This document shows, piece by piece, positions 1 through 64,000 of a stretch of DNA of 64,000 bases (positions are counted from its first letter, which is position 1; each line of letters opens with the position of its first letter). The notes below the pieces were generated by a model. It saw only the letters and a program-made list of their open reading frames with translations, had not been told where the DNA came from and made no database searches. This DNA is from an uncultured Planctomycetia bacterium. GTDB lineage: Bacteria > Omnitrophota > Gorgyraeia > 1-14-0-20-64-10. The translations under genes were made by a program, and so were the position numbers. The DNA lies in NCBI GenBank assembly GCA_964373715.1, contig CAYJVR010000001.1, forward strand, positions 149,164-213,163. Reading direction: 5' to 3'.

Positions 1-846
1 AGTGTTCACGGCCAGTGGACCCAGGCCAAAGTCCTCGTTAAGGAGCTGGGTCTTCACACCGTCTGCGAAGAGGCCCGCTGTCCAAACCTCGGAGAGTGTT
101 GGTCCCACGGGAACGTCAGCTTCATGATTCTCGGGGACAAATGCACCCGGCGTTGCTCGTTTTGTTCGGTGGCGACCGCGAAGCCGTCTCCTGTGGATGT
201 GCTGGAACCTCAGAGGCTCGCGGAGGCAATAAACCGCCTGGGCCTTCAGTATGCTGTTGTCACGTCGGTTGCCAGAGATGATTTGGCCGATGAGGGCAGC
301 GGCATTTTTGCCGATTGCGTTCGCGAGATCAAAAAACGAACCCCTTTAGTGAAAGTGGAAGTTTTAGTGCCCGACTTCCATGGCCGTAGAGAGCTCATTA
401 AAACGGTGGTGGATTCCGGCCCGGATGTTTACAATCACAATGTGGAAACGGTTTTTCGGTTTTCACGGGAGATCCGTCCTCAGGCCGATTATGGCCGGTC
501 CCTCGACGTGTTGCGGGTTGCCAGGGAATTGGGCGGTCCGGATATGAAAACAAAAAGCGGCCTGATGGTGGGACTCGGGGAGAAACCGCAAGAGATTCGG
601 CAGGCAATGGTGGATCTTCGCTCCGCGGATTGCGACATCTTGACGATCGGCCAGTATCTTCAGCCGACGTCGGCGCACAGAAAGATTACTGAGTTTGTGA
701 CGTTGGAACAATTTGAAGAATACCGCTCTTGGGGTAAGGAGCTTGGTTTCTCGTTTGTGGCAAGCGGCCCTTATATCCGGTCTTCGTACAATGCGTACGA
801 AGCGTTTTCCGGTCAGGAGGGAATTCATTTGAAGGAGGTCTCTTAA
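1..846 (+). CDS. lipA: lipoyl synthase, 5'-truncated at window edge
   Basis: Frame open from nt 1. Translation contains CPNLGECW and CTRRCSFC radical-SAM cysteine motifs and a C-terminal region typical of LipA. Confidence 0.9.
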   Translation, partial: SVHGQWTQAKVLVKELGLHTVCEEARCPNLGECWSHGNVSFMILGDKCTRRCSFCSVATAKPSPVDVLEPQRLAEAINRLGLQYAVVTSVARDDLADEGSGIFADCVREIKKRTPLVKVEVLVPDFHGRRELIKTVVDSGPDVYNHNVETVFRFSREIRPQADYGRSLDVLRVARELGGPDMKTKSGLMVGLGEKPQEIRQAMVDLRSADCDILTIGQYLQPTSAHRKITEFVTLEQFEEYRSWGKELGFSFVASGPYIRSSYNAYEAFSGQEGIHLKEVS

Positions 847-851
847 ACGGC

Positions 852-2039
852 ATGTTAGAAGCCAACCGGATGAAGCGGTTGCCTCTGTACCTGTTCACCA
901 TCATGGATGAATTTAAGGCACGGGCGATTGCCAAGGGGGTGGATGTCATTGACTTGGGAATGGGCAACCCTGATTTACCCAGCCCGCCTCACGTCGTGGA
1001 AGCGCTCTGCCAAGCGGCGCGCAAGCCGGAGAACCACGGTTATTCCCGTCCCCATGGGGATGTGGAAAAACGGCTGAGAAAAGCGATTGCCGACTGGTAT
1101 ATGCAGCGCTTCAACGTTGAACTGAATCCGGCAACGGAGGTTTTGCCGCTCATAGGTTCTAAAGAGGGTATTGCCCATCTGGCGCTGGCTTTTCTCAACA
1201 GCGATGATTTTGGCCTGGTCCCTAATCCGACATACCCTCCTCATGCCAACAGCATTATTATGGCCGGCGGCATTCTTTACAATATGCCGATCGGCCCCGA
1301 AAACGGTTACAAGCCGAACTTCAAAGCCCTCAGCCGCGACGTGGTCAAGATGTCGAAGATCTTTCATGTGAGCTATCCGCATAACCCAACAGCGGCCTGC
1401 GTTGATCTTGATTTCTATAAAGAGCTTGTTGAATGGGGCAAAGAGAAAAACTTGATCTTATGCTCTGATTTGGCGTATTCCGACATTGTTTTCGACGGCT
1501 ATAAAGCCCCGAGCATCTTCCAGGTCAAGGGAGCAAAGGAAGGCAACTGCATCGAGTTCCACACTGTTTCCAAGAGCTACAACATGGCGGGTTGGAGGAT
1601 CGGATGGGCGGTAGGAAACTCGCAGATTCTTCGTTCCCTCGAAAAGACAAAGTCTTACATTGATTTCGGCCTTTTCCGGGCCGTGCAGGAGGCGGCGATT
1701 GCGGCTTTGACCGGTCCTCAGGATTACGTTAAGAATTTGGTCGAAACCTATCGGAAGCGGGTGGAGTTCTTCGTGGATGGCTTGAACAACATCGGCTGGA
1801 AAGTGGAGAAGCCGAAAGCCACCTTCTATATTTGGACCCATCTGCCGGCAAAATTCAGCGGGATCACTTCGTTGGAATTTGTCCAGCTGCTGGTGGATGA
1901 GGCGGGTGTTGTGGTGGCGCCCGGAACCGGTTTCGGGGAGTACGGGGAAGGGTACGTCCGGTTCGCGCTCGTTCAGTCTGAGGAAAGGCTTAAAATCGCT
2001 CTCGAGAGAATCAAGAGGGTTTTGGCGATATCTTCTTAA
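852..2039 (+). CDS. PLP-dependent aminotransferase, class I fold (AspC/AlaT/LL-DAP aminotransferase-like)
   Basis: 395 aa. N-terminus LPLYLF..GVDVIDLGMGNPDLP and SKSYNMAGWRIGW (lysine-PLP region) are typical of class I aminotransferases. Exact substrate not determinable. Confidence 0.65.
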   Translation: MLEANRMKRLPLYLFTIMDEFKARAIAKGVDVIDLGMGNPDLPSPPHVVEALCQAARKPENHGYSRPHGDVEKRLRKAIADWYMQRFNVELNPATEVLPLIGSKEGIAHLALAFLNSDDFGLVPNPTYPPHANSIIMAGGILYNMPIGPENGYKPNFKALSRDVVKMSKIFHVSYPHNPTAACVDLDFYKELVEWGKEKNLILCSDLAYSDIVFDGYKAPSIFQVKGAKEGNCIEFHTVSKSYNMAGWRIGWAVGNSQILRSLEKTKSYIDFGLFRAVQEAAIAALTGPQDYVKNLVETYRKRVEFFVDGLNNIGWKVEKPKATFYIWTHLPAKFSGITSLEFVQLLVDEAGVVVAPGTGFGEYGEGYVRFALVQSEERLKIALERIKRVLAISS

Positions 2040-2061
2040 TGTCCTAAAGCCAGAGGATTCT

Positions 2062-3174
2062 ATGCATAAGAAGATCATGATCATGTACATTACGGTCCGG
2101 TCAGGGCATTACCACGCTGCCCAGGCTATTGAGAAAGGGATCCGTTTCTATCAACCCGATGCAGAGATCATCACTGTTGACACCTTCCAGTACCTGAATC
2201 CAATTCTCGCTCGGATCATTGACAGACTTTACCTCTCCGTTGTGCAAAAACTCCCGGAGTTGTGGGATTACCTGTATGACAACCCCAAGGTCATCAAACG
2301 GTCGGATTGGCTGATGCAACTGCTGCACCGGTACGATTCTCCCCGGCTTAAAACACTGATGCAGGATTTTAACCCAGACTCCGTGGTTTGCACCCAGGCA
2401 TTTCCTTGCGGGCTTGTGGCGGACTACAAAAGAGAGCACCGGGTCAATATGCCGCTTTATGGTGTGATCACCGATTTTTCTCCTCACGCTTACTGGGTTC
2501 ATGACACGGTGGATGGATACATCGTGCCGGTTGAAGAAAGCCGTGAGTGGCTCGCCAACCACCGGATTTCCCCTAAAAACGTTCATGTGCTGGGTATTCC
2601 AATCGATCCCCGATTCTCGGAATTCCCCAACGTCGAGCAAATCCGCAAGAGGCTTCAGCTTTCCGGCAATCTGCCGACCATACTTCTTATGGGAGGCGGG
2701 CAGGGGCTTGGTCCCATGCTTGAAGCGGTTGAAGCACTTGATTCGATTACCCGGCCGATGCAGCTGCTTGTGGTGACGGGTTCCAACGAAAAGCTTTACC
2801 ACCGTCTGATCAAAATGGTTCCGAAACTCAAGCACTCGGTCCAGGTTTTCGGCCACGTTGAGTTCATCGCCGATCTGATGAGCGTTTCTTCCTTGATCAT
2901 CACGAAACCGGGAGGATTAACGACATCAGAAGCCCTTGCTAAAGGGCTGCCGATTGTCGTTTTAAATCCTCTCCCCGGTCAGGAGGTCAAGAACTGTGAT
3001 TTCTTGGTTGAGGCAAAAGTTGCTCGGAAAGCGCCTAATCTTGAGGAATTGCCCCGAGTCGTCCAACAGCTGATAGACAATCCGCACGAACTTCAGTCCC
3101 TTGCCGCGAATGCGAGGAAGATTGGTAAGCCGAAGTCGGCGTTGGATACGGCTCGGCTCGCGTTGGAAAACTGA
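2062..3174 (+). CDS. MGDG-synthase-like / GT28-family glycosyltransferase (diacylglycerol glycosyltransferase)
   Basis: Internal ATG (MHKKIMIMYIT...) just after the aminotransferase stop. N-terminal MGDG_synth-like region plus C-terminal GT28 GT-B fold (LLMGGGQGLGP, ITKPGGLTTSEAL). Confidence 0.6.
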   Translation: MHKKIMIMYITVRSGHYHAAQAIEKGIRFYQPDAEIITVDTFQYLNPILARIIDRLYLSVVQKLPELWDYLYDNPKVIKRSDWLMQLLHRYDSPRLKTLMQDFNPDSVVCTQAFPCGLVADYKREHRVNMPLYGVITDFSPHAYWVHDTVDGYIVPVEESREWLANHRISPKNVHVLGIPIDPRFSEFPNVEQIRKRLQLSGNLPTILLMGGGQGLGPMLEAVEALDSITRPMQLLVVTGSNEKLYHRLIKMVPKLKHSVQVFGHVEFIADLMSVSSLIITKPGGLTTSEALAKGLPIVVLNPLPGQEVKNCDFLVEAKVARKAPNLEELPRVVQQLIDNPHELQSLAANARKIGKPKSALDTARLALEN

Positions 3175-3191
3175 GATCGTTTGAGGGAGGC

Positions 3192-4076
3192 GTGTTTTTC
3201 TACCTTTTCTATTGGCTTGGTTCAAGGGCCGCTCTGCTGTTGCCCTTAAAGGTCTCTTATTGGATTGCCAGCCGAACCGCCGATTTTTGGAGCAGAAGGT
3301 CCCTTGTGGACCGGGAAGCGGTCCGGTTGAATCTCTGCGCCGTACTGAACACCGATCAAATTTCTCCCGAGATGGTCAACGAAGTTTTCCGAAACTTCGC
3401 CAAGTACCTCGTTGATTTTTTTCGTTTCAGCAGTCTGACCCCTCAAAGATTGCGGAGCCTCGTTCGGATAGAGGGTTTGGAAAATATGAAGGCTGCCTTA
3501 TCGCAAGGGCGGGGAGCGATCGGGCTGACCGCGCACCTGGGGAATTTCGAGCTTGCCGGAGCCGTCCTTTCCCTGATGGGCATGTCGGTCAACGCTGTTG
3601 TTTTGACCCATCAAAATTCCCGGGTGGACGCGTTCTTTACGCGGCAAAGAAACCGGGTCGGTGTCAAAATAATCCCGATCCAAAAACAAACCCCCAGGGA
3701 GTTTTACGTCAAATGCGTTTCTGCTTTGCGCGGCGGGGAGATCCTTGCTCTCGTGGGGGACAGGGACTTCTTCAGCCATGGTTTGGAGCTGCCGTTGTTC
3801 GGGAAAACGATTAAGGTTCCGACGGGGCCAGCAAATTTCAGCCTGAAGACTGGTGCTCCGATTGTTCCGGGTTTTCTCGTCAGGGAAAAGGATGGGTCGT
3901 ATAGTCTTTTCTTTGAGAAGCCGATTGCCATCCCCCGAGGGATACCAAGAGAAGAGGCTGAAAAACAGATGACGCAAGCCTGCCTGAACGTGATGGCGCA
4001 GTACATACGCAGGTATCCCACTCAGTGGTATGGGTTCCGGGAATTCTGGAGGCAAATCCCTGCCGTCATCATTTAA
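3192..4076 (+). CDS. LpxL/HtrB-family (lysophospholipid/lipid A) acyltransferase
   Basis: 294 aa. N-terminal hydrophobic anchor, conserved HLGNFEL (HX4E-type acyltransferase motif) and a region like the C-terminal RYPTQWY motif. Confidence 0.6.
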   Translation: MFFYLFYWLGSRAALLLPLKVSYWIASRTADFWSRRSLVDREAVRLNLCAVLNTDQISPEMVNEVFRNFAKYLVDFFRFSSLTPQRLRSLVRIEGLENMKAALSQGRGAIGLTAHLGNFELAGAVLSLMGMSVNAVVLTHQNSRVDAFFTRQRNRVGVKIIPIQKQTPREFYVKCVSALRGGEILALVGDRDFFSHGLELPLFGKTIKVPTGPANFSLKTGAPIVPGFLVREKDGSYSLFFEKPIAIPRGIPREEAEKQMTQACLNVMAQYIRRYPTQWYGFREFWRQIPAVII

Positions 4077-4083
4077 CTCTTTT

Positions 4084-4779
4084 ATGTCCGAAAGAATTTC
4101 TCATCTGGCGGCGCAGACCTGCGTTGTTATACCGGCTTATCAAGCTGAAGAGATGGTTGCGCCGCTCGTCAAGTCAATCTGTTCTCAGGGGCTAACCGTT
4201 ATTGTGGTGGATGACGCTTCGATCGATGCTACCGCCCGGAAAGCGGAGGAGGCCGGCGCGGTAGTGATCCGGCGGCCTGTCAACGGCGGCAAGGGAGCAG
4301 CTCTTCGCCAGGGGCTGAGTGAGGCTTTAAATGGGAAGTTTCAGTGGTTTCTCACGATAGACGCGGATGGGCAGCATCTTCCCGAGGAGCTTGCTCTCTT
4401 TCTTGCGGAGGCTGACGGCGGTGCCTACGACCTTATTGTCGGCAACCGGATGTGGAACCCCAGAGAAATGCCGTTTGAAAGGTGCTTTACCAATTGGTTT
4501 ATGTCCCGCCTCCTTTTCCGCATCACAAAACAGCGCGTGCCGGACACCCAGTGCGGTTACCGAATTGTTTCCCGCCGCGTGCTGGAGAATATCTGCCTGA
4601 CGGCTGACCATTACGAGATCGATTCCGAATTTGTTGTTAAAGCCGCGTGGGCCGGTTTTGCCATAAAATCAATTCCAATCAGCTCCGTCTATAGGCGGGA
4701 GTTAAGTTTCATCCGGCCCCTTCAAGATACGGTCCGTTTTTTCCGGTTCCTGGCCACTATCAAACGGCCCTCCGTATGA
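4084..4779 (+). CDS. family 2 glycosyltransferase
   Basis: CVVIPAYQAEE...VVDDAS.D.T and a DAD motif, GT-A fold signature. Start set at the ATG after the upstream stop. Confidence 0.6.
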   Translation: MSERISHLAAQTCVVIPAYQAEEMVAPLVKSICSQGLTVIVVDDASIDATARKAEEAGAVVIRRPVNGGKGAALRQGLSEALNGKFQWFLTIDADGQHLPEELALFLAEADGGAYDLIVGNRMWNPREMPFERCFTNWFMSRLLFRITKQRVPDTQCGYRIVSRRVLENICLTADHYEIDSEFVVKAAWAGFAIKSIPISSVYRRELSFIRPLQDTVRFFRFLATIKRPSV

Positions 4780-5447
4780 ATTTTGACGAGGAGCGCGATC
4801 GGATGGCAGAACAGATTTCTTCCAAGAGCGTCAAAGACAAAAGGATTCTTGAAGCCTTCCGGAAAGTTCCGCGCCATCTGTTTCTCCCGGAGAATGTGCG
4901 GTTCCGCAGCTATGAGGACAAGCCTTTTCCGATTGGCGCTGACCAGACAATCTCCCAGCCCTCGCTGGTCGCTCAGATGATCGAACTTCTTTCCTTGCCG
5001 TCTCACGCGCGCGTGTTGGAGGTAGGAACCGGATCCGGGTATGAAACGGCTCTTTTGGCTGAACTGGTCTCTGAGGTCTATTCGATCGAAAGGATACCTT
5101 TTCTGGCGGAGTCCGCGTGCCGGCTTCTGAAAGATCAGGGGTACAAAAATATTGAGGTGCGAGTGGGGGATGGTACGGGTGGATGGCCGGAGAAGGCCCC
5201 TTTTGACGGCATCCTCGTTGCGGCATCCGCTCCGATGCTGCCGGAACCTCTTTTGAACCAGCTGATTGAGGGAGGGCGTTTGGTTATTCCGATCGGCTCG
5301 GCCGATTCCCAAACCCTTACGATGGTCATCCGTAAAGAGGGAAAATTTATGGCTCACGACCTCTGTAAGTGCCTCTTTGTCCCGTTGATTGGTAAGCATG
5401 CCTGGCGGGAAGAGCCTTCCACGCATGAGCATCTACACGACGTTTGA
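4776..5447 (+). CDS. pcm: protein-L-isoaspartate O-methyltransferase
   Basis: ATGA start/stop overlap with the upstream gene. PRHLFLP, QTISQPSLVA and VLEVGTGSGY (SAM-binding) are hallmarks of PCMT. Confidence 0.85.
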   Translation: MNFDEERDRMAEQISSKSVKDKRILEAFRKVPRHLFLPENVRFRSYEDKPFPIGADQTISQPSLVAQMIELLSLPSHARVLEVGTGSGYETALLAELVSEVYSIERIPFLAESACRLLKDQGYKNIEVRVGDGTGGWPEKAPFDGILVAASAPMLPEPLLNQLIEGGRLVIPIGSADSQTLTMVIRKEGKFMAHDLCKCLFVPLIGKHAWREEPSTHEHLHDV

Positions 5448-5544
5448 TATGAATGACGGTGAAGATCTCCTCATCTCCGCGTCATTTTTCAAGATTTTGC
5501 TTGACCTCCGTTCTTCCCGCGTGATACAAACCTTCTAAGACAAC

Positions 5545-5720
5545 AGATACCGTGTGAGGGAAGCCTGTCAAAAACAGGCGCGGCCCCGCCACTGTAGTCC
5601 CGCCTCCGCCAAAGATTTCCGGCGGAGATGTTTTCAGCGCAAACAAGCCACTGTCCGGCCGAAAACTTGGATGGGAAGGCGTGCTGAAAGCGGGAAAGCC
5701 AGGAGACCTCGCGGTGTCAG
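5545..5720 (+). promoter_or_regulatory. cobalamin (B12) riboswitch aptamer in the 5' leader of a TonB-dependent receptor gene
   Basis: Reads AGGGAAgcCtGT...GCgGCCCcGCCACTGTA ... GCCACTG ... GGGAAGGC ... AGCCAGGAGACCTcGC. It matches the cobalamin riboswitch core, the B12 box and the 3' GCCACTG element in the correct order. A duplicated cgaggggg near the RBS could sequester the SD. Confidence 0.7.
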
Positions 5721-5838
5721 TATAACCTGCAGTCGCATCGAGTTCCTTCGAGGGGGAGGAACAAGGCTAATTCAGCATTCCCGCCTTCTTTTCCCTCGGG
5801 TTCTCGTCGGATTGCCTTACTCGAGGGGGTTAATAAGG

Positions 5839-7809
5839 ATGAATTATCTCCGCGCTGTTTCTGTCGTCGCCGCTGTTTCTCTCCTGTCCGTTTCTGCCGT
5901 TTATGCCGAAGAGCAAACCTCTGAGGGAAAACCTATTTCGCTGGGGGACCTTCTCATCTCCCCGCGCCGGATTCCAGGAATAGGGATCGAGGAGTCTAAG
6001 TTTGCCGGAAGTGCCACCGTGATCACAGAAGAGGAAATCAGGCGCTCGGGCGCTTCCGGGATTATCGAGCTTTTGGCCCATCAATCGGGCATCAGTCTCC
6101 TTGATTCCAGGGGGAGCGGGCTCGGCGCCGACTCGGGGGTAGGCCTCAGGGGGTTTGCCAACGGTTCCCGCACCAACGCCTTGGTTTTGGTCAACGGCGT
6201 TAGGCAGAACAGGATCACGTCGGACGACATCCACTGGCTCTCCATACCGGCCGAGCAGATTGCGCGGATAGAGGTCATCCGGGGCGGCGCGGGCACGATT
6301 TACGGGGAGGGGGCTTTGGGCGGCGTCATCAACATCATCACCAAAGAGGGGGGCACTCGCCCGATCCAGGCGGAAGGCTCCGCGGAAGCGGGCAGCTATC
6401 TTCACCGGAGGGTCACATCGATCGTGCGCGGTGCGAAGGACAAGTTTTCCTACAGCTTGGGAGTGACGCGCGAAGAGGATGGGGGTTACCGGGACCGTGT
6501 TGTTTCCCGGGGGACGACGGTTAATTTTTTCACCGGTTGGGACCCGACCGCAGATACCCAACTGAAGTTCCATGTCCGTCATCACGCGGACACAAGCGGT
6601 TTCGCCGGCGGCATCACCCCGCAGACGGCGGAGGCGGACCGCCGCCATGCCGGAACATTCGCCGGTTTCTTCGAGGATAATATCAACGAAATATCGGGCC
6701 AGCTGACCCAGGAGATCGGGACCTCTTGGACGGTGAGCGGCAATCTTTTTGTCACGGACAGGGATTCCGATTCTGTGACAACCTCCCGGTTCGGTTCGGA
6801 TACTCACACAGCAGGGACGGGACTCAGGGCCAGCAACGAGATAGGGGAAGGTATATGGCAGCTGACCAGCATCGCCGGGACCGATTTGTCTAGAGACAAA
6901 GCGGTGACCGGCGACCGGGGCGGTCTCAAATCCGAGTCGAACCGCTGGGCCTACGGTCTCTTTATTGAGGAGGCACTGGAGCTTTACGAGCGCTTGACGG
7001 TGACGCTTGGGTTTCGCTACGACAGGAGCCATTACGAAGAAGACCTGACCTTCCCGACATTTGTCGGTTCTCTCCATTTCGAGGGGAGATCTCCGAAAAT
7101 CGGCATCAACTACGAGGTGAATGATCAGCTGAACTTCTATACAAGCGCTGCCCGAGCATTCAAGGCGCCTAATATTGATGACCTCGACGCTGTACTGCCT
7201 CCGTACAACGACTCGGTCGGCCTGAAGCCCCAGCAGGCGGACCATTTTGAAGCCGGCGCTCGCTGGAACCCGGCCACATGGCTCCGGACCGGCATTGCCG
7301 GATTCATTATCCACACGAAGGACGAGATCCTTTTTAACCCGTACACATTCTTCAATGCGAATTTTACGACGCGCCGCGCGGGTCTGGAACTCAACATGGA
7401 CGGGGAGATCAAGGGGATTTCCTATTACGCCACGTACACGTTGATGAAAGCGCTGTTCCATAAAGGCGCTTTTACAGGCTATGAGGTTCCGCTGATTCCT
7501 CGCCACCGGGGAACGGCGGGAGTACGCGTGCCTGTCGCGAGAAATTTATCGGCCTCCGTTGATCTCCTGCTGGTCGGTAAGCAGTTCCGTGTCAATGATT
7601 TCAACAACCTGTTCCAGGCCAACGGTTATAGTGTTCTGGACGGAACGCTTGAATACAAATTCCCGAAGGTGAAGCCTTACTTCAAGGTGCTGAATATGCT
7701 TGATCAAGAGTATGAAGCCTCTCCGGCTTCAAACGGCACAAACATCACAACGGGCGTCAATCCGGCGCTGCCGCGAACCTGGGTGGCGGGTGTGTCGTGG
7801 GAATGGTAA
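5839..7809 (+). CDS. TonB-dependent outer-membrane receptor (BtuB-like, inferred from the riboswitch)
   Basis: Signal peptide MNYLRAVSVVAAVSLLSVSAVYA. Plug domain with a TonB-box-like region. C-terminal beta-barrel ending in aromatic W (AGVSWEW). The ORF-track extension 5554-5838 is the riboswitch, not coding. Confidence 0.8.
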   Translation: MNYLRAVSVVAAVSLLSVSAVYAEEQTSEGKPISLGDLLISPRRIPGIGIEESKFAGSATVITEEEIRRSGASGIIELLAHQSGISLLDSRGSGLGADSGVGLRGFANGSRTNALVLVNGVRQNRITSDDIHWLSIPAEQIARIEVIRGGAGTIYGEGALGGVINIITKEGGTRPIQAEGSAEAGSYLHRRVTSIVRGAKDKFSYSLGVTREEDGGYRDRVVSRGTTVNFFTGWDPTADTQLKFHVRHHADTSGFAGGITPQTAEADRRHAGTFAGFFEDNINEISGQLTQEIGTSWTVSGNLFVTDRDSDSVTTSRFGSDTHTAGTGLRASNEIGEGIWQLTSIAGTDLSRDKAVTGDRGGLKSESNRWAYGLFIEEALELYERLTVTLGFRYDRSHYEEDLTFPTFVGSLHFEGRSPKIGINYEVNDQLNFYTSAARAFKAPNIDDLDAVLPPYNDSVGLKPQQADHFEAGARWNPATWLRTGIAGFIIHTKDEILFNPYTFFNANFTTRRAGLELNMDGEIKGISYYATYTLMKALFHKGAFTGYEVPLIPRHRGTAGVRVPVARNLSASVDLLLVGKQFRVNDFNNLFQANGYSVLDGTLEYKFPKVKPYFKVLNMLDQEYEASPASNGTNITTGVNPALPRTWVAGVSWEW

Positions 7810-7870
7810 AAGGTCGTCTCGTCCTGTTTCTTTTGGTATAGTAAAGAAGCGATTTTCAAGAGGAGATCCT

Positions 7871-8407
7871 ATGCAACAAATTGCACTGCCCGTTTTCTTT
7901 GTGGTTCTTTCGGTGATTCTCCGGTTGTTGCCTCATGCCTGGAATGTGGCGCCGGTGATCGGCGTGGGGCTTTTCTGCGGGGCCTATCTCCCTCGCCGGT
8001 GGGCTCTCGTTGTTCCTGTCTTGGCGATGGCGGCGGGGGATCTCCTGCTTGGGTGGATCCCGGAACATCTTTTCGGCTGGGTCGCCGTTTTGTTGAGTGC
8101 TTTTATAGGTTTTGCCTTGAGACACAAGCGGACTCCTCTGCGTGTTGCCGGGGCTTCCTTTTTCGGGTCCACCATTTTCTTCCTGTTGTCGAATTTCGGT
8201 GTCTGGGCGGTTGGGTGCGGCAGAGGTTTTTACCCTCCCACATGGGAAGGTCTTGCCGCGTGCTATGCCGCCGGGATTCCCTTCTATAGAAACGGCATTG
8301 CCGGTGATCTTCTTTACGCCGGTATCTTATTCGGCAGCTACGAGTTCCTGTTCCGATGGTCCTCCCGGGCATCAACGGTCGAAATCGCCGTTTCCAAGCA
8401 GCCCTGA
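7871..8407 (+). CDS. small polytopic membrane protein (candidate vitamin/B12 ECF-S-like or BtuM-like transporter)
   Basis: Start MQQIALPVFF with RBS aggaga. About 5-6 predicted TM helices over 178 aa. Sits between the B12-riboswitch-controlled receptor and two TonB genes. Function inferred from context only. Confidence 0.4.
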   Translation: MQQIALPVFFVVLSVILRLLPHAWNVAPVIGVGLFCGAYLPRRWALVVPVLAMAAGDLLLGWIPEHLFGWVAVLLSAFIGFALRHKRTPLRVAGASFFGSTIFFLLSNFGVWAVGCGRGFYPPTWEGLAACYAAGIPFYRNGIAGDLLYAGILFGSYEFLFRWSSRASTVEIAVSKQP

Positions 8408-8997
8408 TTCTGTCCCTCCTTTTTCACGGAGTCGTGGGTGCGGCCGGGACGGGATGGATATCCGGCAGCCCTTCGCGGGACCAGGAGGATCTTTCTTCTT
8501 TGTTTACGGCGGCGAAAGAGGCAGGTTCTTTGACCACGTTTGTTTATGTGGAGACAACGGGGGATACTCTCCAGCTTTCCAGAAAGGCAGGAAGCAGCCC
8601 TCCTGCCGCAAGCGCGGAAGATGAGCAGCGTTCTGTGCTGAAAGAAGAATCGGCGGTTTCCTTAAAAAACGGAGCATTCGCGTTCGATGGTTCCCAAGAC
8701 AGCGCTCTGCAGCCCTATCTGGACCAGCTGCGCGGAAAGATCGCCCTGGCGGTCCGTTCATCAGGAAATGGTTTCGGCGGCGATGTTCTCCTCCATTTTG
8801 TGCTCGATAAGAGCGGGAATTTGGAATCTGTCGGACTTATACCGGACAAAAACATGTCGGACGTTTCCCTCCAGCAGAAGGCTCTCCTCGGTGTGAAGTC
8901 GGCCGCTCCTTTCCCGCCGCTGCCGGAAGCTTGGCCGAAGAGAAACACCTCTTTCACTATCCGTTTGATCTTTCGTCCTCAGGAGTTTTCCGGGTGA
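8356..8997 (+). CDS. TonB-family energy transducer
   Basis: Short cytoplasmic N-terminus, single TM (AALILSLLFHGVVGAAG), linker, and C-terminal TonB_C-like domain (VLLHFVLDKSGNLESVGL...). Confidence 0.55.
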   Translation: MVLPGINGRNRRFQAALILSLLFHGVVGAAGTGWISGSPSRDQEDLSSLFTAAKEAGSLTTFVYVETTGDTLQLSRKAGSSPPAASAEDEQRSVLKEESAVSLKNGAFAFDGSQDSALQPYLDQLRGKIALAVRSSGNGFGGDVLLHFVLDKSGNLESVGLIPDKNMSDVSLQQKALLGVKSAAPFPPLPEAWPKRNTSFTIRLIFRPQEFSG

Positions 8998-9704
8998 ATT
9001 TAAAATCCGCGGTTCTCTTGTCACTCATGATTCATCTCGGTTTCTTGGGGATTCGGCCTCCTGCCGGTATTGTCCCGCCGCGTGAAACGCTGAACTCAAT
9101 CGAGGTCACTTATCAATCCGCGGAAGAGAGGGTGCAGAGGAACCGCGGCAGGGAAAACGCCGTTGTTTCACGGGAAAACCCCCGGAAGGAGCCGGCGAAG
9201 CCCCCGCCATCCTTGGCCTCCTCTCGCGAACCGGTTCAGCCTTTAAAACCGACTGGTGAACCGAAGAGTCTGCCGCGAAACCAGACTCGGCCGAGCCCCT
9301 CGGCGCAGGCGCCAAGGCCTGAGGTGAAAATCGGCGCGGAGGAAGAGTCTCAAAACTCTTCCGTTTCTGTCCCGAAAGGGATGGCGGCCGGCCTGGCCGA
9401 ATCGGCCTTTGCCGCGGTCGAATACAAGAAGCTGGTGCGCCAGCAGTTAAAGAACCGTCTTGCGTATCCCTTAATCGGGATAGAGGGAACGGTCAAGGTG
9501 CACCTTGTGGTGAACCCGGATGGGCTCCTTAAGCAGGTGGAGATCATGGAGTATTCCGATCGCCGGCTTGCCGAGGCCGCTTTGGACGGGATCCGCTCGG
9601 CCGCTCCATATCCCCGTTTTCCAAAAGAGATGCAGGCAGACTCGCAAGATTTTGATTTTCTCGTCCAGTACTGCCTCGGCCTCGACGAGCTTGACTCCCT
9701 CTGA
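8994..9704 (+). CDS. TonB-family protein (Pro-rich linker plus TonB C-terminal domain)
   Basis: GTG start overlapping the upstream stop. TM LLSLMIHLGFLG. Pro/Lys-rich spacer. C-terminal GTVKVHLVVNPDGLLKQVEIMEYSD typical of TonB_C. Confidence 0.6.
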   Translation: MNLKSAVLLSLMIHLGFLGIRPPAGIVPPRETLNSIEVTYQSAEERVQRNRGRENAVVSRENPRKEPAKPPPSLASSREPVQPLKPTGEPKSLPRNQTRPSPSAQAPRPEVKIGAEEESQNSSVSVPKGMAAGLAESAFAAVEYKKLVRQQLKNRLAYPLIGIEGTVKVHLVVNPDGLLKQVEIMEYSDRRLAEAALDGIRSAAPYPRFPKEMQADSQDFDFLVQYCLGLDELDSL

Positions 9705-9745
9705 GCTCTGCTGTATCATATAAAAAATAGGAGAGTTATGATCAT

Positions 9746-9916
9746 ATGCCAGTTGTAGAAGTTCGTGAAAATGAGCCTCTCGAAAAGGCTTTGCGCCGTT
9801 TAAAGAAGAAGGTGGAGCGGGAAGGAATTCTCAAGGTAGTCCGGGCTCGGAAGCATTATGAGAAGCCGTCGGTGGTCCGGCGACGCAAGCTTCGAGAAGG
9901 CCGCAGACGAAGTTAA
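9746..9916 (+). CDS. rpsU: 30S ribosomal protein S21
   Basis: 56 aa, [42 protein letters not shown]..., a close match to S21. Below the 60-aa cutoff of the ORF track. RBS aggaga upstream. Confidence 0.85.
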
Positions 9917-9963
9917 CAACCCCCCTCGTATTTCTTGTTCTCCTTATCGCCGGGTGTCAGCCA

Positions 9964-12603
9964 ATGACTGTTCCGGGAAAGAATCTTTTTCCTCCTCTCT
10001 CCTCTGTCCGAAAAGTTGAGCCGCCTCCTTATGTCCGCCGTGTTCTGCCCAATGGCCTGACCATTCTGGTCCAAGAAGATAAGAGTAATCCTCTGGTGGC
10101 TTTTCAGGCCACCATCCGCACCGGGTCCGCCACGGAAGGATCTTATTTGGGGGCCGGAATCTCCCATGTGGTGGAGCATATGCTTTTTAAAGGGACAGCC
10201 CGCCGGCCGGTCGGCGCGGTTGAGCGGGAGGCCAGATCTTACGGCGGAACCTCGCAGGGTTTTACGACCTACGACACCACGAGTTATCAGTTTGTCGTGA
10301 ACAAGGAATCCTGGTTTCAGGCCGCCGATCTGCTCATTGACGCCGTCTTTTTTTCCAGTTTTGATCCGCAGGAATTCATCAAAGAAAGGGGGGTTATTTT
10401 GAGGGAGCTGAAACTCGGCAAGGACGACCCGGATCACATCCAGTGGGAGCTTCTGTTTGAAAACGCCTACAGGGTCCATCCCTACCGGGTTCCGATCATA
10501 GGGTATGAGCCTGTGGTGAGTGCTCTTACCCGGGAAGATATCGTTTCGTACCACAAACAATGGTATGTCCCGAATAACATCGTGATTGCCGTTGTTGGGG
10601 ATGTGGATGCCGAATCGGTGGTCCGCCGGATCGAGGAGCTGACTGCTGCGCTTCCGGCCGGCAGGCCGTCGGCTCAGGCCCTTCCTGCCGAACCTTTGCA
10701 GTTTTCCCCCCGGGAGGTGACTCAGGAAGCGGATGTGGCTGTGGCGATGACCGCTATCGGATTCCCCAGCGTGGCTTTGGCGGACGCTGACCTCTTCGCG
10801 CTCGATCTGCTAGCCCGGCTTTTGGGAGGCTACCGGGGATCGTGGCTGGATCACGCTCTGAAGGAGACGGGGATCGTCCACGCGGTGACCTGTTGGAATT
10901 ATACGCCCCGGGATCGGGGATTGTTTGTCATTTCCGCCCGGATGGATGCCGGTTCTGAGGGGAAGGCCGTTGAAAAAGCTTTTGAGCAGGTGGCCCGCGT
11001 GCAAAAAGAGTTTTTTGATCCCTTAGAAATAGAGTCGGCGAAAAAAGGGTTGTTGAGGAATTATCTTGAGGACCGTCAAACGGTGGCCGGGCAGGCCGGC
11101 GATCTCGCGGGTAATGAAATTCTGTTGGGAGATCCTCTCTTCGGGTACCGCTATTTGGAGGGGATTCAGCGGGTAACGGCTGAGGATCTTAAGCGTGTGG
11201 CGGCCGTGTATCTCAAATCGGAACGGGCGACGATCGTGAAGATTTTGCCTAGAGGGACGCTGCAATCCGTGGGCAAGCCGGCGGCCGAGCCGGCGGTTGA
11301 GCCTTCCATCGAGAAGGTGGTTTTCGCCAACGGGGTGAAGGTTCTCTTAAGGAAGGATTCAAGGATCCCTTTGGCGACCGTGCAGGTGTCCCTCTTCGGG
11401 GGCGTCCGCCATGAGTCCGAAAAGAATAACGGCGTTTCCGCGCTTGTCTCCCGCATGTTTTTGCGTGGAACCCGCGAGCGGGACGCGCAGGGGATTACCC
11501 GAGAAATTAATCAGATGGGAGCCGTGATCGCCCCCTTTTCGGGCCGCAACAGCATCGGCTTGACCCTGGAGGTGATTAGCAGCGCTTTGCCTCATGCTCT
11601 GTCTGTGATGGCCGACCTTTTTTTGAACCCCGATTTTCCGGAACAGGAGTTGGAGAAGGAGAAACGCCTTCTTTTGGCGGGTCTGAAAACGAAAGAGGAA
11701 GATCCATTCTCTTGGGGGATGCGCCGGTTGATGGCGACGTTATTCACCGTTCATCCCTATCGTTTGGATCCGATGGGTTATGAAGAGTCGGTGTCGAAGC
11801 TTAAACGGGAGAACCTCTCCGGGTTCTATAAGAGGCTGCTTGATCCCCGGGCTATGGTCATCAGTGCTGTGGGCGACTTCCGCCGAGAGGACCTTCTGTC
11901 TGTTCTGGAAGGAACCTTCGGCAAGCTGCCCGCGCCGTCTTCGGAAGGCATCTCGGTGCCTCAAGAGCCCCCGTTGACAAGCATTCGGGAGCGTGTGGAA
12001 GCAGCCCCCAGGCGTGAGGGGCTCATTATGATCGGTTTTCGCGGGATTCAAGTCAGCGATCCTGATGCCGCTACGCTGGACCTTATTGACGCTATTTTGG
12101 CCGGCGGCGCCGGCAGGCTTTTTGATGAAGTCCGGGAGAAAAGGGGATTGGCCTACACGGTCGGTTCTTTCGGCGTTCACGGTGTGGATCCGGGCGCGTT
12201 TATTTTGTATGCCGTTACCGAACCTGCCCAAATCCAGGAGGCAAAAAAGGTTCTGTTGGAAGAGGTGGAGCGGCTCAAGACGGTTCCGGTGCCTGAGGAG
12301 GAGCTCCAGCAGGCCAAACAGGGGCTTTTGGGCGGCCGCCGTATTGCGCGGCAGACCCAGGGGGCGGTAGCGGCGCAGATCGGGCTAGACGAGTTGTACG
12401 GCCTGGGGTACGATTATTCACAGCGATATGAATCGGATGTGAAGGGTGTTACAGCCCAGATGATCCAGGATTTCTCCAAGAGGGTGCTGGACAGCCGGCG
12501 TTGCGTAGTGATCATCGGTCAGCCGGAAGAAGGGACAGCCTTTTCCGGGGTGCCTGATGGGCTGGCTGAAATTGTAGACGTCGGGCCGGACGGGAAACGC
12601 TGA
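9964..12603 (+). CDS. M16-family zinc peptidase (tandem M16 and M16_C units, insulinase/PqqL-like)
   Basis: HVVEHMLFKGT inverted zinc motif (HxxEH). Duplicated M16 architecture, 879 aa. A lipobox-like LVFLVLLIAGC is encoded in-frame upstream of the first ATG, with no canonical start (see findings). Confidence 0.8.
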   Translation: MTVPGKNLFPPLSSVRKVEPPPYVRRVLPNGLTILVQEDKSNPLVAFQATIRTGSATEGSYLGAGISHVVEHMLFKGTARRPVGAVEREARSYGGTSQGFTTYDTTSYQFVVNKESWFQAADLLIDAVFFSSFDPQEFIKERGVILRELKLGKDDPDHIQWELLFENAYRVHPYRVPIIGYEPVVSALTREDIVSYHKQWYVPNNIVIAVVGDVDAESVVRRIEELTAALPAGRPSAQALPAEPLQFSPREVTQEADVAVAMTAIGFPSVALADADLFALDLLARLLGGYRGSWLDHALKETGIVHAVTCWNYTPRDRGLFVISARMDAGSEGKAVEKAFEQVARVQKEFFDPLEIESAKKGLLRNYLEDRQTVAGQAGDLAGNEILLGDPLFGYRYLEGIQRVTAEDLKRVAAVYLKSERATIVKILPRGTLQSVGKPAAEPAVEPSIEKVVFANGVKVLLRKDSRIPLATVQVSLFGGVRHESEKNNGVSALVSRMFLRGTRERDAQGITREINQMGAVIAPFSGRNSIGLTLEVISSALPHALSVMADLFLNPDFPEQELEKEKRLLLAGLKTKEEDPFSWGMRRLMATLFTVHPYRLDPMGYEESVSKLKRENLSGFYKRLLDPRAMVISAVGDFRREDLLSVLEGTFGKLPAPSSEGISVPQEPPLTSIRERVEAAPRREGLIMIGFRGIQVSDPDAATLDLIDAILAGGAGRLFDEVREKRGLAYTVGSFGVHGVDPGAFILYAVTEPAQIQEAKKVLLEEVERLKTVPVPEEELQQAKQGLLGGRRIARQTQGAVAAQIGLDELYGLGYDYSQRYESDVKGVTAQMIQDFSKRVLDSRRCVVIIGQPEEGTAFSGVPDGLAEIVDVGPDGKR

Positions 12604-12611
12604 CGGCGGCT

Positions 12612-13448
12612 GTGCCAGCTAAAAAACGGTCCGGCACCCTTCGGGATCCGGTAGTTGCCGGAGTTTTTTACCCGGCTCAGAAGGGGCTTCTCGCGGATAT
12701 TGTGGACCGTTCCTGCCGGAAGCCCGCGGTAAAAGAAGATCTTCTTGCTGTTGTCGCGCCGCATGGCGGGTACTTGTCTTCAGCGGCCGTGGCAGGGGCT
12801 GCTTATTCCTGCTCGGGGCCCTGTTCGGCGGCCGTTATTGTCGGCCCGAAGCACACGAAGGTGGGAAGTCCGTTCGCGCTTGTCACCGAAGGGGTATGGA
12901 AGACCCCTTTTGGACAGCTCCGGGTTCACCAGGAATTAGCCGAGGTTCTTTTGGAGGAGGCGGACGGTTTCTTGGAAAAAGACGCCGCGGCGCATAGAGA
13001 GGATCATTCGATTGAATTGCAGCTGCCGTTTCTGCAGCGCATGGTGAAGATACGCCGGTTTGTCCCGGTTCTTTTATCGGAGGAAGAGAACCCCTCTTAC
13101 CGGGAGATTGGGCAGGCCATTGCGAGGGCCCTGAAGCGGGGGCGGGAGAAAGGGAAAGTCCTTTTGGTGGCGACGTGCGATTTGACTCGCTATGAACCGC
13201 AGGAAATCGCGTGCCGGAAGGATCGGTTGGTCATTCAAAGCATCCTTGGGCTAAACGATTCTGGATTGGTAGAAACCGCCGGGCACCATTCAGTTTCGAT
13301 GTGCGGCGCCTATTCGGTGGCGACGGTGCTTGCGGCGGCCAAAGCGCTGGGCGCTTCCGCGGCGCGGTTGGTATCTTATAAAACGAGCGGCGACGCGACT
13401 GGAGAATATGAGTCGGTTGTCGGCTATGCGGGGATAACGATTTCATGA
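12612..13448 (+). CDS. MEMO1-family protein (AmmeMemoRadiSam system protein B-like)
   Basis: GVFYPA...AVVAPHGGY...HSIELQLPFL motifs characteristic of the Memo/AmmeMemoRadiSam B family. Confidence 0.75.
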   Translation: MPAKKRSGTLRDPVVAGVFYPAQKGLLADIVDRSCRKPAVKEDLLAVVAPHGGYLSSAAVAGAAYSCSGPCSAAVIVGPKHTKVGSPFALVTEGVWKTPFGQLRVHQELAEVLLEEADGFLEKDAAAHREDHSIELQLPFLQRMVKIRRFVPVLLSEEENPSYREIGQAIARALKRGREKGKVLLVATCDLTRYEPQEIACRKDRLVIQSILGLNDSGLVETAGHHSVSMCGAYSVATVLAAAKALGASAARLVSYKTSGDATGEYESVVGYAGITIS

Positions 13449-13915
13449 ATATGGATGAATCTCAGAAAGAAGTGACTAAAAAGGTGGACGAGGCATGGAA
13501 AGAACGTGTGGAAAAGGAGAAGATCGCTCCCTCCGAATCCGTGATTCATCCGGCGGCTGAAGCTCCCAAGACGGGAAAAGCTCCGGAGGAACCGCGCCGT
13601 CAGGCGCGGCAGGACCAGAAGCCGCGGCCGCAGGGCGTTTCCCAGGAGGTGCCTCAAACCGAATTCACCTTCTTCCTCTCCTCTCTTTCGATGCAGGCGA
13701 TGATCGCCCTGGGAGATTTGCCTCACCCTTCTACAAATCAACCGCATGAGGATATGGAGCAGGCAAAATACCTCATTGATACGGTGGGAATGCTGCAGGA
13801 GAAGACGAAGGGAAATCTGACGGGTGAAGAGGCGTCCCTCTTGGAAAACCTCTTGTATGAATTAAGAATGCGGTATGTCGCCAAGATGGAAGGCGAACCC
13901 GGGGGGACGCCATGA
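13445..13915 (+). CDS. DUF1844-family protein
   Basis: Lys/Glu-rich N-terminus then FTFFLSSLSMQAMIALG...EQAKYLIDTVGML, the DUF1844 signature. Confidence 0.65.
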   Translation: MNMDESQKEVTKKVDEAWKERVEKEKIAPSESVIHPAAEAPKTGKAPEEPRRQARQDQKPRPQGVSQEVPQTEFTFFLSSLSMQAMIALGDLPHPSTNQPHEDMEQAKYLIDTVGMLQEKTKGNLTGEEASLLENLLYELRMRYVAKMEGEPGGTP

Positions 13916-15006
13916 CGATTGTCTCCTGGATCGGGATTATCGCCCTTATTCTGCTCGGTATGATCCTTCTTTCCGTCTGGCGGATGGTTCGTTCTCCATT
14001 GCCGTTGGAGATGCAGCAGGCGTTGGAGAAGAAGGAGCAGGCGAAGCTGGACATTCTCAGGGACGAGTGGTCCAAACGGCTTTCGGAAGAGATTCAGAAG
14101 GTGTGGAACCAGATGCAGGGCCAGGTGCAGACCACCGAGCAGACGGTCAGCCAGAAGCTCCAGCAGGTCAACGACACGGTGTCGAACGCGACAAAAGAGC
14201 TTGGAAGGCTCCATGCGGCGATAGAGAATGTAGAGCAGGTCGGCCGCAACGTCGCTTCCCTGCAGGACCTCTTAAGAGCGCCGAAAATCCGCGGCGGCAT
14301 CGGGGAGTTTTTTCTGGCCGACCTTCTTGCCCAGATTATGCCGGCGGATTTTTATTCTCTCCAGTACGGTTTCTCGGATGGAGAAAGGGTGGATGCGGTG
14401 ATTCGCATGGGCGGCCGGCTGGTGCCGGTCGACGCGAAGTTCCCTCTGGAGAATTTCCGGCGGTTGGCGGAGGCCGCCACCGATCAGGAGCGGGCCGATT
14501 CGCGCAAGGCGCTGATCCGAAACGTTAAAGGCCACGTTGACGCGATTGCCGACAAGTACATCCGGCCTTCGGAGGGGACTTTTGATTTTGCCTTGATGTA
14601 TATTCCGGCCGAAAACGTTTATTACGAAGTCATGGTAAAAGACGACGAGATCTCGGATGAGAAAGGTTTTTTTCAGCACGCGATCCATCGCAAGGTGATC
14701 CCTGTTTCGCCGAACAGTTTTTACGCCTATCTGCTCGTTATTCTTCAGGGGCTCAGAGGATTTGCCGTGGAGGAACGGGCCAAAGAGATTTTGGCCGGCT
14801 TAAGCAGCCTTCACAAGGATATTTCCGGTCTGAGGGACGCTTTCGATCTGGTCGGAAGGCAGATCAATAACGCCTCGCAAAATTTCACGAAAGCGGAGAA
14901 GCATCTGTCCCATTTTGAAGACAGGTTGAAAATGATTGAATCTTCGAAGAAAGAAGAAGCCGGGGAGCTATCGGTTCCCGCGCAGGAGTCATTAAAGGAG
15001 GTTTGA
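13912..15006 (+). CDS. rmuC: DNA recombination protein RmuC
   Basis: N-terminal TM, long coiled coil, C-terminal RmuC domain (VDAKFPLE...MYIPAENVYYE...VIPVSPNSFYAYL). Confidence 0.8.
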   Translation: MTIVSWIGIIALILLGMILLSVWRMVRSPLPLEMQQALEKKEQAKLDILRDEWSKRLSEEIQKVWNQMQGQVQTTEQTVSQKLQQVNDTVSNATKELGRLHAAIENVEQVGRNVASLQDLLRAPKIRGGIGEFFLADLLAQIMPADFYSLQYGFSDGERVDAVIRMGGRLVPVDAKFPLENFRRLAEAATDQERADSRKALIRNVKGHVDAIADKYIRPSEGTFDFALMYIPAENVYYEVMVKDDEISDEKGFFQHAIHRKVIPVSPNSFYAYLLVILQGLRGFAVEERAKEILAGLSSLHKDISGLRDAFDLVGRQINNASQNFTKAEKHLSHFEDRLKMIESSKKEEAGELSVPAQESLKEV

Positions 15007-15008
15007 GG

Positions 15009-15212
15009 ATGATAGATCCGTTATTGTTGGAGATACTCGCGTGTCCCTCCTGCAAGGAGCCCCTCAGGGAGGAGGGAGAATCTCTTCTCTGCGCGAACCG
15101 GTCGTGCGGCCTGAGGTATCCGGTCCGTGACGGCATACCGATCCTGCTTGTTGAAGAGGCGCATAAGCCGCAGGGGGATTCTTCCAGGGCGGGGGCCGAT
15201 AAGAAGGCATGA
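15009..15212 (+). CDS. Trm112-family small protein (UPF0434)
   Basis: [19 protein letters not shown]...[22 protein letters not shown], the Trm112 zinc-ribbon-like fold. ATG start preferred after RBS aaggagg. Confidence 0.6.
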
Positions 15213-15661
15213 AGCGTATTCTGGTTATCCATGGGCCCAATCTGCAGCTGCTGGGCCAAAGGAATCCGGCTGTTTATGGTCGGACCACGTTAACGGGTAT
15301 CAACAAGGTACTTCAGAAACAGGCAGAACGGTTAAAGACCCGCTTAACGGTTTTTCAGTCGAACCACGAAGGGGAGATTGTGGATACCATCGGCAAGGCG
15401 CGCGGGCGTTATGACGGGATACTGATCAACCCGGCGGCCTACACCCATACGTCGGTGGCCATCCGGGATGCTTTAGAAGCTGCGGGGTTGCCGGCGGTGG
15501 AGGTCCATTTGAGCAATATTCACGCGCGGGAGACGTTCCGGCAGAAATCCCTCATGAGTCCGGTGGTGACGGGTCAAATCAGCGGTTTCGGTCCGAACAG
15601 CTACACGCTGGGGCTGATTGCGCTGACAGGTTTGTTGACGAGCCAACGCTCAAAACGTTAG
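15209..15661 (+). CDS. aroQ: type II 3-dehydroquinate dehydratase
   Basis: [34 protein letters not shown] and HLSNIHARE motifs. Confidence 0.9.
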
Positions 15662-15672
15662 AATATAAAGCT

Positions 15673-16233
15673 ATGTCGATATCAACCAGTCAGTTCAAAA
15701 CCGGCATGGCCATCCTCTACAATGGCGAGCTCTACATCATCATAGAATTCCAGCACGTCAAGCCCGGCAAGGGGGCGGCGTTCGTCCGGACCAAACTGCG
15801 GGCGGTGAAAACAGGGAAAATCCTGGACCGGACTTTTGACTCCGGCGAGAAATTCGAAGACGCTTTTATCGATAAGAAACCCCTCCAGTACCAGTATAAA
15901 GCGGGGGACACATTCCATTTTATGGATCTCGAGAACTACGAGGGGAAGTCCTTCACCAGAGAAGAACTGGGGGACGCCGCTAACTACCTGCTGGAGAACA
16001 TGGAGGTCAGGGCGGAGCTTTATAAAGAGGCGCTCGTCGGTTTCGAATTGCCGACTACCGTCACCTTAAAGGTGGTGGATTCCGATCCCGGCTTGCGCGG
16101 GGACACCTCTAAATCCGCTTTGAAGTTCGCCACCTTGGAAACCGGCCTGAAGATTCAGGTGCCGTTGTTCATCAGTCCAGGAGAATCAATCAAAGTGGAT
16201 ACCCGGACCGGAGAGTACTCCGGACGGGCTTAA
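15673..16233 (+). CDS. efp: elongation factor P
   Basis: 186 aa. KPGKGAAFVRTKLR with the conserved modified Lys loop. Three EF-P domains. Confidence 0.9.
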   Translation: MSISTSQFKTGMAILYNGELYIIIEFQHVKPGKGAAFVRTKLRAVKTGKILDRTFDSGEKFEDAFIDKKPLQYQYKAGDTFHFMDLENYEGKSFTREELGDAANYLLENMEVRAELYKEALVGFELPTTVTLKVVDSDPGLRGDTSKSALKFATLETGLKIQVPLFISPGESIKVDTRTGEYSGRA

Positions 16234-16314
16234 TTCGCTGACCTCCCTGAACCCGCCTGAATCTCCGTTTTCCGTTGGGCGGCGAAGGGGAGGCTAAAAC
16301 ATCAAGAGGCCCAG

Positions 16315-16770
16315 ATGAATTTGAAGGAGCTGAAAGAGTTGATTGCCCTCATGAACGAACACCAGCTTGTCGAGATCGAGCTGGAGCGCGAGGGGATAAA
16401 AATCCGGCTCAGAAAAGCCGGGGCAAGCGTGGCCGGCGACGGTGTTGTGGTAGAACGAACGGTTCAGGCGCATGCGCCCAGTCCCGCCGCGGCTCCTGTG
16501 CTGGTTCCTGAAGCGGCCCCGAAGATCTCCGGGATTGAAATTAAATCCCCCATGGTCGGCACATTCTATAGAGCGCCGGCTCCGGAGGCTCCTCCCTTCG
16601 TTGAGGTTGGGCAGGAGATCAAACCGGGACAGGTTTTGTGCATCCTTGAAGCGATGAAGCTGATGAACGAGATTAAATCTGAGGTAAAAGGGCGGATCGT
16701 CAAGATTACCGTGGAGAACGCCCAGCCGATAGAATTTGGTCAAACCCTTTTTATCGTCGAACCAGCGTAA
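16315..16770 (+). CDS. accB: acetyl-CoA carboxylase biotin carboxyl carrier protein
   Basis: Ala/Pro-rich linker, then biotinyl domain with the EAMKLMNEI biotinylation motif. Confidence 0.9.
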
Positions 16771-16781
16771 AGGTTTTTCGA

Positions 16782-18155
16782 ATGTTCTCAAAAATTCTTA
16801 TTGCCAACCGAGGAGAGATTGCGGTCCGGATCATACGGGCTTGCAAGGAGCTCGGCGTCCGTACCGTCGCTGTCTATTCCGAACCGGATATGGAGTCCCT
16901 CCATGTGAAATTGGCCGATGAGGCTGTCTGCATTGGGCCCGCCCCTTCCGCCGCCAGCTACCGGAATATACCGGCGCTCATCAGCGCTGCGGAGATCACG
17001 GACGTAGAGGCGATCCATCCCGGGTACGGTTTCCTCGCGGAAAACGCCCACTTTGCCGAAATCTGCGAGTCCTGCAAGATCAAGTTCATCGGGCCGAGCC
17101 CTGAAGCGATCCGGGCCATGGGCGACAAGATTGAAGCCAAGAAAATCATGGGCAAGGCCGGAGTCCCGTTGATCCCCGGTTCTCAGGGCGGCGTGAAGCT
17201 GAAAGAGGAGGCCTTAAAGATCGCCAAGCAGATCGGATATCCGATCATCATTAAGGCGGCTGCCGGCGGCGGAGGGAAAGGGATGCGCGTGGCTCATAAC
17301 GATGTTCGTTTGATTAGCGCGTTCATGACCGCTCAGGCTGAGGCCGAAGCGGCCTTCGGCATTCCGGATGTTTACATTGAGAAATACATTGAGAGTCCCC
17401 GTCACGTGGAGATTCAGGTGATCGGCGACAACTACGGGCATGTTGTGAGCCTTGGGGAAAGGGACTGCTCCGTCCAGAGACGTCATCAGAAGCTGATTGA
17501 GGAATCTCCTTCGCCTGTGGTGGATGCTAAACTCAGGAAGAAGATGGGGGAGATGGCGGTGCGAGGCGCCAAAGCGGTCAATTACACGACCGTCGGAACG
17601 GTCGAATGCCTTGTGGACGCGCACGGCAGTTTCTACTTCATGGAGATGAACACCCGTATCCAGGTGGAGCATCCGGTGACGGAGCTGGTAACCGGGATTG
17701 ACCTTGTCAAGGAGCAGATCCGGATTTCCGCCGGCCAGAAGCTCTCATTCTCTCAGGATGATGTTCGTTGGTCGGGGCACGCCATCGAGTGCCGGATCAA
17801 CGCGGAGGACCCGGATCAGGATTTTATGCCTTGTCCGGGGCAGGTGATGGTCTACCAGGCGCCTGGAGGTCCTGGCGTCCGGGTGGACAGCCATCTTTAT
17901 ACCGGCTACTGGGTTCCTCCCCATTACGATTCCTTGCTGGCGAAGGTGATTGTCCATGGGAAAACCCGGCAGGAAGCAATCCAGGTGATGTCGAGAGCGT
18001 TGGATGAGATGGCGGTTGACCCTATCAAGACTACGTTGCCGTTTCATAGGAGGGTGATGAAGGATCCCAGCTTTATTTCAGGGAAATACTCGACCGATTT
18101 TGTGGAGAAGATGTACGGCGCTCAGAAACCTGCAGGTGAATTGGTGGGCTCATAA
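16782..18155 (+). CDS. accC: acetyl-CoA carboxylase biotin carboxylase subunit
   Basis: [21 protein letters not shown]..., ATP-grasp and biotin carboxylase C-terminal domains, 457 aa. Confidence 0.9.
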
Positions 18156-18158
18156 TAA

Positions 18159-18503
18159 ATGTCCCGCAAAACTGACCTTGGGTCCGTTATGATCCGCAAC
18201 GATGTCATAGGCACGATCGCTTCTTTAGCCGCCCAGGAGGTGATGGGGGTCATCGGCGTTTGGGACGGCATTGTTCCCTGGAAAAGGGTCATGGGCGCAA
18301 GCCCGGTTCGTGTCGAGACACAGGACCAGGATATCCGCTTGTGGCTGAGCCTTGTGGTCGAGTATGGCGTGAATCTGCCGGAAGTTGCCCTCCAGGTCCA
18401 GGATCGTGTGAGGGAGATGGTGGAGCGGTCAACGAACTTATCAGTTTCAGAGGTCAATGTCAGTATTCATCATGTGAAAGCAAAGCGGAGCGAGACGACA
18501 TGA
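18159..18503 (+). CDS. Asp23/Gls24-family envelope stress protein
   Basis: 114 aa, IRNDVIGTIASLAAQEVMGV...VEYGVNLPEVALQVQDRV..., typical of Asp23. Confidence 0.8.
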   Translation: MSRKTDLGSVMIRNDVIGTIASLAAQEVMGVIGVWDGIVPWKRVMGASPVRVETQDQDIRLWLSLVVEYGVNLPEVALQVQDRVREMVERSTNLSVSEVNVSIHHVKAKRSETT

Positions 18504-19099
18504 AGCTCTTTATCTGGATCATCATGGGTTGTTACATGACTCTCTTTAGCTTATTGGGGGTCGGATTGATCAGTTTTTCGTTTCATTGGGTTCCCGTGGA
18601 AGGGGCGCTGCAGTGGTTGGAGACGGCTTATCTGCAGGATAATCTTCGTGCGGCCCTTGTTGTTACAGGGGCGGGGTTGATCGTGTTGAACTGGATGATT
18701 GTCCAGCTGACGCTGGCCAAGTTTCAGCGCCAAAAGACGATTGCTTTTGAAAATCCGGATGGCCAGGTCACGGTGTCGTTGTCTGCGGTCGAAGATTTTC
18801 TTCGGCGTTCGGCGCGCGAGTTGCCGGAAGTGAAAGACTTAAGGGCCGACGTGGTGGCCAGGAAGGGCAGAATAGTGGTCCGGGCGAGGGTCGCTCTTTG
18901 GTCGGAGGCGCATATTCCGGAGGTGACTGAACGGATTCAGGCTATCGTCAAATCCAGGATACAGGAGATGCTTGCCGGCATTGAAGAGCCTGTTTTCGTG
19001 CGGGTCCACGTGTCCAAAATTTCCCACCGGGATGAAGCGGATAAAACGCATCACAACCGGCGGGATGAGCTTCCGACCCACTTCAGAGGAGGGTTTTAG
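18500..19099 (+). CDS. alkaline shock response membrane anchor protein AmaP-like
   Basis: ATGA overlap with the Asp23 gene. Two N-terminal TM helices then a soluble domain. Synteny Asp23-AmaP is conserved. Confidence 0.6.
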   Translation: MKLFIWIIMGCYMTLFSLLGVGLISFSFHWVPVEGALQWLETAYLQDNLRAALVVTGAGLIVLNWMIVQLTLAKFQRQKTIAFENPDGQVTVSLSAVEDFLRRSARELPEVKDLRADVVARKGRIVVRARVALWSEAHIPEVTERIQAIVKSRIQEMLAGIEEPVFVRVHVSKISHRDEADKTHHNRRDELPTHFRGGF

Positions 19100-19101
19100 G
19101 A

Positions 19102-20184
19102 GTGGCTGTGCAGAGCACCACCAAGCAGAAATCGGTTGACGGCCAAAAGGTGGCCATTAAGAGGATAGGGATCCTTACCGGCGGTGGCGACTGTCCTGGT
19201 TTGAACCCCGTGATCCGGGCGGTTGTGCGGAAAGCCTTGACCTTCGGGATCGAGGTGATTGGGATCAAAGACGGATGGAAGGGACTTATCGAGAAGCAGA
19301 CTATCCCGCTTGATCTTCAGTCGGTTTCCGGCATCCTTCACCGGGGCGGCACAATCCTCAATACCTCCCGGACAAACCCGTACAAGAATCCAGCGCATGT
19401 TGGGGCGGTTAAGGCCAACGTCAAGGGGCTTAAACTCGATGGGTTGGTCGCCGTAGGCGGGGAAGATACCCTAGGTGTCGCTTCCAAGCTGGCGAAAGAG
19501 GGGGTTCCTGTCGTCGGCGTCCCGAAGACGATCGATAACGACTTGAGTCAAACCGACTACACCTTTGGGTTCGATACGGCCGTGAACATCGCGATGGAAT
19601 GCATCGACAGGCTCCACACCACTGCGGAGAGCCATCACCGGATCATGGTGGTGGAGGTTATGGGCCGTCACGCGGGCTGGATTGCCGTTCACGCTGGAAT
19701 CGCCGGCGGCGCCGATTTTATCCTGGTGCCGGAGATCCCGATTGATTTAGATGAGGTGTGTAAGGCGATCAAGAAACGGCACGCCCGCGGGAAAACATTT
19801 TCCATCATTGTGATTGCAGAAGGTGCGGAGTTTAAGGCCGGGGAGACTATCACCCAGGCTAAGAAACTTGATGCTTTTGGGCATGTCCGCCTCGGAGGCA
19901 TCGGTGAGTCTTTGGCCGATATAATTGAGAAGAAGACCGGTTTCGAAACGCGCGTGACCGTTTTGGGGCACATCCAGCGCGGGGGATCGCCCACCGCTTT
20001 TGACCGTGTTTTAGGCACCCGGTTCGGGGTGAAGGCGGTTGAGTTGGTGGTGAAAGGCGAGTTCGGGAAGATGGTGAGCCTTCAGGGCAACAAGATTGTT
20101 TCCGTCCCGATTGAAGAGGCCGTGAAGGAGCTGAAAACCATCGATATGGGGCTTTACGACATTGCCAAAATCTTCTTTGGTTGA
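19102..20184 (+). CDS. pfk: 6-phosphofructokinase
   Basis: [30 protein letters not shown] and MGRHAGW motifs of PFK. Whether ATP- or PPi-dependent is not determinable here. Confidence 0.85.
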
Positions 20185-20767
20185 TATCCATAAATTCGAT
20201 TCAGAAATCGAGCAGCGGCTCACGGAAAGCATCCAGACCAAACAGCTGGTGCTCGAGACTCTGGTCCCCGTGATTAACGAGGTAGCCCACCTCCTCATCG
20301 AGGCGCTTGAGTCGGGCGGAAAAATCCTGATTTTCGGCAACGGAGGCTCGGCTGCCGACAGCCAGCATATCGCGGCAGAGCTGGTGGGCAAGCTGCTTGT
20401 TAAGCGGCGTGCTTTGCCGGCCATTGCTCTGACGACCGACACGTCGGCTCTGACGGCGCTGGCGAACGATTTTGGGTATGAGAGCGTTTTTCAAAGGCAG
20501 GTCGAGGCGCTGGGGCAGAAGGGGGATGTCGCGGTCGGCATCTCGACCAGCGGCCATTCGCCGAATGTTTTGTTGGCCGTCCAGACTGCCCGTGACATAG
20601 GGATGAAGACCGTGGCGCTCACCGGCCGTGATGGGGGGCCCCTGTCTAAAGCGGTGGATCACAGCATCACGGTTCCTTCCGATTCAACGCAGCGGATTCA
20701 GGAATCCCACATCACGATCGGGCATATCCTGTGCGAACTCATTGAAGCTCACTTTGCGAGGGGCTAA
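20162..20767 (+). CDS. gmhA: D-sedoheptulose-7-phosphate isomerase (SIS domain)
   Basis: [22 protein letters not shown]...[14 protein letters not shown]-domain motifs of GmhA. The start may be slightly downstream of 20162. Confidence 0.75.
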
Positions 20768-20804
20768 GGGGGCCGTCCTTCCCCTGAAGAAACTCGTCTC
20801 TGTT

Positions 20805-21245
20805 GTGCGCGGTCTGCGCCGGCAGGGGCGGACCGTTGCTTTTACCAACGGCTGTTTTGATATCTTGCATGTCGGGCATCTCGATTCTTTGGAGAGGATC
20901 AAGAAGAAAGCCGACGTTCTTATCGTCGCCCTCAATAGCGATGCCTCTGTCCGCCGATTGAAAGGGGTGGGCCGTCCCCTCGTTCGGGCGAAAGAACGGG
21001 CGAGGCTCCTTGCGGCGCTGGAACCGGTGGATTTCGTCACGATTTTTTCCGAAGACACCCCCTTGAAGGTGATTTGGGCGATCCGTCCCGATGTTTTGGC
21101 CAAGGGAGGGGATTGGAGACCCGAGCAGATCGTCGGTTCGGACATTGTTAAGGCTTCCGGCGGCCGGGTCATTTCTGTGCCCTATATGCCGGGACATTCC
21201 ACGACCCGCTTGATTAAGAATATCCGGGTTTCCGGAACGATATAA
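20805..21245 (+). CDS. D-glycero-beta-D-manno-heptose 1-phosphate adenylyltransferase (RfaE domain II-like)
   Basis: VAFTNGCFDILHVGH (H/T-x-G-H nucleotidyltransferase motif) and C-terminal ISVPYMPGHSTTRLI. GTG start chosen, since the ORF-track start overlaps gmhA. Start uncertain. Confidence 0.7.
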   Translation: MRGLRRQGRTVAFTNGCFDILHVGHLDSLERIKKKADVLIVALNSDASVRRLKGVGRPLVRAKERARLLAALEPVDFVTIFSEDTPLKVIWAIRPDVLAKGGDWRPEQIVGSDIVKASGGRVISVPYMPGHSTTRLIKNIRVSGTI

Positions 21246-21256
21246 CAAACATTAAG

Positions 21257-21724
21257 GTGCCTTTCATGCCGGACGGGAAGACCCTCCAGAAATTCCCATC
21301 CTCCCGCGATATTTTTCAGCTCCTCGATGCCAACCTCAACCGGGCGAGAGAGGGGTTGCGCGTGTGCGAAGAGACGGCCAGATTTTTGCTCAAAGACCCG
21401 TCCCTGACCCGCCGCTGCCAGAGGATTCGCTATGAGCTTCGGAAAACAGCCGTCACTTTTCCTAAAGCGGAGCTTCTCCGATCGAGGGATTCGGCGAGGG
21501 ATGTGGGACGACCTCTTTTAAGGGGGCGCCCATCCTCCCACCGGGTGGTTGCAGACCTCGTTTTGGCCAATTCCAAAAGGGTTCAGGAGGCCCTGCGTGT
21601 TTTAGAGGAATTCTCCCGTATTCTTTCGGCCCGACAGGCCGTTTCTTGGGGGTCGCTGCGTTTCCGGGTTTACCGACTTGAAAAAGACCTTATTTCAAAA
21701 TTGTCGGCTTTACGTCATCGTTGA
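21257..21724 (+). CDS. ThiE N-terminal accessory domain-like protein (possibly the 5' part of a frameshifted long-form thiE)
   Basis: 155 aa, ILDANLNRAREGLRVCEE.ARF, resembling the N-terminal extension of long-form (cyanobacterial/Aquificae-type) thiamine-phosphate synthases. Overlaps the thiE start in a different frame. Confidence 0.45.
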   Translation: MPFMPDGKTLQKFPSSRDIFQLLDANLNRAREGLRVCEETARFLLKDPSLTRRCQRIRYELRKTAVTFPKAELLRSRDSARDVGRPLLRGRPSSHRVVADLVLANSKRVQEALRVLEEFSRILSARQAVSWGSLRFRVYRLEKDLISKLSALRHR

Positions 21725-22343
21725 CCGGTCGGCGGTTGGCGATCGGGATCCCGTTTGGGTGGCTGAAGCGGCAATCCGCGGAGGGGCGGATGTTATTCAG
21801 TGGAGGGACAAGCGGTCTGCCGACGGCGCTTTCTTAGAGACGGCAAGGGCTTTAAGGGCGGTGACGCGGAGAATGGGAGCCTTGTTTATCGTCAATGACC
21901 GGGTTGAGGCAGCCCTTCTTGCCAACGCGGATGGGGTTCACCTGGGGCACGAAGATATCTCTGTGAAGGAGGCCCGGGTTTTGGTAAAGGGTTCGATGCT
22001 GATCGGCAGGTCCACCCATTCGCTGGGAGAGGCCAGGCAAGCGCAGGCCGCCGGGGCCGATTACATCGGTGTTGGGCCTGTTTTTAAGACTCCGACCAAA
22101 CCCGGTTACCGGGTTGTGGGTACCGAGCTCATCCGGCAGGTAAAATCCAGCATCCGGATCCCTTGGGTGGCCATAGGAGGGATTGACCTTCAGACTCTGC
22201 CTTTGGTATTATCGGCGGGTGCGGTTCGTGTTGCGGTTGTCCGGGCGGTGGCTGGAGCCTCCGATCCGGAGAGTGCGGCTTGCGCCTTCAAATATAATAT
22301 CCTAGGAATCAAGCGCTTAAAGGATTACAAACCACTGAAATGA
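21678..22343 (+). CDS. thiE: thiamine-phosphate synthase
   Basis: LYVIVDRS...DVIQWRDK...VGPVFKTPTKPG...AIGGI motifs of ThiE. TTG start in the ORF track. Confidence 0.85.
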   Translation: MKKTLFQNCRLYVIVDRSAVGDRDPVWVAEAAIRGGADVIQWRDKRSADGAFLETARALRAVTRRMGALFIVNDRVEAALLANADGVHLGHEDISVKEARVLVKGSMLIGRSTHSLGEARQAQAAGADYIGVGPVFKTPTKPGYRVVGTELIRQVKSSIRIPWVAIGGIDLQTLPLVLSAGAVRVAVVRAVAGASDPESAACAFKYNILGIKRLKDYKPLK

Positions 22344-23245
22344 GCCTCCTTATTGTTGGTTCCATCGCCATAGACTCCATCCAAACCCCCTGGGGAGCGG
22401 CGAACTCTGTTCTCGGCGGATCGGCGACTTACGCTGCTTTGGCGGCCCGCATGTGGTCTCCTGTAGGGGTTGTAGGGGTTGTGGGGAGCGATTTCCCGTC
22501 CCGGTACATCAAGCTCTTTGAAAGAGAAGGGATTAACGGGGCCGGTTTCCAGCAGATTCCTGGACGGACTTTCCGCTGGAAGGGGCGCTACAACAAAGAT
22601 TTACAGCCGACGACCCTTTCCCTCGATTTGGGAGTCTTTGCCGGATTCCAGCCGATCCTTTCCCCCTCCTTGAAAAAGGCCAAATATGCTTTCTTAGGGA
22701 ACATCCATCCGACCCTTCAGTGGCGGGTTCTGCGGCAGCTGGAGTCGCCTCGGATTACCGCCTGTGATTCCCGGGATGACTGGATCCGGACCCAGCGCCG
22801 GGGTTTCTTAAAACTTCTCAAACAGGTGGACATCATCTTTTTGAACGACAGTGAAGCCAGGCTCTTGACGGGGCTCCATTCTTTAGTCCAAGCGACCCGG
22901 GTGTTGGCCAGGCTCGGCCCGAAGGTCGCCATTGTTAAGAAAGGGGAGCACGGTGTGTTGGCCGCGTCCAAAGAGGCCTTCTTTTCCCTTCCCGCTTTTC
23001 CGGTTCTGAAAGTGGTTGATCCGACCGGAGCGGGGGACGCGTTCGCGGGGGCGTGCCTGGGTTATTTGACGACACAGAAGAAGATTTCCTGGGACGCGCT
23101 CTGCAGATCGGTTCAGTATGCCTCCGTAGTGGCCTCCATGACGATAGAAGCTTTTGGTCCGGACAGCTTGATCAAAGCAAGCAGTCGCGATGTTATTCAG
23201 CGGGTGAAGGCTTTTCAGCCGCTTGCTAAGGCCGCTTTATTGTGA
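22340..23245 (+). CDS. PfkB-family carbohydrate/nucleoside kinase
   Basis: N-terminal GG motif region (VLGGSATYAA) and C-terminal DPTGAGDAFAGA anion-hole motif of ribokinase-like kinases. Confidence 0.8.
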   Translation: MSLLIVGSIAIDSIQTPWGAANSVLGGSATYAALAARMWSPVGVVGVVGSDFPSRYIKLFEREGINGAGFQQIPGRTFRWKGRYNKDLQPTTLSLDLGVFAGFQPILSPSLKKAKYAFLGNIHPTLQWRVLRQLESPRITACDSRDDWIRTQRRGFLKLLKQVDIIFLNDSEARLLTGLHSLVQATRVLARLGPKVAIVKKGEHGVLAASKEAFFSLPAFPVLKVVDPTGAGDAFAGACLGYLTTQKKISWDALCRSVQYASVVASMTIEAFGPDSLIKASSRDVIQRVKAFQPLAKAALL

Positions 23246-23292
23246 AGTTGTTGCACAGCACCGTTTTTATGAGGGCGTTTGGCGACTCTTTC

Positions 23293-23363
23293 GCGGGTGT
23301 AGTTCAGTGGTAGAACTGAAGCTTCCCAAGCTTCTAATGGGGGTTCGATTCCCCCCACCCGCT
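23293..23363 (+). tRNA. tRNA-Gly (anticodon CCC)
   Basis: Cloverleaf folded by hand: acceptor GCGGGTG/CACCCGC, D-arm GTTC-AGTGGTA-GAAC, anticodon stem GAAGC/GCTTC with loop TTCCCAA, T-arm GGGGG-TTCGATT-CCCCC. No encoded CCA. Confidence 0.85.
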
Positions 23364-23420
23364 CGATTTCTTTACGGGGGAGTTTTTTTGGTTTCTTTTT
23401 TAGCCGGCTGCACGCCGTAC

Positions 23421-24068
23421 ATGGAGGCCCCGCGGACCTATTCTTCTTCACTAGGCGGGGCCGAAATCATCCATAGGGCCTCCCAGGGGGAGACTTTGTG
23501 GGCGATTGCCCGGCGTTACGGCGTTGAACTAGAAGAGGTGGTACGGGCAAACCGTTTGTCTGATGCGACCCAGATTGAGGTTGGCCAGCAGATCGTGATC
23601 CCTGAACGGAGCGTCTCCCTGCGGGCAAACGTCTCCGAAGAGGTTGCAACAGCGGCTCGAAGCGGTTTTTCGGAATCTCCCTCGACGGATGATTCTGAGG
23701 GTTTCGTGTGGCCCTTAAAGGGAAAGGTTGTTTCCTCCTTCGGTTCTAAGCAGGGGGGTATGGTCAACAAGGGGATTGATATCGTTGGCCGTGATGGGGC
23801 GGATGTTTTTGCCGCGCGCACCGGAAAGGTGAGCTTCATCCATGAGAACTTGCCCGGTTTCGGCAAGACAATTATCGTGGATCATTCGGACGGGTTCGCC
23901 ACCGTTTATGCCTGCTTGGGGGATATACTGGTCAGGACAGGCCAGACGGTGTCTCAGCGCCAAGTGATCGCGCGCATCGGCGACGCAGGCCGCCGGGAGT
24001 GGTCCTCGGTCCATTTTGAAGTCCGGCGCCGGCAGAAGCCCCAGAATCCTTTTTATTATCTGCCTTAA
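23421..24068 (+). CDS. LysM domain plus M23 metallopeptidase (NlpD/murein hydrolase activator-like)
   Basis: LysM (GETLWAIARRYGV...ANRL) followed by an M23 domain (GIDIVGRDGADVFAARTGKVSF...TIIVDHSDGFATVYA). First in-frame ATG used. A lipobox FLVSFLAGC lies upstream without a canonical start. Confidence 0.7.
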   Translation: MEAPRTYSSSLGGAEIIHRASQGETLWAIARRYGVELEEVVRANRLSDATQIEVGQQIVIPERSVSLRANVSEEVATAARSGFSESPSTDDSEGFVWPLKGKVVSSFGSKQGGMVNKGIDIVGRDGADVFAARTGKVSFIHENLPGFGKTIIVDHSDGFATVYACLGDILVRTGQTVSQRQVIARIGDAGRREWSSVHFEVRRRQKPQNPFYYLP

Positions 24069-24088
24069 CAGGAATAAGGAGCGTTACC

Positions 24089-25810
24089 GTGGCCCCATTG
24101 TTTGACCGGCAGGAGATAACGGCCGCGCTTTCAAAACGGCTGGAGGGTTTCCTCGCAGGATATCGGCAAAATATCGCTTTATTGGGTCCTGAAGCGGTTG
24201 GTAAAACGAGCCTTCTGAAGCGCCTTCTCCAGGAAAAGTGTGTTCAGTCCACTTCCCCGGTGACCGTTTATCTTGCACTTTCCGAAGAAGAGAGTTTGGC
24301 CGAATGGGGAGCTCGGTTTATTGAGACGCTGTTGAACGCCGTCGTGCGGATTCAAAGGATGGATTCTTCCGCGCACGGTCTGCCGAGCCTGTTAAAATTC
24401 TGCGCCCACTCACTTCCCCAGACGGTTGCTTCGGCCCAGAAAATCCTTTCTTTGTCGGGTGAAAAAAAGTTCTCGGAGGAGGTTTTCGATAATCTCTGGG
24501 ATTTGCCCCAGCTCGTGACCCAGGAGACCGGGTTGCCGTGTCTCCTGGTTTTGGATGAATTTCACAGGTTCCAGCAGTTCCGCGTGAAAGAGCCGTTTAA
24601 AAAGCTGGGCCGTAAAATCATGGTCCAAAGCACGACGATGTATCTGGCGGCTTCTTCGCAGCCCCACGTGGCGCGTCAGATCCTTCGCGAAGGGTTAAGC
24701 CTCCTCTTTGGCCAGTTTGAAATTATTGAGATGGGGCCTCTTGACCAGGCCTCCAGCTTGAAAGCCGTCCGGTCGGTTTGGACAGAAGAGAAAACGGATC
24801 CTTTTCTTGAGCATCTTTTGGTTGAGTTGGCGCAGGGGTATTCCGCTTATCTGGATCTTCTTTTGCAGGGGCTGGTCGGTCGGCCTCTTCCCCGGCTGGT
24901 GGAGGAGCAGGAACGCGTCATTTTAAATTTGTTGGAAACTCAGCTGCTTGATCCTCAGGGGGGGTTAAGGCATCGTTTCGAGTCGAGTCTGAGGGTGCTG
25001 CCGGCAAACCGGAGCCGTCGTACCTGTTTGCAGGTCCTTTCCGCGGTGTCTATGGGATACCATCGCGTTCCTCAGATTGCCGGTGCGATGGAGAGATCGA
25101 GTTCACATGTCACCCGTGCGCTGAAGATTCTTGAACAAGCAGGCCTTGTTGTCAAGCAGGGGATCTTCTATCGTATCCCCGACCGGTTGTTCCGGTTCTG
25201 GATGGTGACGGCCTATCCGATCCTTCAAGGGACGATCCTTTCCGATATCACCCACATGCGAGCCCGTTTCCGGGACCAGTCCTGGAGCTGGATGTCCAAG
25301 GTACGCGATGCGGTGCACCGCCCTTTTGAGGAACAGGTTATTGAATTGGTGAGGCAGTGGGCGGGGGAGTTAGTTGAGATAGAGGGCAAAAGGATTTTGC
25401 TGCCTAAGTGCAGCCGGATTGAAGTGGTATCCGCTGTGGCCAACGGCGCGGCGGTTGTCGCGCACCAAAAAGAACAGGCGGGGAAGAGCTGGCTGCTGGT
25501 CCCATGGGCCGGTTCTTTGGAAGAGGCGCAGGCCAGACAGCTGACTCAAGATCTTTCGAGGCTTCCTTTTAAGGATTACCGGAAGGTGCTTGTCGGCGCC
25601 TACCCCGTGGAGATCAACGGGAGGCTTGTGCTTCAGGAAGCGAGGATCCGTCTTTGGGATCTCGGTGTTTTCAATAATCTGCTGGACCTGTATGGCCTTG
25701 CCCGTATTCCTCTGCCTTCCGGCGTTCGTCCCCCTGTAGCTTCTACCGTGTCGGTTCCCTCTCAGGAAGGGGCGGAGCCCGCCCAGCCGCGGATTCATCG
25801 GGCGACATGA
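24089..25810 (+). CDS. P-loop ATPase of the archaeal-type ATPase/DUF234 family with C-terminal winged-helix region
   Basis: Walker A GPEAVGKTSLL, Walker B LLVLDEFHRF, ~570 aa. GTG start. Confidence 0.55.
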   Translation: MAPLFDRQEITAALSKRLEGFLAGYRQNIALLGPEAVGKTSLLKRLLQEKCVQSTSPVTVYLALSEEESLAEWGARFIETLLNAVVRIQRMDSSAHGLPSLLKFCAHSLPQTVASAQKILSLSGEKKFSEEVFDNLWDLPQLVTQETGLPCLLVLDEFHRFQQFRVKEPFKKLGRKIMVQSTTMYLAASSQPHVARQILREGLSLLFGQFEIIEMGPLDQASSLKAVRSVWTEEKTDPFLEHLLVELAQGYSAYLDLLLQGLVGRPLPRLVEEQERVILNLLETQLLDPQGGLRHRFESSLRVLPANRSRRTCLQVLSAVSMGYHRVPQIAGAMERSSSHVTRALKILEQAGLVVKQGIFYRIPDRLFRFWMVTAYPILQGTILSDITHMRARFRDQSWSWMSKVRDAVHRPFEEQVIELVRQWAGELVEIEGKRILLPKCSRIEVVSAVANGAAVVAHQKEQAGKSWLLVPWAGSLEEAQARQLTQDLSRLPFKDYRKVLVGAYPVEINGRLVLQEARIRLWDLGVFNNLLDLYGLARIPLPSGVRPPVASTVSVPSQEGAEPAQPRIHRAT

Positions 25811-26355
25811 ACAAAACCAAGCTATGGGCCCCCTGGCGCGTCGGATACATTTCAAAAGCTAGACGGTCCTCATCGTCCGCGTGTATTTTCTGCCGGATAG
25901 GCCGAGGGAAGTTGGATTCCGAGAATCATGTGGTCACCAGGAAAAATTCGGGTTTTTCCCTGCTCAACCGGTATCCTTACAACAATGGTCATCTGATGGT
26001 AGCCCCTTACAAGCATGTGGGGCGGCTTTCTCTGCTGACAAAGCAGGAGTGGGCGGAGCTTCTTGACCTGACAAACGACGCGATCCACCGTTTGGACAAG
26101 GTGTTTTCTCCTCACGGATACAACGTTGGGATAAATCTCGGCAGATCTGCGGGAGCTGGAATCCCGGGCCATCTGCACCTGCACATCGTCCCGCGCTGGG
26201 TGGGGGACACCAATTTCATGTCGACGGTAGCCGGCACTAAGGTCATTTCCCAGTCACTGGAGGCCGCCCATCACCTTCTTAAAAAAGCTGGGAACCGGGG
26301 CGGAATGGATGCCAAAAAGAAGAGCCGAAGGGCCTCTCACAAGAAGTCTGCTTGA
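25807..26355 (+). CDS. HIT-family nucleotide hydrolase/transferase
   Basis: Histidine triad HLHLHIVPR. CIFC zinc-binding region. Basic Lys-rich C-terminal tail. ATGA overlap with the upstream ATPase. Confidence 0.7.
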   Translation: MNKTKLWAPWRVGYISKARRSSSSACIFCRIGRGKLDSENHVVTRKNSGFSLLNRYPYNNGHLMVAPYKHVGRLSLLTKQEWAELLDLTNDAIHRLDKVFSPHGYNVGINLGRSAGAGIPGHLHLHIVPRWVGDTNFMSTVAGTKVISQSLEAAHHLLKKAGNRGGMDAKKKSRRASHKKSA

Positions 26356-27475
26356 AGAGCTTGAGCGCAAGACGATCGCTCCATACGCGATCTTCTCCGC
26401 GGACTCCCTCGGGCGCGTTCACAAAGAGCCCGAACATCCTTACCGCACCTGTTTCCAGCGGGACCATGACAGGATTGTTCATTCCACCGCTTTCCGCCGC
26501 CTGGAGTATAAGACCCAGGTTTTCGTTATTCACGAAGGGGACTATTACAGGACCCGTCTTACCCACAGCCTTGAAGTTGCCCAGATTGCCAGGACGATTG
26601 CCAGGATTTTGCGGCTGAATGCGGAACTCGTGGAGGCCATTGCGCTGGCGCATGACCTTGGCCACGGCCCTTTCGGCCATTCCGGAGAAGACGCTCTCCA
26701 GGAGTTGATGCAGGGTCAGGGGGGATTTAACCACAATCTTCAGGCCTTGCGGATTGTTTCTGAACTTGAACAGCGTTACCCTGGTTTCCCGGGCCTGAAT
26801 TTGACGTGGGAGGTCCGGTCTGGCTTGAACAAACACAGGATGTCTTTGCCGAGCGCGCCGAAGCATAAACTGCCTTATTTAAGCCTCGAAGCCCAAGTGG
26901 TGGATATCGCTGATGAGATTGCGTATGACCACCATGATTTGGATGACGGGATTACTTCTGGTTTATTGAAGGAGAATGACCTTAAGATTGTTCTTTTGTG
27001 GAAGAAAGTTCGCTCGGAGGTTTCGCGCCGGTACCCGAAGATGTCGGCCGAATTACTCAAGTATCAGGTCATCCGGCGCCTTATAGACCTGCAGGTCACC
27101 GATCTGATCGGGGAGTCTGTTAAGCGTATCCGCTTAAGCGGGGTGAAGCGGGCATCCGACGTCCAGGCTGTTCCCGGGCGCTTGATTGCTTTCAGCGAGA
27201 CAATGAGCCGTTTGCGCGCCCCACTGAAGAAGTTTCTTAACAGGGAACTTTATCATCACTACAAGGTGGTCCGGATGGCTGATAAGGCGAAGCGCTTTGT
27301 AACAGCCCTTTTTGGAGCCTACCTGCGTAATCCCGAACAGCTTCCCAGCACAACCCGCCACCGGGTTAAGCTGGACGGTCCGCACCGTGCCATCTGCGAT
27401 TACATTGCCGGGATGACCGACAGGTACGCGATGGATGAATATCGGAGGTTGTTTCATCCTTTTGAGCGGTTATAG
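26309..27475 (+). CDS. dGTP triphosphohydrolase-like HD-domain protein
   Basis: RTCFQRDHDRIVHSTAFRRLEYKTQVF and HSLEVAQIAR...AHDLGHGPFGH motifs of the Dgt family. True start possibly downstream of 26309. Confidence 0.8.
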   Translation: MPKRRAEGPLTRSLLEELERKTIAPYAIFSADSLGRVHKEPEHPYRTCFQRDHDRIVHSTAFRRLEYKTQVFVIHEGDYYRTRLTHSLEVAQIARTIARILRLNAELVEAIALAHDLGHGPFGHSGEDALQELMQGQGGFNHNLQALRIVSELEQRYPGFPGLNLTWEVRSGLNKHRMSLPSAPKHKLPYLSLEAQVVDIADEIAYDHHDLDDGITSGLLKENDLKIVLLWKKVRSEVSRRYPKMSAELLKYQVIRRLIDLQVTDLIGESVKRIRLSGVKRASDVQAVPGRLIAFSETMSRLRAPLKKFLNRELYHHYKVVRMADKAKRFVTALFGAYLRNPEQLPSTTRHRVKLDGPHRAICDYIAGMTDRYAMDEYRRLFHPFERL

Positions 27476-27546
27476 GTTATAACCTGCAACTCCTTCCGAA
27501 GCCAGGTATAATTAGTATGATTAAGGGAGAGGGGTAGCCGCGCGAA

Positions 27547-29079
27547 ATGACTTCTGTGTGGATTGACTCTTTTTTTGGGCAGCCGAACGTTCGACGGCTT
27601 CGAGATGTTTTGACCTCCGCTATCGCCAAGCCGATTTGGTGGACCATTGCGGGGGATGTTCCGAAGTCCCTCGATTATTCGAAAGCTTGCCGTACTTGCG
27701 ATTTTGTCCGTTCTTCGAAGGGTAAGCAAGTTTGCCAGGCGCGGTTCCTGAAAGCTCTTGAGGTTTCCCGCCGAACGAAAGAACCGCACCGATTTCTGTG
27801 TCCGATCCGGCTCCATGCCGTTTGCTTTCCCCTGAGGCAAGGGGATCAAACACAGGGTTATTTGGCCCTCTGCCACGGCGAACGGCCCCTTAGCCCGGAA
27901 GTTCAAAATCTCGCCGCGCTCGCGGCGGAATCGTCCCTGCAGGAAATGGGCCGGGCGATCGAATTGAAGAATCTTTCCGAAGCAATTCAGCCCCGCTGCG
28001 TGGCCCTTTCCACGATCCACACGATCCACCGTCTTATCAGTTCCACGTTGGATCTTAAAGAGCTTTTGCCGAGAGTAGCCCGCTTGTGTTGCCAGGTTCT
28101 GCGCGGGGAGTCTTGCGCGATATGGCTTGTGGACCGGGACAAGAAGAGGCTGATCCCGAGGGCTTTTGTCAATATCCGCAATAAGAACCAGAATGGGTCT
28201 GTTCGTGCCACCCGGCTCGGCTCCGGTCTCATCGGTCAGGCGGCCCAGAAGTGCCAATTTAGATTGATGGAGAAGAGCATGATCGTTCCTCTTGTTGAAG
28301 AGGAATGCATGGGGGTGATCATGGTGCGGCGGTCCCGCCAAGCCCAGCCGTTCGTCAACCTCGACCAGGAGATTTTGACGACTTTGGCCGAACAGGCCGT
28401 CGTGGCGATTCGGAACGCGCAGATGTATGAAACTCAGGAGCGGGTCACCTGGGGAACGATACGCAGCTTAAGCGCGATTTTGGACGGCATGGATGTCCAT
28501 TCTCCCAAGGGGGGCTCCAGCCGCCGCCAGCTGATGGCCGATGTTGCCATGGCGATTGCCGAGAAAATGGGTCTGGATTCCGACCTTCAGCGCCCCCTTC
28601 AGTACGCCGCTTTTCTCCATGATGCCGGCCGTGTGGGTATCCCTGAGGATATTATCCGGAAGCCGAGCAAGCTCAATCCCAAGGAATTTGCCATGGTGAA
28701 AGAACATACGGTCAAAGGGGCCAGGCTTTTGGAGCCGTTGGAAATCCTGGAGCCGGCGGTACCGATTATCCTTCACCACCACGAGCGGTACGACGGCACC
28801 GGTTATCCGAAGGGGTTGAAGGGGGATGCCATTCCTCTTGGTGCGCGGATTTTGGCTGTTGCCAACGCTTTTGAAGCGATGGTTTCCGAAAGGTCTTACC
28901 GGCGGTCGTTGTCGGTCGCGGAGGCGGCGCGCGAGATTTCTTCCCACGCCGGCACTCAATTTGATCCTAAGGTGGTGAGGGTTTTTATGTTTCTTGCCAA
29001 AGAAAAGAAGCTGGAGGAGATTGTACGCCGGAATGTGCTGGCTGATGCCGGGCAGGACCGGGGGAAGGGGCGGACATGA
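27547..29079 (+). CDS. GAF-domain HD-GYP phosphodiesterase (c-di-GMP hydrolase) with Cys-rich N-terminal sensor region
   Basis: C-terminal HD-GYP (HDAGRVGIPEDIIRK...HHHERYDGTGYPKGL). Central GAF. N-terminal ~120 aa with five Cys (CRTCDF...C...CPIRLHAVC). Confidence 0.8.
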   Translation: MTSVWIDSFFGQPNVRRLRDVLTSAIAKPIWWTIAGDVPKSLDYSKACRTCDFVRSSKGKQVCQARFLKALEVSRRTKEPHRFLCPIRLHAVCFPLRQGDQTQGYLALCHGERPLSPEVQNLAALAAESSLQEMGRAIELKNLSEAIQPRCVALSTIHTIHRLISSTLDLKELLPRVARLCCQVLRGESCAIWLVDRDKKRLIPRAFVNIRNKNQNGSVRATRLGSGLIGQAAQKCQFRLMEKSMIVPLVEEECMGVIMVRRSRQAQPFVNLDQEILTTLAEQAVVAIRNAQMYETQERVTWGTIRSLSAILDGMDVHSPKGGSSRRQLMADVAMAIAEKMGLDSDLQRPLQYAAFLHDAGRVGIPEDIIRKPSKLNPKEFAMVKEHTVKGARLLEPLEILEPAVPIILHHHERYDGTGYPKGLKGDAIPLGARILAVANAFEAMVSERSYRRSLSVAEAAREISSHAGTQFDPKVVRVFMFLAKEKKLEEIVRRNVLADAGQDRGKGRT

Positions 29080-29336
29080 CGATGCAACCGAATTTACCGA
29101 CCACTGCAATCCAGCAGCAGATACTTAAGTTTTTCCAGCAGAACTCTCACGCGGTTGAGACGGCGCGAGGCATAGCCCTTTGGTTAGGGGTTGAGCCGAA
29201 GTTTGCGCAGGAAGCGATGGAAGGGCTTGTCGATCGCGGGTGGCTGCTGACCCACAAAACGGATGCTATTGTGGGTTATGCGCTGACAACGGATGAGAAG
29301 ATTTTAAACCATATGCGAGGGCAGGGTTTGGCATGA
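29076..29336 (+). CDS. small hypothetical protein, winged-helix-like
   Basis: 86 aa. ATGA overlaps on both sides. No recognisable family. Confidence 0.35.
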   Translation: MTMQPNLPTTAIQQQILKFFQQNSHAVETARGIALWLGVEPKFAQEAMEGLVDRGWLLTHKTDAIVGYALTTDEKILNHMRGQGLA

Positions 29337-30028
29337 AACGGCGTTTTGTCCTGATCTCTCTACTTGTATTGTTGGCGATCGTTGGTTTAGGATATATTTC
29401 CTGGCCATTTAACGGGCCGTTCCGTTTCGTTTGCGGTAGGTTAGAAAAGCAGACCGGCTGGAAGCTTTCAGCTCAGGATGCCAGGTGGGTTCCGTGGCAT
29501 GAGCTAAACCTTCGGAATCTAAAAGTTCAGTCTCCTGTCGGGGGCAGGCTTCAGCTTGTGCGTCTGGCCGTTTCACCAAAGGCTATTTCCCTTTTCAAAG
29601 GGATGCTGCAGGCTCGGCTTGAATTTGAGGATATACGGATGGAACCCGGTTCTTGGGGTATCCGTATCCCGGCGGCGCAAAAGACTCTCTCTGCCGGTGC
29701 GGTGGCCAGAAATGGCTACGCGGTTATTGAGATAAAGCCGGGGCTCATGACTCTTCGCCCCTTTGCTGTTCGGGGTTCTTTTGTGAATTTAGATGCTGAA
29801 GGGTGGTTGAGCGGATCTCGCCAGACCCATTTGTCAATGGAAGGGGAATTTTCTCGGCAGATACTTGTGGAGATGAACTTAATGAAGTCCGAGGAGCAGC
29901 CCTCGTCGCCGTTGTGGGAGCCTTTTTATCTGCGTGTTGACGGGACGCTTTCTCGGCCGGTTGTTTCTTTCTCTTCTAATTTCTTTACGCTCTCGTTAAA
30001 CGATGTCCATGGAGAACAACGGATATGA
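29333..30028 (+). CDS. N-terminally anchored envelope protein (AsmA-like fold suspected)
   Basis: TM LISLLVLLAIVGLGYISW then ~200 aa beta-rich region. Weak resemblance to the AsmA N-terminal region. Confidence 0.35.
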   Translation: MKRRFVLISLLVLLAIVGLGYISWPFNGPFRFVCGRLEKQTGWKLSAQDARWVPWHELNLRNLKVQSPVGGRLQLVRLAVSPKAISLFKGMLQARLEFEDIRMEPGSWGIRIPAAQKTLSAGAVARNGYAVIEIKPGLMTLRPFAVRGSFVNLDAEGWLSGSRQTHLSMEGEFSRQILVEMNLMKSEEQPSSPLWEPFYLRVDGTLSRPVVSFSSNFFTLSLNDVHGEQRI

Positions 30029-30786
30029 GCCAAAAACACCGGGTTATATTCATCGGGTTTCTCAGCGCAATTGTTTTAGTTGGCTCCGGCTGCAGAGGGG
30101 GATTCTCGACAGCGATTGAGCGGCCGAAAGGCCAGATCGAAATGCGCAGGCCTGAAGGGTTGACGGCGTCCATCGTGGTGGACCCTGTCACGTCAGCCCT
30201 TTCCAAATCGGGGGTTGACGTCACTGTCCGCTACGCCAATCCCGAAGAGTTGGACAAGTTTTTCGGCAATGAGGAGGTTTTCGGCAAGCTTGCGGGGAAG
30301 AACCCCTATCCGGCAGAAACGCTGGTTTTCTACGTGAAACTCGCCAACCACAGCCCCAAGAAGATTCGGGTCAATCCGGATGATTTTGTGCTGATAGACA
30401 ACATCAACATACAGTATTCGGAGCTTTCTCCGGACAATATCTCCGCGCTTTATGAAGACAGAGCCAGCCTGTGGGCTTTCGCCAAAACAACCGGCGATTT
30501 GGCCCCCGGCCCTTACGGGATGCCTTTGAAAGTGGCCGGCGCGTTAGGCGGCGGCGACGGCGGCCGGAAAAAGCACTATCTGATCAAGCAGGTTCGTTTG
30601 GGAGTTGGATACGTGCACCCCGATATTGCTTATGACGGGTATGTGGCGTTCCCCCGACCGCATCCGAACGCGACGTCGTTCAGGCTGACCATCGGGAACA
30701 TTAAAACCGATTTCAATCCGGCGGATGAGCCGACCACGTCGTTAGACTTTGAGTTCCCTCTCACCATTAAAACCGTCACTAAGTGA
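30025..30786 (+). CDS. hypothetical lipoprotein
   Basis: Signal peptide with lipobox LVGSGC. 253 aa. No recognisable domain. Confidence 0.45.
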   Translation: MSQKHRVIFIGFLSAIVLVGSGCRGGFSTAIERPKGQIEMRRPEGLTASIVVDPVTSALSKSGVDVTVRYANPEELDKFFGNEEVFGKLAGKNPYPAETLVFYVKLANHSPKKIRVNPDDFVLIDNINIQYSELSPDNISALYEDRASLWAFAKTTGDLAPGPYGMPLKVAGALGGGDGGRKKHYLIKQVRLGVGYVHPDIAYDGYVAFPRPHPNATSFRLTIGNIKTDFNPADEPTTSLDFEFPLTIKTVTK

Positions 30787-33700
30787 TCCTGCGGATCCTC
30801 TTCTGTTAAAGGGACTGAATCCCGAACAGCGGGAAGCTGTTCTCGCCACCGACGGCCCTGTGTTGATCATCGCGGGCGCCGGGACCGGGAAAACACGGGT
30901 CGTCGTCCACCGGATTGCCTATCTGCTTGAGTCCAAGCCCGATCTCAAACCGGGAAATATCCTCGCGCTCGCTTTCTCCAGGAAATCTGCCGCGGAAATG
31001 CAGGACCGGGTGGAACGCCTGGTGGGGACTTCTGCCTCGGAGTTGGAGATGGCGACTTTCCACGGCTTCTGCCACCGTTTCCTCCAGGACCACGCGGCTG
31101 AGGCAGGTCTGCCGGACCGCTTCGAGCTTCTCGATAAAGTGGAGAGCTGGATTTTCTTCCGGGAGCGCCTTCAGAAGATGAAGCTGTCCCATTTCTGGAA
31201 CCTGACCAGCCCGACCGACTGCATTGCCGGGTTTTTGAGCTTCATCAGCAGGGCCAAGGACGAACTGGTTTCCCCCGATGATTATGCCGCATACGTGAAG
31301 GCGATCGAAGATCCGGAGGAGCAGTCGAAGGCGGCCGAGGCTGAGAGGGCCTACCGTGTGTATCAGGAGGAGCTGACGGTCGCCGACTGTCTCGATTTCG
31401 GCGACCTGATCGTTTCGTGCTACCGGGCCCTTCAAAAGAATGCCGCGCTTCTCCAGAAAGTCCGCTCCCAGTACCGTTACATCCTTGTGGATGAGTTCCA
31501 GGATACGAACGTCGCGCAGATCGCGCTGCTGAAGCTCCTCACGGGGACGGAGGGCAACCTCTGCGTGGTTGGGGACGACGATCAGGCCATCTACCGGTTC
31601 CGGGGCGCCTCGTTCGCCAGTTTTCTGCTGATGAAGGAGGCGTTTCCCGGGGTACGGACGGTCCGGCTTCTGAGGAACTATAGGACGACGAAAAACATCC
31701 TGTCTGTTTCCGGCAGGCTGATCGGGCGCAACGGCGCAGACCGGTACGATCCCGACAAAGTGCTGTCGACCGAAAACCCCGCCGGGGCGCCGGTGGAGAT
31801 CCTTGTCGCGCATGACGACCTGCACGAGGCGCAGATCGTCGTCGACTCGATCCGCCGGACCTACACCGATTTCCCGGATCCGCAGCGGCGCTACGATCGG
31901 TTCGCTGTTTTTTACAGGGCGCATGCCCACCGGGCGCGGTTGGCCGACGCGCTCACCGCCGCAGGGGTCCCGTTCTCCATCCATGGGGGGGTCTCCCTTT
32001 TTGACAGCCCTGAAATCGAGGAGCTGTTTTCATTGCTGAAGGTCGTGCAGGATCCGTCCAATTCGGTCGAACTGTTCAGGGTGCTGAGCCACCCGCTGTG
32101 GGATATTCCGCTGGATGAGCTGGTCGCGCTGAACCGGGCGGCCAGGGAACAACGGACGGGACTTTACGATGTGCTCGGCCGCCTCGACGGCATCGCTGTT
32201 TCAGAAGCGACCCGGGGGGCGGTCGTCCGCTTCGTGCAGGAATTGAGCATCCTGAGGAAGCGGGCGATCCGCCAGCCGGTAGACGGCTTTATTCCTCATG
32301 TGGCGGGGGAGTCCCCTCTGAAGGTTCTTTTCAGGCTTCCGCTGGAGCAGCCTTCCGATGATCCGCTCACCGCGCTCGGCCGGTTCCTGAAGCTGACGTA
32401 CCGCTACGCGCAAACCCATCCGAAACGCCGGGATCTCGGCTCATTCCTTTGGTACCTGGAATCGTACCGTGAGGCGGGCGGGGTCGGGTTTTCGGAGGAG
32501 GATGAGGTCGGGCGGCACGACGGGGTCCGGCTCATGTCGATCCACCAGGCCAAGGGACTGGAATTCGACCACGTTTTTCTCATCGCGATGGTCCAGGGAC
32601 GATTCCCGACGCGCGCTCGTTCGGAAACGATCCCTTTTCCCACCGAGCTGATGAAAGAAAAGCTTCCGCGCGGGGATTATCACCTTCAGGAGGAGCGCCG
32701 TCTCTGTTACGTGGCCTGCACGAGGGCGAAGGAAAAGTTTACCGCGGTGACCCGCGACCGGTCCTATCAGAGGCCCTCTGTTTTCGTGAAGGAAATGCTC
32801 GAAGATCCGGGCAAGAAAGCGGACATTCTCCGGAGGGATATTTCTTCAGCCGGTCAGGCCCCGACCGAAGGCGCCGGGCAGGGGGAGATCCTCCGCAGCG
32901 GCCAGCCGGCCTCTTTAGCGGCCGAGCGGGAGCTTTTGGAGATTGTTCAGCAGATCCGCCGGTTGGACAAAGAGGACAAGGGAGCTTTCGAGCAGCTGAC
33001 GTGCCGGATGTCCAGCGTCGCCGCGGGTGTCTGGGGGGATGGCAGCAGAAAACACCTGCTGGGCCGGAGCCTGAAGCTTCCTCTGCAGGAGAAGTTCAGC
33101 TTTACACAGCTGGAAACCTTCAAATATTGTCCGCTGAAATACAAATTTGCTTACGTTTACCAGATACCGATACAGCCCTCCCCCCACATGACGTTCGGCG
33201 TCGACATCCACGCCTGTCTCGAAGGCTTCTTCAAGCAGGTGATGAACGGCCATGTTCCCCCGCTTCAGGAGCTGTTGGGCCTGTTCGAACGCTGTTATGT
33301 TCCGGGCCGCTACGGGGACCTGCTCCAGGATGAGGAGTACCGCCGGCGCGGGGTCGAGATGCTGACGGTATTTTATGAGCAGCACAAGGGGAAGTTTCCG
33401 TCCCCGATTTTTATCGAGAAACCGTTCCTGTTGCCTCTCGGCGACGCCTTCATCAAGGGGGTGGTCGACCGGATCGACGCTCTGCCGAGCGGAGGGGTCG
33501 AAATCATCGACTACAAAACGGGCAAGCCGAAAACGGATGCCGATGAAGGGGAGCAGATGCAGCTGCGTCTTTATGCGGTCGCGGCGCAGGAGATACTCGG
33601 TCTGAAGCCGGAACGAATCAGCTTTTACTACATGCAAACGAACGGAAAACTGTCCTTCTCCCAGAAGCCGGAGGTTTTCGAAGCGACCAAAACGAAGCTG

Positions 33701-33808
33701 AGCGGGCTTGTCGCGGATGTGCGCACATCCGATTTTTCGCCGGATCCATCTCCTGGCAAATGCAAGAGATGTGACTTTAGGAATCTTTGTCCCGCAAGCA
33801 TGGCCTAA
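30749..33808 (+). CDS. UvrD/PcrA-family helicase fused to a C-terminal Cas4/AddB-type PD-(D/E)xK Fe-S nuclease
   Basis: N-terminal LNPEQREAV...IIAGAGTGKT (Walker A), motif II VDEFQDT, motif VI-like QAKGLEFD. C-terminal nuclease IDYKTGKPK bracketed by four Cys (KYCPLKY ... CKRCDFRNLC), as in Cas4/AddB iron-sulfur nucleases. Confidence 0.8.
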   Translation: MSSLSPLKPSLSDPADPLLLKGLNPEQREAVLATDGPVLIIAGAGTGKTRVVVHRIAYLLESKPDLKPGNILALAFSRKSAAEMQDRVERLVGTSASELEMATFHGFCHRFLQDHAAEAGLPDRFELLDKVESWIFFRERLQKMKLSHFWNLTSPTDCIAGFLSFISRAKDELVSPDDYAAYVKAIEDPEEQSKAAEAERAYRVYQEELTVADCLDFGDLIVSCYRALQKNAALLQKVRSQYRYILVDEFQDTNVAQIALLKLLTGTEGNLCVVGDDDQAIYRFRGASFASFLLMKEAFPGVRTVRLLRNYRTTKNILSVSGRLIGRNGADRYDPDKVLSTENPAGAPVEILVAHDDLHEAQIVVDSIRRTYTDFPDPQRRYDRFAVFYRAHAHRARLADALTAAGVPFSIHGGVSLFDSPEIEELFSLLKVVQDPSNSVELFRVLSHPLWDIPLDELVALNRAAREQRTGLYDVLGRLDGIAVSEATRGAVVRFVQELSILRKRAIRQPVDGFIPHVAGESPLKVLFRLPLEQPSDDPLTALGRFLKLTYRYAQTHPKRRDLGSFLWYLESYREAGGVGFSEEDEVGRHDGVRLMSIHQAKGLEFDHVFLIAMVQGRFPTRARSETIPFPTELMKEKLPRGDYHLQEERRLCYVACTRAKEKFTAVTRDRSYQRPSVFVKEMLEDPGKKADILRRDISSAGQAPTEGAGQGEILRSGQPASLAAERELLEIVQQIRRLDKEDKGAFEQLTCRMSSVAAGVWGDGSRKHLLGRSLKLPLQEKFSFTQLETFKYCPLKYKFAYVYQIPIQPSPHMTFGVDIHACLEGFFKQVMNGHVPPLQELLGLFERCYVPGRYGDLLQDEEYRRRGVEMLTVFYEQHKGKFPSPIFIEKPFLLPLGDAFIKGVVDRIDALPSGGVEIIDYKTGKPKTDADEGEQMQLRLYAVAAQEILGLKPERISFYYMQTNGKLSFSQKPEVFEATKTKLSGLVADVRTSDFSPDPSPGKCKRCDFRNLCPASMA

Positions 33809-33857
33809 CATTAACCCCCCTTTTCGAACGACTCTTTTTTTGCTATAATCAGACTCC

Positions 33858-34430
33858 ATGCAGCCCGAGCTCTTCCAGGATTTTCAACCGGAATCGCCAG
33901 GAAGGCGGTTTATGCCGCCGTTATTCCCTCACCGGTTTATCCGGGTCAGGGTGGCTTATGAAGATATGATCTTCTCGGTTCTCAGTTTGGTGCTTATATT
34001 GTTGGCCGGTTTTTGCTTGGGTGTTGAAAGAGGCAAGAGGCTGACGGTTCCAGATGTTGCTGCCAAGGAGCGTCCGGCGGCGCAAAGACAGGTGGTGTTG
34101 CCGGTTCAAACGAGGACGGTTGCAGAGGTTCCCGTTAAAGAGGCAGCCCCTTCTTCGTCGGAAGCTCCTGTCCGGGTGCCGGCAGTGAGCGTCCCCGGGC
34201 CGGAAGGGCCGTATGCGATCCAGTTGGCTAGTTATGTGACCCCTTTGGCGGCCCAGGCGGAAGCGGATCGGCTGCGCCGTCTCGGATTTACGGCCCGGGT
34301 GATCAAACAGGGAAAGTATTTTGAGCTTCGTGTTGTCGGATACCGGTCCAAGGCGGATGCGTCAGGATCCTTGGCGATGTTGAGGAAAACGTACCACGAT
34401 AGTTTTATCAAACGGCTTTCTTCGGGATAG
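33858..34430 (+). CDS. SPOR-domain protein (septal peptidoglycan binding)
   Basis: TM anchor, linker, C-terminal SPOR fold (YAIQLASYVTPLAAQAEADRLRRLGF...YFELRVVGYRSKADA). Candidate promoter TGcTATAAT about 15 nt upstream. Confidence 0.7.
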   Translation: MQPELFQDFQPESPGRRFMPPLFPHRFIRVRVAYEDMIFSVLSLVLILLAGFCLGVERGKRLTVPDVAAKERPAAQRQVVLPVQTRTVAEVPVKEAAPSSSEAPVRVPAVSVPGPEGPYAIQLASYVTPLAAQAEADRLRRLGFTARVIKQGKYFELRVVGYRSKADASGSLAMLRKTYHDSFIKRLSSG

Positions 34431-34464
34431 TCCCGTAAGGAAAGAGGACGAGAGAAATAAAAAG

Positions 34465-34797
34465 ATGTCTATCCATTCGAGTTTCAAGTCTTCAGATACG
34501 ATGAAGCGCCACCGTTCTGTCCTTTCCCGGTTGGAGCGTATTCGGCTGCTTCAGGAACGCGGTTTACTCGATATCGAGAACGGTTCTGTTTTTGGTATGC
34601 CGAAGGTCAAACACCACAAGCTTCGCGTGAAGAAAGAGAAGACTGCGGCAGAACCCGGTGCCGCACCTGCTGCTACGGCTGGTGCTGGTGGTGCCGCTGC
34701 TCCCGCTGCCGCCGCTGGAGCGAAACCTGCCGGGAAGCCCGCGGCTGGCGCCGCCAAGCCGGAGGCCGCTGCTCCTGCCGCAAAGAAGAAGGGGTGA
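34465..34797 (+). CDS. small basic protein with Ala/Pro/Lys-rich histone-H1-like tail
   Basis: N-terminal 60 aa basic (RSVLSRLERIRLLQERGLL). C-terminal ~50 aa low complexity (AAPAAAAGAKPAGKPAAGAAKPEAAAPAAKKKG). Good RBS. Confidence 0.4.
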   Translation: MSIHSSFKSSDTMKRHRSVLSRLERIRLLQERGLLDIENGSVFGMPKVKHHKLRVKKEKTAAEPGAAPAATAGAGGAAAPAAAAGAKPAGKPAAGAAKPEAAAPAAKKKG

Positions 34798-35435
34798 ACC
34801 TGAAGGCAGCGGTTCTCCTCCTTCTTGGCCTGGTTTGTCTCTGTTTCCCTGTTTATGCCGGGGAAGAGATCCGGGATAGAGGTTCTTCTGAAGCGATCCT
34901 TGATGTTAAGCCTGGCCGATCGGCCTCCTCTCCGGGGGAGGCCGATCGTTTTCCGTTCATTGGATTAATTAACGGAAATCGGGTGAACCTGCGGTCTGGT
35001 CCCTCCTCTGCGCATGAAGTTTTCCATCAGCTGTTTAAGGGGGATCAGGTGTGCGTGGTGGCCGTTACAGGGGACTGGTATGCTGTTCAGCCTCCCTGTG
35101 AAGCCTCTGCCTACGTCGCCCAGTCGTTTCTTGAGCGCAATTCACAGGGCAGAGCACGGGTGCGCGGAAACCGGGTTCATGCTAGGGCCGGTGCGGGGCT
35201 CTCCTACGCCAGTCTGGGATTCCTCCCGGACCGCCAGGCTGTCTTCGTACGGCGGACCATGGGTGATTGGGCTGAAATTCAGGCGCCCGAAACATGCCGC
35301 GGCTGGATCAACCGTTCTTACGTGACCTATTTGAGCAGCACGAAGGAGACCGCGAATGGCGACGATCGAACAATTCCATCAAATCCAACTGAAAGTAGCA
35401 AGGATAGTGGAAGCGAAGGAACATCCCAACGCTGA
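34794..35435 (+). CDS. secreted protein with two bacterial SH3 (SH3b) domains
   Basis: Signal peptide. Repeated NGNRVNLRSGPS.../RGNRVHARAGAG... SH3_3-like modules. Confidence 0.5.
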   Translation: MNLKAAVLLLLGLVCLCFPVYAGEEIRDRGSSEAILDVKPGRSASSPGEADRFPFIGLINGNRVNLRSGPSSAHEVFHQLFKGDQVCVVAVTGDWYAVQPPCEASAYVAQSFLERNSQGRARVRGNRVHARAGAGLSYASLGFLPDRQAVFVRRTMGDWAEIQAPETCRGWINRSYVTYLSSTKETANGDDRTIPSNPTESSKDSGSEGTSQR

Positions 35436-35676
35436 CAAACTTCTCGTTTTGAAAATAGACACGGGGGATTCCCAGAAAGAGATTGTGGCAGGTATTGCTC
35501 GGTATTACACGCCCGCGGAGCTTGTCGGGAAACTGATCGTCGTAGTGGATAACCTGGAACCCGCCACGATTCGAGGGGTGGTGTCGAACGGGATGCTGCT
35601 TGCCGCGAAAGACGGGGAGAATTTGAGCCTGGTTCAGCCTGAACGGTTTGTCGTCCCCGGGGCCTCGGTTGGCTGA
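35356..35676 (+). CDS. tRNA-binding protein (CsaA/Myf-domain)
   Basis: LKVARIVEAKEHPNADKLLVLKIDTGD...IVAGI, the EMAP/Myf OB-fold tRNA-binding domain. Confidence 0.75.
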   Translation: MATIEQFHQIQLKVARIVEAKEHPNADKLLVLKIDTGDSQKEIVAGIARYYTPAELVGKLIVVVDNLEPATIRGVVSNGMLLAAKDGENLSLVQPERFVVPGASVG

Positions 35677-35682
35677 AAGAGA

Positions 35683-36369
35683 ATGAAAGCCGTCTCCTCC
35701 TCTCAGATGAAGGAGTTGGATATGCTCGCTCAAAAGTGTTTTGGGATCCCTGAGCTGATTCTTATGGAGCATGCCGGTATCGGAGTGGCCGCGCAGGCGC
35801 TGCGCTTTGCTGGGAGATCTGGAAGTAAGGTGGCTGTTTTCTGCGGGGGCGGCGCCAACGGCGGGGACGGTTTTGTCGCGGCGCGGCTTCTGGATAATGC
35901 CGGCATTCCTGTCCAGGTCGTGCTTTTTGCCGATCCGGCCCGGATCAGCGGCGCGGCGCGGGTGAATTTCGATATTCTCAAGAAGCTCGGGGTTCCAGTG
36001 GTGTTGATCCCTTCCGGTTTTGCTTGGGCAGCGTGGCCGCGTCGTCACGCCGAACCGGGGCTTGTGATTGACGCTCTTTTGGGGACCGGTTTTTCGGGCG
36101 AGGTCAGGGAGCCGATCCGTTCTGCGATCGAGTGGATCAATGCCCTGTGTGCCAAGGTTATTTCGGTCGACATTCCCTCCGGCCTGTCGGCGGATACGGG
36201 GAAGCCTTCTCCTGTGGCTGTTAAAGCCGATGTTACCGTGACCTGCGGGCTGCCTAAAACGGGGTTGCTTAATGCTGTGGGCCGCCGCTACACCGGACGG
36301 CTTACCGTCGCTGATATTTCACTTCCGAGAAAACTCCGCAACGGGAGGCCAGTCACGTGGAATTCCTGA
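35683..36369 (+). CDS. NAD(P)H-hydrate epimerase (YjeF N-terminal domain)
   Basis: VAVFCGGGANGGDGFVAARLL motif of YjeF_N. Confidence 0.75.
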   Translation: MKAVSSSQMKELDMLAQKCFGIPELILMEHAGIGVAAQALRFAGRSGSKVAVFCGGGANGGDGFVAARLLDNAGIPVQVVLFADPARISGAARVNFDILKKLGVPVVLIPSGFAWAAWPRRHAEPGLVIDALLGTGFSGEVREPIRSAIEWINALCAKVISVDIPSGLSADTGKPSPVAVKADVTVTCGLPKTGLLNAVGRRYTGRLTVADISLPRKLRNGRPVTWNS

Positions 36370-36977
36370 CCGGTTTTCTCCTGATGTTCCTTTTTTTTAT
36401 CGTGGCTGTTGTCGTCCATGAGGTCAGCCACGGCTGGGTGGCCCTTTATTTCGGGGATACGACGGCGCTCAAGGCAGGCCGCCTGACCCTCAATCCTTTC
36501 AGGCATATTGATCCGGTCGGAACGGTTATTCTGCCGGTTTTGCTCATGGCGCTGAGGGCGCCGATTGTTTTTGGGTGGGCGAAGCCGGTTCCGGTGAATC
36601 CTCTTTTTATGAGGCATCCGAAGAGGGATATGCTCTGGGTCGGTCTGGCCGGTCCGGCGGCTAATTTTTTTCTGGCTGTGTTGGCGGCGGTTGCGCTGAA
36701 GTATTCCAAGCTGTGGATTCCTGAACTTGCCGCGGCACTGGTGCGGTATCTGATCCTTGTGAATTTGCTGCTTGGGACTTTTAACCTCCTGCCGATTCCT
36801 CCTCTGGACGGGTCGCGTATTCTTACCGGTATTTTGCCGAGAGGTCTCGCGAGGGTTTTTCTTCAGACGGAGAAATGGGGGATTGTTTTGGTCATGGTTC
36901 TGCTTTATCTTGGGGTTATCAACCGGGTTTTAATGCCTGTTGTGGAACAGCTTGCCCGGTTCTTGGGGGTTGGATGA
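36357..36977 (+). CDS. site-2 protease family (peptidase M50) membrane metalloprotease
   Basis: HEVSHG zinc motif in a TM helix. LLPIPPLDG (LDG motif). Polytopic, 206 aa. Confidence 0.75.
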   Translation: MEFLTGFLLMFLFFIVAVVVHEVSHGWVALYFGDTTALKAGRLTLNPFRHIDPVGTVILPVLLMALRAPIVFGWAKPVPVNPLFMRHPKRDMLWVGLAGPAANFFLAVLAAVALKYSKLWIPELAAALVRYLILVNLLLGTFNLLPIPPLDGSRILTGILPRGLARVFLQTEKWGIVLVMVLLYLGVINRVLMPVVEQLARFLGVG

Positions 36978-38086
36978 AACCTTCTGCGAGAATCCGTGTC
37001 CGTTTGAAGGACCGGTCTTACGATATTTTGGTAGTGTGCAGCCAGTTGGACAAGCTGGCTGCCGAAATCCACCGCCTGCGTTTGGGCACCGATGCGGTTG
37101 TTGTAACCAACCCGACCGTTTTGAAATCGCACGGCCACGCCCGGTCTGTGCGCGACGCTTTGGCCAAGGGCGGGTTTACCGTTCATATCGTTACGGTGCC
37201 GGACACGGAGAAAAGCAAGAGTATGAAAGGGCTCAGCCGGCTGTTGGAAGCGCTGGCTGGTCTTGACCGTCCAGGTAGGAAGTTTTTCCTTGTTCTAGTC
37301 GGCGGCGGGGTGGTGGGAGATCTCGGAGGGGTGGCCGCCGGTCTTTACAAGAGGGGTGTGCCGTTTGTCCAGGTCCCGACCACTTTGCTTGCCCAGGTGG
37401 ATTCCTCCATAGGGGGGAAGACCGCTGTTGATCTGCCTCAGGGGAAGAACCTGGTCGGGCTTTTTAACCAGCCTCGCTTGGTTTTCATTGATTTGGCGTT
37501 TCTTCGCAGTCTGCCTGACCGGCAGTTCCGTTCCGGGATGGCAGAAGTGGCTAAGTGCGGGGTGATTTCCGATGCCGTGCTCTTTCGTTTTCTGGAGAAT
37601 TGTCCGTTATCGGTCCTTCGGCTTTCCGAGGATAAGCTCGGTTGGGTGATTGCCCGCGCTATTCAGGTGAAGGTGTTGGCCGTGGAGCGGGACGAGAAGG
37701 AGCTCAGGGGAATCCGGACACTGTTGAACTTTGGTCATACCGTGGGCCACGCTCTTGAGGCTGCGACAAATTACAACAAGGGCTATACCCATGGAGAGGC
37801 GGTCGCCATAGGGATGTGCGCTGCTACGGATGTTTCTTTGCGTCTGAAGAGAATATCGCCTCAATCCGCCGGGCGGATACGCCATTTGATTCGGCATTTA
37901 GGTCTTCCGACCGCAATGGAGAAGATATCCATGAAGAAGATATTTCAGGCGATGTCGTACGACAAGAAATGGATGATGGGGAAGAACCGTTTGGTTTTAC
38001 CGACCGACATCGGCCGGGCCGTTGTTGTTAAAGGCGTTCCCGGAACCATTCTGAGAGATGTGGTTAAAAGCCTTAGGGAGGGTTAG
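36974..38086 (+). CDS. aroB: 3-dehydroquinate synthase
   Basis: ATGA overlap with the M50 gene. GGGVVGDLGG, VPTTLLAQVDSSIGGKT and NFGHTVGHALE motifs. Confidence 0.85.
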   Translation: MKPSARIRVRLKDRSYDILVVCSQLDKLAAEIHRLRLGTDAVVVTNPTVLKSHGHARSVRDALAKGGFTVHIVTVPDTEKSKSMKGLSRLLEALAGLDRPGRKFFLVLVGGGVVGDLGGVAAGLYKRGVPFVQVPTTLLAQVDSSIGGKTAVDLPQGKNLVGLFNQPRLVFIDLAFLRSLPDRQFRSGMAEVAKCGVISDAVLFRFLENCPLSVLRLSEDKLGWVIARAIQVKVLAVERDEKELRGIRTLLNFGHTVGHALEAATNYNKGYTHGEAVAIGMCAATDVSLRLKRISPQSAGRIRHLIRHLGLPTAMEKISMKKIFQAMSYDKKWMMGKNRLVLPTDIGRAVVVKGVPGTILRDVVKSLREG

Positions 38087-38152
38087 GCCATCCTTTTCCG
38101 GTCAGGGGTAGAACATCAGCGTTCAAAAGAGCTTCGCCAGCTTGAGAGGGTC

Positions 38153-38824
38153 TTGGGGGTCCGCTTCCGGAAACTTCAGCTGCTGAATCAGGCCCTCGTG
38201 CACCGCTCGTATGCCCAGACGGCGAAACCGGGGTCTGTGAAAGGGGATAACGAGACTCTGGAGTTTCTTGGGGACGCTGTTATCGGCTTGGTGATCTCCG
38301 AAGAGCTGTTTCGCCGCTATCCGCATTCCGAAGTGGGAGATCTGGCCAAAATTAAGGCGCAGATCGTGAGCCGCGCCACTCTCGGAGAGGTGGCTTCCGC
38401 TCTTGATTTGGACCGCTGGATACTGATGGGGCCTGGAGAGGCCGTCCGCGGTGAGGCGAGGCGCCCCTCCGTCATCGGTTCGGCTTTTGAAGCGGTCATC
38501 GCCGCGATTTTCCTCGACAGGGGACTACTGGCGGCAGTCCGTTTGATCAAACGCCTCTTCCACCTGGAGATCGGCGCCGTGGAGTCAGGGGAATCCGCGG
38601 TCGATTACAAATCCCTGCTTCAGGAATATGCGCTGCGATACTTCAAAGCGACCCCCGAATACAAAGTTGTTGATGAAACGGGTCCGGGTCATAAGAGGAC
38701 GTTTCGTGTTTCCGTCGGCTGGAAAGGGAAGGTTTTCGGCCAGGGGGGCGGCCCGAGCAAGAAATTGGCCAGCCAGGAAGCCGCCAAGGCTGCGCTCGAA
38801 CATTTGCTGGCGCCCATCCCGTAA
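38153..38824 (+). CDS. rnc: ribonuclease III
   Basis: RNase III signature ETLEFLGDAVIGLVISE plus C-terminal dsRBD. The conserved N-terminal LE.VLGVRF segment lies in-frame upstream of the first canonical start, so the true start is probably upstream or non-canonical. Confidence 0.85.
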   Translation: MGVRFRKLQLLNQALVHRSYAQTAKPGSVKGDNETLEFLGDAVIGLVISEELFRRYPHSEVGDLAKIKAQIVSRATLGEVASALDLDRWILMGPGEAVRGEARRPSVIGSAFEAVIAAIFLDRGLLAAVRLIKRLFHLEIGAVESGESAVDYKSLLQEYALRYFKATPEYKVVDETGPGHKRTFRVSVGWKGKVFGQGGGPSKKLASQEAAKAALEHLLAPIP

Positions 38825-38879
38825 ATCCGCGGGATTGACAATCACCCCATAAGTTCTGTAACATATTCTCGCGTGTTGT

Positions 38880-39146
38880 ATGCTGGATACTACTGAAGAG
38901 GCAAGTGGTCAAATAGTCGCTTTTTTTGCGGCGCCCAGTGTCGGTATTGTGAAAGTTTTCAGGGGTCCCTTGAAACAAGGAGACCTTCTCTGGGTCCGCG
39001 GCCATACGACCGATTTGAAGCAGCGGGTCGAGACGATGGAAGTTGATCACCGGCCTGTTTCAGAGGCAGCCGCAGGGCAAGAGGTGGGGATTAGGTTTTC
39101 AGCGCGCGTCCGGAAAAACGACCGGGTTTACAAGATCTCTTCGTAA
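38880..39146 (+). CDS. small hypothetical protein (EF-Tu domain-2-like beta-barrel suspected)
   Basis: 88 aa. Weak resemblance to translation-factor beta-barrel domains. Candidate promoter TTGACA-N17-GTAACA upstream. Confidence 0.3.
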   Translation: MLDTTEEASGQIVAFFAAPSVGIVKVFRGPLKQGDLLWVRGHTTDLKQRVETMEVDHRPVSEAAAGQEVGIRFSARVRKNDRVYKISS

Positions 39147-39151
39147 AAAAA

Positions 39152-39607
39152 TTGATTATCAGGAAGTCGGCAAACGGCGACGCCTCGCAGGTATTGAGTC
39201 TGGTGTCTTCAATACTGTCGGGGGAATTTCCTGACGATCAATCTGCGTATGCCGCCGATGACCTGCATCAGCTGTCCGAGGCTTATAAGGGCCCTGGCAG
39301 CGTTTTCTTTGTGGCTGAAGAAGATCATCGCATCGTTGGGACTTGCGGCGTAAAGGCTGATGGTCCTGAAACAGCGATTCTTCGCCGGCTCTTCGTGGAC
39401 CACAAGTTCCGAGGTAAGGGAGTCGGTTCCAGCCTTCTTAAAGAAGCCCTCCGGTTCTGCAAGGAAAGAGGATTTCAAGAGGTTATCATCCGCACATCAA
39501 CACGAATGGAGCAGGCCATCCGTCTGTGTGAGTCTGCCGGTTTTAAAGAAAATGGCCGCTGGCCGATGGGGCAGGTCACCTTAATTGTTTATCTCTTGAG
39601 GCTCTAA
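39152..39607 (+). CDS. GNAT-family N-acetyltransferase
   Basis: RRLFVDHKFRGKGVGSSLL acetyl-CoA-binding motif. Confidence 0.75.
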   Translation: MIIRKSANGDASQVLSLVSSILSGEFPDDQSAYAADDLHQLSEAYKGPGSVFFVAEEDHRIVGTCGVKADGPETAILRRLFVDHKFRGKGVGSSLLKEALRFCKERGFQEVIIRTSTRMEQAIRLCESAGFKENGRWPMGQVTLIVYLLRL

Positions 39608-40311
39608 TGAAGGAAACTACGAAGGGTTCCATGTCCACGGGTGTCAAGGTCTTGACAGAATCCGATATCCAAAGCCGGTTATACGGGCGCTATTTGAAGG
39701 AACAACGGGAGGAGGAATACCCTCAGGTGTCGGCTCAGTCTTATCAGGCTGTGTCGCCGCAGGTTTCCTCAGAGGCCGTGTCCCAGAAGGAGTGGGATGG
39801 GATAGAAATTCTCTCAGGTGAATTGAAGCGGCTGCGTGATGAACTGATCCTCTTGCGGCAGGAGAGGGAACAGCTTGAACAGCAGTTGAAGCGAGGCGGG
39901 CAAGTTTCTCTCACCCGAGGGGAGGCAACCTCTTTCCGTGGGGCCGCCCAGCGGCCTGGCCGCCTGTGGGGGTTCTTAGGTAAATTTGTCGCGGTTCTTG
40001 CTATGGTTGCTGGAGTTGCGTACCCGCTTGGCGTACAGCTTCTCCAGGCCTCTCCAACCATGATGATGGAGCCGAGTCCCTACACCATCCAGGTGGCTGT
40101 TTACGACGTCAAGCCGATTGCCGACCAGGCGCTTTCGTACCTTCAGGAACTGGGCTATTCCGCTTTCATGGTGGAAACCCCGCGCCGGGACGGACGGGCG
40201 CGCTACAGGCTTTATGTCGGCCAATTTGTGACAAAAGAAGAGGCCGGCTTGGAAAAAGCGAAGCTGGCGGCAGACCCTAATTTCTCGGACGCTTTCGTCA
40301 GATTCCGATAA
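39607..40311 (+). CDS. SPOR-domain protein with coiled-coil and TM segment
   Basis: C-terminal SPOR (YTIQVAVYDVKPIADQALSYLQELGY...YRLYVGQF). Confidence 0.65.
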   Translation: MKETTKGSMSTGVKVLTESDIQSRLYGRYLKEQREEEYPQVSAQSYQAVSPQVSSEAVSQKEWDGIEILSGELKRLRDELILLRQEREQLEQQLKRGGQVSLTRGEATSFRGAAQRPGRLWGFLGKFVAVLAMVAGVAYPLGVQLLQASPTMMMEPSPYTIQVAVYDVKPIADQALSYLQELGYSAFMVETPRRDGRARYRLYVGQFVTKEEAGLEKAKLAADPNFSDAFVRFR

Positions 40312-40330
40312 TCCGCTTAAAGAAAGCCGC

Positions 40331-40780
40331 TTACTCCATCCGGATTGTTTTTATCTTGCCCCCGGTTTCGAACTCAACCTGATCCTCGGTCACCCTAACA
40401 ATCCGGGCTCCCCGGAACGTGTCTCCCGCTTCAACGAGAGAGTTGTTTATCAAAGCGACCGGTTTCCCTGATCCGCCGTGTACGATGCCGTTTAAGCGCC
40501 ATTGTGCATTAGCCGCGCGCAGTAGGTTAATCCCTCCAGATTGCTGTTGTTTGAAATCCGACGCTGAAGAGACAGCCGTTCTCTGTTTTTTTGCATAGCT
40601 CCCGGGCGATTTTTTGTTGGGTTGGATTTTTTGCTGTTGCGGGTTTGTTGAGAGGATGAACGTTAACACGACGAAACCTAAAAACAAAAGTCCGTAAGCC
40701 CACCGTGGGGTGGGTGAGGGCCGCCGGGATGGATTCGAGCCCACTTTCTTGAGCGCATCTGCGATTAAACTCATGACCAT
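40331..40780 (-). CDS. GspB/MshN-like partner protein of the ExeA ATPase
   Basis: Immediately downstream of, and overlapping, the ExeA-like gene on the same strand. N-terminal LIADALKK motif, TM and C-terminal beta region typical of GspB-like proteins. Confidence 0.45.
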   Translation of the reverse strand: MVMSLIADALKKVGSNPSRRPSPTPRWAYGLLFLGFVVLTFILSTNPQQQKIQPNKKSPGSYAKKQRTAVSSASDFKQQQSGGINLLRAANAQWRLNGIVHGGSGKPVALINNSLVEAGDTFRGARIVRVTEDQVEFETGGKIKTIRME

Positions 40781-41664
40781 TCTCCTTGTAAGCTGTTTTC
40801 GATGCTGTTTTCTTCAAAGACCCTTGTGTTTATCGAAGGTTCGTTGCGGGCCTTCTCCACTAATTTCTCATCAATAATGAGGGATTCCTGTATAAATCCC
40901 GCCAGCAGCACTTGATCGCACAGCCGGTTGATGCGGCGCGGCACGCCGCCGCTGAGCCGGGCGATTGCAGAGATCGCCTCCGGCGTAAAGGTCGGAGGCC
41001 TTTTCCCTCTGGCGGCGCGAAGGCGGTGCCGGATGTAGGCGCCCACCTCCTCTTCGGCGCTTAAGGGCTGGATGTTATAGCGGACCGATATCCGGTCATT
41101 CAGCGCTCTGAGGTGGCGGTCTCTATCCAGTTTTTCGGCGAGTTCCGGCTGCCCGATTAAAACGATCTGCAGGAGTTTTGATTTCACCGTTTCCACCGTA
41201 GATAAAAGACGCACCTGTTCTAGCGCGCTTGGACTGAGAGCCTGGGCTTCATCAATGATCACCACGGCTGATTTCCCTGTTGCAGCTTGTTTCAGCAGAA
41301 ACTGCTCGATCAGGGTGATAAGCTTTCCGCGCGAGACCCTGCCGCGTCCGCTTGCCACCCCCGTTTTTCCCCGGAGGATTCCGAAGTCTCTGGCGATTGT
41401 TTGCAGCAACTCTGTGGGGTTTAGAGCAGGGTTTAAGACCAGCGCGGTTTTTGTTTCTCCGGGGAGTTTGTCCAGGAGCGCTTTGCAGAGGGTTGTCTTC
41501 CCTGTGCCGACCTCTCCGGTGATCATGAGGAAGCCGACCCTCTGTTGGATACCGTAGGTCAGGTGAGCCATAGCCTCTTGGTGCTCCTGCGACGGGTAAA
41601 GAAAGGAAGGATCGGCCGTCACATGAAAAGGCTTTTCGCGAAAACCATAGAATGATTCGTACAT
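40771..41664 (-). CDS. ExeA/GspA/MshM-family AAA ATPase
   Basis: MYESFYGFREKPF N-terminus and GEVGTGKTTL Walker A. AAA_22-type domain. Confidence 0.75.
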   Translation of the reverse strand: MYESFYGFREKPFHVTADPSFLYPSQEHQEAMAHLTYGIQQRVGFLMITGEVGTGKTTLCKALLDKLPGETKTALVLNPALNPTELLQTIARDFGILRGKTGVASGRGRVSRGKLITLIEQFLLKQAATGKSAVVIIDEAQALSPSALEQVRLLSTVETVKSKLLQIVLIGQPELAEKLDRDRHLRALNDRISVRYNIQPLSAEEEVGAYIRHRLRAARGKRPPTFTPEAISAIARLSGGVPRRINRLCDQVLLAGFIQESLIIDEKLVEKARNEPSINTRVFEENSIENSLQGEWS

Positions 41665-41703
41665 CGTGGATACCTTTTATAGGGTATCATGTCTGAGAAT
41701 CCC

Positions 41704-41732
41704 TTGCAATTTCATTAGATATGCACTATATA
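41704..41732 (+). promoter_or_regulatory. candidate sigma70-type promoter (TTGCAA-N17-TATATA) for the PilZ operon, with an adjacent 6-bp inverted repeat GATACC-N8-GGTATC at 41669-41688
   Basis: Hexamers and 17-nt spacing read directly. Lies in the divergent intergenic region between the exeA-like gene and the PilZ gene. Confidence 0.35.
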
Positions 41733-41767
41733 GAGAGAAGGGAGGGCTTACTCTTGTGTGGCAAGGA

Positions 41768-42121
41768 ATGAACCAGCGGCGGTTTCCAAGGCTTAAATCT
41801 CCTTGTGTCGTCAAACTTCACCAGGAAGGTGTGGCGGATACTACTATTTCGACGACCACTGAGAACATCGGTTTGGGCGGAATCTGCGTGCTTTTGGATC
41901 GGGGCATGGACATCTTTTCGCCGGTTGATTTGGAACTCCATCTCGAGGCCGGCAAGCCGGTTTTGAAAACCCAAGGGACGATCGTTTGGGTCGTCTTGCG
42001 AAGGGACAACAAGAAGAAGCCCAGCTTCGATACGGGAATCGAGTTTTCCGGGTTATTGGCCGATGACAGGGCCCGTCTCGAAGCCTTGCTCGATAAAACC
42101 GAATCTCGTCCCGGCCGTTGA
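41768..42121 (+). CDS. PilZ-domain protein
   Basis: RRFPRL...DISLGG-like (ENIGLGGICVL) PilZ c-di-GMP-binding motifs. ATG at 41768 preferred over the longer ORF-track start. Confidence 0.7.
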   Translation: MNQRRFPRLKSPCVVKLHQEGVADTTISTTTENIGLGGICVLLDRGMDIFSPVDLELHLEAGKPVLKTQGTIVWVVLRRDNKKKPSFDTGIEFSGLLADDRARLEALLDKTESRPGR

Positions 42122-42510
42122 GCACCACGATAGAACCTTCCTTGCTTTACTCGGTTCTCTGCGATGATGTTCGCCGTGAAGAGAACGGAAAATTCATCCT
42201 CTTGGGCATGTTCGAGACGATCGGGGCGAGGGAATTCCCGGCGGTCCATCCGGTTCTTTTTGTCGTCAACGGCTGGATAGGGGGGGTCGGGACGTTTCGT
42301 CAGTACAGCCGCATTCTTGATCCGGGCGGGCAGGAGATCGCACGGGATCAGGAGACCGTTTTCCAGTTGTCCAATCTGAAGAGCAGGCACTCCGTCATTG
42401 CCCGTTTTGGAAACCTCGAATTTCCTCAGCCCGGCGAATACGCCATCGAAATACTCTTGAATGAAGATTTGAAGGTGCGGTACCCGCTGGTTATTGAGCA
42501 GGCCCGTTAG
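42118..42510 (+). CDS. hypothetical protein translationally coupled to the PilZ gene
   Basis: TTGA start/stop overlap with the PilZ gene. 130 aa. No recognisable family. Confidence 0.4.
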   Translation: MSTTIEPSLLYSVLCDDVRREENGKFILLGMFETIGAREFPAVHPVLFVVNGWIGGVGTFRQYSRILDPGGQEIARDQETVFQLSNLKSRHSVIARFGNLEFPQPGEYAIEILLNEDLKVRYPLVIEQAR

Positions 42511-43101
42511 CTAGAGCGAAGGGGGGCAGCAGCAGCTCAGGATCAGGGATTGTCCCGGCCCGCTATTTTTTATGGTGTGGGGCAGGGAGGCTTGGAAATA
42601 GAGACTGTCTCCCGGGTCCATTCTTATTTTTTCTTTTCCGACCGTCACGTCCGTTTTCCCTTTGAGCAGAAAAAGGAGTTTTTCCGTGCCGGCCGGAGAC
42701 TGTTCTTCCTTGGTAGATTTCCCCCCAGGCAGATGGATAAGTCCCGGAAGCATTTTCTTGTGGAGCGCATTTGAGGTCAGGATGGATACGGAGGCTCCCC
42801 GGCTTGTTTGGTACCTGTCCGATGGGTCCGAAGCTTTTTTGAGTTCGACTGAAGAGGCCAAAGGATCGAGCTCGGCATAAAGCTCCGGCAGGCGCACTCC
42901 CAGCGCGTGGGCGATCCGCAGGTGGGATTCAAGGGTCCCGGTCATTCTGCCGGTTTCAATCCTGCTCAGTGTTGAGAGTGCGACGCCCGATTTCTTCGCC
43001 AGGCCGGCCAGAGTCAGGTCTTTCAGCAGCCTGGTTTCCTTGATTTTCCTACCGAGGTTCTTCACAAGAGAGACGATACCAGCGGCGCGAAAAAGCGTCA
43101 A
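42511..43101 (-). CDS. XRE-family HTH transcriptional regulator with C-terminal cupin domain
   Basis: N-terminal HTH_3 (LAGLAKKSGVALSTLSRIETG). C-terminal cupin_2 beta-barrel. Confidence 0.75.
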   Translation of the reverse strand: MTLFRAAGIVSLVKNLGRKIKETRLLKDLTLAGLAKKSGVALSTLSRIETGRMTGTLESHLRIAHALGVRLPELYAELDPLASSVELKKASDPSDRYQTSRGASVSILTSNALHKKMLPGLIHLPGGKSTKEEQSPAGTEKLLFLLKGKTDVTVGKEKIRMDPGDSLYFQASLPHTIKNSGPGQSLILSCCCPPSL

Positions 43102-43195
43102 GCTAAAAAAAAGAGGCGGGTTTTCCCGGTTTTTTTTACTTGAAAAATATGCAAATTATTATATATTAATACTAATTTAAGGGAGGTGCTTTAAG

Positions 43196-44788
43196 ATGAA
43201 AAAGAGGGTTGTCTGGTTTGCCGCGGTTGTGGTTGGCGCTGTTTGGATTTACCTGTTTACGGGTAACCTCAGCGTGAGTGGGTTGCCGGTTGCGGAGGAG
43301 AAGGCCGGTGTTTGGAAAGTGCCGTTTATACGGGGGGCGACCCTGGCGGTTGTGCCGGCGTCGAATGGCCGAGGGATTTGGGTTGGGACGGAGAGGGCCC
43401 TCTATCAGTCTCCGGATGGCGGCCACAGCTGGCGTCGGCTATTTCGAGGAGGAGTGTTTGGGCGCGCGGTTCGGGTTGTCGCCGTCCATCCCTCCGAGGA
43501 GCGGTTTCTTTGGATCGCGACGGCGGATGAACTGTTTGCTTCCAGCAATGGTGGGCGGCGCTTCAGAAAGGTTCTTTCGGCGACAGGCCGGATTCTTTGC
43601 CTCGCGGTGGATTCCCAGGTTCCTGCGCGGATTCTAGTCGGTTCGGAGAAGGGGGTTTACTTCAGTGAGGATGGTGCGTTTACCTGGAGGGGGCTTTCTC
43701 TCGGATTGCCGGCGGGTCCGGTCCGTTCGGCAGTTTGTCAATTGCCGCAGGGTTTATTTTATGTCCAAACGGATGCCGGTTTATTCGAACTGGATTTCGA
43801 AAGAAAGGTTTGGCGCCGGCTCCGGGTTTTCTTCCGGAGGGAACCGGAAGGTCTTTCGGGAGAAGATACTGAGGAGAATAAGGTTGTTGAGCAGATCAAT
43901 CCGAGTTCTCTGGTTGCGGAGCCGCTGAGCGGAAAACTTTACGTGGGGACTCCTGAGGGGCTTTTTGTTCGCACAAAAGACGGCCAGCTATGGGAAAGAA
44001 TCCCCACGAACGGTTTGGCAACCCCTGAAATTCGCCAGATAGTTCTCGATCCGGGGCCGCTGGCGAGAGTTTATGTTCTCACTTCGCAAGGATTGTTTGT
44101 CTGGGTGCCGGAAAGGTCTGTATGGGTTCACTTGCAGGATGTCCTTTCTCCCCAGGAGATTCTCTCCGTTTCACTCGAACCTGCCGGAGGGTTTCTCTGG
44201 GTCGGGACGAGCGGCGGGCTGTTCAAGGTTTCTGTCCCGAGAGGGGACTCTGTCGCCGAGAACGCGGTTGTTCCAGATGAATTCAACGGACCGGATAAAG
44301 CCCCGGCAATCCAACAGGTTCAGCAGGCGGCTATTTGCTATGCGGAAGTGGGTCCCGAAAAGATACGAGGGTGGCGGACGCGCGCCCTTTTGAGCGGCTG
44401 GCTCCCGAAAGTTTCTTTCAGCGTGGATAAGGACAGAAACAGAACGATAGCCTCCGCTTCTTCGGCGGGGAAGACCTCATTTTTTGTCGGTCCCGAAGAT
44501 GAATCTCTTGGGGTGGGGGTTGATTTTGCATGGGAATTGGGCGACCTGATCTGGAATCCGGATCAGGTCTCGATAGACACCCGGTCCAGGCTTATGGTTC
44601 AGCTTCGCCAGGATATTTTAGAGGAGGTCACTCGCCTCTATTATGAGAGAAAACGCTTGATGGCGGAATTTTCAGGCCATCCGACAGGTGATTCCGTGCT
44701 TTCGGCCGAACGCCGATTGCGGATAGAGGAGGTTGAGGCTCAGCTCGATGCGTTAACCAACGGTTATTTTTCTAAAAATGTTAATTAA
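43196..44788 (+). CDS. secreted beta-propeller (BNR/Ycf48-like repeat) protein
   Basis: Signal peptide, then repeated 'G..W.r' and 'lyvGT..GLF' blades. Strong RBS aagggagg. Candidate promoter TTGAAA-N16-TATATT at 43140-43167. Confidence 0.5.
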   Translation: MKKRVVWFAAVVVGAVWIYLFTGNLSVSGLPVAEEKAGVWKVPFIRGATLAVVPASNGRGIWVGTERALYQSPDGGHSWRRLFRGGVFGRAVRVVAVHPSEERFLWIATADELFASSNGGRRFRKVLSATGRILCLAVDSQVPARILVGSEKGVYFSEDGAFTWRGLSLGLPAGPVRSAVCQLPQGLFYVQTDAGLFELDFERKVWRRLRVFFRREPEGLSGEDTEENKVVEQINPSSLVAEPLSGKLYVGTPEGLFVRTKDGQLWERIPTNGLATPEIRQIVLDPGPLARVYVLTSQGLFVWVPERSVWVHLQDVLSPQEILSVSLEPAGGFLWVGTSGGLFKVSVPRGDSVAENAVVPDEFNGPDKAPAIQQVQQAAICYAEVGPEKIRGWRTRALLSGWLPKVSFSVDKDRNRTIASASSAGKTSFFVGPEDESLGVGVDFAWELGDLIWNPDQVSIDTRSRLMVQLRQDILEEVTRLYYERKRLMAEFSGHPTGDSVLSAERRLRIEEVEAQLDALTNGYFSKNVN

Positions 44789-45150
44789 TCTGATATAAAT
44801 AAATATTTTTATATTAATAATTATCTGTTTTTTATAAAAACGACAGAAATCGCCTCTTATTCCAGCCGCCAAGACAACCCTTTTAGCCTGCTGTTTATGC
44901 CGTTGGTTTTGGCGTATTTAAGTGCCTACTGTTTATCAGGATGCGTAAAAAGAAGTTGCACTTGGCGTCGGACATCAGTATACTGACCGCTTGTGTCTCC
45001 TCCTCATGGAGCAGATGGTGGGTTTGCACTCATCCATATAGTTCATGTCCAACAAGGAGGGTCCGATGGAAAGGAAGGTCGGATCGAGGGGAGGCACCAT
45101 TAAAAAAGAAGAGTGTCGCTTCACCCTCTTACGGGTAAGCGAGGGGGAAA

Positions 45151-45187
45151 AACGTCTACGGTCTTTCCGTGGACGTTTTTCTTTTTT
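45151..45187 (+). terminator. intrinsic-terminator-like hairpin immediately upstream of the response-regulator start
   Basis: AACGTCTACGG-tctttc-CCGTGGACGTT stem with one mismatch, followed by TTTcTTTTTT. Confidence 0.5.
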
Positions 45188-45201
45188 CGGCCTGGTTTAC
45201 G

Positions 45202-46074
45202 CCTATGCCGCCACCTGACGATCTCGACTCCAGGACCAAAAGGGTTCTTGTCGTAGATGACGAGCAGGAGGTGACCTTTGCCCTGCACGCCTATTTTTTA
45301 GGCAAGGGGTATGAGATGCTGACTGCGCTGGACGGCATGCAAGCGATGCGGCTTTTAAGGCAACACCCCGTGGATCTTGTCCTTCTCGATATGAAGATGC
45401 CCGGGGTTAATGGAATCGAGGTCCTAAAGTTCATTCACTCCCATAGCCCGCAGACCAAGGTTATTGTTGTCACCGCTTATGACGATCAATTTCAAGAGAT
45501 GGTGGAGAAGCTGGGAATTGACGGTTTTCTCATCAAGCCGTTTGGTATCGAGGCGCTGACTTCCACCGTGGAAAGGGTTTTAACGGGCAGACATAGCGAG
45601 ACAGCCCCTGTCTCCGATGATGTTTCTGCCATTCCCCGCGGCCCGAAAGCGCGGGCAAAGCTTCTGTTTGTGGAGCCAGCAGAGTACACCTACCAAGTCA
45701 AAGAGGTCTTCTTCCTCGATTCGGAAAAGTGCGGGGGGATTTACAAGGTTGACTGCGCTTATGATGTGTCTGAGGCGCTGAAAAAACTCGAATCCTTCAG
45801 GCCTGATATTTTACTTGTGGATTTGACCATGCTTGGTACCGGGGGAAAGCTGGCGCTCAAGGCAATGGCCTCCGAAGCCAAGCCGAAAGAGCTTGTTATT
45901 CACGGCTCAGGCACGGTGTTGCCCTCTTCCAAGAACGCGCACGTCGAGGATCTTACGCGGCAGGGAGTTAAGGTCGTTTACAACGAGAGCTTTACCAGGG
46001 CGGGGTTGATCCGCTTAGCGGAAGTGATCCGGAAAACGGCGATTGCTCACGGGTTGGTGGAGGTTTCTTCTTGA
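45202..46074 (+). CDS. response regulator with tandem receiver domains (second degenerate)
   Basis: REC1 with DD...D(LVLLDMKMPG)...K pattern. REC2-like fold (ILLVDLTMLG) lacking the full acidic pocket. Confidence 0.7.
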   Translation, partial: PMPPPDDLDSRTKRVLVVDDEQEVTFALHAYFLGKGYEMLTALDGMQAMRLLRQHPVDLVLLDMKMPGVNGIEVLKFIHSHSPQTKVIVVTAYDDQFQEMVEKLGIDGFLIKPFGIEALTSTVERVLTGRHSETAPVSDDVSAIPRGPKARAKLLFVEPAEYTYQVKEVFFLDSEKCGGIYKVDCAYDVSEALKKLESFRPDILLVDLTMLGTGGKLALKAMASEAKPKELVIHGSGTVLPSSKNAHVEDLTRQGVKVVYNESFTRAGLIRLAEVIRKTAIAHGLVEVSS

Positions 46075-48164
46075 TGGGGGTCTTGGCGAAGGGCTTGTTA
46101 GCTGTTGGCCTAGCGAGCCTGGCGGCTGGTTTCTTCGTCTACTCGAAGAACAGGAAGAACCCTCTCACAGCGACTTGGTTCCGGCTTTCTATGGCCACAG
46201 CGGTATGGGCGCTGAGCACCTTTTGTTTGGTGAACGCGCCCTCTTACGGCTGGGCCCTCGTCTTGGCTCGGTTAGCCCAGGCGGTTTTTAGTCTGATTCC
46301 GGTCTTCTTTCTCCAGTTCAGCCTCGCACTGCTCAATGGGTCGGCGCGGGTTCAGGGGAGTTTACTGCGTTACAGCAGGATAGCGGCAGGCGTATTCTTT
46401 CTGCTTGGTGTGACCCCGCTGATTTTTAGCCGCTTGCAGACCGATACCCTCTTTAGGTTTTATCCGATGGCGGGGCCGTTTTACGGTGTTTTTGCCGTAT
46501 GGTTTGTTATTCTCATGCTTGTTTCGCTGAGTATCCTGCTCAATGCCTACCGTCTTCACGCCGGCTACAAGAGGAACCAACTTATCTATGTCATCACGGC
46601 TTCTCTTTTCGGTTTGACGGCTTTCTTCTCATTTATTCCAATGACGTTTGCCATTTCCATACCGCCTTTGGGCCCGCTCCTGCTTGTTTTTTACGCGTTG
46701 ATCACCTATTCGGTCATTCGCTGGCGCTTGATGGATATCTCGATCGTCGTTAAAAACACGCTTATCTACGCCAGCCTTTATTCAATTTTGGTGGGGCTTT
46801 TTGTCGTGGTCGTGGTTTTCTTCGGGCAGCTTTTTTTCTACGGTCCGCAAGCTTTGGATAAGAGGGTTTTGTGGATGTGCGTCGTAGCGCTGAGCATTGT
46901 CACCGCCTTGGTGCGGCCGCTCGATACATGGCTGACGAAGCTGACCGACAAAATGCTGTTCCAGCGGAAATATGAATGGCAGAAAACCCTTAAGGAAGCT
47001 TCCCGAGGGATGGCGAAAGTCACCTCCGTTGAGAGGCTGCTGAGGCTCATGGCTCATTTCATCGGGATGAGAATCCGCGTTTCCCACGTCGGTTTTCTTC
47101 GTCGGGACAGCGGCTATTACACGATGAAGGTCAGCCGGGGGAAAGAGAAGCGGCCCATGGGGCTGACGGTGGATAGGGACAACCCCCTTGTTTTATGGCT
47201 GGAGGAGAAAAAGGAGGTCTTGTCCGATGATGAGGTCGAGTATTGGCTCCGGAACGAAAAGCTTTTCCCTCACAGGACGGTGCTCAGGCGCACCCTTTCC
47301 GAGATTAAAGGGGAGATGGGTTTACTGGGGGCTAAACTGTGCGTGCCTGCTTTCAGCAGGTCGCAGATGCTCGGCTTCTTAATCTTGGGGGAGAAGCTTT
47401 CAGGCGACCCTTACTCGAGGGAGGATATGGATCTCCTTTTGACGCTTGCCAATGAGGGGGCTATCGCGCTTGAGAACGCGCAGCTTTACGAACAGCTGTA
47501 CCAGCGGATGCATGAGATTGAGGATCTTTACCAGCGTGAACACAGGCTCTTCATCCATACAGCCATTGCGTTGGCGGCTGCTGTGGATGCACGGGATCCC
47601 TATACCCACGGTCATACGGAGCGGTGCACCGCTTACGCGCTGACAGTTGCCGAGGAGTTGGGGACCACCCATCCGGAGATGGCAGGGTTTCTTCGGTTTA
47701 AAGAGATGCTGAAGGTTTCAGGGCTACTTCACGACATAGGCAAAATCGGCATACCGGACGACATCCTCCGAAAGAAGGGGAAGCTCACGCCGAAAGAGTT
47801 CAAAAAGATGGAAGAGCACTCCATCATAGGCGCTATTATTCTCCAGCCGATTAAGGGAATGGAGGATGTGGCCAAAGCGGTAAAGGCGCATCACGAACGT
47901 TATGACGGCAGAGGTTATCCGGACGGTTTGAGGGGGACGGAGATTCCGCTTTTGACCCGAGTGATCTCTGTTGCCGATACTTTTGACGCGATAACAACCG
48001 ACAGGCCTTACCGGAAGAGGCTTTCAGATGCGGTTGCCGTGAAAGAAGTGGAGGCCGGGGCCGGAACGCAGTTTGATCCTGTGGTGGTTCAGGCTTTTTT
48101 GAGAGCTCATAAGAAGGGCCTCATCACGATGAGGCCTGTTGAAGCGACCGATATGTTAAGATAG
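46071..48164 (+). CDS. 7TM-sensor GAF HD-GYP phosphodiesterase
   Basis: N-terminal 7 TM helices (7TMR-DISM-like), GAF, and C-terminal HD-GYP (HDIGKIGIPDDILRK...HHERYDGRGYPDGL). Confidence 0.8.
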   Translation: MMGVLAKGLLAVGLASLAAGFFVYSKNRKNPLTATWFRLSMATAVWALSTFCLVNAPSYGWALVLARLAQAVFSLIPVFFLQFSLALLNGSARVQGSLLRYSRIAAGVFFLLGVTPLIFSRLQTDTLFRFYPMAGPFYGVFAVWFVILMLVSLSILLNAYRLHAGYKRNQLIYVITASLFGLTAFFSFIPMTFAISIPPLGPLLLVFYALITYSVIRWRLMDISIVVKNTLIYASLYSILVGLFVVVVVFFGQLFFYGPQALDKRVLWMCVVALSIVTALVRPLDTWLTKLTDKMLFQRKYEWQKTLKEASRGMAKVTSVERLLRLMAHFIGMRIRVSHVGFLRRDSGYYTMKVSRGKEKRPMGLTVDRDNPLVLWLEEKKEVLSDDEVEYWLRNEKLFPHRTVLRRTLSEIKGEMGLLGAKLCVPAFSRSQMLGFLILGEKLSGDPYSREDMDLLLTLANEGAIALENAQLYEQLYQRMHEIEDLYQREHRLFIHTAIALAAAVDARDPYTHGHTERCTAYALTVAEELGTTHPEMAGFLRFKEMLKVSGLLHDIGKIGIPDDILRKKGKLTPKEFKKMEEHSIIGAIILQPIKGMEDVAKAVKAHHERYDGRGYPDGLRGTEIPLLTRVISVADTFDAITTDRPYRKRLSDAVAVKEVEAGAGTQFDPVVVQAFLRAHKKGLITMRPVEATDMLR

Positions 48165-48204
48165 TTGGCAGCTGAGCATTTTTCCCTATCCAGGAGGAAG
48201 AGGA

Positions 48205-48561
48205 ATGACACTCAAAGAACGACGGAAATACATGAGGATCTCCACGGATTTAAAAGCCGAATATTGGGCTAAGGGACCTTCTATGCTGAAGGGCAATGCC
48301 TTGGTGAAGGATTGTTCCCGGGAGGGTTTTGGCGTAGTGCTGCAGGACCCGGTGGCGAAAGGGGAGCATGTGGATTTAACGTTGCGCGTTCCCGGAGACA
48401 ATATTCCGATATTCGCTACCGCGGAAGTGACCTGGTCCGAATTGGATAAGCAGGGGGTGGGCGCAGGGCTTAAGATTCTTTCTATTAAGCCTCTTGATTT
48501 GGCCCGTTTGCTCGATTTTGTTTATTCCCGTTGGCTTGGCGGGATCAGAGAAAAGCTTTAA
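48205..48561 (+). CDS. PilZ-domain protein
   Basis: RRKYMRI...DCSREGFGV PilZ motifs. 118 aa. Confidence 0.7.
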   Translation: MTLKERRKYMRISTDLKAEYWAKGPSMLKGNALVKDCSREGFGVVLQDPVAKGEHVDLTLRVPGDNIPIFATAEVTWSELDKQGVGAGLKILSIKPLDLARLLDFVYSRWLGGIREKL

Positions 48562-48619
48562 AGGAACCAGCCGGATTTCCAGCGGTTTTCTTGTCTAATC
48601 CAAGAGTGCGTATCCTTTC

Positions 48620-49495
48620 TTGATTCCTCTAGTTGTTGTTTTTCTCATTCTTTTTCTTTGGGGTGTTGCGGGGTCTTCCATAGTCGTCTCTCAGCCCCGT
48701 TACAGGGCGTCGACAACACCTTCCGATGTGGGGATCTCGTCCTGGGAGCCGCTGTCTCTTATTACGGAAGATAAGGTCTCGATCTCCGGTTGGCTGATCA
48801 GAAACCCTTTCGCCGAGGGAGTTCTACTTCTCCTGCATGGATTCGGCACTTCAAAAGCCGATCTTTTGGATGTCGCCAGGTCTCTTTATGATTTTGGAAA
48901 GCACCACCTTGTTTTGATTGATTTCCGCGGGCACGGGCATTCCGGCGGCAGATCCTTTTCGTTCGGCCGCAAAGAGGTTTTGGACGTGAAGGCGGTTTTA
49001 ACGACCCTGGCTTCGATGCCGGATTTTCGGGAGCTGCCGGTCGGATGCCTCGGGGTATCCATGGGAGGGGCCATCGGTATCCTTGCGGCGTCCCGTTATC
49101 CCCAGATACGGGCCGTCGTCAGCGATTCTGCTTATGCCGATTTTGGCAAAGCCATTGCGAGGGCCCTGAGTATCACTTATCATGTTCCCCTGTTGATTCT
49201 CGGGCAGATCGTGATTTGGAGCACCGAGGTCCGTTTAGGGTGCAAGATGGCTGTCGTCAGCCCGATGCTGGCAGTTCCCCGGATTGCTCCTCGCAGCGTG
49301 ATGATTATTCACGGGACAAACGATAGGACTGTACCCCATCAGGATGGGGAGATCCTTTTTAAGGTTGCTGGAAATCCAAAAAAACAGTGGATGATTCCCG
49401 GCGCGGAGCATGTTGCCTGTTTCTACAAAGATAGAGTGGAGTACACGCGTATGGTATCGGAGTTCTTTAGAGATGGGTTTCGCGGAACGGCGTAA
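48620..49495 (+). CDS. membrane-anchored alpha/beta-hydrolase
   Basis: N-terminal TM. GVSMGG nucleophile elbow (GxSxG). HG oxyanion region. C-terminal His. Confidence 0.65.
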   Translation: MIPLVVVFLILFLWGVAGSSIVVSQPRYRASTTPSDVGISSWEPLSLITEDKVSISGWLIRNPFAEGVLLLLHGFGTSKADLLDVARSLYDFGKHHLVLIDFRGHGHSGGRSFSFGRKEVLDVKAVLTTLASMPDFRELPVGCLGVSMGGAIGILAASRYPQIRAVVSDSAYADFGKAIARALSITYHVPLLILGQIVIWSTEVRLGCKMAVVSPMLAVPRIAPRSVMIIHGTNDRTVPHQDGEILFKVAGNPKKQWMIPGAEHVACFYKDRVEYTRMVSEFFRDGFRGTA

Positions 49496-49859
49496 ATATC
49501 CCCGCGTTAGCGAGGCTGTCCCGTGCCAGCTGACGGTGGGGGGATACACCCTTGTCGCTGAGACACGGAATATCAGCTGCGGCGGTGCCCTATGCAGGCT
49601 CTCCAGCGTCGTCGCCCCGATGACTCAGATGGAGATCTCTTTCCAGCTTCCCGGGACTATACCCGGTGTTTCCGGCCGGATGATACGGTGTGTGGGGGTT
49701 GTAGTTCGCCAAGAAAAGGAAAAGGTTCTCTCGGCCGGCGATGCCTCCGTGCGTTTCACGACCGCTATCTACTTTTCCGAACTGAAACAGGAGGACCGGC
49801 GGCTCATCGCTGAATTTGTCCTGCAGAGCATGCTCTCCCACGACCGTCGGCGCACCTAA
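49473..49859 (+). CDS. PilZ-domain protein
   Basis: RRKYPRV...NISCGGALC PilZ motifs. Internal ATG after the hydrolase gene preferred. Confidence 0.65.
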   Translation: MGFAERRKYPRVSEAVPCQLTVGGYTLVAETRNISCGGALCRLSSVVAPMTQMEISFQLPGTIPGVSGRMIRCVGVVVRQEKEKVLSAGDASVRFTTAIYFSELKQEDRRLIAEFVLQSMLSHDRRRT

Positions 49860-49885
49860 AGCGAGTAGCTGTAATGAGTAACACC

Positions 49886-49922
49886 AGCGTACTGCCCTTG
49901 GAGGTAGTACGCTAATTTTTTT
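49886..49922 (+). terminator. Rho-independent terminator after the PilZ gene
   Basis: AGCGTACT ... AGTACGCT 8-9 bp stem followed by AATTTTTTT. Confidence 0.5.
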
Positions 49923-50062
49923 GCGCCGCATCGTTTCACCAACTCCACGTATTCTTTCCCCAGGTTTGGCCAGAGATAGAACATTTTAGACATCCCTTGA
50001 CAAAACAGGCTTTTGTCGGCAACACTTGTAGTAGAGAGATAAGAGCTTGTTTTTTAATGTGT

Positions 50063-50162
50063 TAGTGCTGAAAAGGGCAAACGATTCGAAAGGATCGGGC
50101 GCAATGCTAGAGGTCCTCCCCGCTAAAGTCTAATGGTGGAAGGATAGCTCGGCTGCCAGCAA
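50063..50162 (+). promoter_or_regulatory. c-di-GMP-I (GEMM) riboswitch aptamer
   Basis: Reads AAAAGGGCAAACGAUUCGAAAGGAUCGGGCGCAAUGCUAGAGG ... GGAAGGAUAGCUCGGCUGCC. It aligns motif-for-motif with the Vc2 GEMM-I consensus (GGGCAAACCAUUCGAAAGAGUGGGACGCAAAGCCUCCGG ... GGUAGGUAGCGGGGUUACC). Closing stem GCUG/CAGC. Confidence 0.65.
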
Positions 50163-50177
50163 AAGAAAGGTTTCGCG

Positions 50178-50207
50178 CCCATCCTGTTATTGCAGGATGG
50201 GTTTTTT
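50178..50207 (+). terminator. intrinsic terminator/expression platform downstream of the GEMM aptamer
   Basis: CCCATCCTG-ttattg-CAGGATGGG followed by TTTTTTATTT, 24 nt before the next start codon. Confidence 0.6.
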
Positions 50208-50230
50208 ATTTGTCAGATTTTGGAGAATAG

Positions 50231-50446
50231 ATGGCTGATAAAACCAAACTGTCGATAGAAGAAGCAGCCCGGTGGTTGGGTGTTTCGAGCCGAACCGCTT
50301 ACCGGTTGGCTCAAGCCGGCAGAATTCCTGCCTTCAAGGTAGGGGGACAATGGCGTTTCAGCGAGAAGATGCTCGAGGAGTGGATGGCCGACCAGGTAAC
50401 CATCAAGCGCCTCCAGGTGGAAGAAACGAGGAGGAGATCCGCGTGA
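50231..50446 (+). CDS. excisionase-family (MerR-like) helix-turn-helix DNA-binding protein
   Basis: 71 aa. LSIEEAARWLGVSSRTAYRLAQAGRIPAFKVGGQWRF matches the excisionase-family HTH (TIGR01764-like). Confidence 0.65.
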   Translation: MADKTKLSIEEAARWLGVSSRTAYRLAQAGRIPAFKVGGQWRFSEKMLEEWMADQVTIKRLQVEETRRRSA

Positions 50447-50516
50447 ACGGCCTTTTTGTTTTCAGCGAATCCACCGGAAAGTTTCTGAGGAACATGCCGG
50501 GGAAGAGGAAACGATC

Positions 50517-52907
50517 GTGAAGGTGAAGGCGAAGTTATTAGCGGGATTCGGGATCATGGCGTGCATCGTCGCCGTAGTTGCCGCACTCAATTTCTATGTT
50601 GCCCACCAGGTCAACAGGCTCAGGGGTGTCGAGCTTCCCATGGAGCAGAACCTCCGTAGGGTAGAGGTCAGTATCTGGGAAGCAATCCATGCGGCCGACT
50701 CCTTTAGGTTCACGGCAGATCCTGCCTATGAGGAGCTCTACTTCAAGCAGTTGGGTGACGTGGATGGGTTTTATCTGAAATATCTGGACTTGATCAGTAC
50801 CTCAGAGGAGAAGCAGTACGCGGAGGAATTCAACCGCTTCTGGGCAGAAGGCAAAGCAGCCGGCGAAAAGATACTTAAGTTCATCCGACAACAGCGGAAA
50901 GCCGAAGAGACTTTTTATGCGGAGATTAATTTTTCCGATGAGGTGATCGACTCCAAGATCCAGGCCAAATTCTCTCTAGAAGACCCACAGCTTTTAGCCA
51001 AGGAACAGACCCTCCGGGAAGTGGAGGTCAGCATCTGGGAGGCAATCCATGCGGCCATGCAGTATACCAGTTTGACCCCAGAGATTCCGGGGTCTGGATC
51101 CCCCCCGAAGACCTACCAGGAGTTCATGGAGAGAAAGTTTAAGGATGTGGAGACCTTTTGGGCTAAGTATAAGACCTATGCTACCTCCCCGGCTGAGCGA
51201 GAAGCGATTAAGGAATTTGAGATGCATTGGCAAGCGGCTGTCCCAAAGGGAAGACAATTGGTCGAGTTGCAGGATAGAATTCAAGCAGAGTTTAGCCTGC
51301 TGTACCAGGCCGCAGAAAAAACCGGTGACGTGATCAATAACAAGATGCAAGCGGTCATTCAAGAAAGGGTAGAACAGCGAAATTCCCAGTCAAGACAAGT
51401 CACTGCGCGGGGAATGGTGCTGGCGATAGGCAGCTTTATCCTGGCAATTTGGATCAGCTTGGGGTTAACCCGTTTGATCACGGTGCCGCTCGGAAATCTG
51501 GCGAATGCCGCGAAGGAGATTGAGCAGGATAATTTTTCGGCTCGGGCTGAGGTGAGCACAAGGGATGAGATCGGGGAGCTGGCGAAGAGTTTTAACCGGA
51601 TGGCTGAGGAGCTGGAAAGATCCAGAGGAGAGATGCTTTTCGCCAAGGCATATGTGGAAAACGTGGTCAACTCGATGGCCGATGCGCTGATTGTGATCGA
51701 TCTTGATGCCCAGATTCAGACCATCAACCAAGCAGCTTGCCAGCTTTTGGGTTACGAGAAGGAAGAGCTTCTGGGGAAAGCCGTAAGTTTCATTGCTGTA
51801 AAAGAGCGCATCTTTAAAGGCACAGGATTGGAGAAACTCACCCGGAAAGGTGTTTTAAAAGAAGTGGAGATGACGTTCACGGCCAAGTCGGGAGAGCGGA
51901 TCCCTGTTTTGGTAACGGGGAGCGTGCTGTTGGGTGAGAAGAAACGCAAGGCCGGAATTGTGATGATGGCGCAAGATATGCGTCAATCCAAAACGGTTGC
52001 GCAGCTTTCCAAACTGCAGATTAAGGACCAGGAAAAGAACCTAGAGTTGGAGCTGAAGAGTCGGGAGCTGGAGGAAAGACGCAGCATCTTAACCGCCCTT
52101 CTGGAAGATGCAAACGCCGCTCGGAAAGAGGTGGAGCGCCGAGAGAAACAACTCAAGGAGACCCAGGCGATGTTGGTCCAGGCAGGGAAGCTGACAGCGC
52201 TTGGCCAACTGGGGGCCGGGGTTGCCCATGAGCTGAATCAGCCGATTGCCGCCATTCTGGGGTTCTCGCAACTTTCCTTAACCCAAATTCCCTCCGATCA
52301 TCTCTTGGCCCCTCATTTAAAGCTCATTGAAGAGCAGAGCAAACGGATGGCCAAGATCGTGGACAACATCCGATCGTTTGTCCGGGATTCTCACGAGAGT
52401 CACGAGGCGATTTCTCTCAATCAGCCGATTGTGGACGCGCTCATGCTGATGACGGTGCAACTGAAAGGCAGGGGGATCGTGGTGGAGACCCGGCTGGATT
52501 CGAATCTTCCGCTGATAGTTGCCGATAGCAACGAGCTCCAGCAGGTGTTCCTGAACCTGTTGACCAACGCGCGGGATGCGGTGATGGAGAAGGGGCCGGG
52601 AGGAAAGATTCAGATATCTACTTTCTCCGATGGAAGCGATTGGGTGGTGGCTAAAGTCAGCGATACAGGGACGGGTATTCGCGAGGAGATTCGAGAGAGG
52701 ATATTTGACCCCTTTTTTACGACTAAGCCGCCGGGGAAAGGGACCGGCCTGGGGCTTGCCATCGTGTCCGGGATCATGGCCAATCACCAAGGGACGATTG
52801 TGGTGGAATCCGTTTCGGGCGAAGGGGCGACGTTTGTTGTTAAGATTCCCGTGGTGAAGCAACAAAAGAGGCAGAACACGAAACAGAAGTTGAGGGCGAC
52901 AGCATGA
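50517..52907 (+). CDS. sensor histidine kinase with duplicated periplasmic helical sensor module, HAMP, PAS, HisKA, HATPase_c
   Basis: GTG start. TM. Two copies of a ~120-aa module ([11 protein letters not shown]...). Second TM and HAMP. PAS ([14 protein letters not shown]). H-box [15 protein letters not shown]-boxes DTGTGI / GTGLGLAI. Confidence 0.85.
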
Positions 52908-52977
52908 AACAGCTCAGGATACTGGAGGTGGATAACGAAGCGGAGCAAGTGGAGCAGCAGAAGCCAAGAGGTGCCGA

Positions 52978-53355
52978 ATGAGGATTTTGGTGGCGGACGA
53001 TGAACAAGTGATACGGGATCTAATCTTCCAGGTGCTGCGGATGAAGGGGCACGAGATTATACTTGCCACCAACGGAAAGGAGGCGGTGGCGCAGGCGGCC
53101 TCCGATTCCTTCGACGCGATCTTCCTGGATGCGGTGATGCCGGAACTGGATGGGTTTGAGGCCTTCAAGCAGATTCGGTCAAGGGATCCCCATGCGGTGG
53201 TGGTGATCATGACCGGGTTTGCCGTGGAGGAAGGGATACGGGAAGCGATGGTTCTGGGAGCTTTCGACTTTCTGTACAAACCTTTTAACATCGTAGAATT
53301 GATGATGATTCTGGAGAAGATGAAGAAAAGAGAGAGCTTAAAGCCCTTAACGTAG
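52978..53355 (+). CDS. single-domain response regulator (CheY-like receiver)
   Basis: ILVADDE...FLDAVMPELDG...K in the receiver pattern. 125 aa. Confidence 0.8.
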   Translation: MRILVADDEQVIRDLIFQVLRMKGHEIILATNGKEAVAQAASDSFDAIFLDAVMPELDGFEAFKQIRSRDPHAVVVIMTGFAVEEGIREAMVLGAFDFLYKPFNIVELMMILEKMKKRESLKPLT

Positions 53356-53362
53356 AGGACAG

Positions 53363-55816
53363 ATGACAGAGAACAGGGGACAGAAAACAGAGGACAGAAG
53401 CGAGAAGAGCATCCGAGCGATCCAGCAGGAGGGGAAGAAGAAGTTGCGGTCAGCGCGGCAGATCCTTTTGGTCGATGACAACGACGCGCTGCTTCAGCTT
53501 ATGTGCGAATTGGTTGAGCAAATCGGCTGTGAGGGGATCAAAACGGCTTCGGTCTCTGAAGCGATGAAGGTTCTTGAGAAGAAAACCTTTCCACTGGTGG
53601 TCACCGATCTTCGGTTTCCTGCCGGTCAGCCGGATGGGCTGGATCTCCTCAAATGGGTGAAAGAAAGAGCCCCCTCCACGGAGGTGATTCTCATCTCGAG
53701 CTTTCCCTCTCAGGGGGCTGCTGTGGATGCCCTGGAGAGTGGCGCAAGCGATTTTCTCATTTGCCCCTTTCCTTCCAACCAGTATGCCATCGAGGTGATC
53801 CAGCGTGCTTTGAACCGTCAGGCACAGTCCGAAAGCTTGCGGCATATGACCGAAGAGGTCAAACACAGGAACATCGAGCTGGAGATGCTCTACAAGGTTT
53901 CTAATGCTATCGGTTACACCCTCGATTACGAGGTTCTGATGCGCCTGGTTATGGGTTCTTTAACCCAAGCGGTTCCATTTGATTTAGCCGCTTTCCTTCT
54001 CATTGTTCCGGAGAGAACGATGAGCGTCTACCTCAGAGAAGGGATTCCAGATCGCTGTATAGAGCGGTGCAGAAAACAGGTGGTTGAAGCGTTTAGTCTT
54101 GTGGGGGGTGTCTGGCAGGGAGATGAGGGCTGCAAATCGAACGTGACGCAGATTCCTCCGGGTCCCTCCTCAGAAGCCAGCGATACGGTCGGTCATTCCG
54201 AGCAGACCTTTTACAATTGTCCTCTTTTGGTGGGAGATCGCCTGATTGGTATGATTGCCATAAGCTCCATCCATGGCCAGCGGTTTGAAGAGTCCGATGT
54301 GCGGTTTGTATCGACGGCAGCTAACCAGATGGCCGGAGCCATTGAGCGGATTCGCCAGATCATTCAGTCTGAGAAGAGCAAGATGGAGATCATGGTGGAA
54401 AACATGGTAGAAGGGGTAATCATGATCGACCAGAAAAGAGAAGTTGTCGTCATCAACCCCCGGGCAAGGAAAATGCTGGGCTTCGGGACTGAAGAAGTCC
54501 CCTCCTCGAGACGCGTCAAAGACAGGCTCAAGACGCTGGGACTAGATCTTTGCGTGAGGGAATGCGAACAGGAACAGCATATTGTGACGAAGGAATTCGA
54601 CCTTTCCGAGGCGATGGGATCCAAGTGTCTCGCCCGCTGTCAGGCGAACTTGGTGAAGGACGCGGCGGGTAACCTCCTCGGGCTTGCTCTGGTTTTGACC
54701 GATGTGACCCTGCAGAAGGAAATTGACCAGATGAAAACCGAATTTGTTTCCATCGTTTCACACGAACTGCGTACCCCCTTGTCGATCACCAAGGAGGGGA
54801 TTGCTCTTGTGTTGGACGGGGTTCTGGGCGCTTTAAACACGGAACAAAACGAGGTTCTTTCCGCAGCCCAGAACAACATTAATAGATTAGCGCGCCTCAT
54901 CAACGATCTTCTGGATGTTTCCAAGCTGGAGGCTGGCAAGGTTGAGCTCAAAAGGAAGCGAATGAACCTGGAGGATCCCGTTCGAGAGGTGGCTGCGCAG
55001 TTTGCCCCTCAGGTGAAAAAGAAGGGATTAGAACTTCAGATCGACTTTCCCTCAGGGGGGGTGGAGCTTTATGCTGATAGGGATCATTTAATTCAGATTT
55101 TCGTCAACTTGGTGGGGAACGCTCTCAAGTTTACTCCCAGCGGTACCATCCGGGTCTTCGCTCGGGAGAGTCCGGATGGTGTGGAGTGTGTGGTGGCCGA
55201 TACCGGAATCGGAATTTCCAAAGAGGATCTCCCCAAGGTTTTCTCCAAGTTCCAGCAGTTCGGCCGTGTCGCCGGCAGTGGCGCAAAAGGGACGGGTCTG
55301 GGCCTTGTTATCGTCAAACAGATGGTGGAGCTTCACAAGGGAAAGATCCGGGTCGAAAGCATGTTAGGCACAGGAACCACCTTTACGTTTACCTTGCCCA
55401 GATTTACGGCGGAAGAACTGTTTCGGGAGCGAATCTCAGAGCCTCTGAAAAGAGCGCAAGGGTCCAGGGCTCCTTTGTCTTGCCTTTTGTTCGATTTTAA
55501 AGGGTTTGATACCCGATGGGGGAAGCTGGGCAGGGACGAGGCGGCGGGCCGGATGAAAGGTTTGGAAGAGCAAGTCAAGAAACTCCTTCGCAAGAACGCA
55601 GATCTAGTCCTTGGGGAGAACTACACCCTTCTGGTGATCCTGCCGGAGACTCAGCGCCAAGACGGTTTGAAGGTTGCGGAACGGATTTTACAGGTAGTAG
55701 GAAACCAAGGGGCTTTACTGGAAGGCAATCCACCCCCTGCTGAGATAGTTTATCGGTTGGCCACTTTTCCCGAGGATGGTGAGACAGAGGAAAATCTATT
55801 AAGGAGATTGTTGTGA
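53363..55816 (+). CDS. hybrid sensor: N-terminal receiver, GAF, PAS, HisKA, HATPase_c, C-terminal degenerate GGDEF-like domain
   Basis: REC (ILLVDDND...VVTDLRFP). HisKA SIVSHELRTPL. HATPase DTGIGI/GTGLGL. C-terminal ~150 aa LLFDFKGFDTRWGKLGRDEAAGRM...LVLGENYTLLVILPET aligns to GGDEF (GENYT in place of GGDEF). Confidence 0.8.
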   Translation: MTENRGQKTEDRSEKSIRAIQQEGKKKLRSARQILLVDDNDALLQLMCELVEQIGCEGIKTASVSEAMKVLEKKTFPLVVTDLRFPAGQPDGLDLLKWVKERAPSTEVILISSFPSQGAAVDALESGASDFLICPFPSNQYAIEVIQRALNRQAQSESLRHMTEEVKHRNIELEMLYKVSNAIGYTLDYEVLMRLVMGSLTQAVPFDLAAFLLIVPERTMSVYLREGIPDRCIERCRKQVVEAFSLVGGVWQGDEGCKSNVTQIPPGPSSEASDTVGHSEQTFYNCPLLVGDRLIGMIAISSIHGQRFEESDVRFVSTAANQMAGAIERIRQIIQSEKSKMEIMVENMVEGVIMIDQKREVVVINPRARKMLGFGTEEVPSSRRVKDRLKTLGLDLCVRECEQEQHIVTKEFDLSEAMGSKCLARCQANLVKDAAGNLLGLALVLTDVTLQKEIDQMKTEFVSIVSHELRTPLSITKEGIALVLDGVLGALNTEQNEVLSAAQNNINRLARLINDLLDVSKLEAGKVELKRKRMNLEDPVREVAAQFAPQVKKKGLELQIDFPSGGVELYADRDHLIQIFVNLVGNALKFTPSGTIRVFARESPDGVECVVADTGIGISKEDLPKVFSKFQQFGRVAGSGAKGTGLGLVIVKQMVELHKGKIRVESMLGTGTTFTFTLPRFTAEELFRERISEPLKRAQGSRAPLSCLLFDFKGFDTRWGKLGRDEAAGRMKGLEEQVKKLLRKNADLVLGENYTLLVILPETQRQDGLKVAERILQVVGNQGALLEGNPPPAEIVYRLATFPEDGETEENLLRRLL

Positions 55817-56181
55817 AGGTTGTTCTCATCGTAGAGGATGAATCGGAGCAGAGCAAACTTCTCCAGATCCGGCTGGAGGCAAACGGCTTCGGGACGATTA
55901 TTGCCAAAAACGGCCAGGAAGCTTTGAAGGAGGCTGAAAGCGGCAGGCCAGACTTGGTGATCGTGGATCTTCTGCTTCCCGATATGAACGGTTTTGAGGT
56001 TTGTCAGCGGCTGAAAGAGGCTCCCGAAACCCGGCAGATTCCCGTTGTCATGCTCACCGCCTATCCTGTGGAAGATGTCGAGCGCCGGTGTCTAGAGTCG
56101 GGGGCTTCTCTCTGTTTGAGGAAACCCTATGTGGCTTCGGAACTTCTCGCAGAGATCAAACGGTTGCTGAAGAAGGTGTAA
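55813..56181 (+). CDS. single-domain response regulator
   Basis: VLIVEDE...IVDLLLPDMNG...K pattern. Confidence 0.8.
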   Translation: MKVVLIVEDESEQSKLLQIRLEANGFGTIIAKNGQEALKEAESGRPDLVIVDLLLPDMNGFEVCQRLKEAPETRQIPVVMLTAYPVEDVERRCLESGASLCLRKPYVASELLAEIKRLLKKV

Positions 56182-56239
56182 CCGATGGCGAAAAGGCGGA
56201 TTCTCTTGTCTGTCTTGGAGGCCTTGGCAGGACCGACCG

Positions 56240-56644
56240 ATGCCTGAGAAATGCCGCATTCTGATCGTGGATGACGAACCTGATCTTGTCAGGCTGGTCT
56301 GCTTGCGCCTGGAGGCGTCAGGCTACGAGGTTTTGGTGGCCATGGATGGGGAGGCGGCTTTGGCGAAGGCTCGGGTTGAAAGGCCTGATTTGATCCTCCT
56401 AGACCTGATGCTTCCGAAAATGGATGGCTACCAGGTCTGTCGCCTCCTTAAAAACGACACTCGCACTGCGCCAATCCCTATCGCCATCTTTACAGCCAGA
56501 AGAGGAGAGTACGATGAGGAACTTGGGAAAGAGTGCGGGGCCGACGCCTACATCCGAAAGCCCTTTTGGCCGGAAGAGTTGTTGGAAACGATACGGTTGC
56601 TGCTGTTAAAATCACATGGCTCAAAAGCCGGTTTCTTTCACTAA
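56240..56644 (+). CDS. single-domain response regulator
   Basis: ILIVDDEPD...LLDLMLPKMDG...K pattern. Confidence 0.8.
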   Translation: MPEKCRILIVDDEPDLVRLVCLRLEASGYEVLVAMDGEAALAKARVERPDLILLDLMLPKMDGYQVCRLLKNDTRTAPIPIAIFTARRGEYDEELGKECGADAYIRKPFWPEELLETIRLLLLKSHGSKAGFFH

Positions 56645-56718
56645 AACATCCCCCTAGTTTTCACTTTTTTGACTTCACTTGTCTTGTCAATCGCATCGTT
56701 GCGGAGTACCATAAAAAC

Positions 56719-57834
56719 ATGATTGTCGGTGTTCCTAAGGAAATCAAGAAGGACGAATATCGGGTTGCGCTTGTTCCGGCCGGTGTCGCGGCGCTCCGGC
56801 AGGCGGGCCATTCCGTTTTAATCCAGTCAGGCGCTGGCGCCGGGTCGAACATCGCAGACAGGGAATACACCGAAGCCGGGGCTGAAGTTGTCGAGTCGGC
56901 TGATTATATCTTCAAGAAAGCCCAGCTGATCATGAAGGTCAAAGAGCCCCAGCCGGTCGAATACGGGAAGCTTCGGATTGGTCAGGTGATCTTCACTTTC
57001 TTTCATTTTGCAGCCAACAGGGAACTTACGCTGGCGATGATCAAGCAGAAAACGGTCTGTATTGCCTATGAGACGGTAGAGGATTCCCACGGGCAGCTGC
57101 CGATTCTCATCCCGATGAGCGAAGTGGCCGGGCGCATGGCGGTACAGGAAGGGGCGAAGTATCTCGAAAAGCCGACGAAAGGGAAGGGGATCCTTCTGGG
57201 CGGTATACCCGGCGTGGCTCCGGCTGCTATCGTGATTCTCGGCGGAGGCGTTGTGGGGGCGAACGCGGCCAAGGTGGCGGCCGGTTTCGGGGGCGAAGTG
57301 ACGGTGATGGATGTGGATTTGAACCGCCTTCGGTATCTGGAAGATATTATGCCGAAGAACGTCTCCTTTTTAATGTCCAACGAGCATAACATTGCGCGGA
57401 AACTCGGAGTGGCCGATCTGGTTTTTTGTTGTGCGCTGATTCGCGGCGGACGCGCCCCGATCCTGATCAAGCGCTGGATGCTCAAGAAGATGAAGCCCGG
57501 ATCTGTCATCGTGGATGTAGCGATTGACCAAGGGGGGTGCGCGGAAACCTCCCGCCCCACCACGCATGCGGCGCCCGTCTACTTGGAGGAATCGATCGTC
57601 CATTACTGTGTGACGAATATCCCCGGCGCTGTCCCGATCACCTCCACTTACGGCCTGACGAATGCCACGCTGCCTTTCGCGCTGCAGATCGCCAACAAGG
57701 GACTTTCGCGCGCCATGAAGGATAACCCGGCTCTCGCGCGTGGTCTGAATGTTGCGCGGGGAAAGGTGACCTACCGGTCTTTGGCGCAGGATTTGAATCT
57801 CACGTATACGCCCCTCAGACGCGTTCTCTCCTAG
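56719..57834 (+). CDS. ald: alanine dehydrogenase
   Basis: MIVGVPKEIK...VALVP. Rossmann fold ILGGGVVG. AlaDH/PNT C-terminal region. Confidence 0.85.
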   Translation: MIVGVPKEIKKDEYRVALVPAGVAALRQAGHSVLIQSGAGAGSNIADREYTEAGAEVVESADYIFKKAQLIMKVKEPQPVEYGKLRIGQVIFTFFHFAANRELTLAMIKQKTVCIAYETVEDSHGQLPILIPMSEVAGRMAVQEGAKYLEKPTKGKGILLGGIPGVAPAAIVILGGGVVGANAAKVAAGFGGEVTVMDVDLNRLRYLEDIMPKNVSFLMSNEHNIARKLGVADLVFCCALIRGGRAPILIKRWMLKKMKPGSVIVDVAIDQGGCAETSRPTTHAAPVYLEESIVHYCVTNIPGAVPITSTYGLTNATLPFALQIANKGLSRAMKDNPALARGLNVARGKVTYRSLAQDLNLTYTPLRRVLS

Positions 57835-57859
57835 GGGGACTTCCTGTGATGGCAACCCC

Positions 57860-58291
57860 ATGACCTCTTTCCGCCAGTTTTCTTCCGGAGGGGTTGTCTA
57901 CCGCAAGCTGAAAGGTGTGATTCGGATCGCGCTGATCTCCCGGCAGGGAGGCGAAATCTGGAGCCTTCCTAAGGGCCACATTGACCCGGGTGAGACCCCC
58001 GAGCAGGCCGCACTGCGTGAAGTGCGGGAAGAAACCGGTTTGACGACCCGGATCATCTGCAAGGTGGGGGATATCCACTACTGGTTTGCTCCGGCGCCGG
58101 GCGCCAAAAAAATCTTCAAGAAGGTCTCCTTTTTCCTCATGAAGCACACCGGCGGCGACATGAGCGACCACGATTTTGAGGTGGATGAGGCCCGCTGGTT
58201 TCCTCTCGCGGAGTCCCTCAAACGGGATTTCTACCCGAGCGAGCGTCTTCTGATCCGGAAAGCGAAAAGGATGCTCCGTGAGGCAGATTGA
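57860..58291 (+). CDS. NUDIX hydrolase
   Basis: Nudix box GHIDPGETPEQAALREVREETGL. Confidence 0.8.
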   Translation: MTSFRQFSSGGVVYRKLKGVIRIALISRQGGEIWSLPKGHIDPGETPEQAALREVREETGLTTRIICKVGDIHYWFAPAPGAKKIFKKVSFFLMKHTGGDMSDHDFEVDEARWFPLAESLKRDFYPSERLLIRKAKRMLREAD

Positions 58292-60014
58292 AATCGCCGA
58301 TGCGTTCGACCAGATCGCCGATCTGCTTGAGCTCAAAGGGGAGAATCCGTTCCGAATCCGTGCCTACCGCCGGGCTGCTCTCAACCTGAGGGGTTTGACG
58401 AAGGATCTGGAGGCCGCCGCGAAGGCAGTCACGCTGGAGCAGATTCCGGGTATAGGCAAAGAGCTGGCGGCGAAGATACAGGAGATGATCTCTTCCGGCC
58501 GGCTGGAGTTCCTCGAAAAGCTGAAAAAAGAGGTGCCCGAAGCCCTGGCGACCCTCATGACTATCCCCGGGATCGGCCCAAAGACAGCGAAGCTGGTTTA
58601 CGACCGTTTCAAGGTGAAGTCCCCCGAAGAGCTTGGGCGGCTGGTCAAGTCGGGGAAACTGCGCCTTTTGCCCGGGTTCCAGCAGAAAAAAGAGGAGAAC
58701 ATCCTGCGGGGCATCCAGCTGGTCAAGGCCGGTCAGGAGAGGATGACGCTCGGGGCGGCGGTCCGGTTATCCGAAGAGATCCTGGGCTACCTGAAGAAAG
58801 TGAAGGGGATTAAGAGGATTAGCATGGCCGGAAGCCTCCGCCGTCGGAAGGAGACGGTCCGGGACATAGATATCCTGATCACCTCCACGACCCCCGCGCG
58901 GGTCATGGACCACTTTGTTCGGCTGCCTCTGGCGGGCCAGGTTCAGGCGCATGGGAAGACCAAGTCGAGCATACGGACGCGCCAAGGGATCCAGGTGGAC
59001 CTCCGCGTGGTTGAGCCGGACTCTTTCGGGGCGGCTCTCGTTTATTTCACCGGGTCGAAGGAGCACAACATCAAAATCCGCTCTCTCGCCAACCGGATGG
59101 GGCTCACGGTCAATGAGTATGGTGTTTTTAGGGAGAAGAGCGGGAAGCGGGTGGCGGGCAGCGAAGAGGAGGATGTTTATAAGGTGTTGGGGCTGGCCTG
59201 GGTCCCGCCGGAATTGAGGGAAGACCGGGGGGAGGTTGAGGCGGCCGCGCAGGGATTGCTGCCTCATCTTGTTGAGTGGAAAGACGTCCTCGGGTCGTTC
59301 CATAACCACTCCACCTGGTCTGACGGGCATCATCCGATTGAACAGGTGGCCGAGGCGGTGAAGGCCAAAGGGTACCGGTACATGCTTTTGTCAGACCATT
59401 CCAAATCTCTCCGGGTGGCGAGGGGATTGAGTGAGGCAGACCTGCTCAAGCAGATGGAACAGGTCCGTTTGCTGAACAAGAGAATGAAGCCGTTTAGGAT
59501 CCTTATGGGTTCCGAGGTGGATATCCTCCCGGACGGCAGGCTCGATTATTCCGACGCCGTGTTGCGGAGGCTGGACATGGTTATCGCCGCGGTGCATTCG
59601 TCGTTCAAACAGCCTAAAGAGGTCATGACGGCCCGGGTGACGAAAGCGATCAGGAACCGGTATGTCTCCATTCTCGCCCACCCCACGGGGCGCCTTTTGG
59701 GGGAAAGGGAAGCCTATGAGATTGACATGGAGGAGATTTGCCGCGTTGCCGCCCGGACGAAGACGGCTTTGGAGATCAACTGTTATACCAAAAGGCTTGA
59801 TCTGAATGATACGCATGCGAGGATGGCCCGGGAGGCGGGGGCCTCCCTGGTTGTCTCCACGGATACCCATTCGCTTGATCAGTTGGATTCGATGGATTTA
59901 GGTTTGGCCATGGCGCGCAGGGCCTGGAGCGGGCCTGAGGACGTCATCAACACAATGGATTTAGAGCACCTTCAGTCCTGGGTTGCGGAAAAACGGGAGG
60001 AGGGTAAAGTATGA
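58278..60014 (+). CDS. polX: family X DNA polymerase with C-terminal PHP domain
   Basis: N-terminal HhH/8-kDa domain. Pol-beta-like nucleotidyltransferase (GSLRRRKETVRDIDIL). C-terminal PHP (HNHSTWSDGH). Confidence 0.85.
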   Translation: MRQIEIADAFDQIADLLELKGENPFRIRAYRRAALNLRGLTKDLEAAAKAVTLEQIPGIGKELAAKIQEMISSGRLEFLEKLKKEVPEALATLMTIPGIGPKTAKLVYDRFKVKSPEELGRLVKSGKLRLLPGFQQKKEENILRGIQLVKAGQERMTLGAAVRLSEEILGYLKKVKGIKRISMAGSLRRRKETVRDIDILITSTTPARVMDHFVRLPLAGQVQAHGKTKSSIRTRQGIQVDLRVVEPDSFGAALVYFTGSKEHNIKIRSLANRMGLTVNEYGVFREKSGKRVAGSEEEDVYKVLGLAWVPPELREDRGEVEAAAQGLLPHLVEWKDVLGSFHNHSTWSDGHHPIEQVAEAVKAKGYRYMLLSDHSKSLRVARGLSEADLLKQMEQVRLLNKRMKPFRILMGSEVDILPDGRLDYSDAVLRRLDMVIAAVHSSFKQPKEVMTARVTKAIRNRYVSILAHPTGRLLGEREAYEIDMEEICRVAARTKTALEINCYTKRLDLNDTHARMAREAGASLVVSTDTHSLDQLDSMDLGLAMARRAWSGPEDVINTMDLEHLQSWVAEKREEGKV

Positions 60015-60325
60015 TCGCCGAGTTCTGTATTATCCCGATAGGAAGAGGGAGCCGTTTCAGCGGCCGGCTGGCTAAAGTGTTTCGGCTGGTGGATTCCAGC
60101 GGCCTTGATTACCGGCTTGGCCCGATGGGGACATCGGTTGAGGGCGGATGGGATGAGGTCATGGGATTAATCAAGGAGTGCCACCAGCTCCTTCTCTCGG
60201 AAAGCGACCGGGTCTGGATGACGATCAAGATTGATGACCGCAAGGATAAGAAAAAAGGGAAGGGGCGCCTGTCGGCTAAGATGGAGTCGGTGGTGAGGAA
60301 ATCCGGCCGGTGCCTCAAGACCTGA
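60011..60325 (+). CDS. MTH1187/YkoF-family (DUF77) thiamine-binding-like protein
   Basis: ATGA overlap. MIAEFCIIPIG...G.SVEGGWDEV pattern of the MTH1187 family. Confidence 0.7.
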   Translation: MIAEFCIIPIGRGSRFSGRLAKVFRLVDSSGLDYRLGPMGTSVEGGWDEVMGLIKECHQLLLSESDRVWMTIKIDDRKDKKKGKGRLSAKMESVVRKSGRCLKT

Positions 60326-60999
60326 AAAGAAGTTTATCCGGCATCTACCGCAGGCTTTTTTCCCGTTTCGGGCGGCAGCGTTGGTGGCCCGGCGAAACCC
60401 CTTTCGAGGTAATGGTCGGCGCCATACTCACGCAGAACACCGCCTGGACGAATGTGTCGAAAGCGATTGAGAATCTCCGGCGGGCCGGTCTCCTCGACCC
60501 GTTTCGGCTTGATCAGGTTCCCCTGGCGCGTTTAGCCTCCTTGATTCGCCCTTCCGGTTACTTCAACCAGAAGGCAAAGCGGCTGAAAATTTTTGTCCGG
60601 TATTACGTTGCCTCTTATTCCGGCGATATCGGCCGTTTCCGGCGTATGCCTCCGGGAAAGCTCCGGGAAGAGCTGCTGGCTCTCTCCGGTATTGGTCCTG
60701 AGACGGCAGACAGCATCCTGCTCTATGCCGCTGGGAAGCCGGTTTTTGTCGTGGATGCCTATACCCGGCGAATCCTTGCCCGGCACGGTTTTATCCGCTG
60801 GGAAGCCCCCTACGATGAAATTAAGGCCCTTTTTATGAGGCATATGCCTCATAAAACCATTCTTTTCAACGAATACCATGCTTTAATTGTAGCGCTTGGA
60901 AAGGATTTATGCCGCCGCACCTGTCCCCAGTGCCACCAGTGTCCCTTGCGCCAGGTTGGAAAGCTTCGCTTGGAGACCCCCCCGGCTCCTCTTCAGTAA
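60310..60999 (+). CDS. HhH-GPD superfamily protein (endonuclease III-related)
   Basis: HhH-GPD (LLALSGIGPETADSILLYA...VVDAY.R). C-terminal Cys cluster CRRTCPQCHQCP. Confidence 0.75.
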   Translation: MPQDLKRSLSGIYRRLFSRFGRQRWWPGETPFEVMVGAILTQNTAWTNVSKAIENLRRAGLLDPFRLDQVPLARLASLIRPSGYFNQKAKRLKIFVRYYVASYSGDIGRFRRMPPGKLREELLALSGIGPETADSILLYAAGKPVFVVDAYTRRILARHGFIRWEAPYDEIKALFMRHMPHKTILFNEYHALIVALGKDLCRRTCPQCHQCPLRQVGKLRLETPPAPLQ

Positions 61000-61313
61000 G
61001 GCATTATAAGTAATTTAAAACAAAAGGGTTACGAATATAGATGTAACCAATTGATAAATAATGGTTTAAGTCTCCATGTTTGGTGTCAAGGGGGTATAGG
61101 GCCTAAATTGTTGAAAAATCATATATATAAAGTATTTATTTTAATATAGTTACATTTTTAGGCCTTGTATTCACTGGATGGGTCCATATACTTAGAAATG
61201 GAACAGAAAGCCCTCATTCTACAATGCAAATTTTGTGGAATGGGGGTTTCGAGTGTAGAGGGGAGGGCCCCTGAGAAGGGGAAGCTCCCCTAGGTTAAAA
61301 GGAGGGAGTGACC

Positions 61314-61475
61314 ATGAAAGGTGAACATGTTGATTTGCTTACTGGTGTCCTGATTGGGATCGTTATCGGTGGAATGTACTCTGTCCACCTAGGGGTAGTT
61401 CTCCCGATTCTGGTAGGGACGCTAGGGATCGTATTCGGCCTGAAGTTTTTGGGCCTACTCCGCTAAAGCGCTAAG
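61314..61475 (+). CDS. small hydrophobic membrane peptide (53 aa)
   Basis: Strong SD AAAGGAGGGAG 7 nt upstream of the ATG. Gly-zipper-like TM MKGEHVDLLTGVLIGIVIGGMYSVHLGVVLPILVGTLGIVFG. Followed by a strong terminator. Below the ORF-track size cutoff. Confidence 0.45.
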
Positions 61476-61498
61476 CTCGCTTAAGCGGGCAAAAGAGC

Positions 61499-61541
61499 AG
61501 CCCTCCACCGCACGGAGCGGTGGAGGGCTGTGTTTTTTCTT
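61499..61541 (+). terminator. Rho-independent terminator
   Basis: 14-bp perfect stem CAGCCCTCCACCGC-acgga-GCGGTGGAGGGCTG followed by TGTTTTTTCTT. Confidence 0.65.
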
Positions 61542-62061
61542 GACCTTCTTTCTCCTCAAGGTTAAACTGTACCATCTGAAAAGAAGTGCTTTCGAAAGGC
61601 AGTTTAATCCGAATGAAGTTCCGATTGTTTGATTTTCGGCCAACACCGACTATGATCCGGGGGATAGTGATCGGCCTGGTCGTTGGTGCTTTCCTGCGAA
61701 CGATATTGCTCCGCAGCTGATGACCCTCAACCGTGCGCACTGTTTTCGCTAGCTTCTTTCTTGGGGCTTTTGTAAATTGGTAATCCCTCCGGGTCAATAG
61801 ATCTGCCGGGTTGTTGGCCCTAGAGGTTTTCTCCCAGTAGTCCGTTTAGCCCTCCAGTCTGTCTCCGTCTTAAATTCTCCAGAGATTTTCTCCCGCAGGG
61901 ATCCAAGAGTTATCCACAGGATTTCTATAGATGGTTATAACTCATTTATTTTTAATAGATTAAACAGAATTCACGCTAGTCTATATATTAACATAAGAAT
62001 CATTATCAGACGTTATGGGGAAGTGGGATTTAGCCCGGTTTGGAGTATGGAAGAGGCGGTT

Positions 62062-63177
62062 TTAAGGTGTTTGTAGCTTATTCAGGGCCCAGGTTGCGTG
62101 CTCCCGGACCAATTTGGAGGAGTCTTTCTCTGCGGTTTCTTGAAGTAGCGGGATCAGGCCGGTGTTTTTTAAATTTGCCGCCGTGACAGCGGCATTTCTC
62201 AGTAATCCCTCCCGTTTGGCTCTCATAAGAGGTGTCCCGGCAAACCGAGCTAAAAAGGTTTCCTCGGTCCGGCAGGCCAGGATTTCGGCCAGAGGAAGGG
62301 CCGCCCCTGCCCCATTTTGGGCCTGAAATTCAGGCCAGGGGGTATTATGGGAGGCTTTCCGGTTATAGGGGCAGACCTCCTGGCAGATGTCGCAACCAAA
62401 GAGCCAGGGGCCTGTTTTTTCCCTTAACGGCGGGGAAATTTCTTCCCTGTTTTCTATGGTCAAATTGGCGATACACTTGTGGGCGTCCAATTGGTACGGC
62501 CTGCTTACGCTGAGGGCTTCGGTGGGACAGGCCTCCAGGCAGATCGTGCAGTTGCCGCAGTCCCAGGAAATCGGCTGGTCAAACACCAACTCCAGGTTGG
62601 TCAGCAGGGCCGTCAGGAAGACGAAAGAACCTCCCTTGGGAAGGATCAGCATGGTATTTTTCCCGATGAAGCCGAGCCCTGCCGCCTCTGCCAAAGCCCG
62701 CTCCTGGACCGGAGCTGTGTCGATTGACTTCACCAGCTGGGCGACCGGCACCTGGCTGAGGATGAAGCCCTCCAGCTTCTTGACCCTTTTTTCCAAGACA
62801 CGGTGGTAGTCTTTTCCGTGCGCGTACCGGGCGATTCGGCCGGCGTCCGGGGCGGGTGCGGCTTCCCTGCCGTTCTCGTAAGGAGCGGTCAGAATGAGGA
62901 TGCTTTTGAGATTGGGGATCTTTTCGCGCAGTTTCTGCTGCCGGTTGAAGAAGTCCTCCATGTAGCCGAGATCGCCGCTGAAGCCGGCCGACAGCCACCC
63001 GCTGAGGTTCACGTGGCGTTTTCGGAGTGCTTCCGGGGCGGCGACACCGGCTGAGAGAAAACCCAGGCGCAGAGCTTCCTCTTTAATGATGCGGGTTAAT
63101 TGGGAACTATCCGGCTGTTCTAAGGTTGTGTGAAGCGTTGAAGGATCGGGCTGATCAGAGATAGGTTGGGGTGTCAT
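62062..63177 (-). CDS. queG: tRNA epoxyqueuosine reductase
   Basis: Two 4Fe-4S ferredoxin motifs (CxxCxxCxxxCP x2) in a QueG-like core. C-terminal HEAT-like repeats. Confidence 0.85.
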   Translation of the reverse strand: MTPQPISDQPDPSTLHTTLEQPDSSQLTRIIKEEALRLGFLSAGVAAPEALRKRHVNLSGWLSAGFSGDLGYMEDFFNRQQKLREKIPNLKSILILTAPYENGREAAPAPDAGRIARYAHGKDYHRVLEKRVKKLEGFILSQVPVAQLVKSIDTAPVQERALAEAAGLGFIGKNTMLILPKGGSFVFLTALLTNLELVFDQPISWDCGNCTICLEACPTEALSVSRPYQLDAHKCIANLTIENREEISPPLREKTGPWLFGCDICQEVCPYNRKASHNTPWPEFQAQNGAGAALPLAEILACRTEETFLARFAGTPLMRAKREGLLRNAAVTAANLKNTGLIPLLQETAEKDSSKLVREHATWALNKLQTP

Positions 63178-64000
63178 CCGAAACGCGCCAGAGCTCGCAG
63201 AGATTTTCCGGCAGCTCCTGGAGAAAGGTGGAAGGCCGCATCAGTACTTCGCCGCGCTGGTAGGTGTAGCGTGTCAGCGGATAGGTCAAATAAAGGTGGT
63301 TTTTTGTTCTTGTGGTAGCGACATAGAAAAGACGGCGTTCCTCTTCGAGGGCCTCAGGATCTTCGGCAGATTTTGCGTGAGGGAACAGCCCCTCCACAAG
63401 CCCTATGATAAAGACAGAGTTCCATTCGAGGCCTTTAGCCTGATGGATGGTGGAGAGCACGAGGAACTCGTCCGGTTGCTCCCAGCCCAAGAGGGTTTCC
63501 CCTTTAAACGGTTCTCTGAGGGTCAGATCCTCGACAAAACGGCCGACATTATCGTAGTTTGCCGCGAGGTTGATGAGCTGCTCGATGTCTTCTTTCCGGT
63601 TCTGCGCATCTTTGAAATGGTTTTTCAGGTAATCTTCGTAGCCGGAGCGCAGGACGGCCAGGATGAGTTCGACCGGATGGTTGGAAACGGCCGGATTGGA
63701 TAATTCCCGGAATATCAAACAGAGTCGTTTCCACGCGGATTTTGCTCTTGCCGGCAGAGAATCAATCTCCTTGCCCCGCGCCGCTTCGGACATTGGGTTG
63801 GATGCCGAAGAAAGGGTTTCCCATATCTTTCGGGCATAGCTGGAGCCGATCCCCTCCTGGAGCTGTAGCACCCTTTGCCATGCCAGCTCGTCGTGCGGGT
63901 TCACCAGAATGCGCAGGTGCCCCATAACATCTTTGATGTGCGCCTGCTCGAAGAACCGGACGCCTCCGCGGACAAGGTAAGGGATGTTCCGTTTAGCCAA
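63155..64000 (-). CDS. UvrD/Rep/PcrA-family DNA helicase, C-terminal part; N-terminus beyond window
   Basis: Helicase motifs V/VI (TIHQAKGLEWNSVFIIG...VATTRTK). ORF continues past position 64000. Overlaps the queG start by ~20 nt. Confidence 0.75.
   Translation of the reverse strand: MAKRNIPYLVRGGVRFFEQAHIKDVMGHLRILVNPHDELAWQRVLQLQEGIGSSYARKIWETLSSASNPMSEAARGKEIDSLPARAKSAWKRLCLIFRELSNPAVSNHPVELILAVLRSGYEDYLKNHFKDAQNRKEDIEQLINLAANYDNVGRFVEDLTLREPFKGETLLGWEQPDEFLVLSTIHQAKGLEWNSVFIIGLVEGLFPHAKSAEDPEALEEERRLFYVATTRTKNHLYLTYPLTRYTYQRGEVLMRPSTFLQELPENLCELWRVSDDTPTYL

Follow-up and report, generated by a model that had tools for sequence, protein, structure and literature searches.

A conserved gene string of HD-GYP, envelope, and UvrD-Cas4-type helicase-nuclease genes in one Omnitrophota clade

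Genes of the string and their products

Five consecutive genes, here called g1 to g5, occupy positions 27547-33808 on the + strand of a 64-kb stretch of DNA (the window) from an Omnitrophota genome. They encode a GAF-HD-GYP protein, an 86-residue protein, a membrane protein, a lipoprotein, and a helicase-nuclease. The five open reading frames described in an earlier note on this DNA are all present at these coordinates, and their calls and starts are the same as those of the public gene calls in five of five cases. The g1/g2, g2/g3, and g3/g4 junctions are ATGA overlaps of 4 nt, read directly from the sequence, whereas g4 and g5 overlap by 38 nt and g5 begins with a TTG codon at 30749, its sole canonical in-frame start. 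The ATGA/GTGA overlaps claimed for the whole string therefore hold for the first three junctions and fail at the fourth. A GTGA-type start for the helicase was rejected, as the GTG at 30783 lies in another reading frame, which ends after 8 codons. In a crude ORF map of the window, where nearly all genes lie on the + strand, 4-nt overlaps occur at 11 junctions, or, as a rough estimate, at about one in five same-strand junctions, so three in a row are not by themselves beyond chance. Chance does not, by contrast, account for the way the arrangement is conserved in related genomes, nor for the conserved -10 box upstream of g1.

The g1 gene (27547..29079, + strand) encodes a 510-residue protein whose Pfam domains predict a cytoplasmic sensor phosphodiesterase. 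An N-terminal region (residues 1-160), which contains Cys and has a weak PocR-like match, is followed by a GAF domain (residues 168-288, nt 28048-28410; GAF_2, 2.7e-13) and an HD-GYP domain (residues 323-476, nt 28513-28974; HD_5, 1.9e-42). The motifs LHDAG and HHERYDGTGYP are present and are conserved in nearly all related loci. The intact HD and HHExxDGxGYP motifs and the GAF-HD-GYP architecture are those of the HD-GYP phosphodiesterases of c-di-GMP, although the usual GAF-containing members lack the additional Cys-containing region of ~160 residues at the N-terminus. This region is also missing from the 409-residue ortholog in one related locus (L028). A second HD-GYP gene of 7TM-GAF-HD-GYP type lies at 46071-48164, 17 kb from g1, which indicates that HD-GYP genes are frequent in this genome.

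The accessory gene g2 (29076..29336, + strand; 86 aa) is confined to a sub-clade: a homolog with 41-56% identity separates g1 from g3 in 9 other loci, and the remaining loci lack the gene. Its sub-threshold matches are scattered over winged helix-turn-helix families (GntR at 3.6e-4, MarR_2, HTH_27, Rrf2, and PaaX), and the product is probably a stand-alone winged helix-turn-helix protein.

The g3 gene (29333..30028, + strand) encodes a bitopic membrane protein of 231 residues with a predicted N-terminal transmembrane helix and a periplasmic beta domain. The AlphaFold model (pLDDT 87) consists of long antiparallel beta strands. The protein matches the Leptospira-type GspN model TIGR04411 (GspN_Lepto) at E 3.5e-7, with 30 bits against a cut-off of 50 and over residues 2-94 only, and this sub-threshold match recurs in 15 of 18 g3 family members, which show sporadic AsmA, DUF748, and YdbH matches as well. 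These homologs were taken from the related loci; single-sequence and profile searches of a word-indexed protein database returned only 2 and 7 proteins, respectively. A Foldseek search with the g3 model gave no significant structural match, the top entries being LptC and LptA. The g3 protein thus resembles a GspN/AsmA-like protein of the beta-taco type. GspN is an AsmA-like beta-taco protein required for lipoprotein surface transport (Roberts et al. 2025, PMC12802150), a role shown in Acinetobacter. Like GspN, g3 would combine a single membrane helix at its N-terminus with an all-beta domain in the periplasm, and the position of g3 directly upstream of the lipoprotein gene g4 parallels the lipoprotein link of GspN. 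In contrast to GspN, g3 is shorter (231 versus 280 aa), its match scores under the family cut-off and extends over no more than the first third of the model, and no type II secretion families are found among its neighbors within ~9-10 kb by precomputed Pfam labels.

The g4 gene (30025..30786, + strand) encodes a lipoprotein of 253 residues with a lipobox Cys23 that is invariant among homologs, a predicted beta-sandwich domain, and a helical insert. Its 131 homologs share 38-95% identity (38% in the relative P0119), and their named sources are all Omnitrophica; across the family, the sources are all Omnitrophica/Omnitrophota except for MAGs labelled Planctomycetia, which are taken as mislabelled. 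The family is narrow: a search of 1.84 billion representatives gave only 91 clusters at E<=1e-3. Within the clade, g4 is conserved at 60-77%, equal to the neighboring dGTPase. The structure model (pLDDT 77.5) has its best Foldseek matches in Bacillus subtilis YjhA (3cfu) and YcdA (4r4g) at E 3.8e-4; for 3cfu_B the TM score is 0.34 when normalized to the query and 0.60 when normalized to the target. No Pfam family, PF11611 included, matches g4 even at E<=10, and a weak DUF4352 match appears in the distant relative P0170 only. The modeled fold suggests a DUF4352-like beta-sandwich lipoprotein; YjhA and YcdA are Ig-like lipoproteins of the DUF4352 type with a beta-sandwich core. Unlike these, g4 carries the helical insert and a Gly-rich disordered loop, its sequence conservation is unusually high, and its family is narrow. 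In the sub-clade of the window, Gly-rich residues (CRGGF, CGGG) follow the lipobox Cys and are reminiscent of the GGG sorting motif, but other sub-clades lack them (CAHS, CARS).

The three middle proteins had been described earlier as belonging to no recognizable family. This holds only in part, as g3 is GspN/AsmA-like, g4 is DUF4352-like, and g2 has scattered winged-helix matches. The structural comparison suggested at that time gave the matches of g4 to 3cfu and 4r4g and nothing significant for g3.

The g5 gene (30749..33808, + strand; 1019 aa) has no Shine-Dalgarno sequence ahead of its TTG start. Residues 23-664 form a UvrD/PcrA-type SF1 helicase (Pfam UvrD-helicase 1.2e-75, UvrD_C 9.5e-40), and residues 783-1015 (nt 33095-33793) form a Cas4/AddB-type PD-(D/E)xK nuclease with a four-Cys motif (PDDEXK_1, 1e-34). 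The domains originally proposed for g1 (GAF and HD_5/HD-GYP) and for g5 (UvrD-helicase, UvrD_C, and PDDEXK_1 with four Cys) are thus confirmed. The nearest solved structures are PcrA (1.4e-94, phmmer) and UvrD (4.8e-92), with weaker matches to AdnB (8e-45) and AddA (1e-22). The nuclease motifs in the window are YCP...CKRCDFRNLC, D..EIIDYK, and QLRLY, and nearly all complete homologs, with few regex misses, contain GAGTGKT, DEFQD, YCP, D..ExxDYK, QxxxY, and CxxCx5C.

By its domain make-up and motifs, g5 probably belongs to the described family of UvrD-Cas4 fusions, a monophyletic family that forms the largest pfam12705 branch and has an ancillary role in repair or defense (Hudaiberdiev et al. 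2017, PMC5704561). It shares with these the N-terminal UvrD/PcrA-type SF1 helicase with intact Walker A and B motifs, the C-terminal PF12705 nuclease with D..ExK, QxxxY, and the C...CxxCx5C iron-sulfur motif, and a single polypeptide of ~1000 residues in a genome that also has a plain PcrA/UvrD paralog (63155-64000, - strand). The known conserved contexts of the fusions are Type III restriction-modification or Dcm/Vsr, the remainder being stand-alone (PMC5704561), whereas g5 is the last cistron of a conserved HD-GYP/envelope operon in a housekeeping block. The combination of an SF1 helicase with a RecB-family nuclease is also found in AddAB, AdnAB, and RecBCD, and the Fe-S nuclease resembles that of AddB. 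Those enzymes, however, are hetero-oligomers encoded by adjacent paralogous genes, and no second helicase-nuclease gene lies next to g5, either in the window or in any of the 24 g5-bearing loci. The helicase core of g5 is much closer to PcrA/UvrD (1e-94), and its scores against the NCBIfam AddA and AddB models are far under the cut-offs.

Gene order and promoter signals in related loci

The genes for the GAF-HD-GYP protein, the ~230-residue membrane protein, the ~250-residue lipoprotein, and the helicase-nuclease are neighbors in each of the 24 related loci in which they occur, so the co-occurrence in other genomes that had been suggested as a check is found. The conserved and tightly packed unit is, however, a core of four genes rather than the five first proposed, with g2 as an optional member. 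Spacing between the genes ranges from -47 to +75 nt in loci with public gene calls. The string is kept in every locus of the clade and is embedded in a long conserved housekeeping block (LysM-M23, HIT, dGTPase, SPOR, M50, and DHQ synthase). In most loci, this block is collinear over the ~15 kb between M23/LysM and DHQ synthase. As the loci are phylogenetically related, these counts exceed the number of independent events.

The flanks of the string are less stable than its core. The junction between dGTPase and g1 is broken in L002 and L028, and that between g5 and SPOR in L002, L015, L028, and L029/L030, whereas the g1-g3, g3-g4, and g4-g5 junctions are unbroken in 24/24 loci.

Divergent relatives of g4 were sought in a metagenome scan with a four-sequence alignment, which yielded 4 loci. 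With g4 at ~40% identity, L023/L024 keep the dGTPase-g4 order and L025 keeps the g4-SPOR order, in each case without g1, g3, and g5. Beside g4, these three genes are either all present (24 loci) or all absent (3 loci). A hidden g3 homolog near g4 in L023-L026 was considered and dropped, as a profile search found none at E<=1; the occurrence of g4 without g3 in distant lineages is a further difference from the GspN pairing. In L023/L024, a plain UvrD gene lies 3.3 kb downstream of g4; it was likewise rejected as the positional ortholog of g5 because of its 29% identity and a tblastn match of 2e-55, against the phmmer value of 1.4e-94 for Firmicute PcrA.

A putative -10 promoter box, TATAAT, lies at 27507..27512 (+ strand), 40 nt upstream of the g1 ATG, where we propose that the transcription unit starts. 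The + strand of the window has only 4 such boxes in all. In related loci, the 70 nt ahead of g1 contain TATAAT in 15 of 22 cases, and in 19 of 22 when TA[TC]A[AC]T is allowed, against a background rate of 0.0057 per 70 nt. In 358 kb of related loci, 15 of the 29 TATAAT boxes stand upstream of g1, and none of the loci has one upstream of g2, g3, or g5. The internal promoters or terminators that would have divided the string have no conserved counterpart between the genes in related loci. The lone g4 genes of the L023/L024 and L025 lineages have their own TATAAT or TACAAT box.

Two of the 4 + strand boxes of the window flank the string. The second, at 33844..33849 (+ strand), lies 14 nt ahead of the ATG of the next gene downstream, which encodes a SPOR-domain protein and lacks a Shine-Dalgarno sequence; this box likely marks the start of the next transcription unit, and hence a boundary outside the operon. 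This boundary is the weaker of the two because TATAAT precedes SPOR in only 3 of 18 loci. A consensus promoter scan of 23000-38500 found 6 sites versus 5.2 expected, which is no enrichment; terminator-like sites were not enriched in the same interval, and no intrinsic hairpin terminator was found 3' of g5.

The compactness of a one-strand genome raises the question of whether the string has any meaning at the operon level, or whether its order is residual synteny among close relatives with routine overlaps. The collinear block, the 11 overlapping junctions, and the strand bias are what this explanation would predict. It is nonetheless quite improbable, as in several lineages the flanks break exactly at the two borders of the string and the core never does, and the conserved -10 box is specific to the region upstream of g1. 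The unbroken four-gene core, the repeated breaks in its flanks, and TATAAT ahead of g1 together make the operon well supported, and we infer that its genes are co-transcribed.

Interpretation of the mixed gene content

The reading that we prefer, at somewhat better than even probability, is that g1-(g2)-g3-g4-g5 is a promoter-led polycistronic operon fixed in one Omnitrophota clade, which holds three co-expressed units and not one machine. Its composite nature is supported by the presence of g4 alone at the same place elsewhere, the variable g2, the common HD-GYP genes, and the separate UvrD paralog. In the first unit, g1 would lower c-di-GMP, or a related cyclic dinucleotide, upon a signal to its N-terminal and GAF domains, and in the sub-clade it would be followed by the small winged-helix protein g2. 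In the second, g3 and g4 may form an envelope pair, with g3 anchored in the inner membrane and a GspN/AsmA-like beta-taco groove facing the periplasm. By analogy with GspN in Acinetobacter, the likeliest connection between the two is shielding by g3 of a lipid moiety, either the acyl anchor of g4 or lipids, as it crosses the periplasm. In the third, g5, to judge from its domains, would unwind and trim DNA ends in repair or recombination; it would be made at a low level, from a TTG start that has no Shine-Dalgarno sequence and lies 38 nt inside g4. No evidence was found for a mechanistic link between c-di-GMP hydrolysis, the envelope, and DNA processing, and we infer that the units act separately. 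A survey paper on Omnitrophota makes no mention of c-di-GMP, competence, helicase, nuclease, type II secretion, or synteny.

Unbroken adjacency amid rearrangement of the flanks is a classic mark of functional coupling. As counterpoints to a mixed operon, the four-gene core has stayed intact through at least two upstream and at least four downstream rearrangements, and the joint presence or absence of g1, g3, and g5 also fits a module gained or lost whole.

The string might then be one functional module, in which the HD-GYP sensor sets the c-di-GMP state, an envelope complex of g3 and g4 responds, and DNA or a signal is passed to the helicase-nuclease, as when incoming DNA is processed in the course of uptake or when the envelope triggers a DNA response. 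A core that is never split while both flanks rearrange, the single conserved promoter box before g1, and the joint presence or absence of g1, g3, and g5 beside g4 all fit such a module, which we still regard as unlikely. No known DNA-uptake protein is among the components, g4 functions without g1, g3, and g5 in distant lineages, g3 and g4 are akin to folds that handle lipids or lipoproteins and not to DNA channels, and HD-GYP genes are plentiful in the genome. Furthermore, g1/g3 on one side of g4 and g5 on the other lie at junctions where other lineages have hot spots of insertion, so stepwise insertion explains the layout equally well. No support was found for the envelope-based part in DNA uptake or repair once suggested for the string; g4 stands at the same locus without g1, g3, and g5 in distant lineages, and HD-GYP genes are frequent. 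A more specific variant, an undescribed Omnitrophota system in which the phosphodiesterase, a GspN/AsmA-like bridge, the surface lipoprotein, and UvrD-Cas4 couple an envelope event to DNA processing, is distinctly unlikely; the events meant here are contact with host or prey cells, DNA entry, and phage attack.

Anti-phage defense built on the UvrD-Cas4 helicase-nuclease, with the HD-GYP protein degrading a cyclic-nucleotide signal, is highly improbable. UvrD-Cas4 fusions are frequent in defense contexts (PMC5704561), and g5 matches the UvrD-type GajB models in PADLOC. These matches, however, reflect generic UvrD similarity, and a defense assignment from them was rejected. Among the six proteins scanned with PADLOC (g1-g5 and the upstream ATPase) there is no GajA, as Gabija would require, g1 has one match at E 0.0063, and g2-g4 have none; Mod/Res, Dcm, and Vsr partners are also missing. 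The housekeeping setting, the retention throughout the clade, and a GC content equal to that of the flanks are the opposite of a mobile, patchy defense island. Nothing was thus found in support of the defense role that had been raised as a possibility.

Significance for Omnitrophota and the UvrD-Cas4 family

The Omnitrophota are uncultured, mostly ultra-small bacteria, and to our knowledge their conserved lineage-specific genes are almost wholly uncharacterized. The operon is now bounded from its putative promoter to its end and is directly testable in metatranscriptomes. For the UvrD-Cas4 fusion family, it provides a third conserved genomic context besides Type III restriction-modification and Dcm/Vsr. 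The very strongly conserved lipoprotein g4 next to the GspN/AsmA-like g3 could be a tractable model outside a type II secretion cluster, and this pairing agrees with the recent finding that GspN acts in lipoprotein transport (PMC12802150). Present evidence falls short of joint action by the four proteins; if they do act together, they would form a new link between second-messenger signaling, the envelope, and DNA processing.

Gene starts, junctions and promoter boxes

The string is made up of five + strand open reading frames encoding a GAF-HD-GYP protein (g1, 27547-29079, 510 aa), a small protein (g2, 29076-29336, 86 aa), a membrane protein (g3, 29333-30028, 231 aa), a lipoprotein (g4, 30025-30786, 253 aa) and a helicase-nuclease (g5, 30749-33808, 1019 aa). 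These coordinates, which fill the span given in the earlier note, were confirmed by ORF reading and by public-assembly gene calls (one on a 487,612-bp contig), in which all five genes are identical and have the same starts. ATGA/GTGA-type overlaps had also been claimed for every junction. Three of them stand, each read directly as a true 4-nt overlap (g1/g2, ggacATGAcg; g2/g3, ggcATGAaa; g3/g4, gatATGAgc), but the fourth does not: the GTG at 30783 overlaps the g4 stop, yet it is out of frame with g5 and its frame is closed after eight codons. The g5 frame is closed by a TAG at 30743, and the TTG at 30749 is the only canonical start before the helicase domain, which makes the g4/g5 overlap 38 nt. 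A Shine-Dalgarno sequence is absent at this TTG and present at g1-g4. Since a crude ORF map places 4-nt overlaps at 11 junctions within the window, and nearly all of its genes lie on the + strand, such overlaps alone are not beyond chance.

A perfect TATAAT box is located at 27507-27512 (+) in the 71-nt gap 5' of g1, and a second one at 33844-33849 (+) in the 49-nt gap that follows g5; the + strand of the whole window holds only four TATAAT sequences, these two included. In related loci, TATAAT occurs within 70 nt 5' of g1 in 15 of 22 cases, or 19 of 22 when the TACACT of a divergent lineage, with TTGAC ahead at the right spacing, is allowed, against a background of 0.0057 per 70 nt. In many loci this box is the sole TATAAT of its strand. 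In these loci none was found upstream of g2, g3 or g5; it precedes g4 in 1 of 27 cases and, among the other genes of the block, only the SPOR-domain gene directly 3' of g5 (3 of 18). A box conserved at g1 and absent inside the string is good comparative evidence for a putative transcription start ahead of g1 without re-initiation within the string, and we infer that the string is co-transcribed. A generic consensus scan of 23000-38500 gave no enrichment of promoter- or terminator-like sites, and a search 3' of g5 found no hairpin terminator.

Two further features are seen at the boundaries. A perfect 12-nt palindrome, AGGTTATAACCT, at 27474-27485 (+), directly follows the stop of the upstream dGTPase gene, roughly at the place expected for a -35 element of the g1 promoter. 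It may serve as an operator, but no such palindrome is evident in the upstream sequences compared from other loci. The box at the SPOR gene is only 14 nt from the ATG and no Shine-Dalgarno sequence is present (33844-33860, +), which suggests a leaderless or near-leaderless mRNA.

Conservation of the string in related loci

Comparison of 16 window proteins with all fetched loci by tblastn revealed a collinear block: LysM-M23 peptidase, AAA_16 ATPase with a winged helix-turn-helix, HIT, dGTPase, g1, (g2), g3, g4 and g5, followed by SPOR protein, small basic protein, (SH3), tRNA_bind, (YjeF_N), M50 protease and DHQ synthase. Junctions g1-g3, g3-g4 and g4-g5 are each intact in 24 of the 24 related loci carrying them, so the core genes stay adjacent, as the claimed linkage implied. 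Both flanks are less stable. The dGTPase-g1 junction is intact in 20 of the 23 tabulated loci; it is broken in L002 (PTPS and LMWPc upstream), in L023/L024 (counted as broken since g1 is lacking) and, outside the table because it falls below the length threshold, in L028 (PLDc_2). The g5-SPOR junction is intact in 13 of 19 assessable loci and broken in L002 (VanZ and TPR), L015, L028 (methyltransferase, ALGX and PMT_2), L029/L030 (unknown proteins and an aminotransferase) and L025 (counted since g5 is lacking). These loci are related and independent events are few: some two rearrangements upstream, some four downstream, and two lineages in which g4 stands alone. With its core junctions intact and both flanks breaking, the string thus acts as one discrete unit between two break-prone junctions. 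In the seven loci for which public gene calls exist, core gene spacing ranges from -47 to +75 nt; the exact ATGA overlaps are not kept. The g2 gene is present in nine other loci only and g1 and g3 abut elsewhere, which makes g2 an optional insert.

In three loci of deeper lineages, g4 is found at about 40% identity. In L023/L024 it directly follows dGTPase, has a TACAAT box 5' of it and is followed by an unknown protein, NUDIX, a second unknown protein, ornithine cyclodeaminase and a plain UvrD of 700 aa that has no nuclease; g1 and g3 are absent from both loci. In L025 a TATAAT of its own lies 15 nt ahead of g4, which is preceded by a HEAT-repeat gene, a HicB-like gene and an RHH-PIN pair, and is directly followed by SPOR, the small basic protein, M50 and DHQ synthase; g1, g3 and g5 are absent. 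A g3-family profile had no match at E ≤ 1 in the L023/L024 and L025 loci. As g4 occupies the same place without g1, g3 and g5 in distant lineages, it would be an older resident of a housekeeping block, able to work without them. The HicB-like gene and RHH-PIN toxin-antitoxin pair (L025, 5809-6857) lie immediately upstream of the lone g4, so this junction takes mobile insertions. In the window's clade g4 stands between g1/g3 and g5, which occupy the two junctions that serve elsewhere as hot spots of insertion.

For a reading in which the five proteins act as one functional module, no support beyond gene order was found. Two observations leave this reading a low probability: no core junction is ever broken, and g1, g3 and g5 are jointly present or absent in a limited sample.

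The g4 homologs (n = 131, 38-95% identity) all come from Candidatus Omnitrophica where the source organism is named, and a scan of species-representative genomes gave 19 loci, all in Omnitrophota MAGs; the Planctomycetia labels on some of these are taken to be mislabels. When 1.84 billion cluster representatives were searched exhaustively with a profile, only 91 clusters were returned at E ≤ 1e-3, and the family is thus narrow.

Several neighbouring features were also noted. The AAA_16 ATPase (24089-25810, +, 573 aa) contains an internal ArsR/Csa3-like winged helix, is kept in the block in nearly all related loci and is always in a sub-block with HIT and dGTPase. The mechanical ORF 23223-24068 contains a tRNA-Gly(CCC) at 23293-23364 (+), which means that the true start of the LysM-M23 peptidase gene must be beyond the tRNA; on the matching contig this gene is publicly called at 226 aa. 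The small basic protein (34465-34797, +) has an Ala/Pro/Lys-rich tail and matches TIGR04137, a family named for Chlamydiae/Verrucomicrobia, which may agree with placing Omnitrophota close to the PVC group. A cobalamin riboswitch at 5533-5730 (+), directly 5' of a TonB-dependent receptor gene (5554-7809), overlaps its mechanical start, and the true start is probably farther downstream than 5554.

The encoded proteins

The g1 protein contains GAF and HD_5 domains, and its motifs LHDAG and HHERYDGTGYP are kept in nearly all loci; its N-terminal 160 residues, missing in L028, have a weak PocR-like match alone. The g2 family, conserved at 80-86 aa, gives scattered sub-threshold winged-helix matches (GntR, MarR_2, HTH_27, Rrf2, PaaX and Rio2_N). 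The window also holds a second HD-GYP protein (HisKA_7TM (7TM)-GAF-HD_5, 697 aa, 46071-48164, +) and a c-di-GMP-I riboswitch (50066-50160, +, 57 bits). Genes of c-di-GMP signalling are frequent here, and one beside any given gene is therefore less remarkable. The second HD-GYP protein shares 35% identity with g1 in the HD-GYP part and is joined to a double-REC protein by an ATGA overlap (45169-48164, +). The riboswitch precedes an 82-aa ORF overlapping a HAMP-PAS histidine kinase (genes 50272-56181), beyond which lie a REC, a REC-GAF-PAS-HK whose GGDEF tail is weak, and a further REC; this is apparently c-di-GMP riboswitch control of a two-component cascade, which is unusual.

The confident g3 model (pLDDT 87) shows a membrane helix at the N terminus and long antiparallel strands. 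A Leptospira-type GspN model is matched by 15 of 18 family members (best 3.4e-8, below the cut-off) and AsmA, DUF748 or YdbH by a few; Foldseek against the PDB returned only LptC and LptA, non-significantly. GspN has been described as a beta-taco protein of the AsmA-like type, to which Lpt proteins are structurally related more weakly, and is required for bringing lipoproteins to the cell surface (PMC12802150). The g3 model and its sub-cut-off matches are consistent with this description. The predicted lipoprotein g4 combines a beta-sandwich with a helical insert, its Cys23 is invariant, and in structure it comes closest to two lipoproteins of B. subtilis, YjhA and YcdA. Within the clade g4 is 61-77% identical, against 24-43% for g3, and no other gene of the string is conserved as well. 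The neighbouring dGTPase is conserved to the same degree. For a lipoprotein that does not look enzymatic this level is unusually high, which suggests that g4 has a partner or an activity under tight constraint. Motifs of g4 include NPYP, TGDLAPGPYG and YDGYVAFPRPHPN.

The g5 protein is a fusion of a UvrD/PcrA-type helicase (PcrA 1.4e-94) with a PF12705 nuclease, and nearly all complete homologs carry all helicase, nuclease and four-Cys motifs. By its motifs, this architecture is that of the described UvrD-Cas4 fusion family, which is monophyletic, occurs with Type III R-M or Dcm/Vsr or stands alone, and has a proposed ancillary role in defence and repair (PMC5704561). AddAB and AdnAB differ in having a partner subunit; none adjoins g5. 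A g5 paralog, the C-terminal part of a plain PcrA/UvrD-type helicase without nuclease domain (63155-64000, -; PcrA 6e-38), runs off the window end. The earlier note had raised a defence role. A defence system is unlikely because the string lies within a housekeeping block and matches its flanks in GC content, every locus of the clade retains it, and defence partners are lacking.

A probable mixed operon

The operon is real and clade-specific, and the most economical reading is a mixed operon of three parts. The first would be the signalling phosphodiesterase g1, with the optional small winged-helix protein g2. The second would be an envelope pair, g3 and g4; here the GspN/AsmA-like g3 may act in the periplasm as a shield for the lipid anchor of g4 or for lipids. 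The third would be the repair-type helicase-nuclease g5, presumably translated at a low level from its buried TTG start.

Follow-up and report, generated by a model that had tools for sequence, protein, structure and literature searches.

Two neighbouring c-di-GMP-related gene modules, one behind a predicted GEMM-I OFF switch, in a genome of the Omnitrophota lineage

The stretch at 45.2-57.8 kb of the window (the whole 64-kb DNA analysed) holds a run of tightly spaced genes, all on one strand, in which proteins related to c-di-GMP and two-component signalling are separated by a terminator, a promoter-like element and a riboswitch. We refer to the part at ~45.2-49.9 kb as module A and to that at ~49.99-56.65 kb as module B. 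The features of the stretch, together with related genes elsewhere in the window, are as follows.

27547-29079, second GAF-HD-GYP protein of the window (domain search)
41666..42121, + strand, PilZ protein, upstream member of a conserved Omnitrophota block (Pfam PilZ, 41.3 bits)
42118..42510, + strand, DUF6941 protein paired in synteny with the upstream PilZ (Pfam DUF6941, 86 bits)
42511..43101, - strand, HTH_3/Cupin_2 regulator of the same syntenic block (same position in relatives L089-L093)
45205..46074, + strand, response regulator, canonical REC followed by a degenerate (pseudo) receiver at the C-terminus (Pfam Response_reg in two stretches, 115 bits)
46074..48164, + strand, predicted membrane 7TM-GAF-HD-GYP c-di-GMP phosphodiesterase (HisKA_7TM, GAF_2, HD_5 at 127.8 bits, HD)
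48205..48561, + strand, single-domain PilZ receptor, RKYMR ... DCSREG (PilZ, 43.5 bits; RxxxR and [DN]xSxxG intact)
48620..49495, + strand, alpha/beta-hydrolase (Hydrolase_4 / Abhydrolase_1; GVSMG nucleophile elbow; syntenic in all relatives)
49473..49859, + strand, second PilZ receptor, RKYPR ... NISCGG (PilZ, 41.7 bits; RxxxR and [DN]xSxxG intact)
49886..49923, + strand, intrinsic terminator closing module A (11-bp stem, then a T-run)
49997..50025, + strand, promoter-like element of module B (direct reading of the sequence)
50066..50161, + strand, c-di-GMP-I (GEMM-I) aptamer (RF01051, 57.1 bits; gathering score 35)
50175..50212, + strand, intrinsic terminator, the putative expression platform (terminator search, duplex energies, permutation test)
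50231..50446, + strand, 71-aa HTH_17 (excisionase-family) DNA-binding protein, first gene past the riboswitch (HTH_17, 66.4 bits; TIGR01764, 58.3 bits)
50517..52907, + strand, membrane histidine kinase, duplicated extracytoplasmic sensor and HAMP-PAS-HisKA-HATPase (Pfam; self-comparison)
52978..53355, + strand, single-domain receiver with the conserved Asp, Thr and Lys (Response_reg, 95.9 bits)
53363..55816, + strand, REC-GAF-PAS-HisKA-HATPase kinase with a C-terminal degenerate GGDEF (Pfam; family profile)
55813..56181, + strand, single-domain receiver (Response_reg, 88.2 bits; 4-nt overlap with the kinase gene)
56240..56644, + strand, single-domain receiver (Response_reg, 92.2 bits)
56719..57834, + strand, alanine dehydrogenase (AlaDh_PNT_N/C)

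A Pfam scan recovered every domain named in an earlier sequence-only reading of this DNA (the tandem-REC regulator, the 7TM-GAF-HD-GYP protein, two PilZ genes flanking an alpha/beta-hydrolase gene, both kinases and three receivers), and the second GAF-HD-GYP at 27547 and the further PilZ that it placed near 41768 (mapped to 41666-42121) were likewise found. The gene spacing is compatible with operons, as that reading had proposed, but the "several" 4-nt overlaps that it cited come down to a single clean one, at 55813. Its range for the island extends to 57834, but the final 1.1 kb is the non-signalling alanine dehydrogenase. Two features that it did not mention are the intrinsic terminators, whose hairpins the search placed at 49886-49913 and 50177-50202.

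Module A opens with a response regulator that has no output domain and is strongly conserved in five Omnitrophota relatives (L089-L093). Its stop codon is overlapped by the start of the HD-GYP gene (46071/46074 junction; 4 nt with one choice of start codon, 1 nt with the other), so the pair is probably translationally coupled, and in effect the two proteins would constitute a split RpfG-type enzyme. In the HD-GYP protein both HDIGK and HHERYDGRGYP are intact; it has ~60 orthologues at 54-76% identity, every named one from Candidatus Omnitrophica, and it is on homologues that the assignment of the genome to the Omnitrophota lineage is based. The hydrolase has a hydrophobic N-terminus, likely a membrane anchor, and its gene overlaps that of the second PilZ by 23 nt (49473/49495); the motifs of this PilZ are kept in L006, a ~91%-identical relative, and in L089, L090 and L092. 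Phosphorylation of the REC/pseudo-REC regulator would tune c-di-GMP hydrolysis by its HD-GYP partner, and the PilZ proteins would relay the c-di-GMP level, either to the hydrolase or to some other partner.

In module B the gene immediately after the riboswitch, and thus its immediate target, encodes the HTH_17 protein, a gene missing from the sequence-only reading. The N-terminal sensor of the first kinase contains an internal duplication, seen in the DNA as a 59-nt repeat (83% identity) and in the protein as two halves that are 30% identical (E=2e-15). Against Pfam GGDEF the tail of the second kinase reaches 23.2 bits, narrowly missing the cut-off of 23.8; a profile built on the kinase-tail family matches solved GGDEF domains (E=2e-13), and the L012 orthologue of the tail reaches 40.9 bits. 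Its active-site motif reads -NYTL and its inhibitory-site (I-site) region LRKNAD. The receiver at 55813..56181 is kept after the kinase in L006, L007, L008 and L012, and that at 56240..56644 in L007, L012 and L027. Pfam and motif scans found no catalytically competent GGDEF in the stretch or elsewhere in the 64 kb, and the motif G[GAS][DE]EF is absent from every open frame of at least 60 aa in the window. The earlier statement that readers (PilZ, riboswitch) and a degrader (HD-GYP) occur here with no intact GGDEF is thereby borne out, for the stretch and for the 64 kb alike.

The GEMM riboswitch reported earlier was recovered as a full RF01051 match at 50066-50160, and homologous aptamers were found in L006 (57.8 bits), L012 (51.7 bits) and L007 (41.4 bits, cut by the contig end). 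The window, L006 and L012 all carry the TTGACA of the promoter-like element upstream; its -10 hexamer is weak in the window, and a consensus promoter scan did not report the element at 49997..50025. The window aptamer has a G at Rfam model position 11, which we tentatively map to G20 of Vc2, the site of selectivity between c-di-GMP and cGAMP. This position is G, not A, in all three leaders that span it (window, L006 and L012), making c-di-GMP the likely ligand; the role of G20 versus A in ligand choice by GEMM-I has been described (PMC6140456).

The terminator downstream suggests how such a switch might operate. Its 5' strand (50175-50184, GCGCCCAUCC) has its complement inside the aptamer, at nucleotides 50092-50102 (GGAUCGGGCGC). 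In the window this antiterminator duplex is predicted at -21.0 kcal/mol and the terminator duplex at -18.4; across the four leaders the antiterminator energies are -21.0, -17.2, -10.7 and -15.1 kcal/mol, the weak -10.7 being that of L007. When transcripts ending before the terminator 3' strand were folded, the pairing appeared in the minimum-energy structure of three of the four leaders, including the window, the fold of L012 lacking it. All four leaders share the same terminator core, CCCAUC/GAUGGG, and within the aptamer helix the 3' strand is invariant while the 5' strand differs at three pairs. No compensatory change between aptamer strand and terminator occurs in these four leaders, which are related and in which the aptamer strand never varies. 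We also compared pairings of the aptamer-helix 3' strand with the terminator 5' strand across 25 unrelated, de-duplicated GEMM-I leaders: cognate pairs gave -11.42 kcal/mol against -9.87 ± 0.34 for permuted ones, and none of 1000 permutations was as low.

Because the four related leaders keep this complementarity and it recurs in GEMM-I leaders unrelated to them, an OFF switch is predicted, and the riboswitch probably turns module B off in response to c-di-GMP. In the ligand-free state, the 3' strand of the first hairpin of the Rfam model (P2 in crystal-structure nomenclature) and the GGGCGC that follows would pair with the terminator 5' strand, displacing a local hairpin as it must, and transcription would read through into module B. 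Binding of c-di-GMP would lock the aptamer, allowing the terminator to form and shutting the operon off.

The sequence-only reading had treated the 12 kb as one decoding module, and on that account the whole of 45.2-57.8 kb would be a single co-evolved c-di-GMP output island, inherited and regulated as a unit. The shared strand, the tight spacing and the preservation of the full arrangement in L006 agree with this, as does a PilZ gene just upstream of the riboswitch cassette in L012. Synteny largely refutes it. In L089-L093 (HD-GYP 56-76% identical) the order is PilZ-DUF6941-HTH/Cupin-(BNR)-RR-HD-GYP-PilZ-hydrolase(-PilZ)-AlaDH-NUDIX/PolX: the module A genes lead directly to alanine dehydrogenase, with a Fic gene between them in L089, and the kinase operon is absent from that site; an Rfam search of L089-L091 gave no riboswitch match. 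Module A thus belongs to a block kept across Omnitrophota that opens with the PilZ gene at 41.7 kb (RRFPR present, NxGxxG in place of NxSxxG), whose orthologues hold the same position, paired with DUF6941, in L089-L093. Conversely, the cassette of riboswitch, HTH_17, kinase with degenerate GGDEF and two receivers stands alone, lacking the HD-GYP half, in L007 and L012, and L027, a Planctomycetales contig, has HTH_17-kinase-REC-REC without the riboswitch. Each half is conserved, but the genes are scattered among relatives and the halves come together only in L006. With the strong terminator and the promoter-like element dividing them, and with alanine dehydrogenase ending the range, we regard a single island as distinctly improbable. 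It is instead fairly probable that the stretch comprises two independent c-di-GMP-related transcription units, chance neighbours in a genome of the Omnitrophota lineage, module B being a lineage-specific insertion that separates the second PilZ gene from alanine dehydrogenase and is governed by a predicted c-di-GMP OFF switch.

How module B arrived and how it is controlled also admit other explanations. Module B might be what is left of a mobile element, with an excisionase/AlpA-type HTH_17 and the kinase genes as horizontally acquired cargo; this would suit the 58-bit match to the excisionase family TIGR01764, the insertion relative to other Omnitrophota, the tRNA gene adjoining the L012 cassette and the change of sign of the AT skew across 50-56 kb. 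We consider this very unlikely: a search for an integrase, flanking direct repeats and inverted repeats found none, and HTH_17 leads the kinase-REC-REC operon in each of four independent contexts, with a riboswitch before it in three (L006, L007 and L012 resemble the window in this, and in L027 it precedes the kinase set). Such constancy indicates that it behaves as an operon member, not as a recombination directionality factor. As to control, the riboswitch might be an ON switch, might act translationally, or might sense 3',3'-cGAMP like the GEMM-Ib variants of Geobacter. A linker of AAU instead of AAA, a U-U mismatch at the base of the second helix and the coexistence of aptamer and terminator in the full-length minimum-energy fold leave some room for another ligand or polarity. 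The G at the selectivity position speaks against cGAMP, although GEMM-I includes variants specific for cGAMP and some that accept both ligands (PMC6140456). For many GEMM RNAs an ON switch has been predicted, with a terminator that overlaps the 3' side of the aptamer (PMC1950547); here the terminator begins 14 nt past the closing stem with no overlap, so that ligand binding cannot directly exclude it, and the conserved complementarity described above fits an OFF switch. These alternatives to a c-di-GMP OFF switch seem to us unlikely as a group.

Two independent units may nevertheless share some function in the lineage of the window and L006, as L006 keeps them together; for example, the phosphodiesterase of module A could lower c-di-GMP and so de-repress module B. 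Both modules are fairly ordinary members of kinds already known, and signal-transduction genes 3' of GEMM were catalogued in 2007 (PMC1950547).

Compared with the characterised GEMM-I riboswitches Vc2 of Vibrio cholerae and Cd1 of Clostridioides difficile, the window aptamer shares the full-length RF01051 match and the GAAA tetraloop. With Vc2 it also shares a G at the position presumed to be G20. Cd1 is an OFF switch whose downstream terminator can coexist with the aptamer (PMC9262584), and the window terminator is likewise downstream and able to coexist. The predicted antiterminator differs in using the 3' strand of an internal helix, not that of the closing stem, and the AAU linker departs from an AAA that is almost invariant elsewhere. 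The first regulated gene (HTH_17) and the Omnitrophota-type host also set it apart; its ligand and polarity are predictions of the present analysis.

The second kinase recalls the Myxococcus xanthus histidine kinase SgmT, whose degenerate GGDEF domain makes it a c-di-GMP receptor. Myxococcota REC-GAF-kinase-GGDEF proteins are among the distant matches, at only ~27-30% identity. The domain order differs (REC-GAF-PAS-kinase-GGDEF against GAF-kinase-REC-GGDEF in SgmT), and the canonical RxxD inhibitory site reads KNAD (or RKNAD), so c-di-GMP binding by the tail is uncertain. Its partners are single-domain receivers and HTH_17, whereas the SgmT partner DigR is a regulator with an Xre-type HTH. The HTH_17 protein itself resembles the small Xis/AlpA-like and BldC-like proteins in size (~70 aa), in consisting only of a DNA-binding domain and in exceeding the PF12728 and TIGR01764 cut-offs; it scores 19 bits against the BldC family model (cut-off 77), has no recombinase nearby and is the fixed leader gene of a two-component operon.

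Like RpfG-type REC-HD-GYP proteins, module A combines a receiver with an HD-GYP domain in which the HD and HHExxDGxGYP motifs are intact, and the regulator and the HD-GYP protein each partially match the NCBIfam REC-HD-GYP model NF053512, far under the cut-off. In contrast to RpfG, receiver and HD-GYP are separate proteins from overlapping genes, the HD-GYP protein adds a 7TM and GAF sensor, and the regulator adds a pseudo-receiver. The module A PilZ proteins are, like other stand-alone PilZ receptors, single domains with RxxxR and [DN]xSxxG; what distinguishes them is that the pair flanks an alpha/beta-hydrolase gene, one overlapping it, within a cluster conserved in Omnitrophota.

Pfam and Rfam searches recovered the domains and genes that a sequence-only reading had listed between 45.2 and 57.8 kb, all genes of interest lying on the + strand. 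The gene order given here combines Pfam scans with gene calls on identical metagenomic contigs, and includes an HTH_17 gene (50231-50446) that the first reading had overlooked.

Features of the window between 45.2 and 57.8 kb (coordinates, strand, feature, basis)
45205-46074, +, response regulator with two receiver-like stretches (Pfam, gene calls)
46074-48164, +, 7TM-GAF-HD-GYP protein (Pfam)
48205-48561, +, PilZ protein (Pfam; RKYMR, DCSREG)
48620-49495, +, alpha/beta-hydrolase (Pfam)
49473-49859, +, PilZ protein (Pfam; RKYPR, NISCGG)
49886-49913, +, intrinsic terminator
50066-50160, +, c-di-GMP-I aptamer (RF01051, 57.1 bits, gathering score 35)
50177-50202, +, second intrinsic terminator
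50231-50446, +, 71-aa HTH_17 protein (Pfam, 66 bits)
50517-52907, +, HAMP-PAS histidine kinase (Pfam)
52978-53355, +, REC (Pfam)
53363-55816, +, REC-GAF-PAS-HisKA-HATPase kinase with GGDEF-like tail (Pfam)
55813-56181, +, REC (Pfam)
56240-56644, +, REC (Pfam)
56719-57834, +, alanine dehydrogenase (Pfam)

The duplicated sensor reported for the first kinase was evident as a 59-nt repeat that is 83% identical, with protein halves 30% identical (E=2e-15), and the further GAF-HD-GYP at 27547 and PilZ at 41.7 kb are both real. The statement that no intact GGDEF is present also held, the GG[DE]EF motif occurring in no frame of the whole 64 kb. No protein reached an equivalog cut-off in an NCBIfam scan, exact matches to the window proteins were confined to a handful of metagenome assemblies and one NCBI contig, and a full-text literature search on c-di-GMP signalling in Omnitrophota returned almost nothing. 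Away from these genes, a cobalamin riboswitch (RF00174, 64 bits; 5533-5730) lies immediately upstream of a TonB-dependent receptor gene whose mechanically called ORF (5554-7809; Plug and beta-barrel domains) overlaps it, which looks like an ordinary B12-uptake arrangement.

The whole of 45202-57834 had been interpreted as a single c-di-GMP and two-component decoding island, and this is where comparison with relatives gave a different picture. In five Omnitrophota loci (L089-L093), which range over 56-76% HD-GYP identity, the order is AAA (- strand), PilZ, DUF6941, HTH/Cupin (- strand), usually a BNR-type gene, response regulator, HD-GYP, PilZ, hydrolase, usually a second PilZ, alanine dehydrogenase, and then NUDIX, PolX and HhH-GPD genes. 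In L092 the second PilZ gene extends into the beginning of alanine dehydrogenase, and a Fic gene precedes alanine dehydrogenase in L089. The kinase operon was found at this locus in none of the five, and an Rfam scan of L089-L091 gave no match. The window follows the conserved block from 40.8 kb on, the extra segment being 49860-56718; this segment is absent from the site in all five relatives and present independently in other contigs. Among the loci compared, both halves stand together only in L006, a relative ~91% identical to the window. Because the modules are otherwise separate, the "island" resolves into a conserved phylum-level cluster (module A, response regulator to second PilZ) and a lineage-specific insertion (module B, riboswitch to last REC). 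The flanking 20 kb of the window is syntenic with Candidatus Omnitrophica genomes, and we accordingly regard the window as of Omnitrophota lineage. A Geobacter-like origin, suggested by GC content, was rejected since the homologues come from Omnitrophota.

Mobility of module B was considered and rejected, as we looked for flanking repeats at the insertion and found none, nor an integrase. AT skew is +0.035 to +0.10 across module B (50001-56000), whereas nearly all the rest of the window has negative values; an insert of different composition would explain this, as would simply the amino-acid content of the kinases. In L093 a CHASE2-GGDEF-HD-GYP protein (20084-22112, - strand) occupies the place of UvrD in the window and other relatives, so cyclase-type GGDEF proteins do exist near the block in this lineage.

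Module B recurs elsewhere in several forms. The contig L007 (kinase 68% identical) carries riboswitch, terminator, HTH_17, kinase, REC and REC, its kinase being a shorter PAS-kinase with a degenerate GGDEF tail. The Omnitrophota assembly L012 (46% identical) carries PilZ, tRNA, riboswitch, HTH_17, REC-PAS-kinase-GGDEF tail, REC and REC in a neighbourhood of cell-division and glutathione genes. Kinase, REC, hybrid kinase and REC are retained in L008 (42% identical), and a Planctomycetales contig (L027) has HTH_17, kinase, REC and REC; a riboswitch search of this contig at E ≤ 0.01 gave no match. Searched against species-representative genomes, which include neither L006 nor the source genome of the window, the hybrid kinase found its best matches in Omnitrophota kinases (37-46% identical), and only L012 had a riboswitch beside the match. 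Scanning metagenomes with a loosened aptamer pattern gave 120 matches, none of which had HTH_17 downstream. When the 71-aa HTH_17 protein was used as query for homologues, a search limited by the word index, only the protein itself was returned.

The aptamer matched RF01051 over the full covariance model (positions 1-87) at 57.1 bits, well above the gathering score of 35, and the homologous aptamers scored 57.8, 51.7 and 41.4 bits. The unpaired purine directly 5' of GCAAAC, at Rfam model position 11, which we take to correspond to G20 of Vc2, reads G in both the window and L006 (from the alignment) and in L012 (from the sequence); the L007 leader is truncated, lacks this position and therefore falls outside the comparison. 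Selectivity between c-di-GMP and cGAMP lies with G20 in Vc2, which is A in GEMM-Ib (PMC6140456). With G at position 11, c-di-GMP is the expected ligand, and GEMM-Ib-like specificity for cGAMP was rejected because of the G at this presumed selectivity position. The linker between the GEMM hairpins is AAA with 2 exceptions in 322 sequences (Weinberg 2007, PMC1950547). It is AAA in L007 and L012, and AAU in the window (50103-50105) and L006 (6567-6569), which leaves the second hairpin with a U-U mismatch at its base.

The arrangement of the expression platform suggests how the switch would operate. The terminator begins 14 nt past the closing stem, without overlapping the aptamer, and its 5' strand GCGCCCAUCC (50175-50184) has its complement in GGAUCGGGCGC (50092-50102), which comprises the 3' strand of the first hairpin and the conserved junction; the two form 10 bp with one bulge. 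For the window, L006, L007 and L012, antiterminator duplexes were calculated at -21.0, -17.2, -10.7 and -15.1 kcal/mol and terminator duplexes at -18.4, -18.0, -15.0 and -15.6 kcal/mol, respectively. When transcripts were cut just before the terminator 3' strand, three of the four leaders had the antiterminator as their minimum-energy fold. Across these leaders the aptamer helix varies at three pairs on its 5' strand and never on its 3' strand, and all four share the terminator core CCCAUC/GAUGGG without change, although identity of the kinase next to it has fallen to 46%. This is how a doubly constrained strand should look. We consider it somewhat more probable than the converse that the element is an OFF switch, in which c-di-GMP would promote termination.

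An independent set of GEMM-I leaders was taken from the metagenome pattern scan; after de-duplication, 25 of them had a terminator that does not overlap the aptamer. In this set, cognate pairings of the first-hairpin 3' strand with the terminator 5' strand were more stable than permuted ones (-11.42 versus -9.87 ± 0.34 kcal/mol), with no permutation in 1000 as low as the cognate value. Clear cases among unrelated leaders were GAAUGGGGC with GCCCAUUC and CCUUGGGG with CCCUAAGG. In unrelated GEMM-I leaders (comparison loci within L069-L209, such as L131, L096, L193, L145, L146 and L115), the terminator 5' strand complements that leader's own first-hairpin 3' strand plus GGGC. Taken together, the leader comparison suggests a recurring, perhaps general OFF-switch architecture within the GEMM-I class, in which an internal aptamer strand would double as antiterminator, and this design may extend to many GEMM-I riboswitches.

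A TTGACA promoter-like element stands at 49997 and is also found in L006 and L012. Module B would start from its own promoter-like element and terminate early at high c-di-GMP, whereas low c-di-GMP would yield HTH_17, two kinases and three CheY-like receivers. The HTH_17 protein scored 58.3 bits against TIGR01764, a generic excisionase-family domain (cut-off 28.8), and 19.2 bits against the BldC family NF033787, well short of the cut-off of 77. All three receivers lack an output domain and the first gene of the operon is always HTH_17, which makes HTH_17 the most plausible DNA-binding output of module B.

The tail of the hybrid kinase scored 23.2 bits against Pfam GGDEF, slightly under the cut-off of 23.8, and the L012 orthologue scored 40.9 bits. 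The window tail is one member of a large, mostly Omnitrophota family of tails fused to kinases, and a profile of 17 tails matched the solved GGDEF domains 6d9m (E=2e-13), DosC, WspR and PleD; these profile-to-PDB matches settle the predicted fold as GGDEF. None of 58 aligned family members has GG[DE]EF. The window tail reads -NYTL at the positions aligned to the active site and so cannot be a cyclase. The family's inhibitory site is R[RK]xxD: of the 58 members, 36 have R and 10 have K at the R column, and 55 have D at the D column. The corresponding region in the window is LRKNAD, with K at the canonical R position and R one residue upstream; HMMER aligns this upstream R with the inhibitory-site R of 6d9m. 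With LRKNAD at this site, SgmT-style binding of c-di-GMP by the window tail is possible only. Binding through a degenerate GGDEF has been demonstrated for SgmT, whose order GAF-kinase-REC-GGDEF (PMC3509222) differs from REC-GAF-PAS-kinase-GGDEF in the window.

The N-terminal REC of the same kinase (53363-53800) has Cys in place of the conserved receiver lysine (DFLICPF), where L012 has Lys and the consensus of a four-sequence kinase alignment has Arg (DFLVRPF), so that the domain may be an atypical receiver. The ribosome-binding site, start codon and first codons of the gene are covered by three tandem 14-nt units (AGAGGACAGATGAC-like; 53354-53402). Given the 14-nt period, a change in copy number would shift the reading frame; phase variation was nevertheless rejected, as L006 has the same three copies.

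In module A, the HD-GYP protein has intact HDIGK and HHERYDGRGYP motifs (HD_5, 127.8 bits), carrying both the HD dyad and HHExxDGxGYP, and ~60 orthologues of the same length share 54-76% identity with it, the named ones all being from Candidatus Omnitrophica. Both PilZ proteins (48205-48561 and 49473-49859) contain RxxxR and [DN]xSxxG. The more distant PilZ (41666-42121) carries NxGxxG in place of [DN]xSxxG; this variant (RRFPR ... NxGxxG, serine to glycine) always lies beside a DUF6941 gene, in the window (41666-42510) and in L089-L093, and in every Omnitrophota relative inspected the HD-GYP cluster follows ~3 kb downstream of the pair. Module A most likely comprises a split RpfG-like regulator/phosphodiesterase pair that would lower c-di-GMP upon phosphorylation and upon a cue sensed at the membrane or by GAF, while the two PilZ readers probably target the adjacent alpha/beta-hydrolase or other partners. 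We infer the coupling by which HD-GYP would de-repress module B, as we do all protein activities. It is conceivable, albeit improbable, that HTH_17-kinase-REC-REC is an uncharacterised signalling unit of the Planctomycetes-Verrucomicrobia-Chlamydiae (PVC) superphylum, with the 71-aa HTH_17 as DNA-binding output for single-domain receivers (a split response regulator), and that in Omnitrophota c-di-GMP acts on it twice, through an OFF riboswitch (RNA) and the degenerate GGDEF tail of the kinase (protein), at a gating level set by the neighbouring HD-GYP/PilZ cluster.

Omnitrophota are uncultured bacteria, for which this locus supplies two concrete and testable units of c-di-GMP signalling: a phylum-wide RR/HD-GYP/PilZ/hydrolase cluster and a riboswitch-gated two-component cassette led by a tiny DNA-binding protein. 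HD-GYP and PilZ proteins are textbook components, and the locus does not overturn current understanding. The original description of the motif in 2007 (PMC1950547) already listed GEMM elements preceding histidine kinase, PAS, HAMP, HD-GYP, GGDEF and cheY genes, and kinases with a receptor-type degenerate GGDEF are already known from SgmT. Novelty here is modest and lies in the host phylum, in the conserved RR/HD-GYP/PilZ/hydrolase/PilZ cluster, in the HTH_17-led cassette and in a predicted antiterminator design using an internal aptamer strand. The Cd1 riboswitch (PMC9262584) follows OFF logic like that proposed here, whereas the window riboswitch is predicted to use a different antiterminator strand.

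Follow-up and report, generated by a model that had tools for sequence, protein, structure and literature searches.

The 64,000-nucleotide stretch of DNA analyzed here (the window) carries a small helix-turn-helix (HTH) gene ahead of a set of two-component genes, and the question raised by this locus is whether the leader of that gene is a genuine c-di-GMP riboswitch, in which direction it would act, and what it would control. An initial annotation had read the leader as a GEMM-I (c-di-GMP-I) riboswitch and had proposed a search with the corresponding Rfam model. Scanning the window against all 4227 Rfam families with cmscan, we find that positions 50066-50160 of the forward strand match RF01051 with 57.1 bits (E = 1.6e-8), 22 bits above the gathering threshold of 35. 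The match spans model positions 1-87 of 87 and is not truncated, RF01051 is the best family in clan CL00126, and this is the sole GEMM match in the 64 kb. The GEMM-I motifs quoted in the annotation (GGGCAAAC..UUCGAAAGGAUCGGGCGCAAUGC and GGAAGGAUAGCUCGGCUGCC) are present as written. The parts of the aptamer, as located by RF01051, by minimum free energy (MFE) and centroid folds and by comparative pairing, are the following.

50066-50161, forward strand: GEMM-I (c-di-GMP-I) aptamer
50066-50070 (UGCUG) with 50157-50161 (CAGCA), forward strand: aptamer stem P1
50071-50076, forward strand: junction J1/2, AAAAGG
G50077-C50102 and C50078-G50101, forward strand: 2-bp stem of the first hairpin
50082-50087 with 50092-50097, forward strand: 6-bp stem of the first hairpin, capped by GAAA (50088-50091)
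50105-50154, forward strand: second aptamer hairpin

The first hairpin is complete, with the 2-bp stem, internal loops AAA and GGC, the 6-bp stem and a GNRA loop (GAAA), and the aptamer hairpins appear in both the MFE and the centroid folds. The same gene order of GEMM-I element, terminator and HTH_17 gene recurs in two more divergent lineages, represented by the leaders L074/L075 (49.7 and 50.8 bits) and L083 (49.0 bits). When the window was compared with these three leaders, 91.3% of the cells in the whole structure were paired, versus 21-50% with slid partners, in a comparison that covers three lineages only and has low statistical power. The stems, whose failure to form had been named as a ground for dropping the assignment, can form. 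The first hairpin is paired in 100% of cells across the four sequences, and helix 4, the 10-pair main helix of the second hairpin, in 90%, with compensatory changes at three pairs (window, L074/75, L083). The leaders of L001 and L002 show no difference from that of the window and so contribute no covariation. The aptamer lies 70 nt before the start codon of the HTH gene, on the same strand and beyond the terminator of the preceding gene. Judged by its sequence and predicted pairing, 50066-50161 is a genuine, ordinary class I c-di-GMP riboswitch aptamer.

In Vc2 numbering, G20 and C92 each contact one guanine of the ligand, and A47 is stacked between them. Using the Rfam alignment and the published junction layout of Gs1761 (PMC6274999), we mapped these positions to G50076 (G20), A50103 (A47) and C50156 (C92). 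The G20 equivalent is a G directly before the 2-bp stem, the linker opens with an A, and a C precedes the 3' strand of P1. GEMM-Ib RNAs are recognized by an A at this first position (Vc2 G20/Gs1761 A14), where the window has G50076; cGAMP specificity of the window aptamer was rejected on the basis of this G. The likely ligand, as judged from these contact positions, is c-di-GMP.

Downstream of the aptamer we located a terminator and a predicted competing pairing ahead of the HTH gene.

50091-50102, forward strand: predicted upstream strand of an antiterminator (AGGAU, bulged C50096, GGGCGC), pairing with 50175-50185
50175-50185, forward strand: predicted downstream strand of the antiterminator (GCGCCCAUCCU), overlapping the terminator 5' arm
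50177-50207, forward strand: intrinsic terminator from a terminator scan, stem 50177-50187 with 50192-50202, loop UAUU, U6 tract
50222-50227, forward strand: Shine-Dalgarno sequence GGAGAA
50231-50446, forward strand: 71-aa HTH_17 gene (PF12728, TIGR01764)

The terminator sits close before the HTH gene, as initially annotated: its stem has 11 bp, 6 of them G-C (50177-50202), and 23 nt separate the end of its U-tract from the ATG at 50231. Aptamer and terminator are 15 nt apart, share no nucleotide, and are both part of the full-length MFE structure. The upstream strand of the antiterminator is made up of the 3' strands of the first hairpin and its 2-bp stem. This 11-bp antiterminator pairing is the MFE structure for every transcript ending between 50180 and 50195; before the terminator 3' arm has been made, the antiterminator fold reaches -41.5 kcal/mol versus -32.6 kcal/mol for the aptamer fold, a difference of about 9. 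At full length, the antiterminator fold (-41.5 to -44 kcal/mol) is less stable than the fold with aptamer and terminator (-51 to -55 kcal/mol), and regulation must therefore be kinetic. The duplex between the 50175-50185 arm and the aptamer amounts to -21.1 kcal/mol, compared with a mean of -16.2 (sd 2.6) for dinucleotide shuffles, 108 of 2000 of which score equally well or better. The complementarity is thus only marginally above that of shuffled aptamers and is suggestive only. Across the three GEMM-bearing lineages, strand 50091-50102 is invariant and its partner strand in the aptamer drifts by wobble-compatible changes. The terminators of L074/75 and L083 likewise do not overlap the aptamer, and they have the 5' arm GCCCAUC in common with the window. 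In L083 an equivalent antiterminator (13 bp, paired manually) is again the MFE structure before the terminator 3' arm is made; in L075 the equivalent pairing is not favored (-46.3 vs -53.2), and the terminator arm pairs with another G-rich strand upstream of it. The optimal full-length folds of L075 and L083 combine the terminator with the first aptamer hairpin.

In the OFF-acting Cd1 riboswitch aptamer and terminator are compatible, whereas in the ON-acting pilM riboswitch the two folds are mutually exclusive (PMC9262584). Since aptamer and terminator of the window do not overlap and are compatible, and since the antiterminator is favored in intermediate transcripts, we predict that the element is probably a Cd1-like OFF switch in which c-di-GMP leads to termination. 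Taken together, we consider it likely that a functional GEMM-I aptamer and an OFF-acting antiterminator/terminator switch stand ahead of an operon of HTH_17 and kinase/receiver genes. Transcription would start near 50032, 3' of the TTGACA at 49997. As polymerase passes about 50185 without ligand, strand 50091-50102 would quit the aptamer and pair with 50175-50185; the antiterminator would then block the terminator, and the operon would be transcribed. With c-di-GMP bound, G50076 and C50156 each contacting one guanine and A50103 stacked between, the same strand would stay in the aptamer, hairpin 50177-50202 with its U-tract would form, and transcription would halt 23 nt short of the start codon. 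In this way the HTH protein and its phosphorelay would be expressed less when c-di-GMP is high.

The same aptamer and ligand could act in the opposite direction, with c-di-GMP promoting read-through, a mode that Weinberg et al. put forward for many GEMM RNAs: in 78 of 322 the terminator competes with the second hairpin, and these were predicted to be ON switches (PMC1950547). The full-length optimum is moreover terminated even without ligand, and a default-off, ligand-on design is conceivable given an unseen interaction. Here, however, the terminator starts 15 nt past P1 and forms together with the aptamer in the MFE structure, as it does in L075 and L083, and this layout is the one described for OFF-acting Cd1 (PMC9262584). 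Without overlap between aptamer and terminator there is no obvious way for the ligand to prevent termination; we rejected the ON design on this ground and regard it as unlikely. A far less probable reading, to which we give very little weight, takes hairpin 50177-50202 mainly as a conserved DNA palindrome (an HTH_17 operator) or as a constitutive attenuator to which the riboswitch contributes little. The aptamer-less locus L003 does carry a similar hairpin and the same upstream AAGGTTT before its HTH gene (alignment score 28, reached by 1 of 1000 shuffles), and conservation of the stem in sequence, not in structure alone, is unusual for plain terminators. But in all three GEMM-bearing leaders the arm GCCCAUC is exactly complementary to GAU(C)GGGC, the invariant strand of the aptamer, and this complementarity accounts for the conservation of the arm. 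L003 also lacks the U6 tract that follows the hairpin in the window, L074/75 and L083.

The aptamer also departs from the canonical form in ways that bear on its ligand. The linker between the hairpins is A50103 A50104 U50105, that is AAU instead of the near-invariant AAA, and in the Rfam alignment U50105 opposes U50154 as a mismatch at the base of the second hairpin, in which we recognized no canonical 11-nt receptor for the GAAA tetraloop. Lack of this receptor could reduce affinity, and together with the AAU linker it might even mean that tight binding is lost or that the ligand is another one, 3',3'-cGAMP or an unknown dinucleotide, the more so as AAA is found in 320 of 322 GEMM RNAs and as the sister leader L083 has an A at the G20 equivalent, indicating that specificity varies within this operon family. 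We nevertheless hold such a change to be quite improbable. G50076 is not the cGAMP-type A, and the A that intercalates and the C that pairs Watson-Crick are both present; the original description admits the two linker exceptions, and a receptor is missing from about half of the GEMM RNAs accepted there (PMC1950547); and the RF01051 score is far above gathering. The linker is the canonical AAA in L083 and in L074/75, the latter with an otherwise near-identical core, and the genes around the window element are themselves c-di-GMP genes, namely an HD-GYP-type protein (46071-48164) and two PilZ genes. We retain c-di-GMP as the likely ligand of the proposed OFF switch.

The upstream boundary of the operon was examined next to its putative promoter.

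49997-50002, forward strand: candidate -35 hexamer TTGACA, read from the sequence, inside a conserved block (49995-50032)
49999-50017, no strand assigned: palindrome GACAAAA-CAGGC-TTTTGTC, read from the sequence, overlapping the -35 hexamer

A weak -10 element near 50020-50025 and a start site near 50032 are expected from the sequence; a generic sigma-70 scan returned no complete promoter at this site. In L077 the promoter region of the homologous HTH_17 operon aligns with the block CTTGACAAAACAGGCTTTTGTCGGCAACACTTGTAGT at a score of 33 (reached by 0 of 500 shuffles), and TTTAGACATCCCTTGACA aligns to L003 with a score reached by 3 of 500 shuffles. L077/78 have related inverted repeats (GACAA...TTGTC) at their promoters, and L003 has such a repeat just past its promoter. 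The palindrome is a candidate operator at which, speculatively, the HTH_17 protein itself could bind. Upstream, the PilZ gene (49410-49859) is followed by a terminator of its own (49886-49913), and the riboswitch operon is therefore a separate transcription unit.

The genes that follow the HTH gene were assigned by Pfam and NCBIfam domains, which bear out the kinase, receivers and hybrid kinase read there initially.

50517-52907, forward strand: HAMP-PAS-HisKA-HATPase kinase, 796 aa
52978-53355, forward strand: receiver
53363-55816, forward strand: receiver-GAF-PAS-kinase (hybrid), 817 aa, with a degenerate GGDEF-like tail seen in the translation
55813-56181 and 56240-56644, forward strand: two receivers

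Besides the HTH_17 protein the operon encodes two sensor kinases and four response regulators that consist of a receiver only, and none of these regulators has a DNA-binding output domain. A terminator scan found none between the HTH gene and the kinase gene. An 88%-identical ortholog keeps the HTH-kinase-receiver order, with an intergenic gap of about 380 nt; this copy sits on an NCBI contig (P0146/P0149). The order is also kept across the subfamily. In relatives the HTH stop codon overlaps the start of the next gene.

The first gene encodes a protein that matches PF12728 (HTH_17) with 66.4 bits (cut-off 27) and TIGR01764 ('excisionase family') with 58.3 bits (cut-off 28.8). The excisionase-family HTH gene of the initial annotation thus stands as a 71-aa HTH_17 gene, although 'excisionase' is the name of a domain family only: among the genes from 36 to 64 kb we found no integrase or recombinase domains, the neighbors being housekeeping and signaling genes. 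With no recombinase nearby, a true excisionase (recombination directionality factor) was rejected. An AlphaFold2 model (mean pLDDT 82) shows a winged HTH and a long C-terminal helix (residues 45-70). A single-sequence search with the protein returned only itself, and a two-sequence profile search was needed to find relatives; the best in the PDB are the transcription factor BldC (6AMA/6AMK), RdfS, Pukovnik Xis and NmlR. BldC is the best solved relative (sequence profile E = 5e-5, fold TM about 0.6-0.8), a likeness at the level of fold and superfamily only, as the NCBIfam BldC model NF033787 scores 19.2 bits against a cut-off of 77. Given its resemblance to BldC and Xis and the lack of a nearby integrase, the protein is probably a regulator, and by the same resemblance may be a transcription factor.

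The identical HTH protein is found on 5 contigs, and in 12 sampled lineages relatives with 55-65% identity stand first in operons of kinase, receiver or CheR genes; 3 of these lineages have a leader with GEMM-I aptamer and terminator. Homolog names include Ca. Scalindua, Planctomycetota and Planctomycetales and thereby hint at Planctomycetota as the phylum. A scan of genome contigs with the HTH protein returned 65 distant HTH_17 loci (mostly 36-55% identical), none with a GEMM-I element, and association with GEMM is thus not a general property of HTH_17. Many of these distant loci adjoin tRNA genes. A metagenome scan with the kinase sensor domain returned 5 loci at 34-41% identity, none with an HTH gene or a GEMM match.

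The view that a GEMM element before such an operon is not a commonly described arrangement was overstated. The 2007 description of the motif already reported GEMM elements ahead of genes for histidine kinases and for PAS, HAMP, HD-GYP and GGDEF proteins, as well as their presence in Planctomycetes (PMC1950547), and cmrRST offers a class II precedent. Our literature search found no report of a c-di-GMP riboswitch together with an excisionase. Somewhat new is that a small HTH_17 subfamily recurrently heads signaling operons, with a GEMM-I leader in those 3 of the 12 sampled lineages. With little confidence, we further speculate that the HTH_17 protein may be the missing DNA-binding output of the receiver-only phosphorelay, autoregulating through the promoter palindrome, and that a class of small-HTH-led operons may have been put under c-di-GMP (window, L074/75) or possibly cGAMP (L083) by a GEMM aptamer-terminator cassette inserted between a conserved promoter and the first gene. 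If true, this would define a widespread, uncharacterized class of 'small-HTH-led' signaling operons. The locus leaves knowledge of GEMM-I riboswitches unchanged; it offers a clean, testable case of a two-component cascade under c-di-GMP control at the RNA level, from a lineage that has been little studied, and draws attention to a conserved, uncharacterized subfamily of about 70-aa BldC/Xis-like proteins heading kinase/receiver/CheR operons. Together the sister leaders make up a small natural series (G20 versus A20, AAA versus AAU, with or without the distal part of the second hairpin), which could serve studies of specificity and of how expression platforms are built.

Among known systems, Cd1 (Cdi-1-3) of the flgB operon in Clostridioides difficile shares with the window a class I aptamer and a separate compatible terminator and has the competing antiterminator that is predicted for the window; its ligand binding leads to termination (PMC9262584; PMC8844915). 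It controls flagella genes rather than an HTH-kinase-receiver operon and comes from a different phylum, and the window, whose direction is a prediction, would use the 3' strand of the first hairpin for its antiterminator. The structural reference Vc2 (Vibrio cholerae VC1722) has the G20/A47/C92 equivalents, the GAAA loop of the first hairpin and the three-helix junction in common with the window, which differs by its AAU linker, U-U mismatch and lack of a recognizable tetraloop receptor; Vc2 precedes a tfoX-like gene. The Geobacter GEMM-Ib RNAs for 3',3'-cGAMP, Gs1761 and pilM, resemble the window in fold, 6-nt J1/2, 1-nt J2/3 and 2-nt J1/3 (PMC6274999), but GEMM-Ib RNAs have A at the G20 position and are often ON switches with overlapping terminators, whereas the window has G50076 and a non-overlapping terminator. 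Cdi-2-2, the class II riboswitch of C. difficile cmrRST, is likewise a c-di-GMP riboswitch gating a response regulator/kinase operon, in its case two response regulators and a sensor kinase; unlike the window element it is a GEMM-II ON switch followed by an invertible DNA switch, with no small HTH first gene (PMC8844915). Finally, Streptomyces BldC (6AMA, 6AMK) resembles the HTH protein in that both are MerR-like winged-helix proteins of roughly 70 aa with no effector domain (PMC5859096); with about 27-31% identity to BldC over the aligned core, the HTH protein is set apart by its longer C-terminal helix and by its place at the head of a phosphorelay operon.

We compared all 4227 Rfam families with the whole window and also read the stretch 49700-50700 directly. 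A match to the c-di-GMP-I riboswitch (GEMM-I, RF01051) at 50066-50160 (+) scores 57.1 bits (gathering threshold 35, E 1.6e-8), is untruncated (model positions 1-87 of 87) and is the single GEMM match in the window. This confirms the GEMM-I element of the initial annotation, which had expected a score well above gathering. The remaining gathering-level matches are a cobalamin riboswitch (RF00174, 5533-5730 (+), 64 bits, gathering 31.5) and a tRNA at 23293-23363. The Rfam alignment and motif coordinates together define the aptamer as follows.

50066-70 with 50157-61 (+), P1, UGCUG paired with CAGCA
50071-76 (+), J1/2, AAAAGG
50077-78 with 50101-02 (+), 2-bp stem, G50077-C50102 and C50078-G50101
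50082-87 with 50092-97 (+), 6-bp stem with a GAAA cap
50103-50105 (+), inter-hairpin linker, A50103 A50104 U50105
50105-50154 (+), second hairpin
50155-50156 (+), J1/3, G50155 C50156

This layout, with a 6-nt J1/2, a ligand-stacking A and a 2-nt J1/3, is the same as in the structure of Geobacter Gs1761 (PMC6274999). The specificity nucleotide lies directly 5' of the 2-bp stem and is G20 in the V. cholerae Vc2 aptamer and A14 in cGAMP-type Gs1761 (PMC6140456). The window has G50076 at this position, and A50103 and C50156 are equivalent to Vc2 A47 and C92; these three residues make up the c-di-GMP rather than the cGAMP signature. Our residue-level mapping onto Vc2 numbering in part follows the 3IRW construct, and mapping via the published Gs1761 helices agrees with it. 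The linker is AAU rather than AAA, with U50105 opposite U50154 in the Rfam alignment; AAA is found in 320 of 322 GEMM RNAs (Weinberg et al., PMC1950547), and it is the sole near-invariant GEMM feature absent here. The second hairpin has CUCC/AAG in place of the 11-nt GAAA receptor, which is missing from about half of accepted GEMM RNAs (PMC1950547). Membership of the element in RF01051 is well supported.

A consensus scan places an intrinsic terminator (11-pair stem with 6 G-C pairs, UAUU loop, then U6) at 50177-50202, in agreement with the terminator previously noted before the HTH gene, and GGAGAA (50222-50227) precedes the HTH_17 ATG at 50231. A separate terminator (49886-49913, same scan) lies directly 3' of the preceding PilZ gene, and the GEMM element thus sits in a leader of its own, bounded by the end of the previous transcription unit and by this ATG.

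The 50177-50202 terminator starts 15 nt past P1 and does not overlap the aptamer at all; at full length, the MFE and centroid structures contain it along with both aptamer hairpins. When nascent transcripts ending at 50180-50195 are folded, the optimum pairs AGGAU-(C)-GGGCGC (50091-50102) with GCGCCCAUCCU (50175-50185), forming a predicted antiterminator of 11 bp with one bulge. For ends at 50187-50192 this fold reaches -41.5 kcal/mol and the enforced aptamer fold -32.6; with the 3' arm synthesized, aptamer plus terminator (-51.0 kcal/mol; unconstrained MFE -53.5) is more stable than the antiterminator (-41.5). The antiterminator duplex (-21.1 kcal/mol) compares with a mean of -16.2 (s.d. 2.6) for dinucleotide-shuffled aptamers, 108 of 2000 shuffles being as good, and its statistical support by itself is modest. 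In the ON-acting Geobacter pilM switch, aptamer and terminator exclude each other; in the OFF-acting Cd1 leader of C. difficile flgB they coexist and an antiterminator competes (PMC9262584). The window shows the OFF layout, from which we predict by analogy that c-di-GMP causes termination. Bound c-di-GMP would lock 50091-50102 into the aptamer, which would leave the terminator arm free and stop transcription. Such control would, according to the folding models, be kinetic and not thermodynamic.

The two-component operon of kinase, receivers and hybrid kinase proposed behind the leader is indeed present.

50231-50446, 71-aa HTH_17 protein (PF12728, 66.4 bits; TIGR01764, 58.3 bits)
50517-52907, 796-aa kinase with four-helix-bundle-like sensor, HAMP, PAS, HisKA and HATPase
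52978-53355, receiver
53363-55816, 817-aa receiver-GAF-PAS-HisKA-HATPase protein
55813-56181, receiver
56240-56644, receiver

The operon receivers carry no output domains, and genes for alanine dehydrogenase, NUDIX and PolX follow 3' of them. The C-terminal 130 residues (685-814) of the 817-aa hybrid kinase have a weak GGDEF likeness (23.2 bits, cut-off 23.8) with GENYT replacing GGDEF; this degenerate tail may serve as a receptor or scaffold domain related to c-di-GMP. Upstream of the leader lies a plus-strand cluster.

45169-46074 (+), receiver protein
46071-48164 (+), 7TM-GAF-HD-GYP-type protein
48205-48561 (+), PilZ gene (Pfam assignment taken from an identical-protein contig)
between the two PilZ genes (+), alpha/beta hydrolase
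49410-49859 (+), second PilZ gene

Since this cluster (45169-49859) contains an HD-GYP-type and two PilZ genes, it forms with the riboswitch operon a c-di-GMP signalling neighborhood.

The assignment of the HTH protein to the excisionase family holds for its PF12728 and TIGR01764 matches but not for function: we found no integrase or recombinase domains in 36-64 kb of the window, and 'excisionase' is therefore a domain label here. A profile of the HTH subfamily matches only BldC chains among PDB sequences (6AMK, 6AMA; E ~5e-5). The AlphaFold2 model (mean pLDDT 82) reveals a winged HTH followed by a helix (residues 45-70), and its best structural matches are BldC, the MerR-family protein NmlR, RdfS, Pukovnik Xis and RacA. 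BldC is a 68-residue MerR-like regulator without effector domain (PMC5859096). The window protein scores 19.2 bits against the NCBIfam BldC model (cut-off 77) and lies outside that family; we reclassify it as a candidate BldC/Xis-like regulator. Many distant HTH_17 genes (36-55% identical; loci L008, L017-L022, L025-L029, L039 and others) have a long-arm tRNA gene 250-700 nt upstream, a setting that fits genuine excisionases of integrated elements and differs from that of the window.

Exact copies of the HTH and kinase sequences occur on a few contigs, two of which (L001, L002) have leaders 100% identical to the window and are thus uninformative for comparison. The locus of an 88% identical kinase (P0003) has the same order of HTH_17 (71 aa), kinase, receiver, hybrid kinase and receiver, with ~380 nt upstream of the HTH gene. 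The named kinase homologues belong to Planctomycetota, Ca. Scalindua among them, and a Planctomycetales MAG carries the closest HTH locus. Searching with a profile built from the two closest HTH proteins returned 63 proteins; the contigs of ten of these (57-63% identical to the window protein), the window and L003 make up our sample of twelve lineages. In all twelve, the small HTH gene is the first, or nearly the first, in a set of signalling genes; HTH_17 is followed at the sampled loci by these genes.

L003 (Planctomycetales MAG), kinase, two receivers
L073, PAS protein, PAS-kinase, four receivers
L076, PAS-kinase with weak GGDEF tail, receiver
L077/78, PAS-kinase, three receivers, MshEN-type ATPase
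L081/82, PilJ-kinase
L084 and L086, receiver
L079/80, receiver (HTH gene inside a receiver/MshEN-ATPase cluster)
L074/75, receiver
L083 and L085, CheR

In several relatives the stop codon of the HTH gene and the start codon of the gene behind it overlap, which supports co-transcription. T2SS-E ATPases with MshEN domains, which bind c-di-GMP, flank some of these operons (L077 5332-6443, L078 4661-5808, L079 786-2549), a hint of a link to pilus or secretion control.

HTH_17-led operons of divergent genomes also have promoter blocks in common (window 49954-50032, L077 ~2150-2190, L003 ~1275-1292, L076, L084). TTGACA (49997-50002) lies within the conserved block. Window segment 49995-50032 aligns with L077 at a score of 33, matched by 0 of 500 shuffles; 3 of 500 are as good for 49984-50002 against L003 and again for 49954-49979 against L076, and 4 of 500 for L084. 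After the block, the L077/78 leader is only ~20 nt long; the window has ~200 nt, with aptamer and terminator, before the start codon. Inside the block, the palindrome GACAAAA-N5-TTTTGTC (49999-50017) overlaps the candidate -35 element and, speculatively, is a candidate operator for the HTH protein. L003, which has no aptamer, contains a hairpin at the equivalent site before its HTH gene; its 5' half is window-like (AGACAAGGTTTGTCACGCCCGTCCTGTT compared with AGAAAGGTTTCGCGCCCATCCTGTT), and L003 1317-1357 aligns with window 50163-50202 at a score of 28 (matched by 1 of 1000 shuffles), the upstream AAGGTTT being alike too. No U-tract follows this hairpin; it may derive from an aptamer-terminator cassette that has since been lost, or may have a second function.

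RF01051 matches lie directly 5' of the HTH gene in L074 (3836-3935, 49.7 bits), L075 (1783-1882, 50.8 bits) and L083 (1250-1323, 49.0 bits), each followed by a non-overlapping terminator with U-tract (GCCCATCATTTCAGATGGGCTTTTTT in L074/75, AGCCCATCTTTTCGAAGATGGGCTTTTTT in L083). L074/75, a groundwater-metagenome lineage, has the canonical AAA linker and places GEMM-I and terminator before an HTH_17-receiver pair. Rfam scans found no GEMM-I in the remaining nine of the twelve lineages, at 65 genome-contig HTH_17 loci (L003 63% identical, others 36-55%) or at five loci whose kinase sensor domains are 34-41% identical. Within the HTH subfamily the leader thus recurs, in 3 of the 12 lineages, without being general to HTH_17. 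A Binatia MAG (L056) has a c-di-GMP-II-GAG variant match (RF03169, 2003-2086, 44.3 bits, threshold 40) ~1.9 kb 5' of a distant HTH_17 gene on the same strand. In L083 the aptamer carries A where Vc2 has G20 (GAAAAGAGCAAAC compared with GAAAAGGGCAAAC in the window), a natural G20A change that is the signature of GEMM-Ib riboswitches, cGAMP-type or bispecific; the second hairpin of this aptamer is short with a UUCG cap, and a ~90-nt structured spacer precedes the terminator.

We aligned the four aptamers from three lineages (window, L074/75, L083) and scored them against the Rfam-derived structure: 91.3% of cells are paired, compared with 21-50% when partners are slid. Three pairs of the second hairpin are changed on both sides (e.g. 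G-C/A-U to C-G/C-G). The 5' strand of the first hairpin has three variable, wobble-compatible positions. GGAUCG, the 3' strand of that hairpin, is invariant, as is the GGCGC next to it; this invariant stretch can pair with the terminator arm. All three terminators share the arm GCCCAUC. Paired by hand, the L083 antiterminator reaches 13 bp (CGAAAGGAU-C-GGGC with GCCCAUCUUUUCG), and until the 3' arm has been transcribed it is the MFE (-74.2 compared with -69.0 kcal/mol). In L075 the equivalent pairing is disfavoured (-46.3 compared with -53.2), and the partner of the terminator arm is a G-rich strand located 5' of the aptamer core. Two of the three lineages, window and L083, thus support the OFF model.

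The initial annotation regarded the arrangement as uncommon, which in view of the literature is an overstatement. The 2007 description reported GEMM as common in certain Planctomycetes orders, with 297 of 309 cases in 5' regulatory positions, in many copies with terminators, and repeatedly upstream of histidine-kinase, PAS, HAMP, HD-GYP and GGDEF genes (PMC1950547). Cd1 at flgB is a characterized OFF-acting class I switch (PMC9262584), and the two-component operon cmrRST is under a class II c-di-GMP riboswitch (PMC8844915). With these on record, the window is a further example of a known GEMM-I kind: the riboswitch is real, as first read, and its biology is ordinary for the class. This analysis adds the predicted OFF direction, the c-di-GMP rather than cGAMP signature, the candidate BldC/Xis-like regulator, and conserved small-HTH-led signalling operons with GEMM-I leaders in several lineages, one with the cGAMP-type A20 signature.
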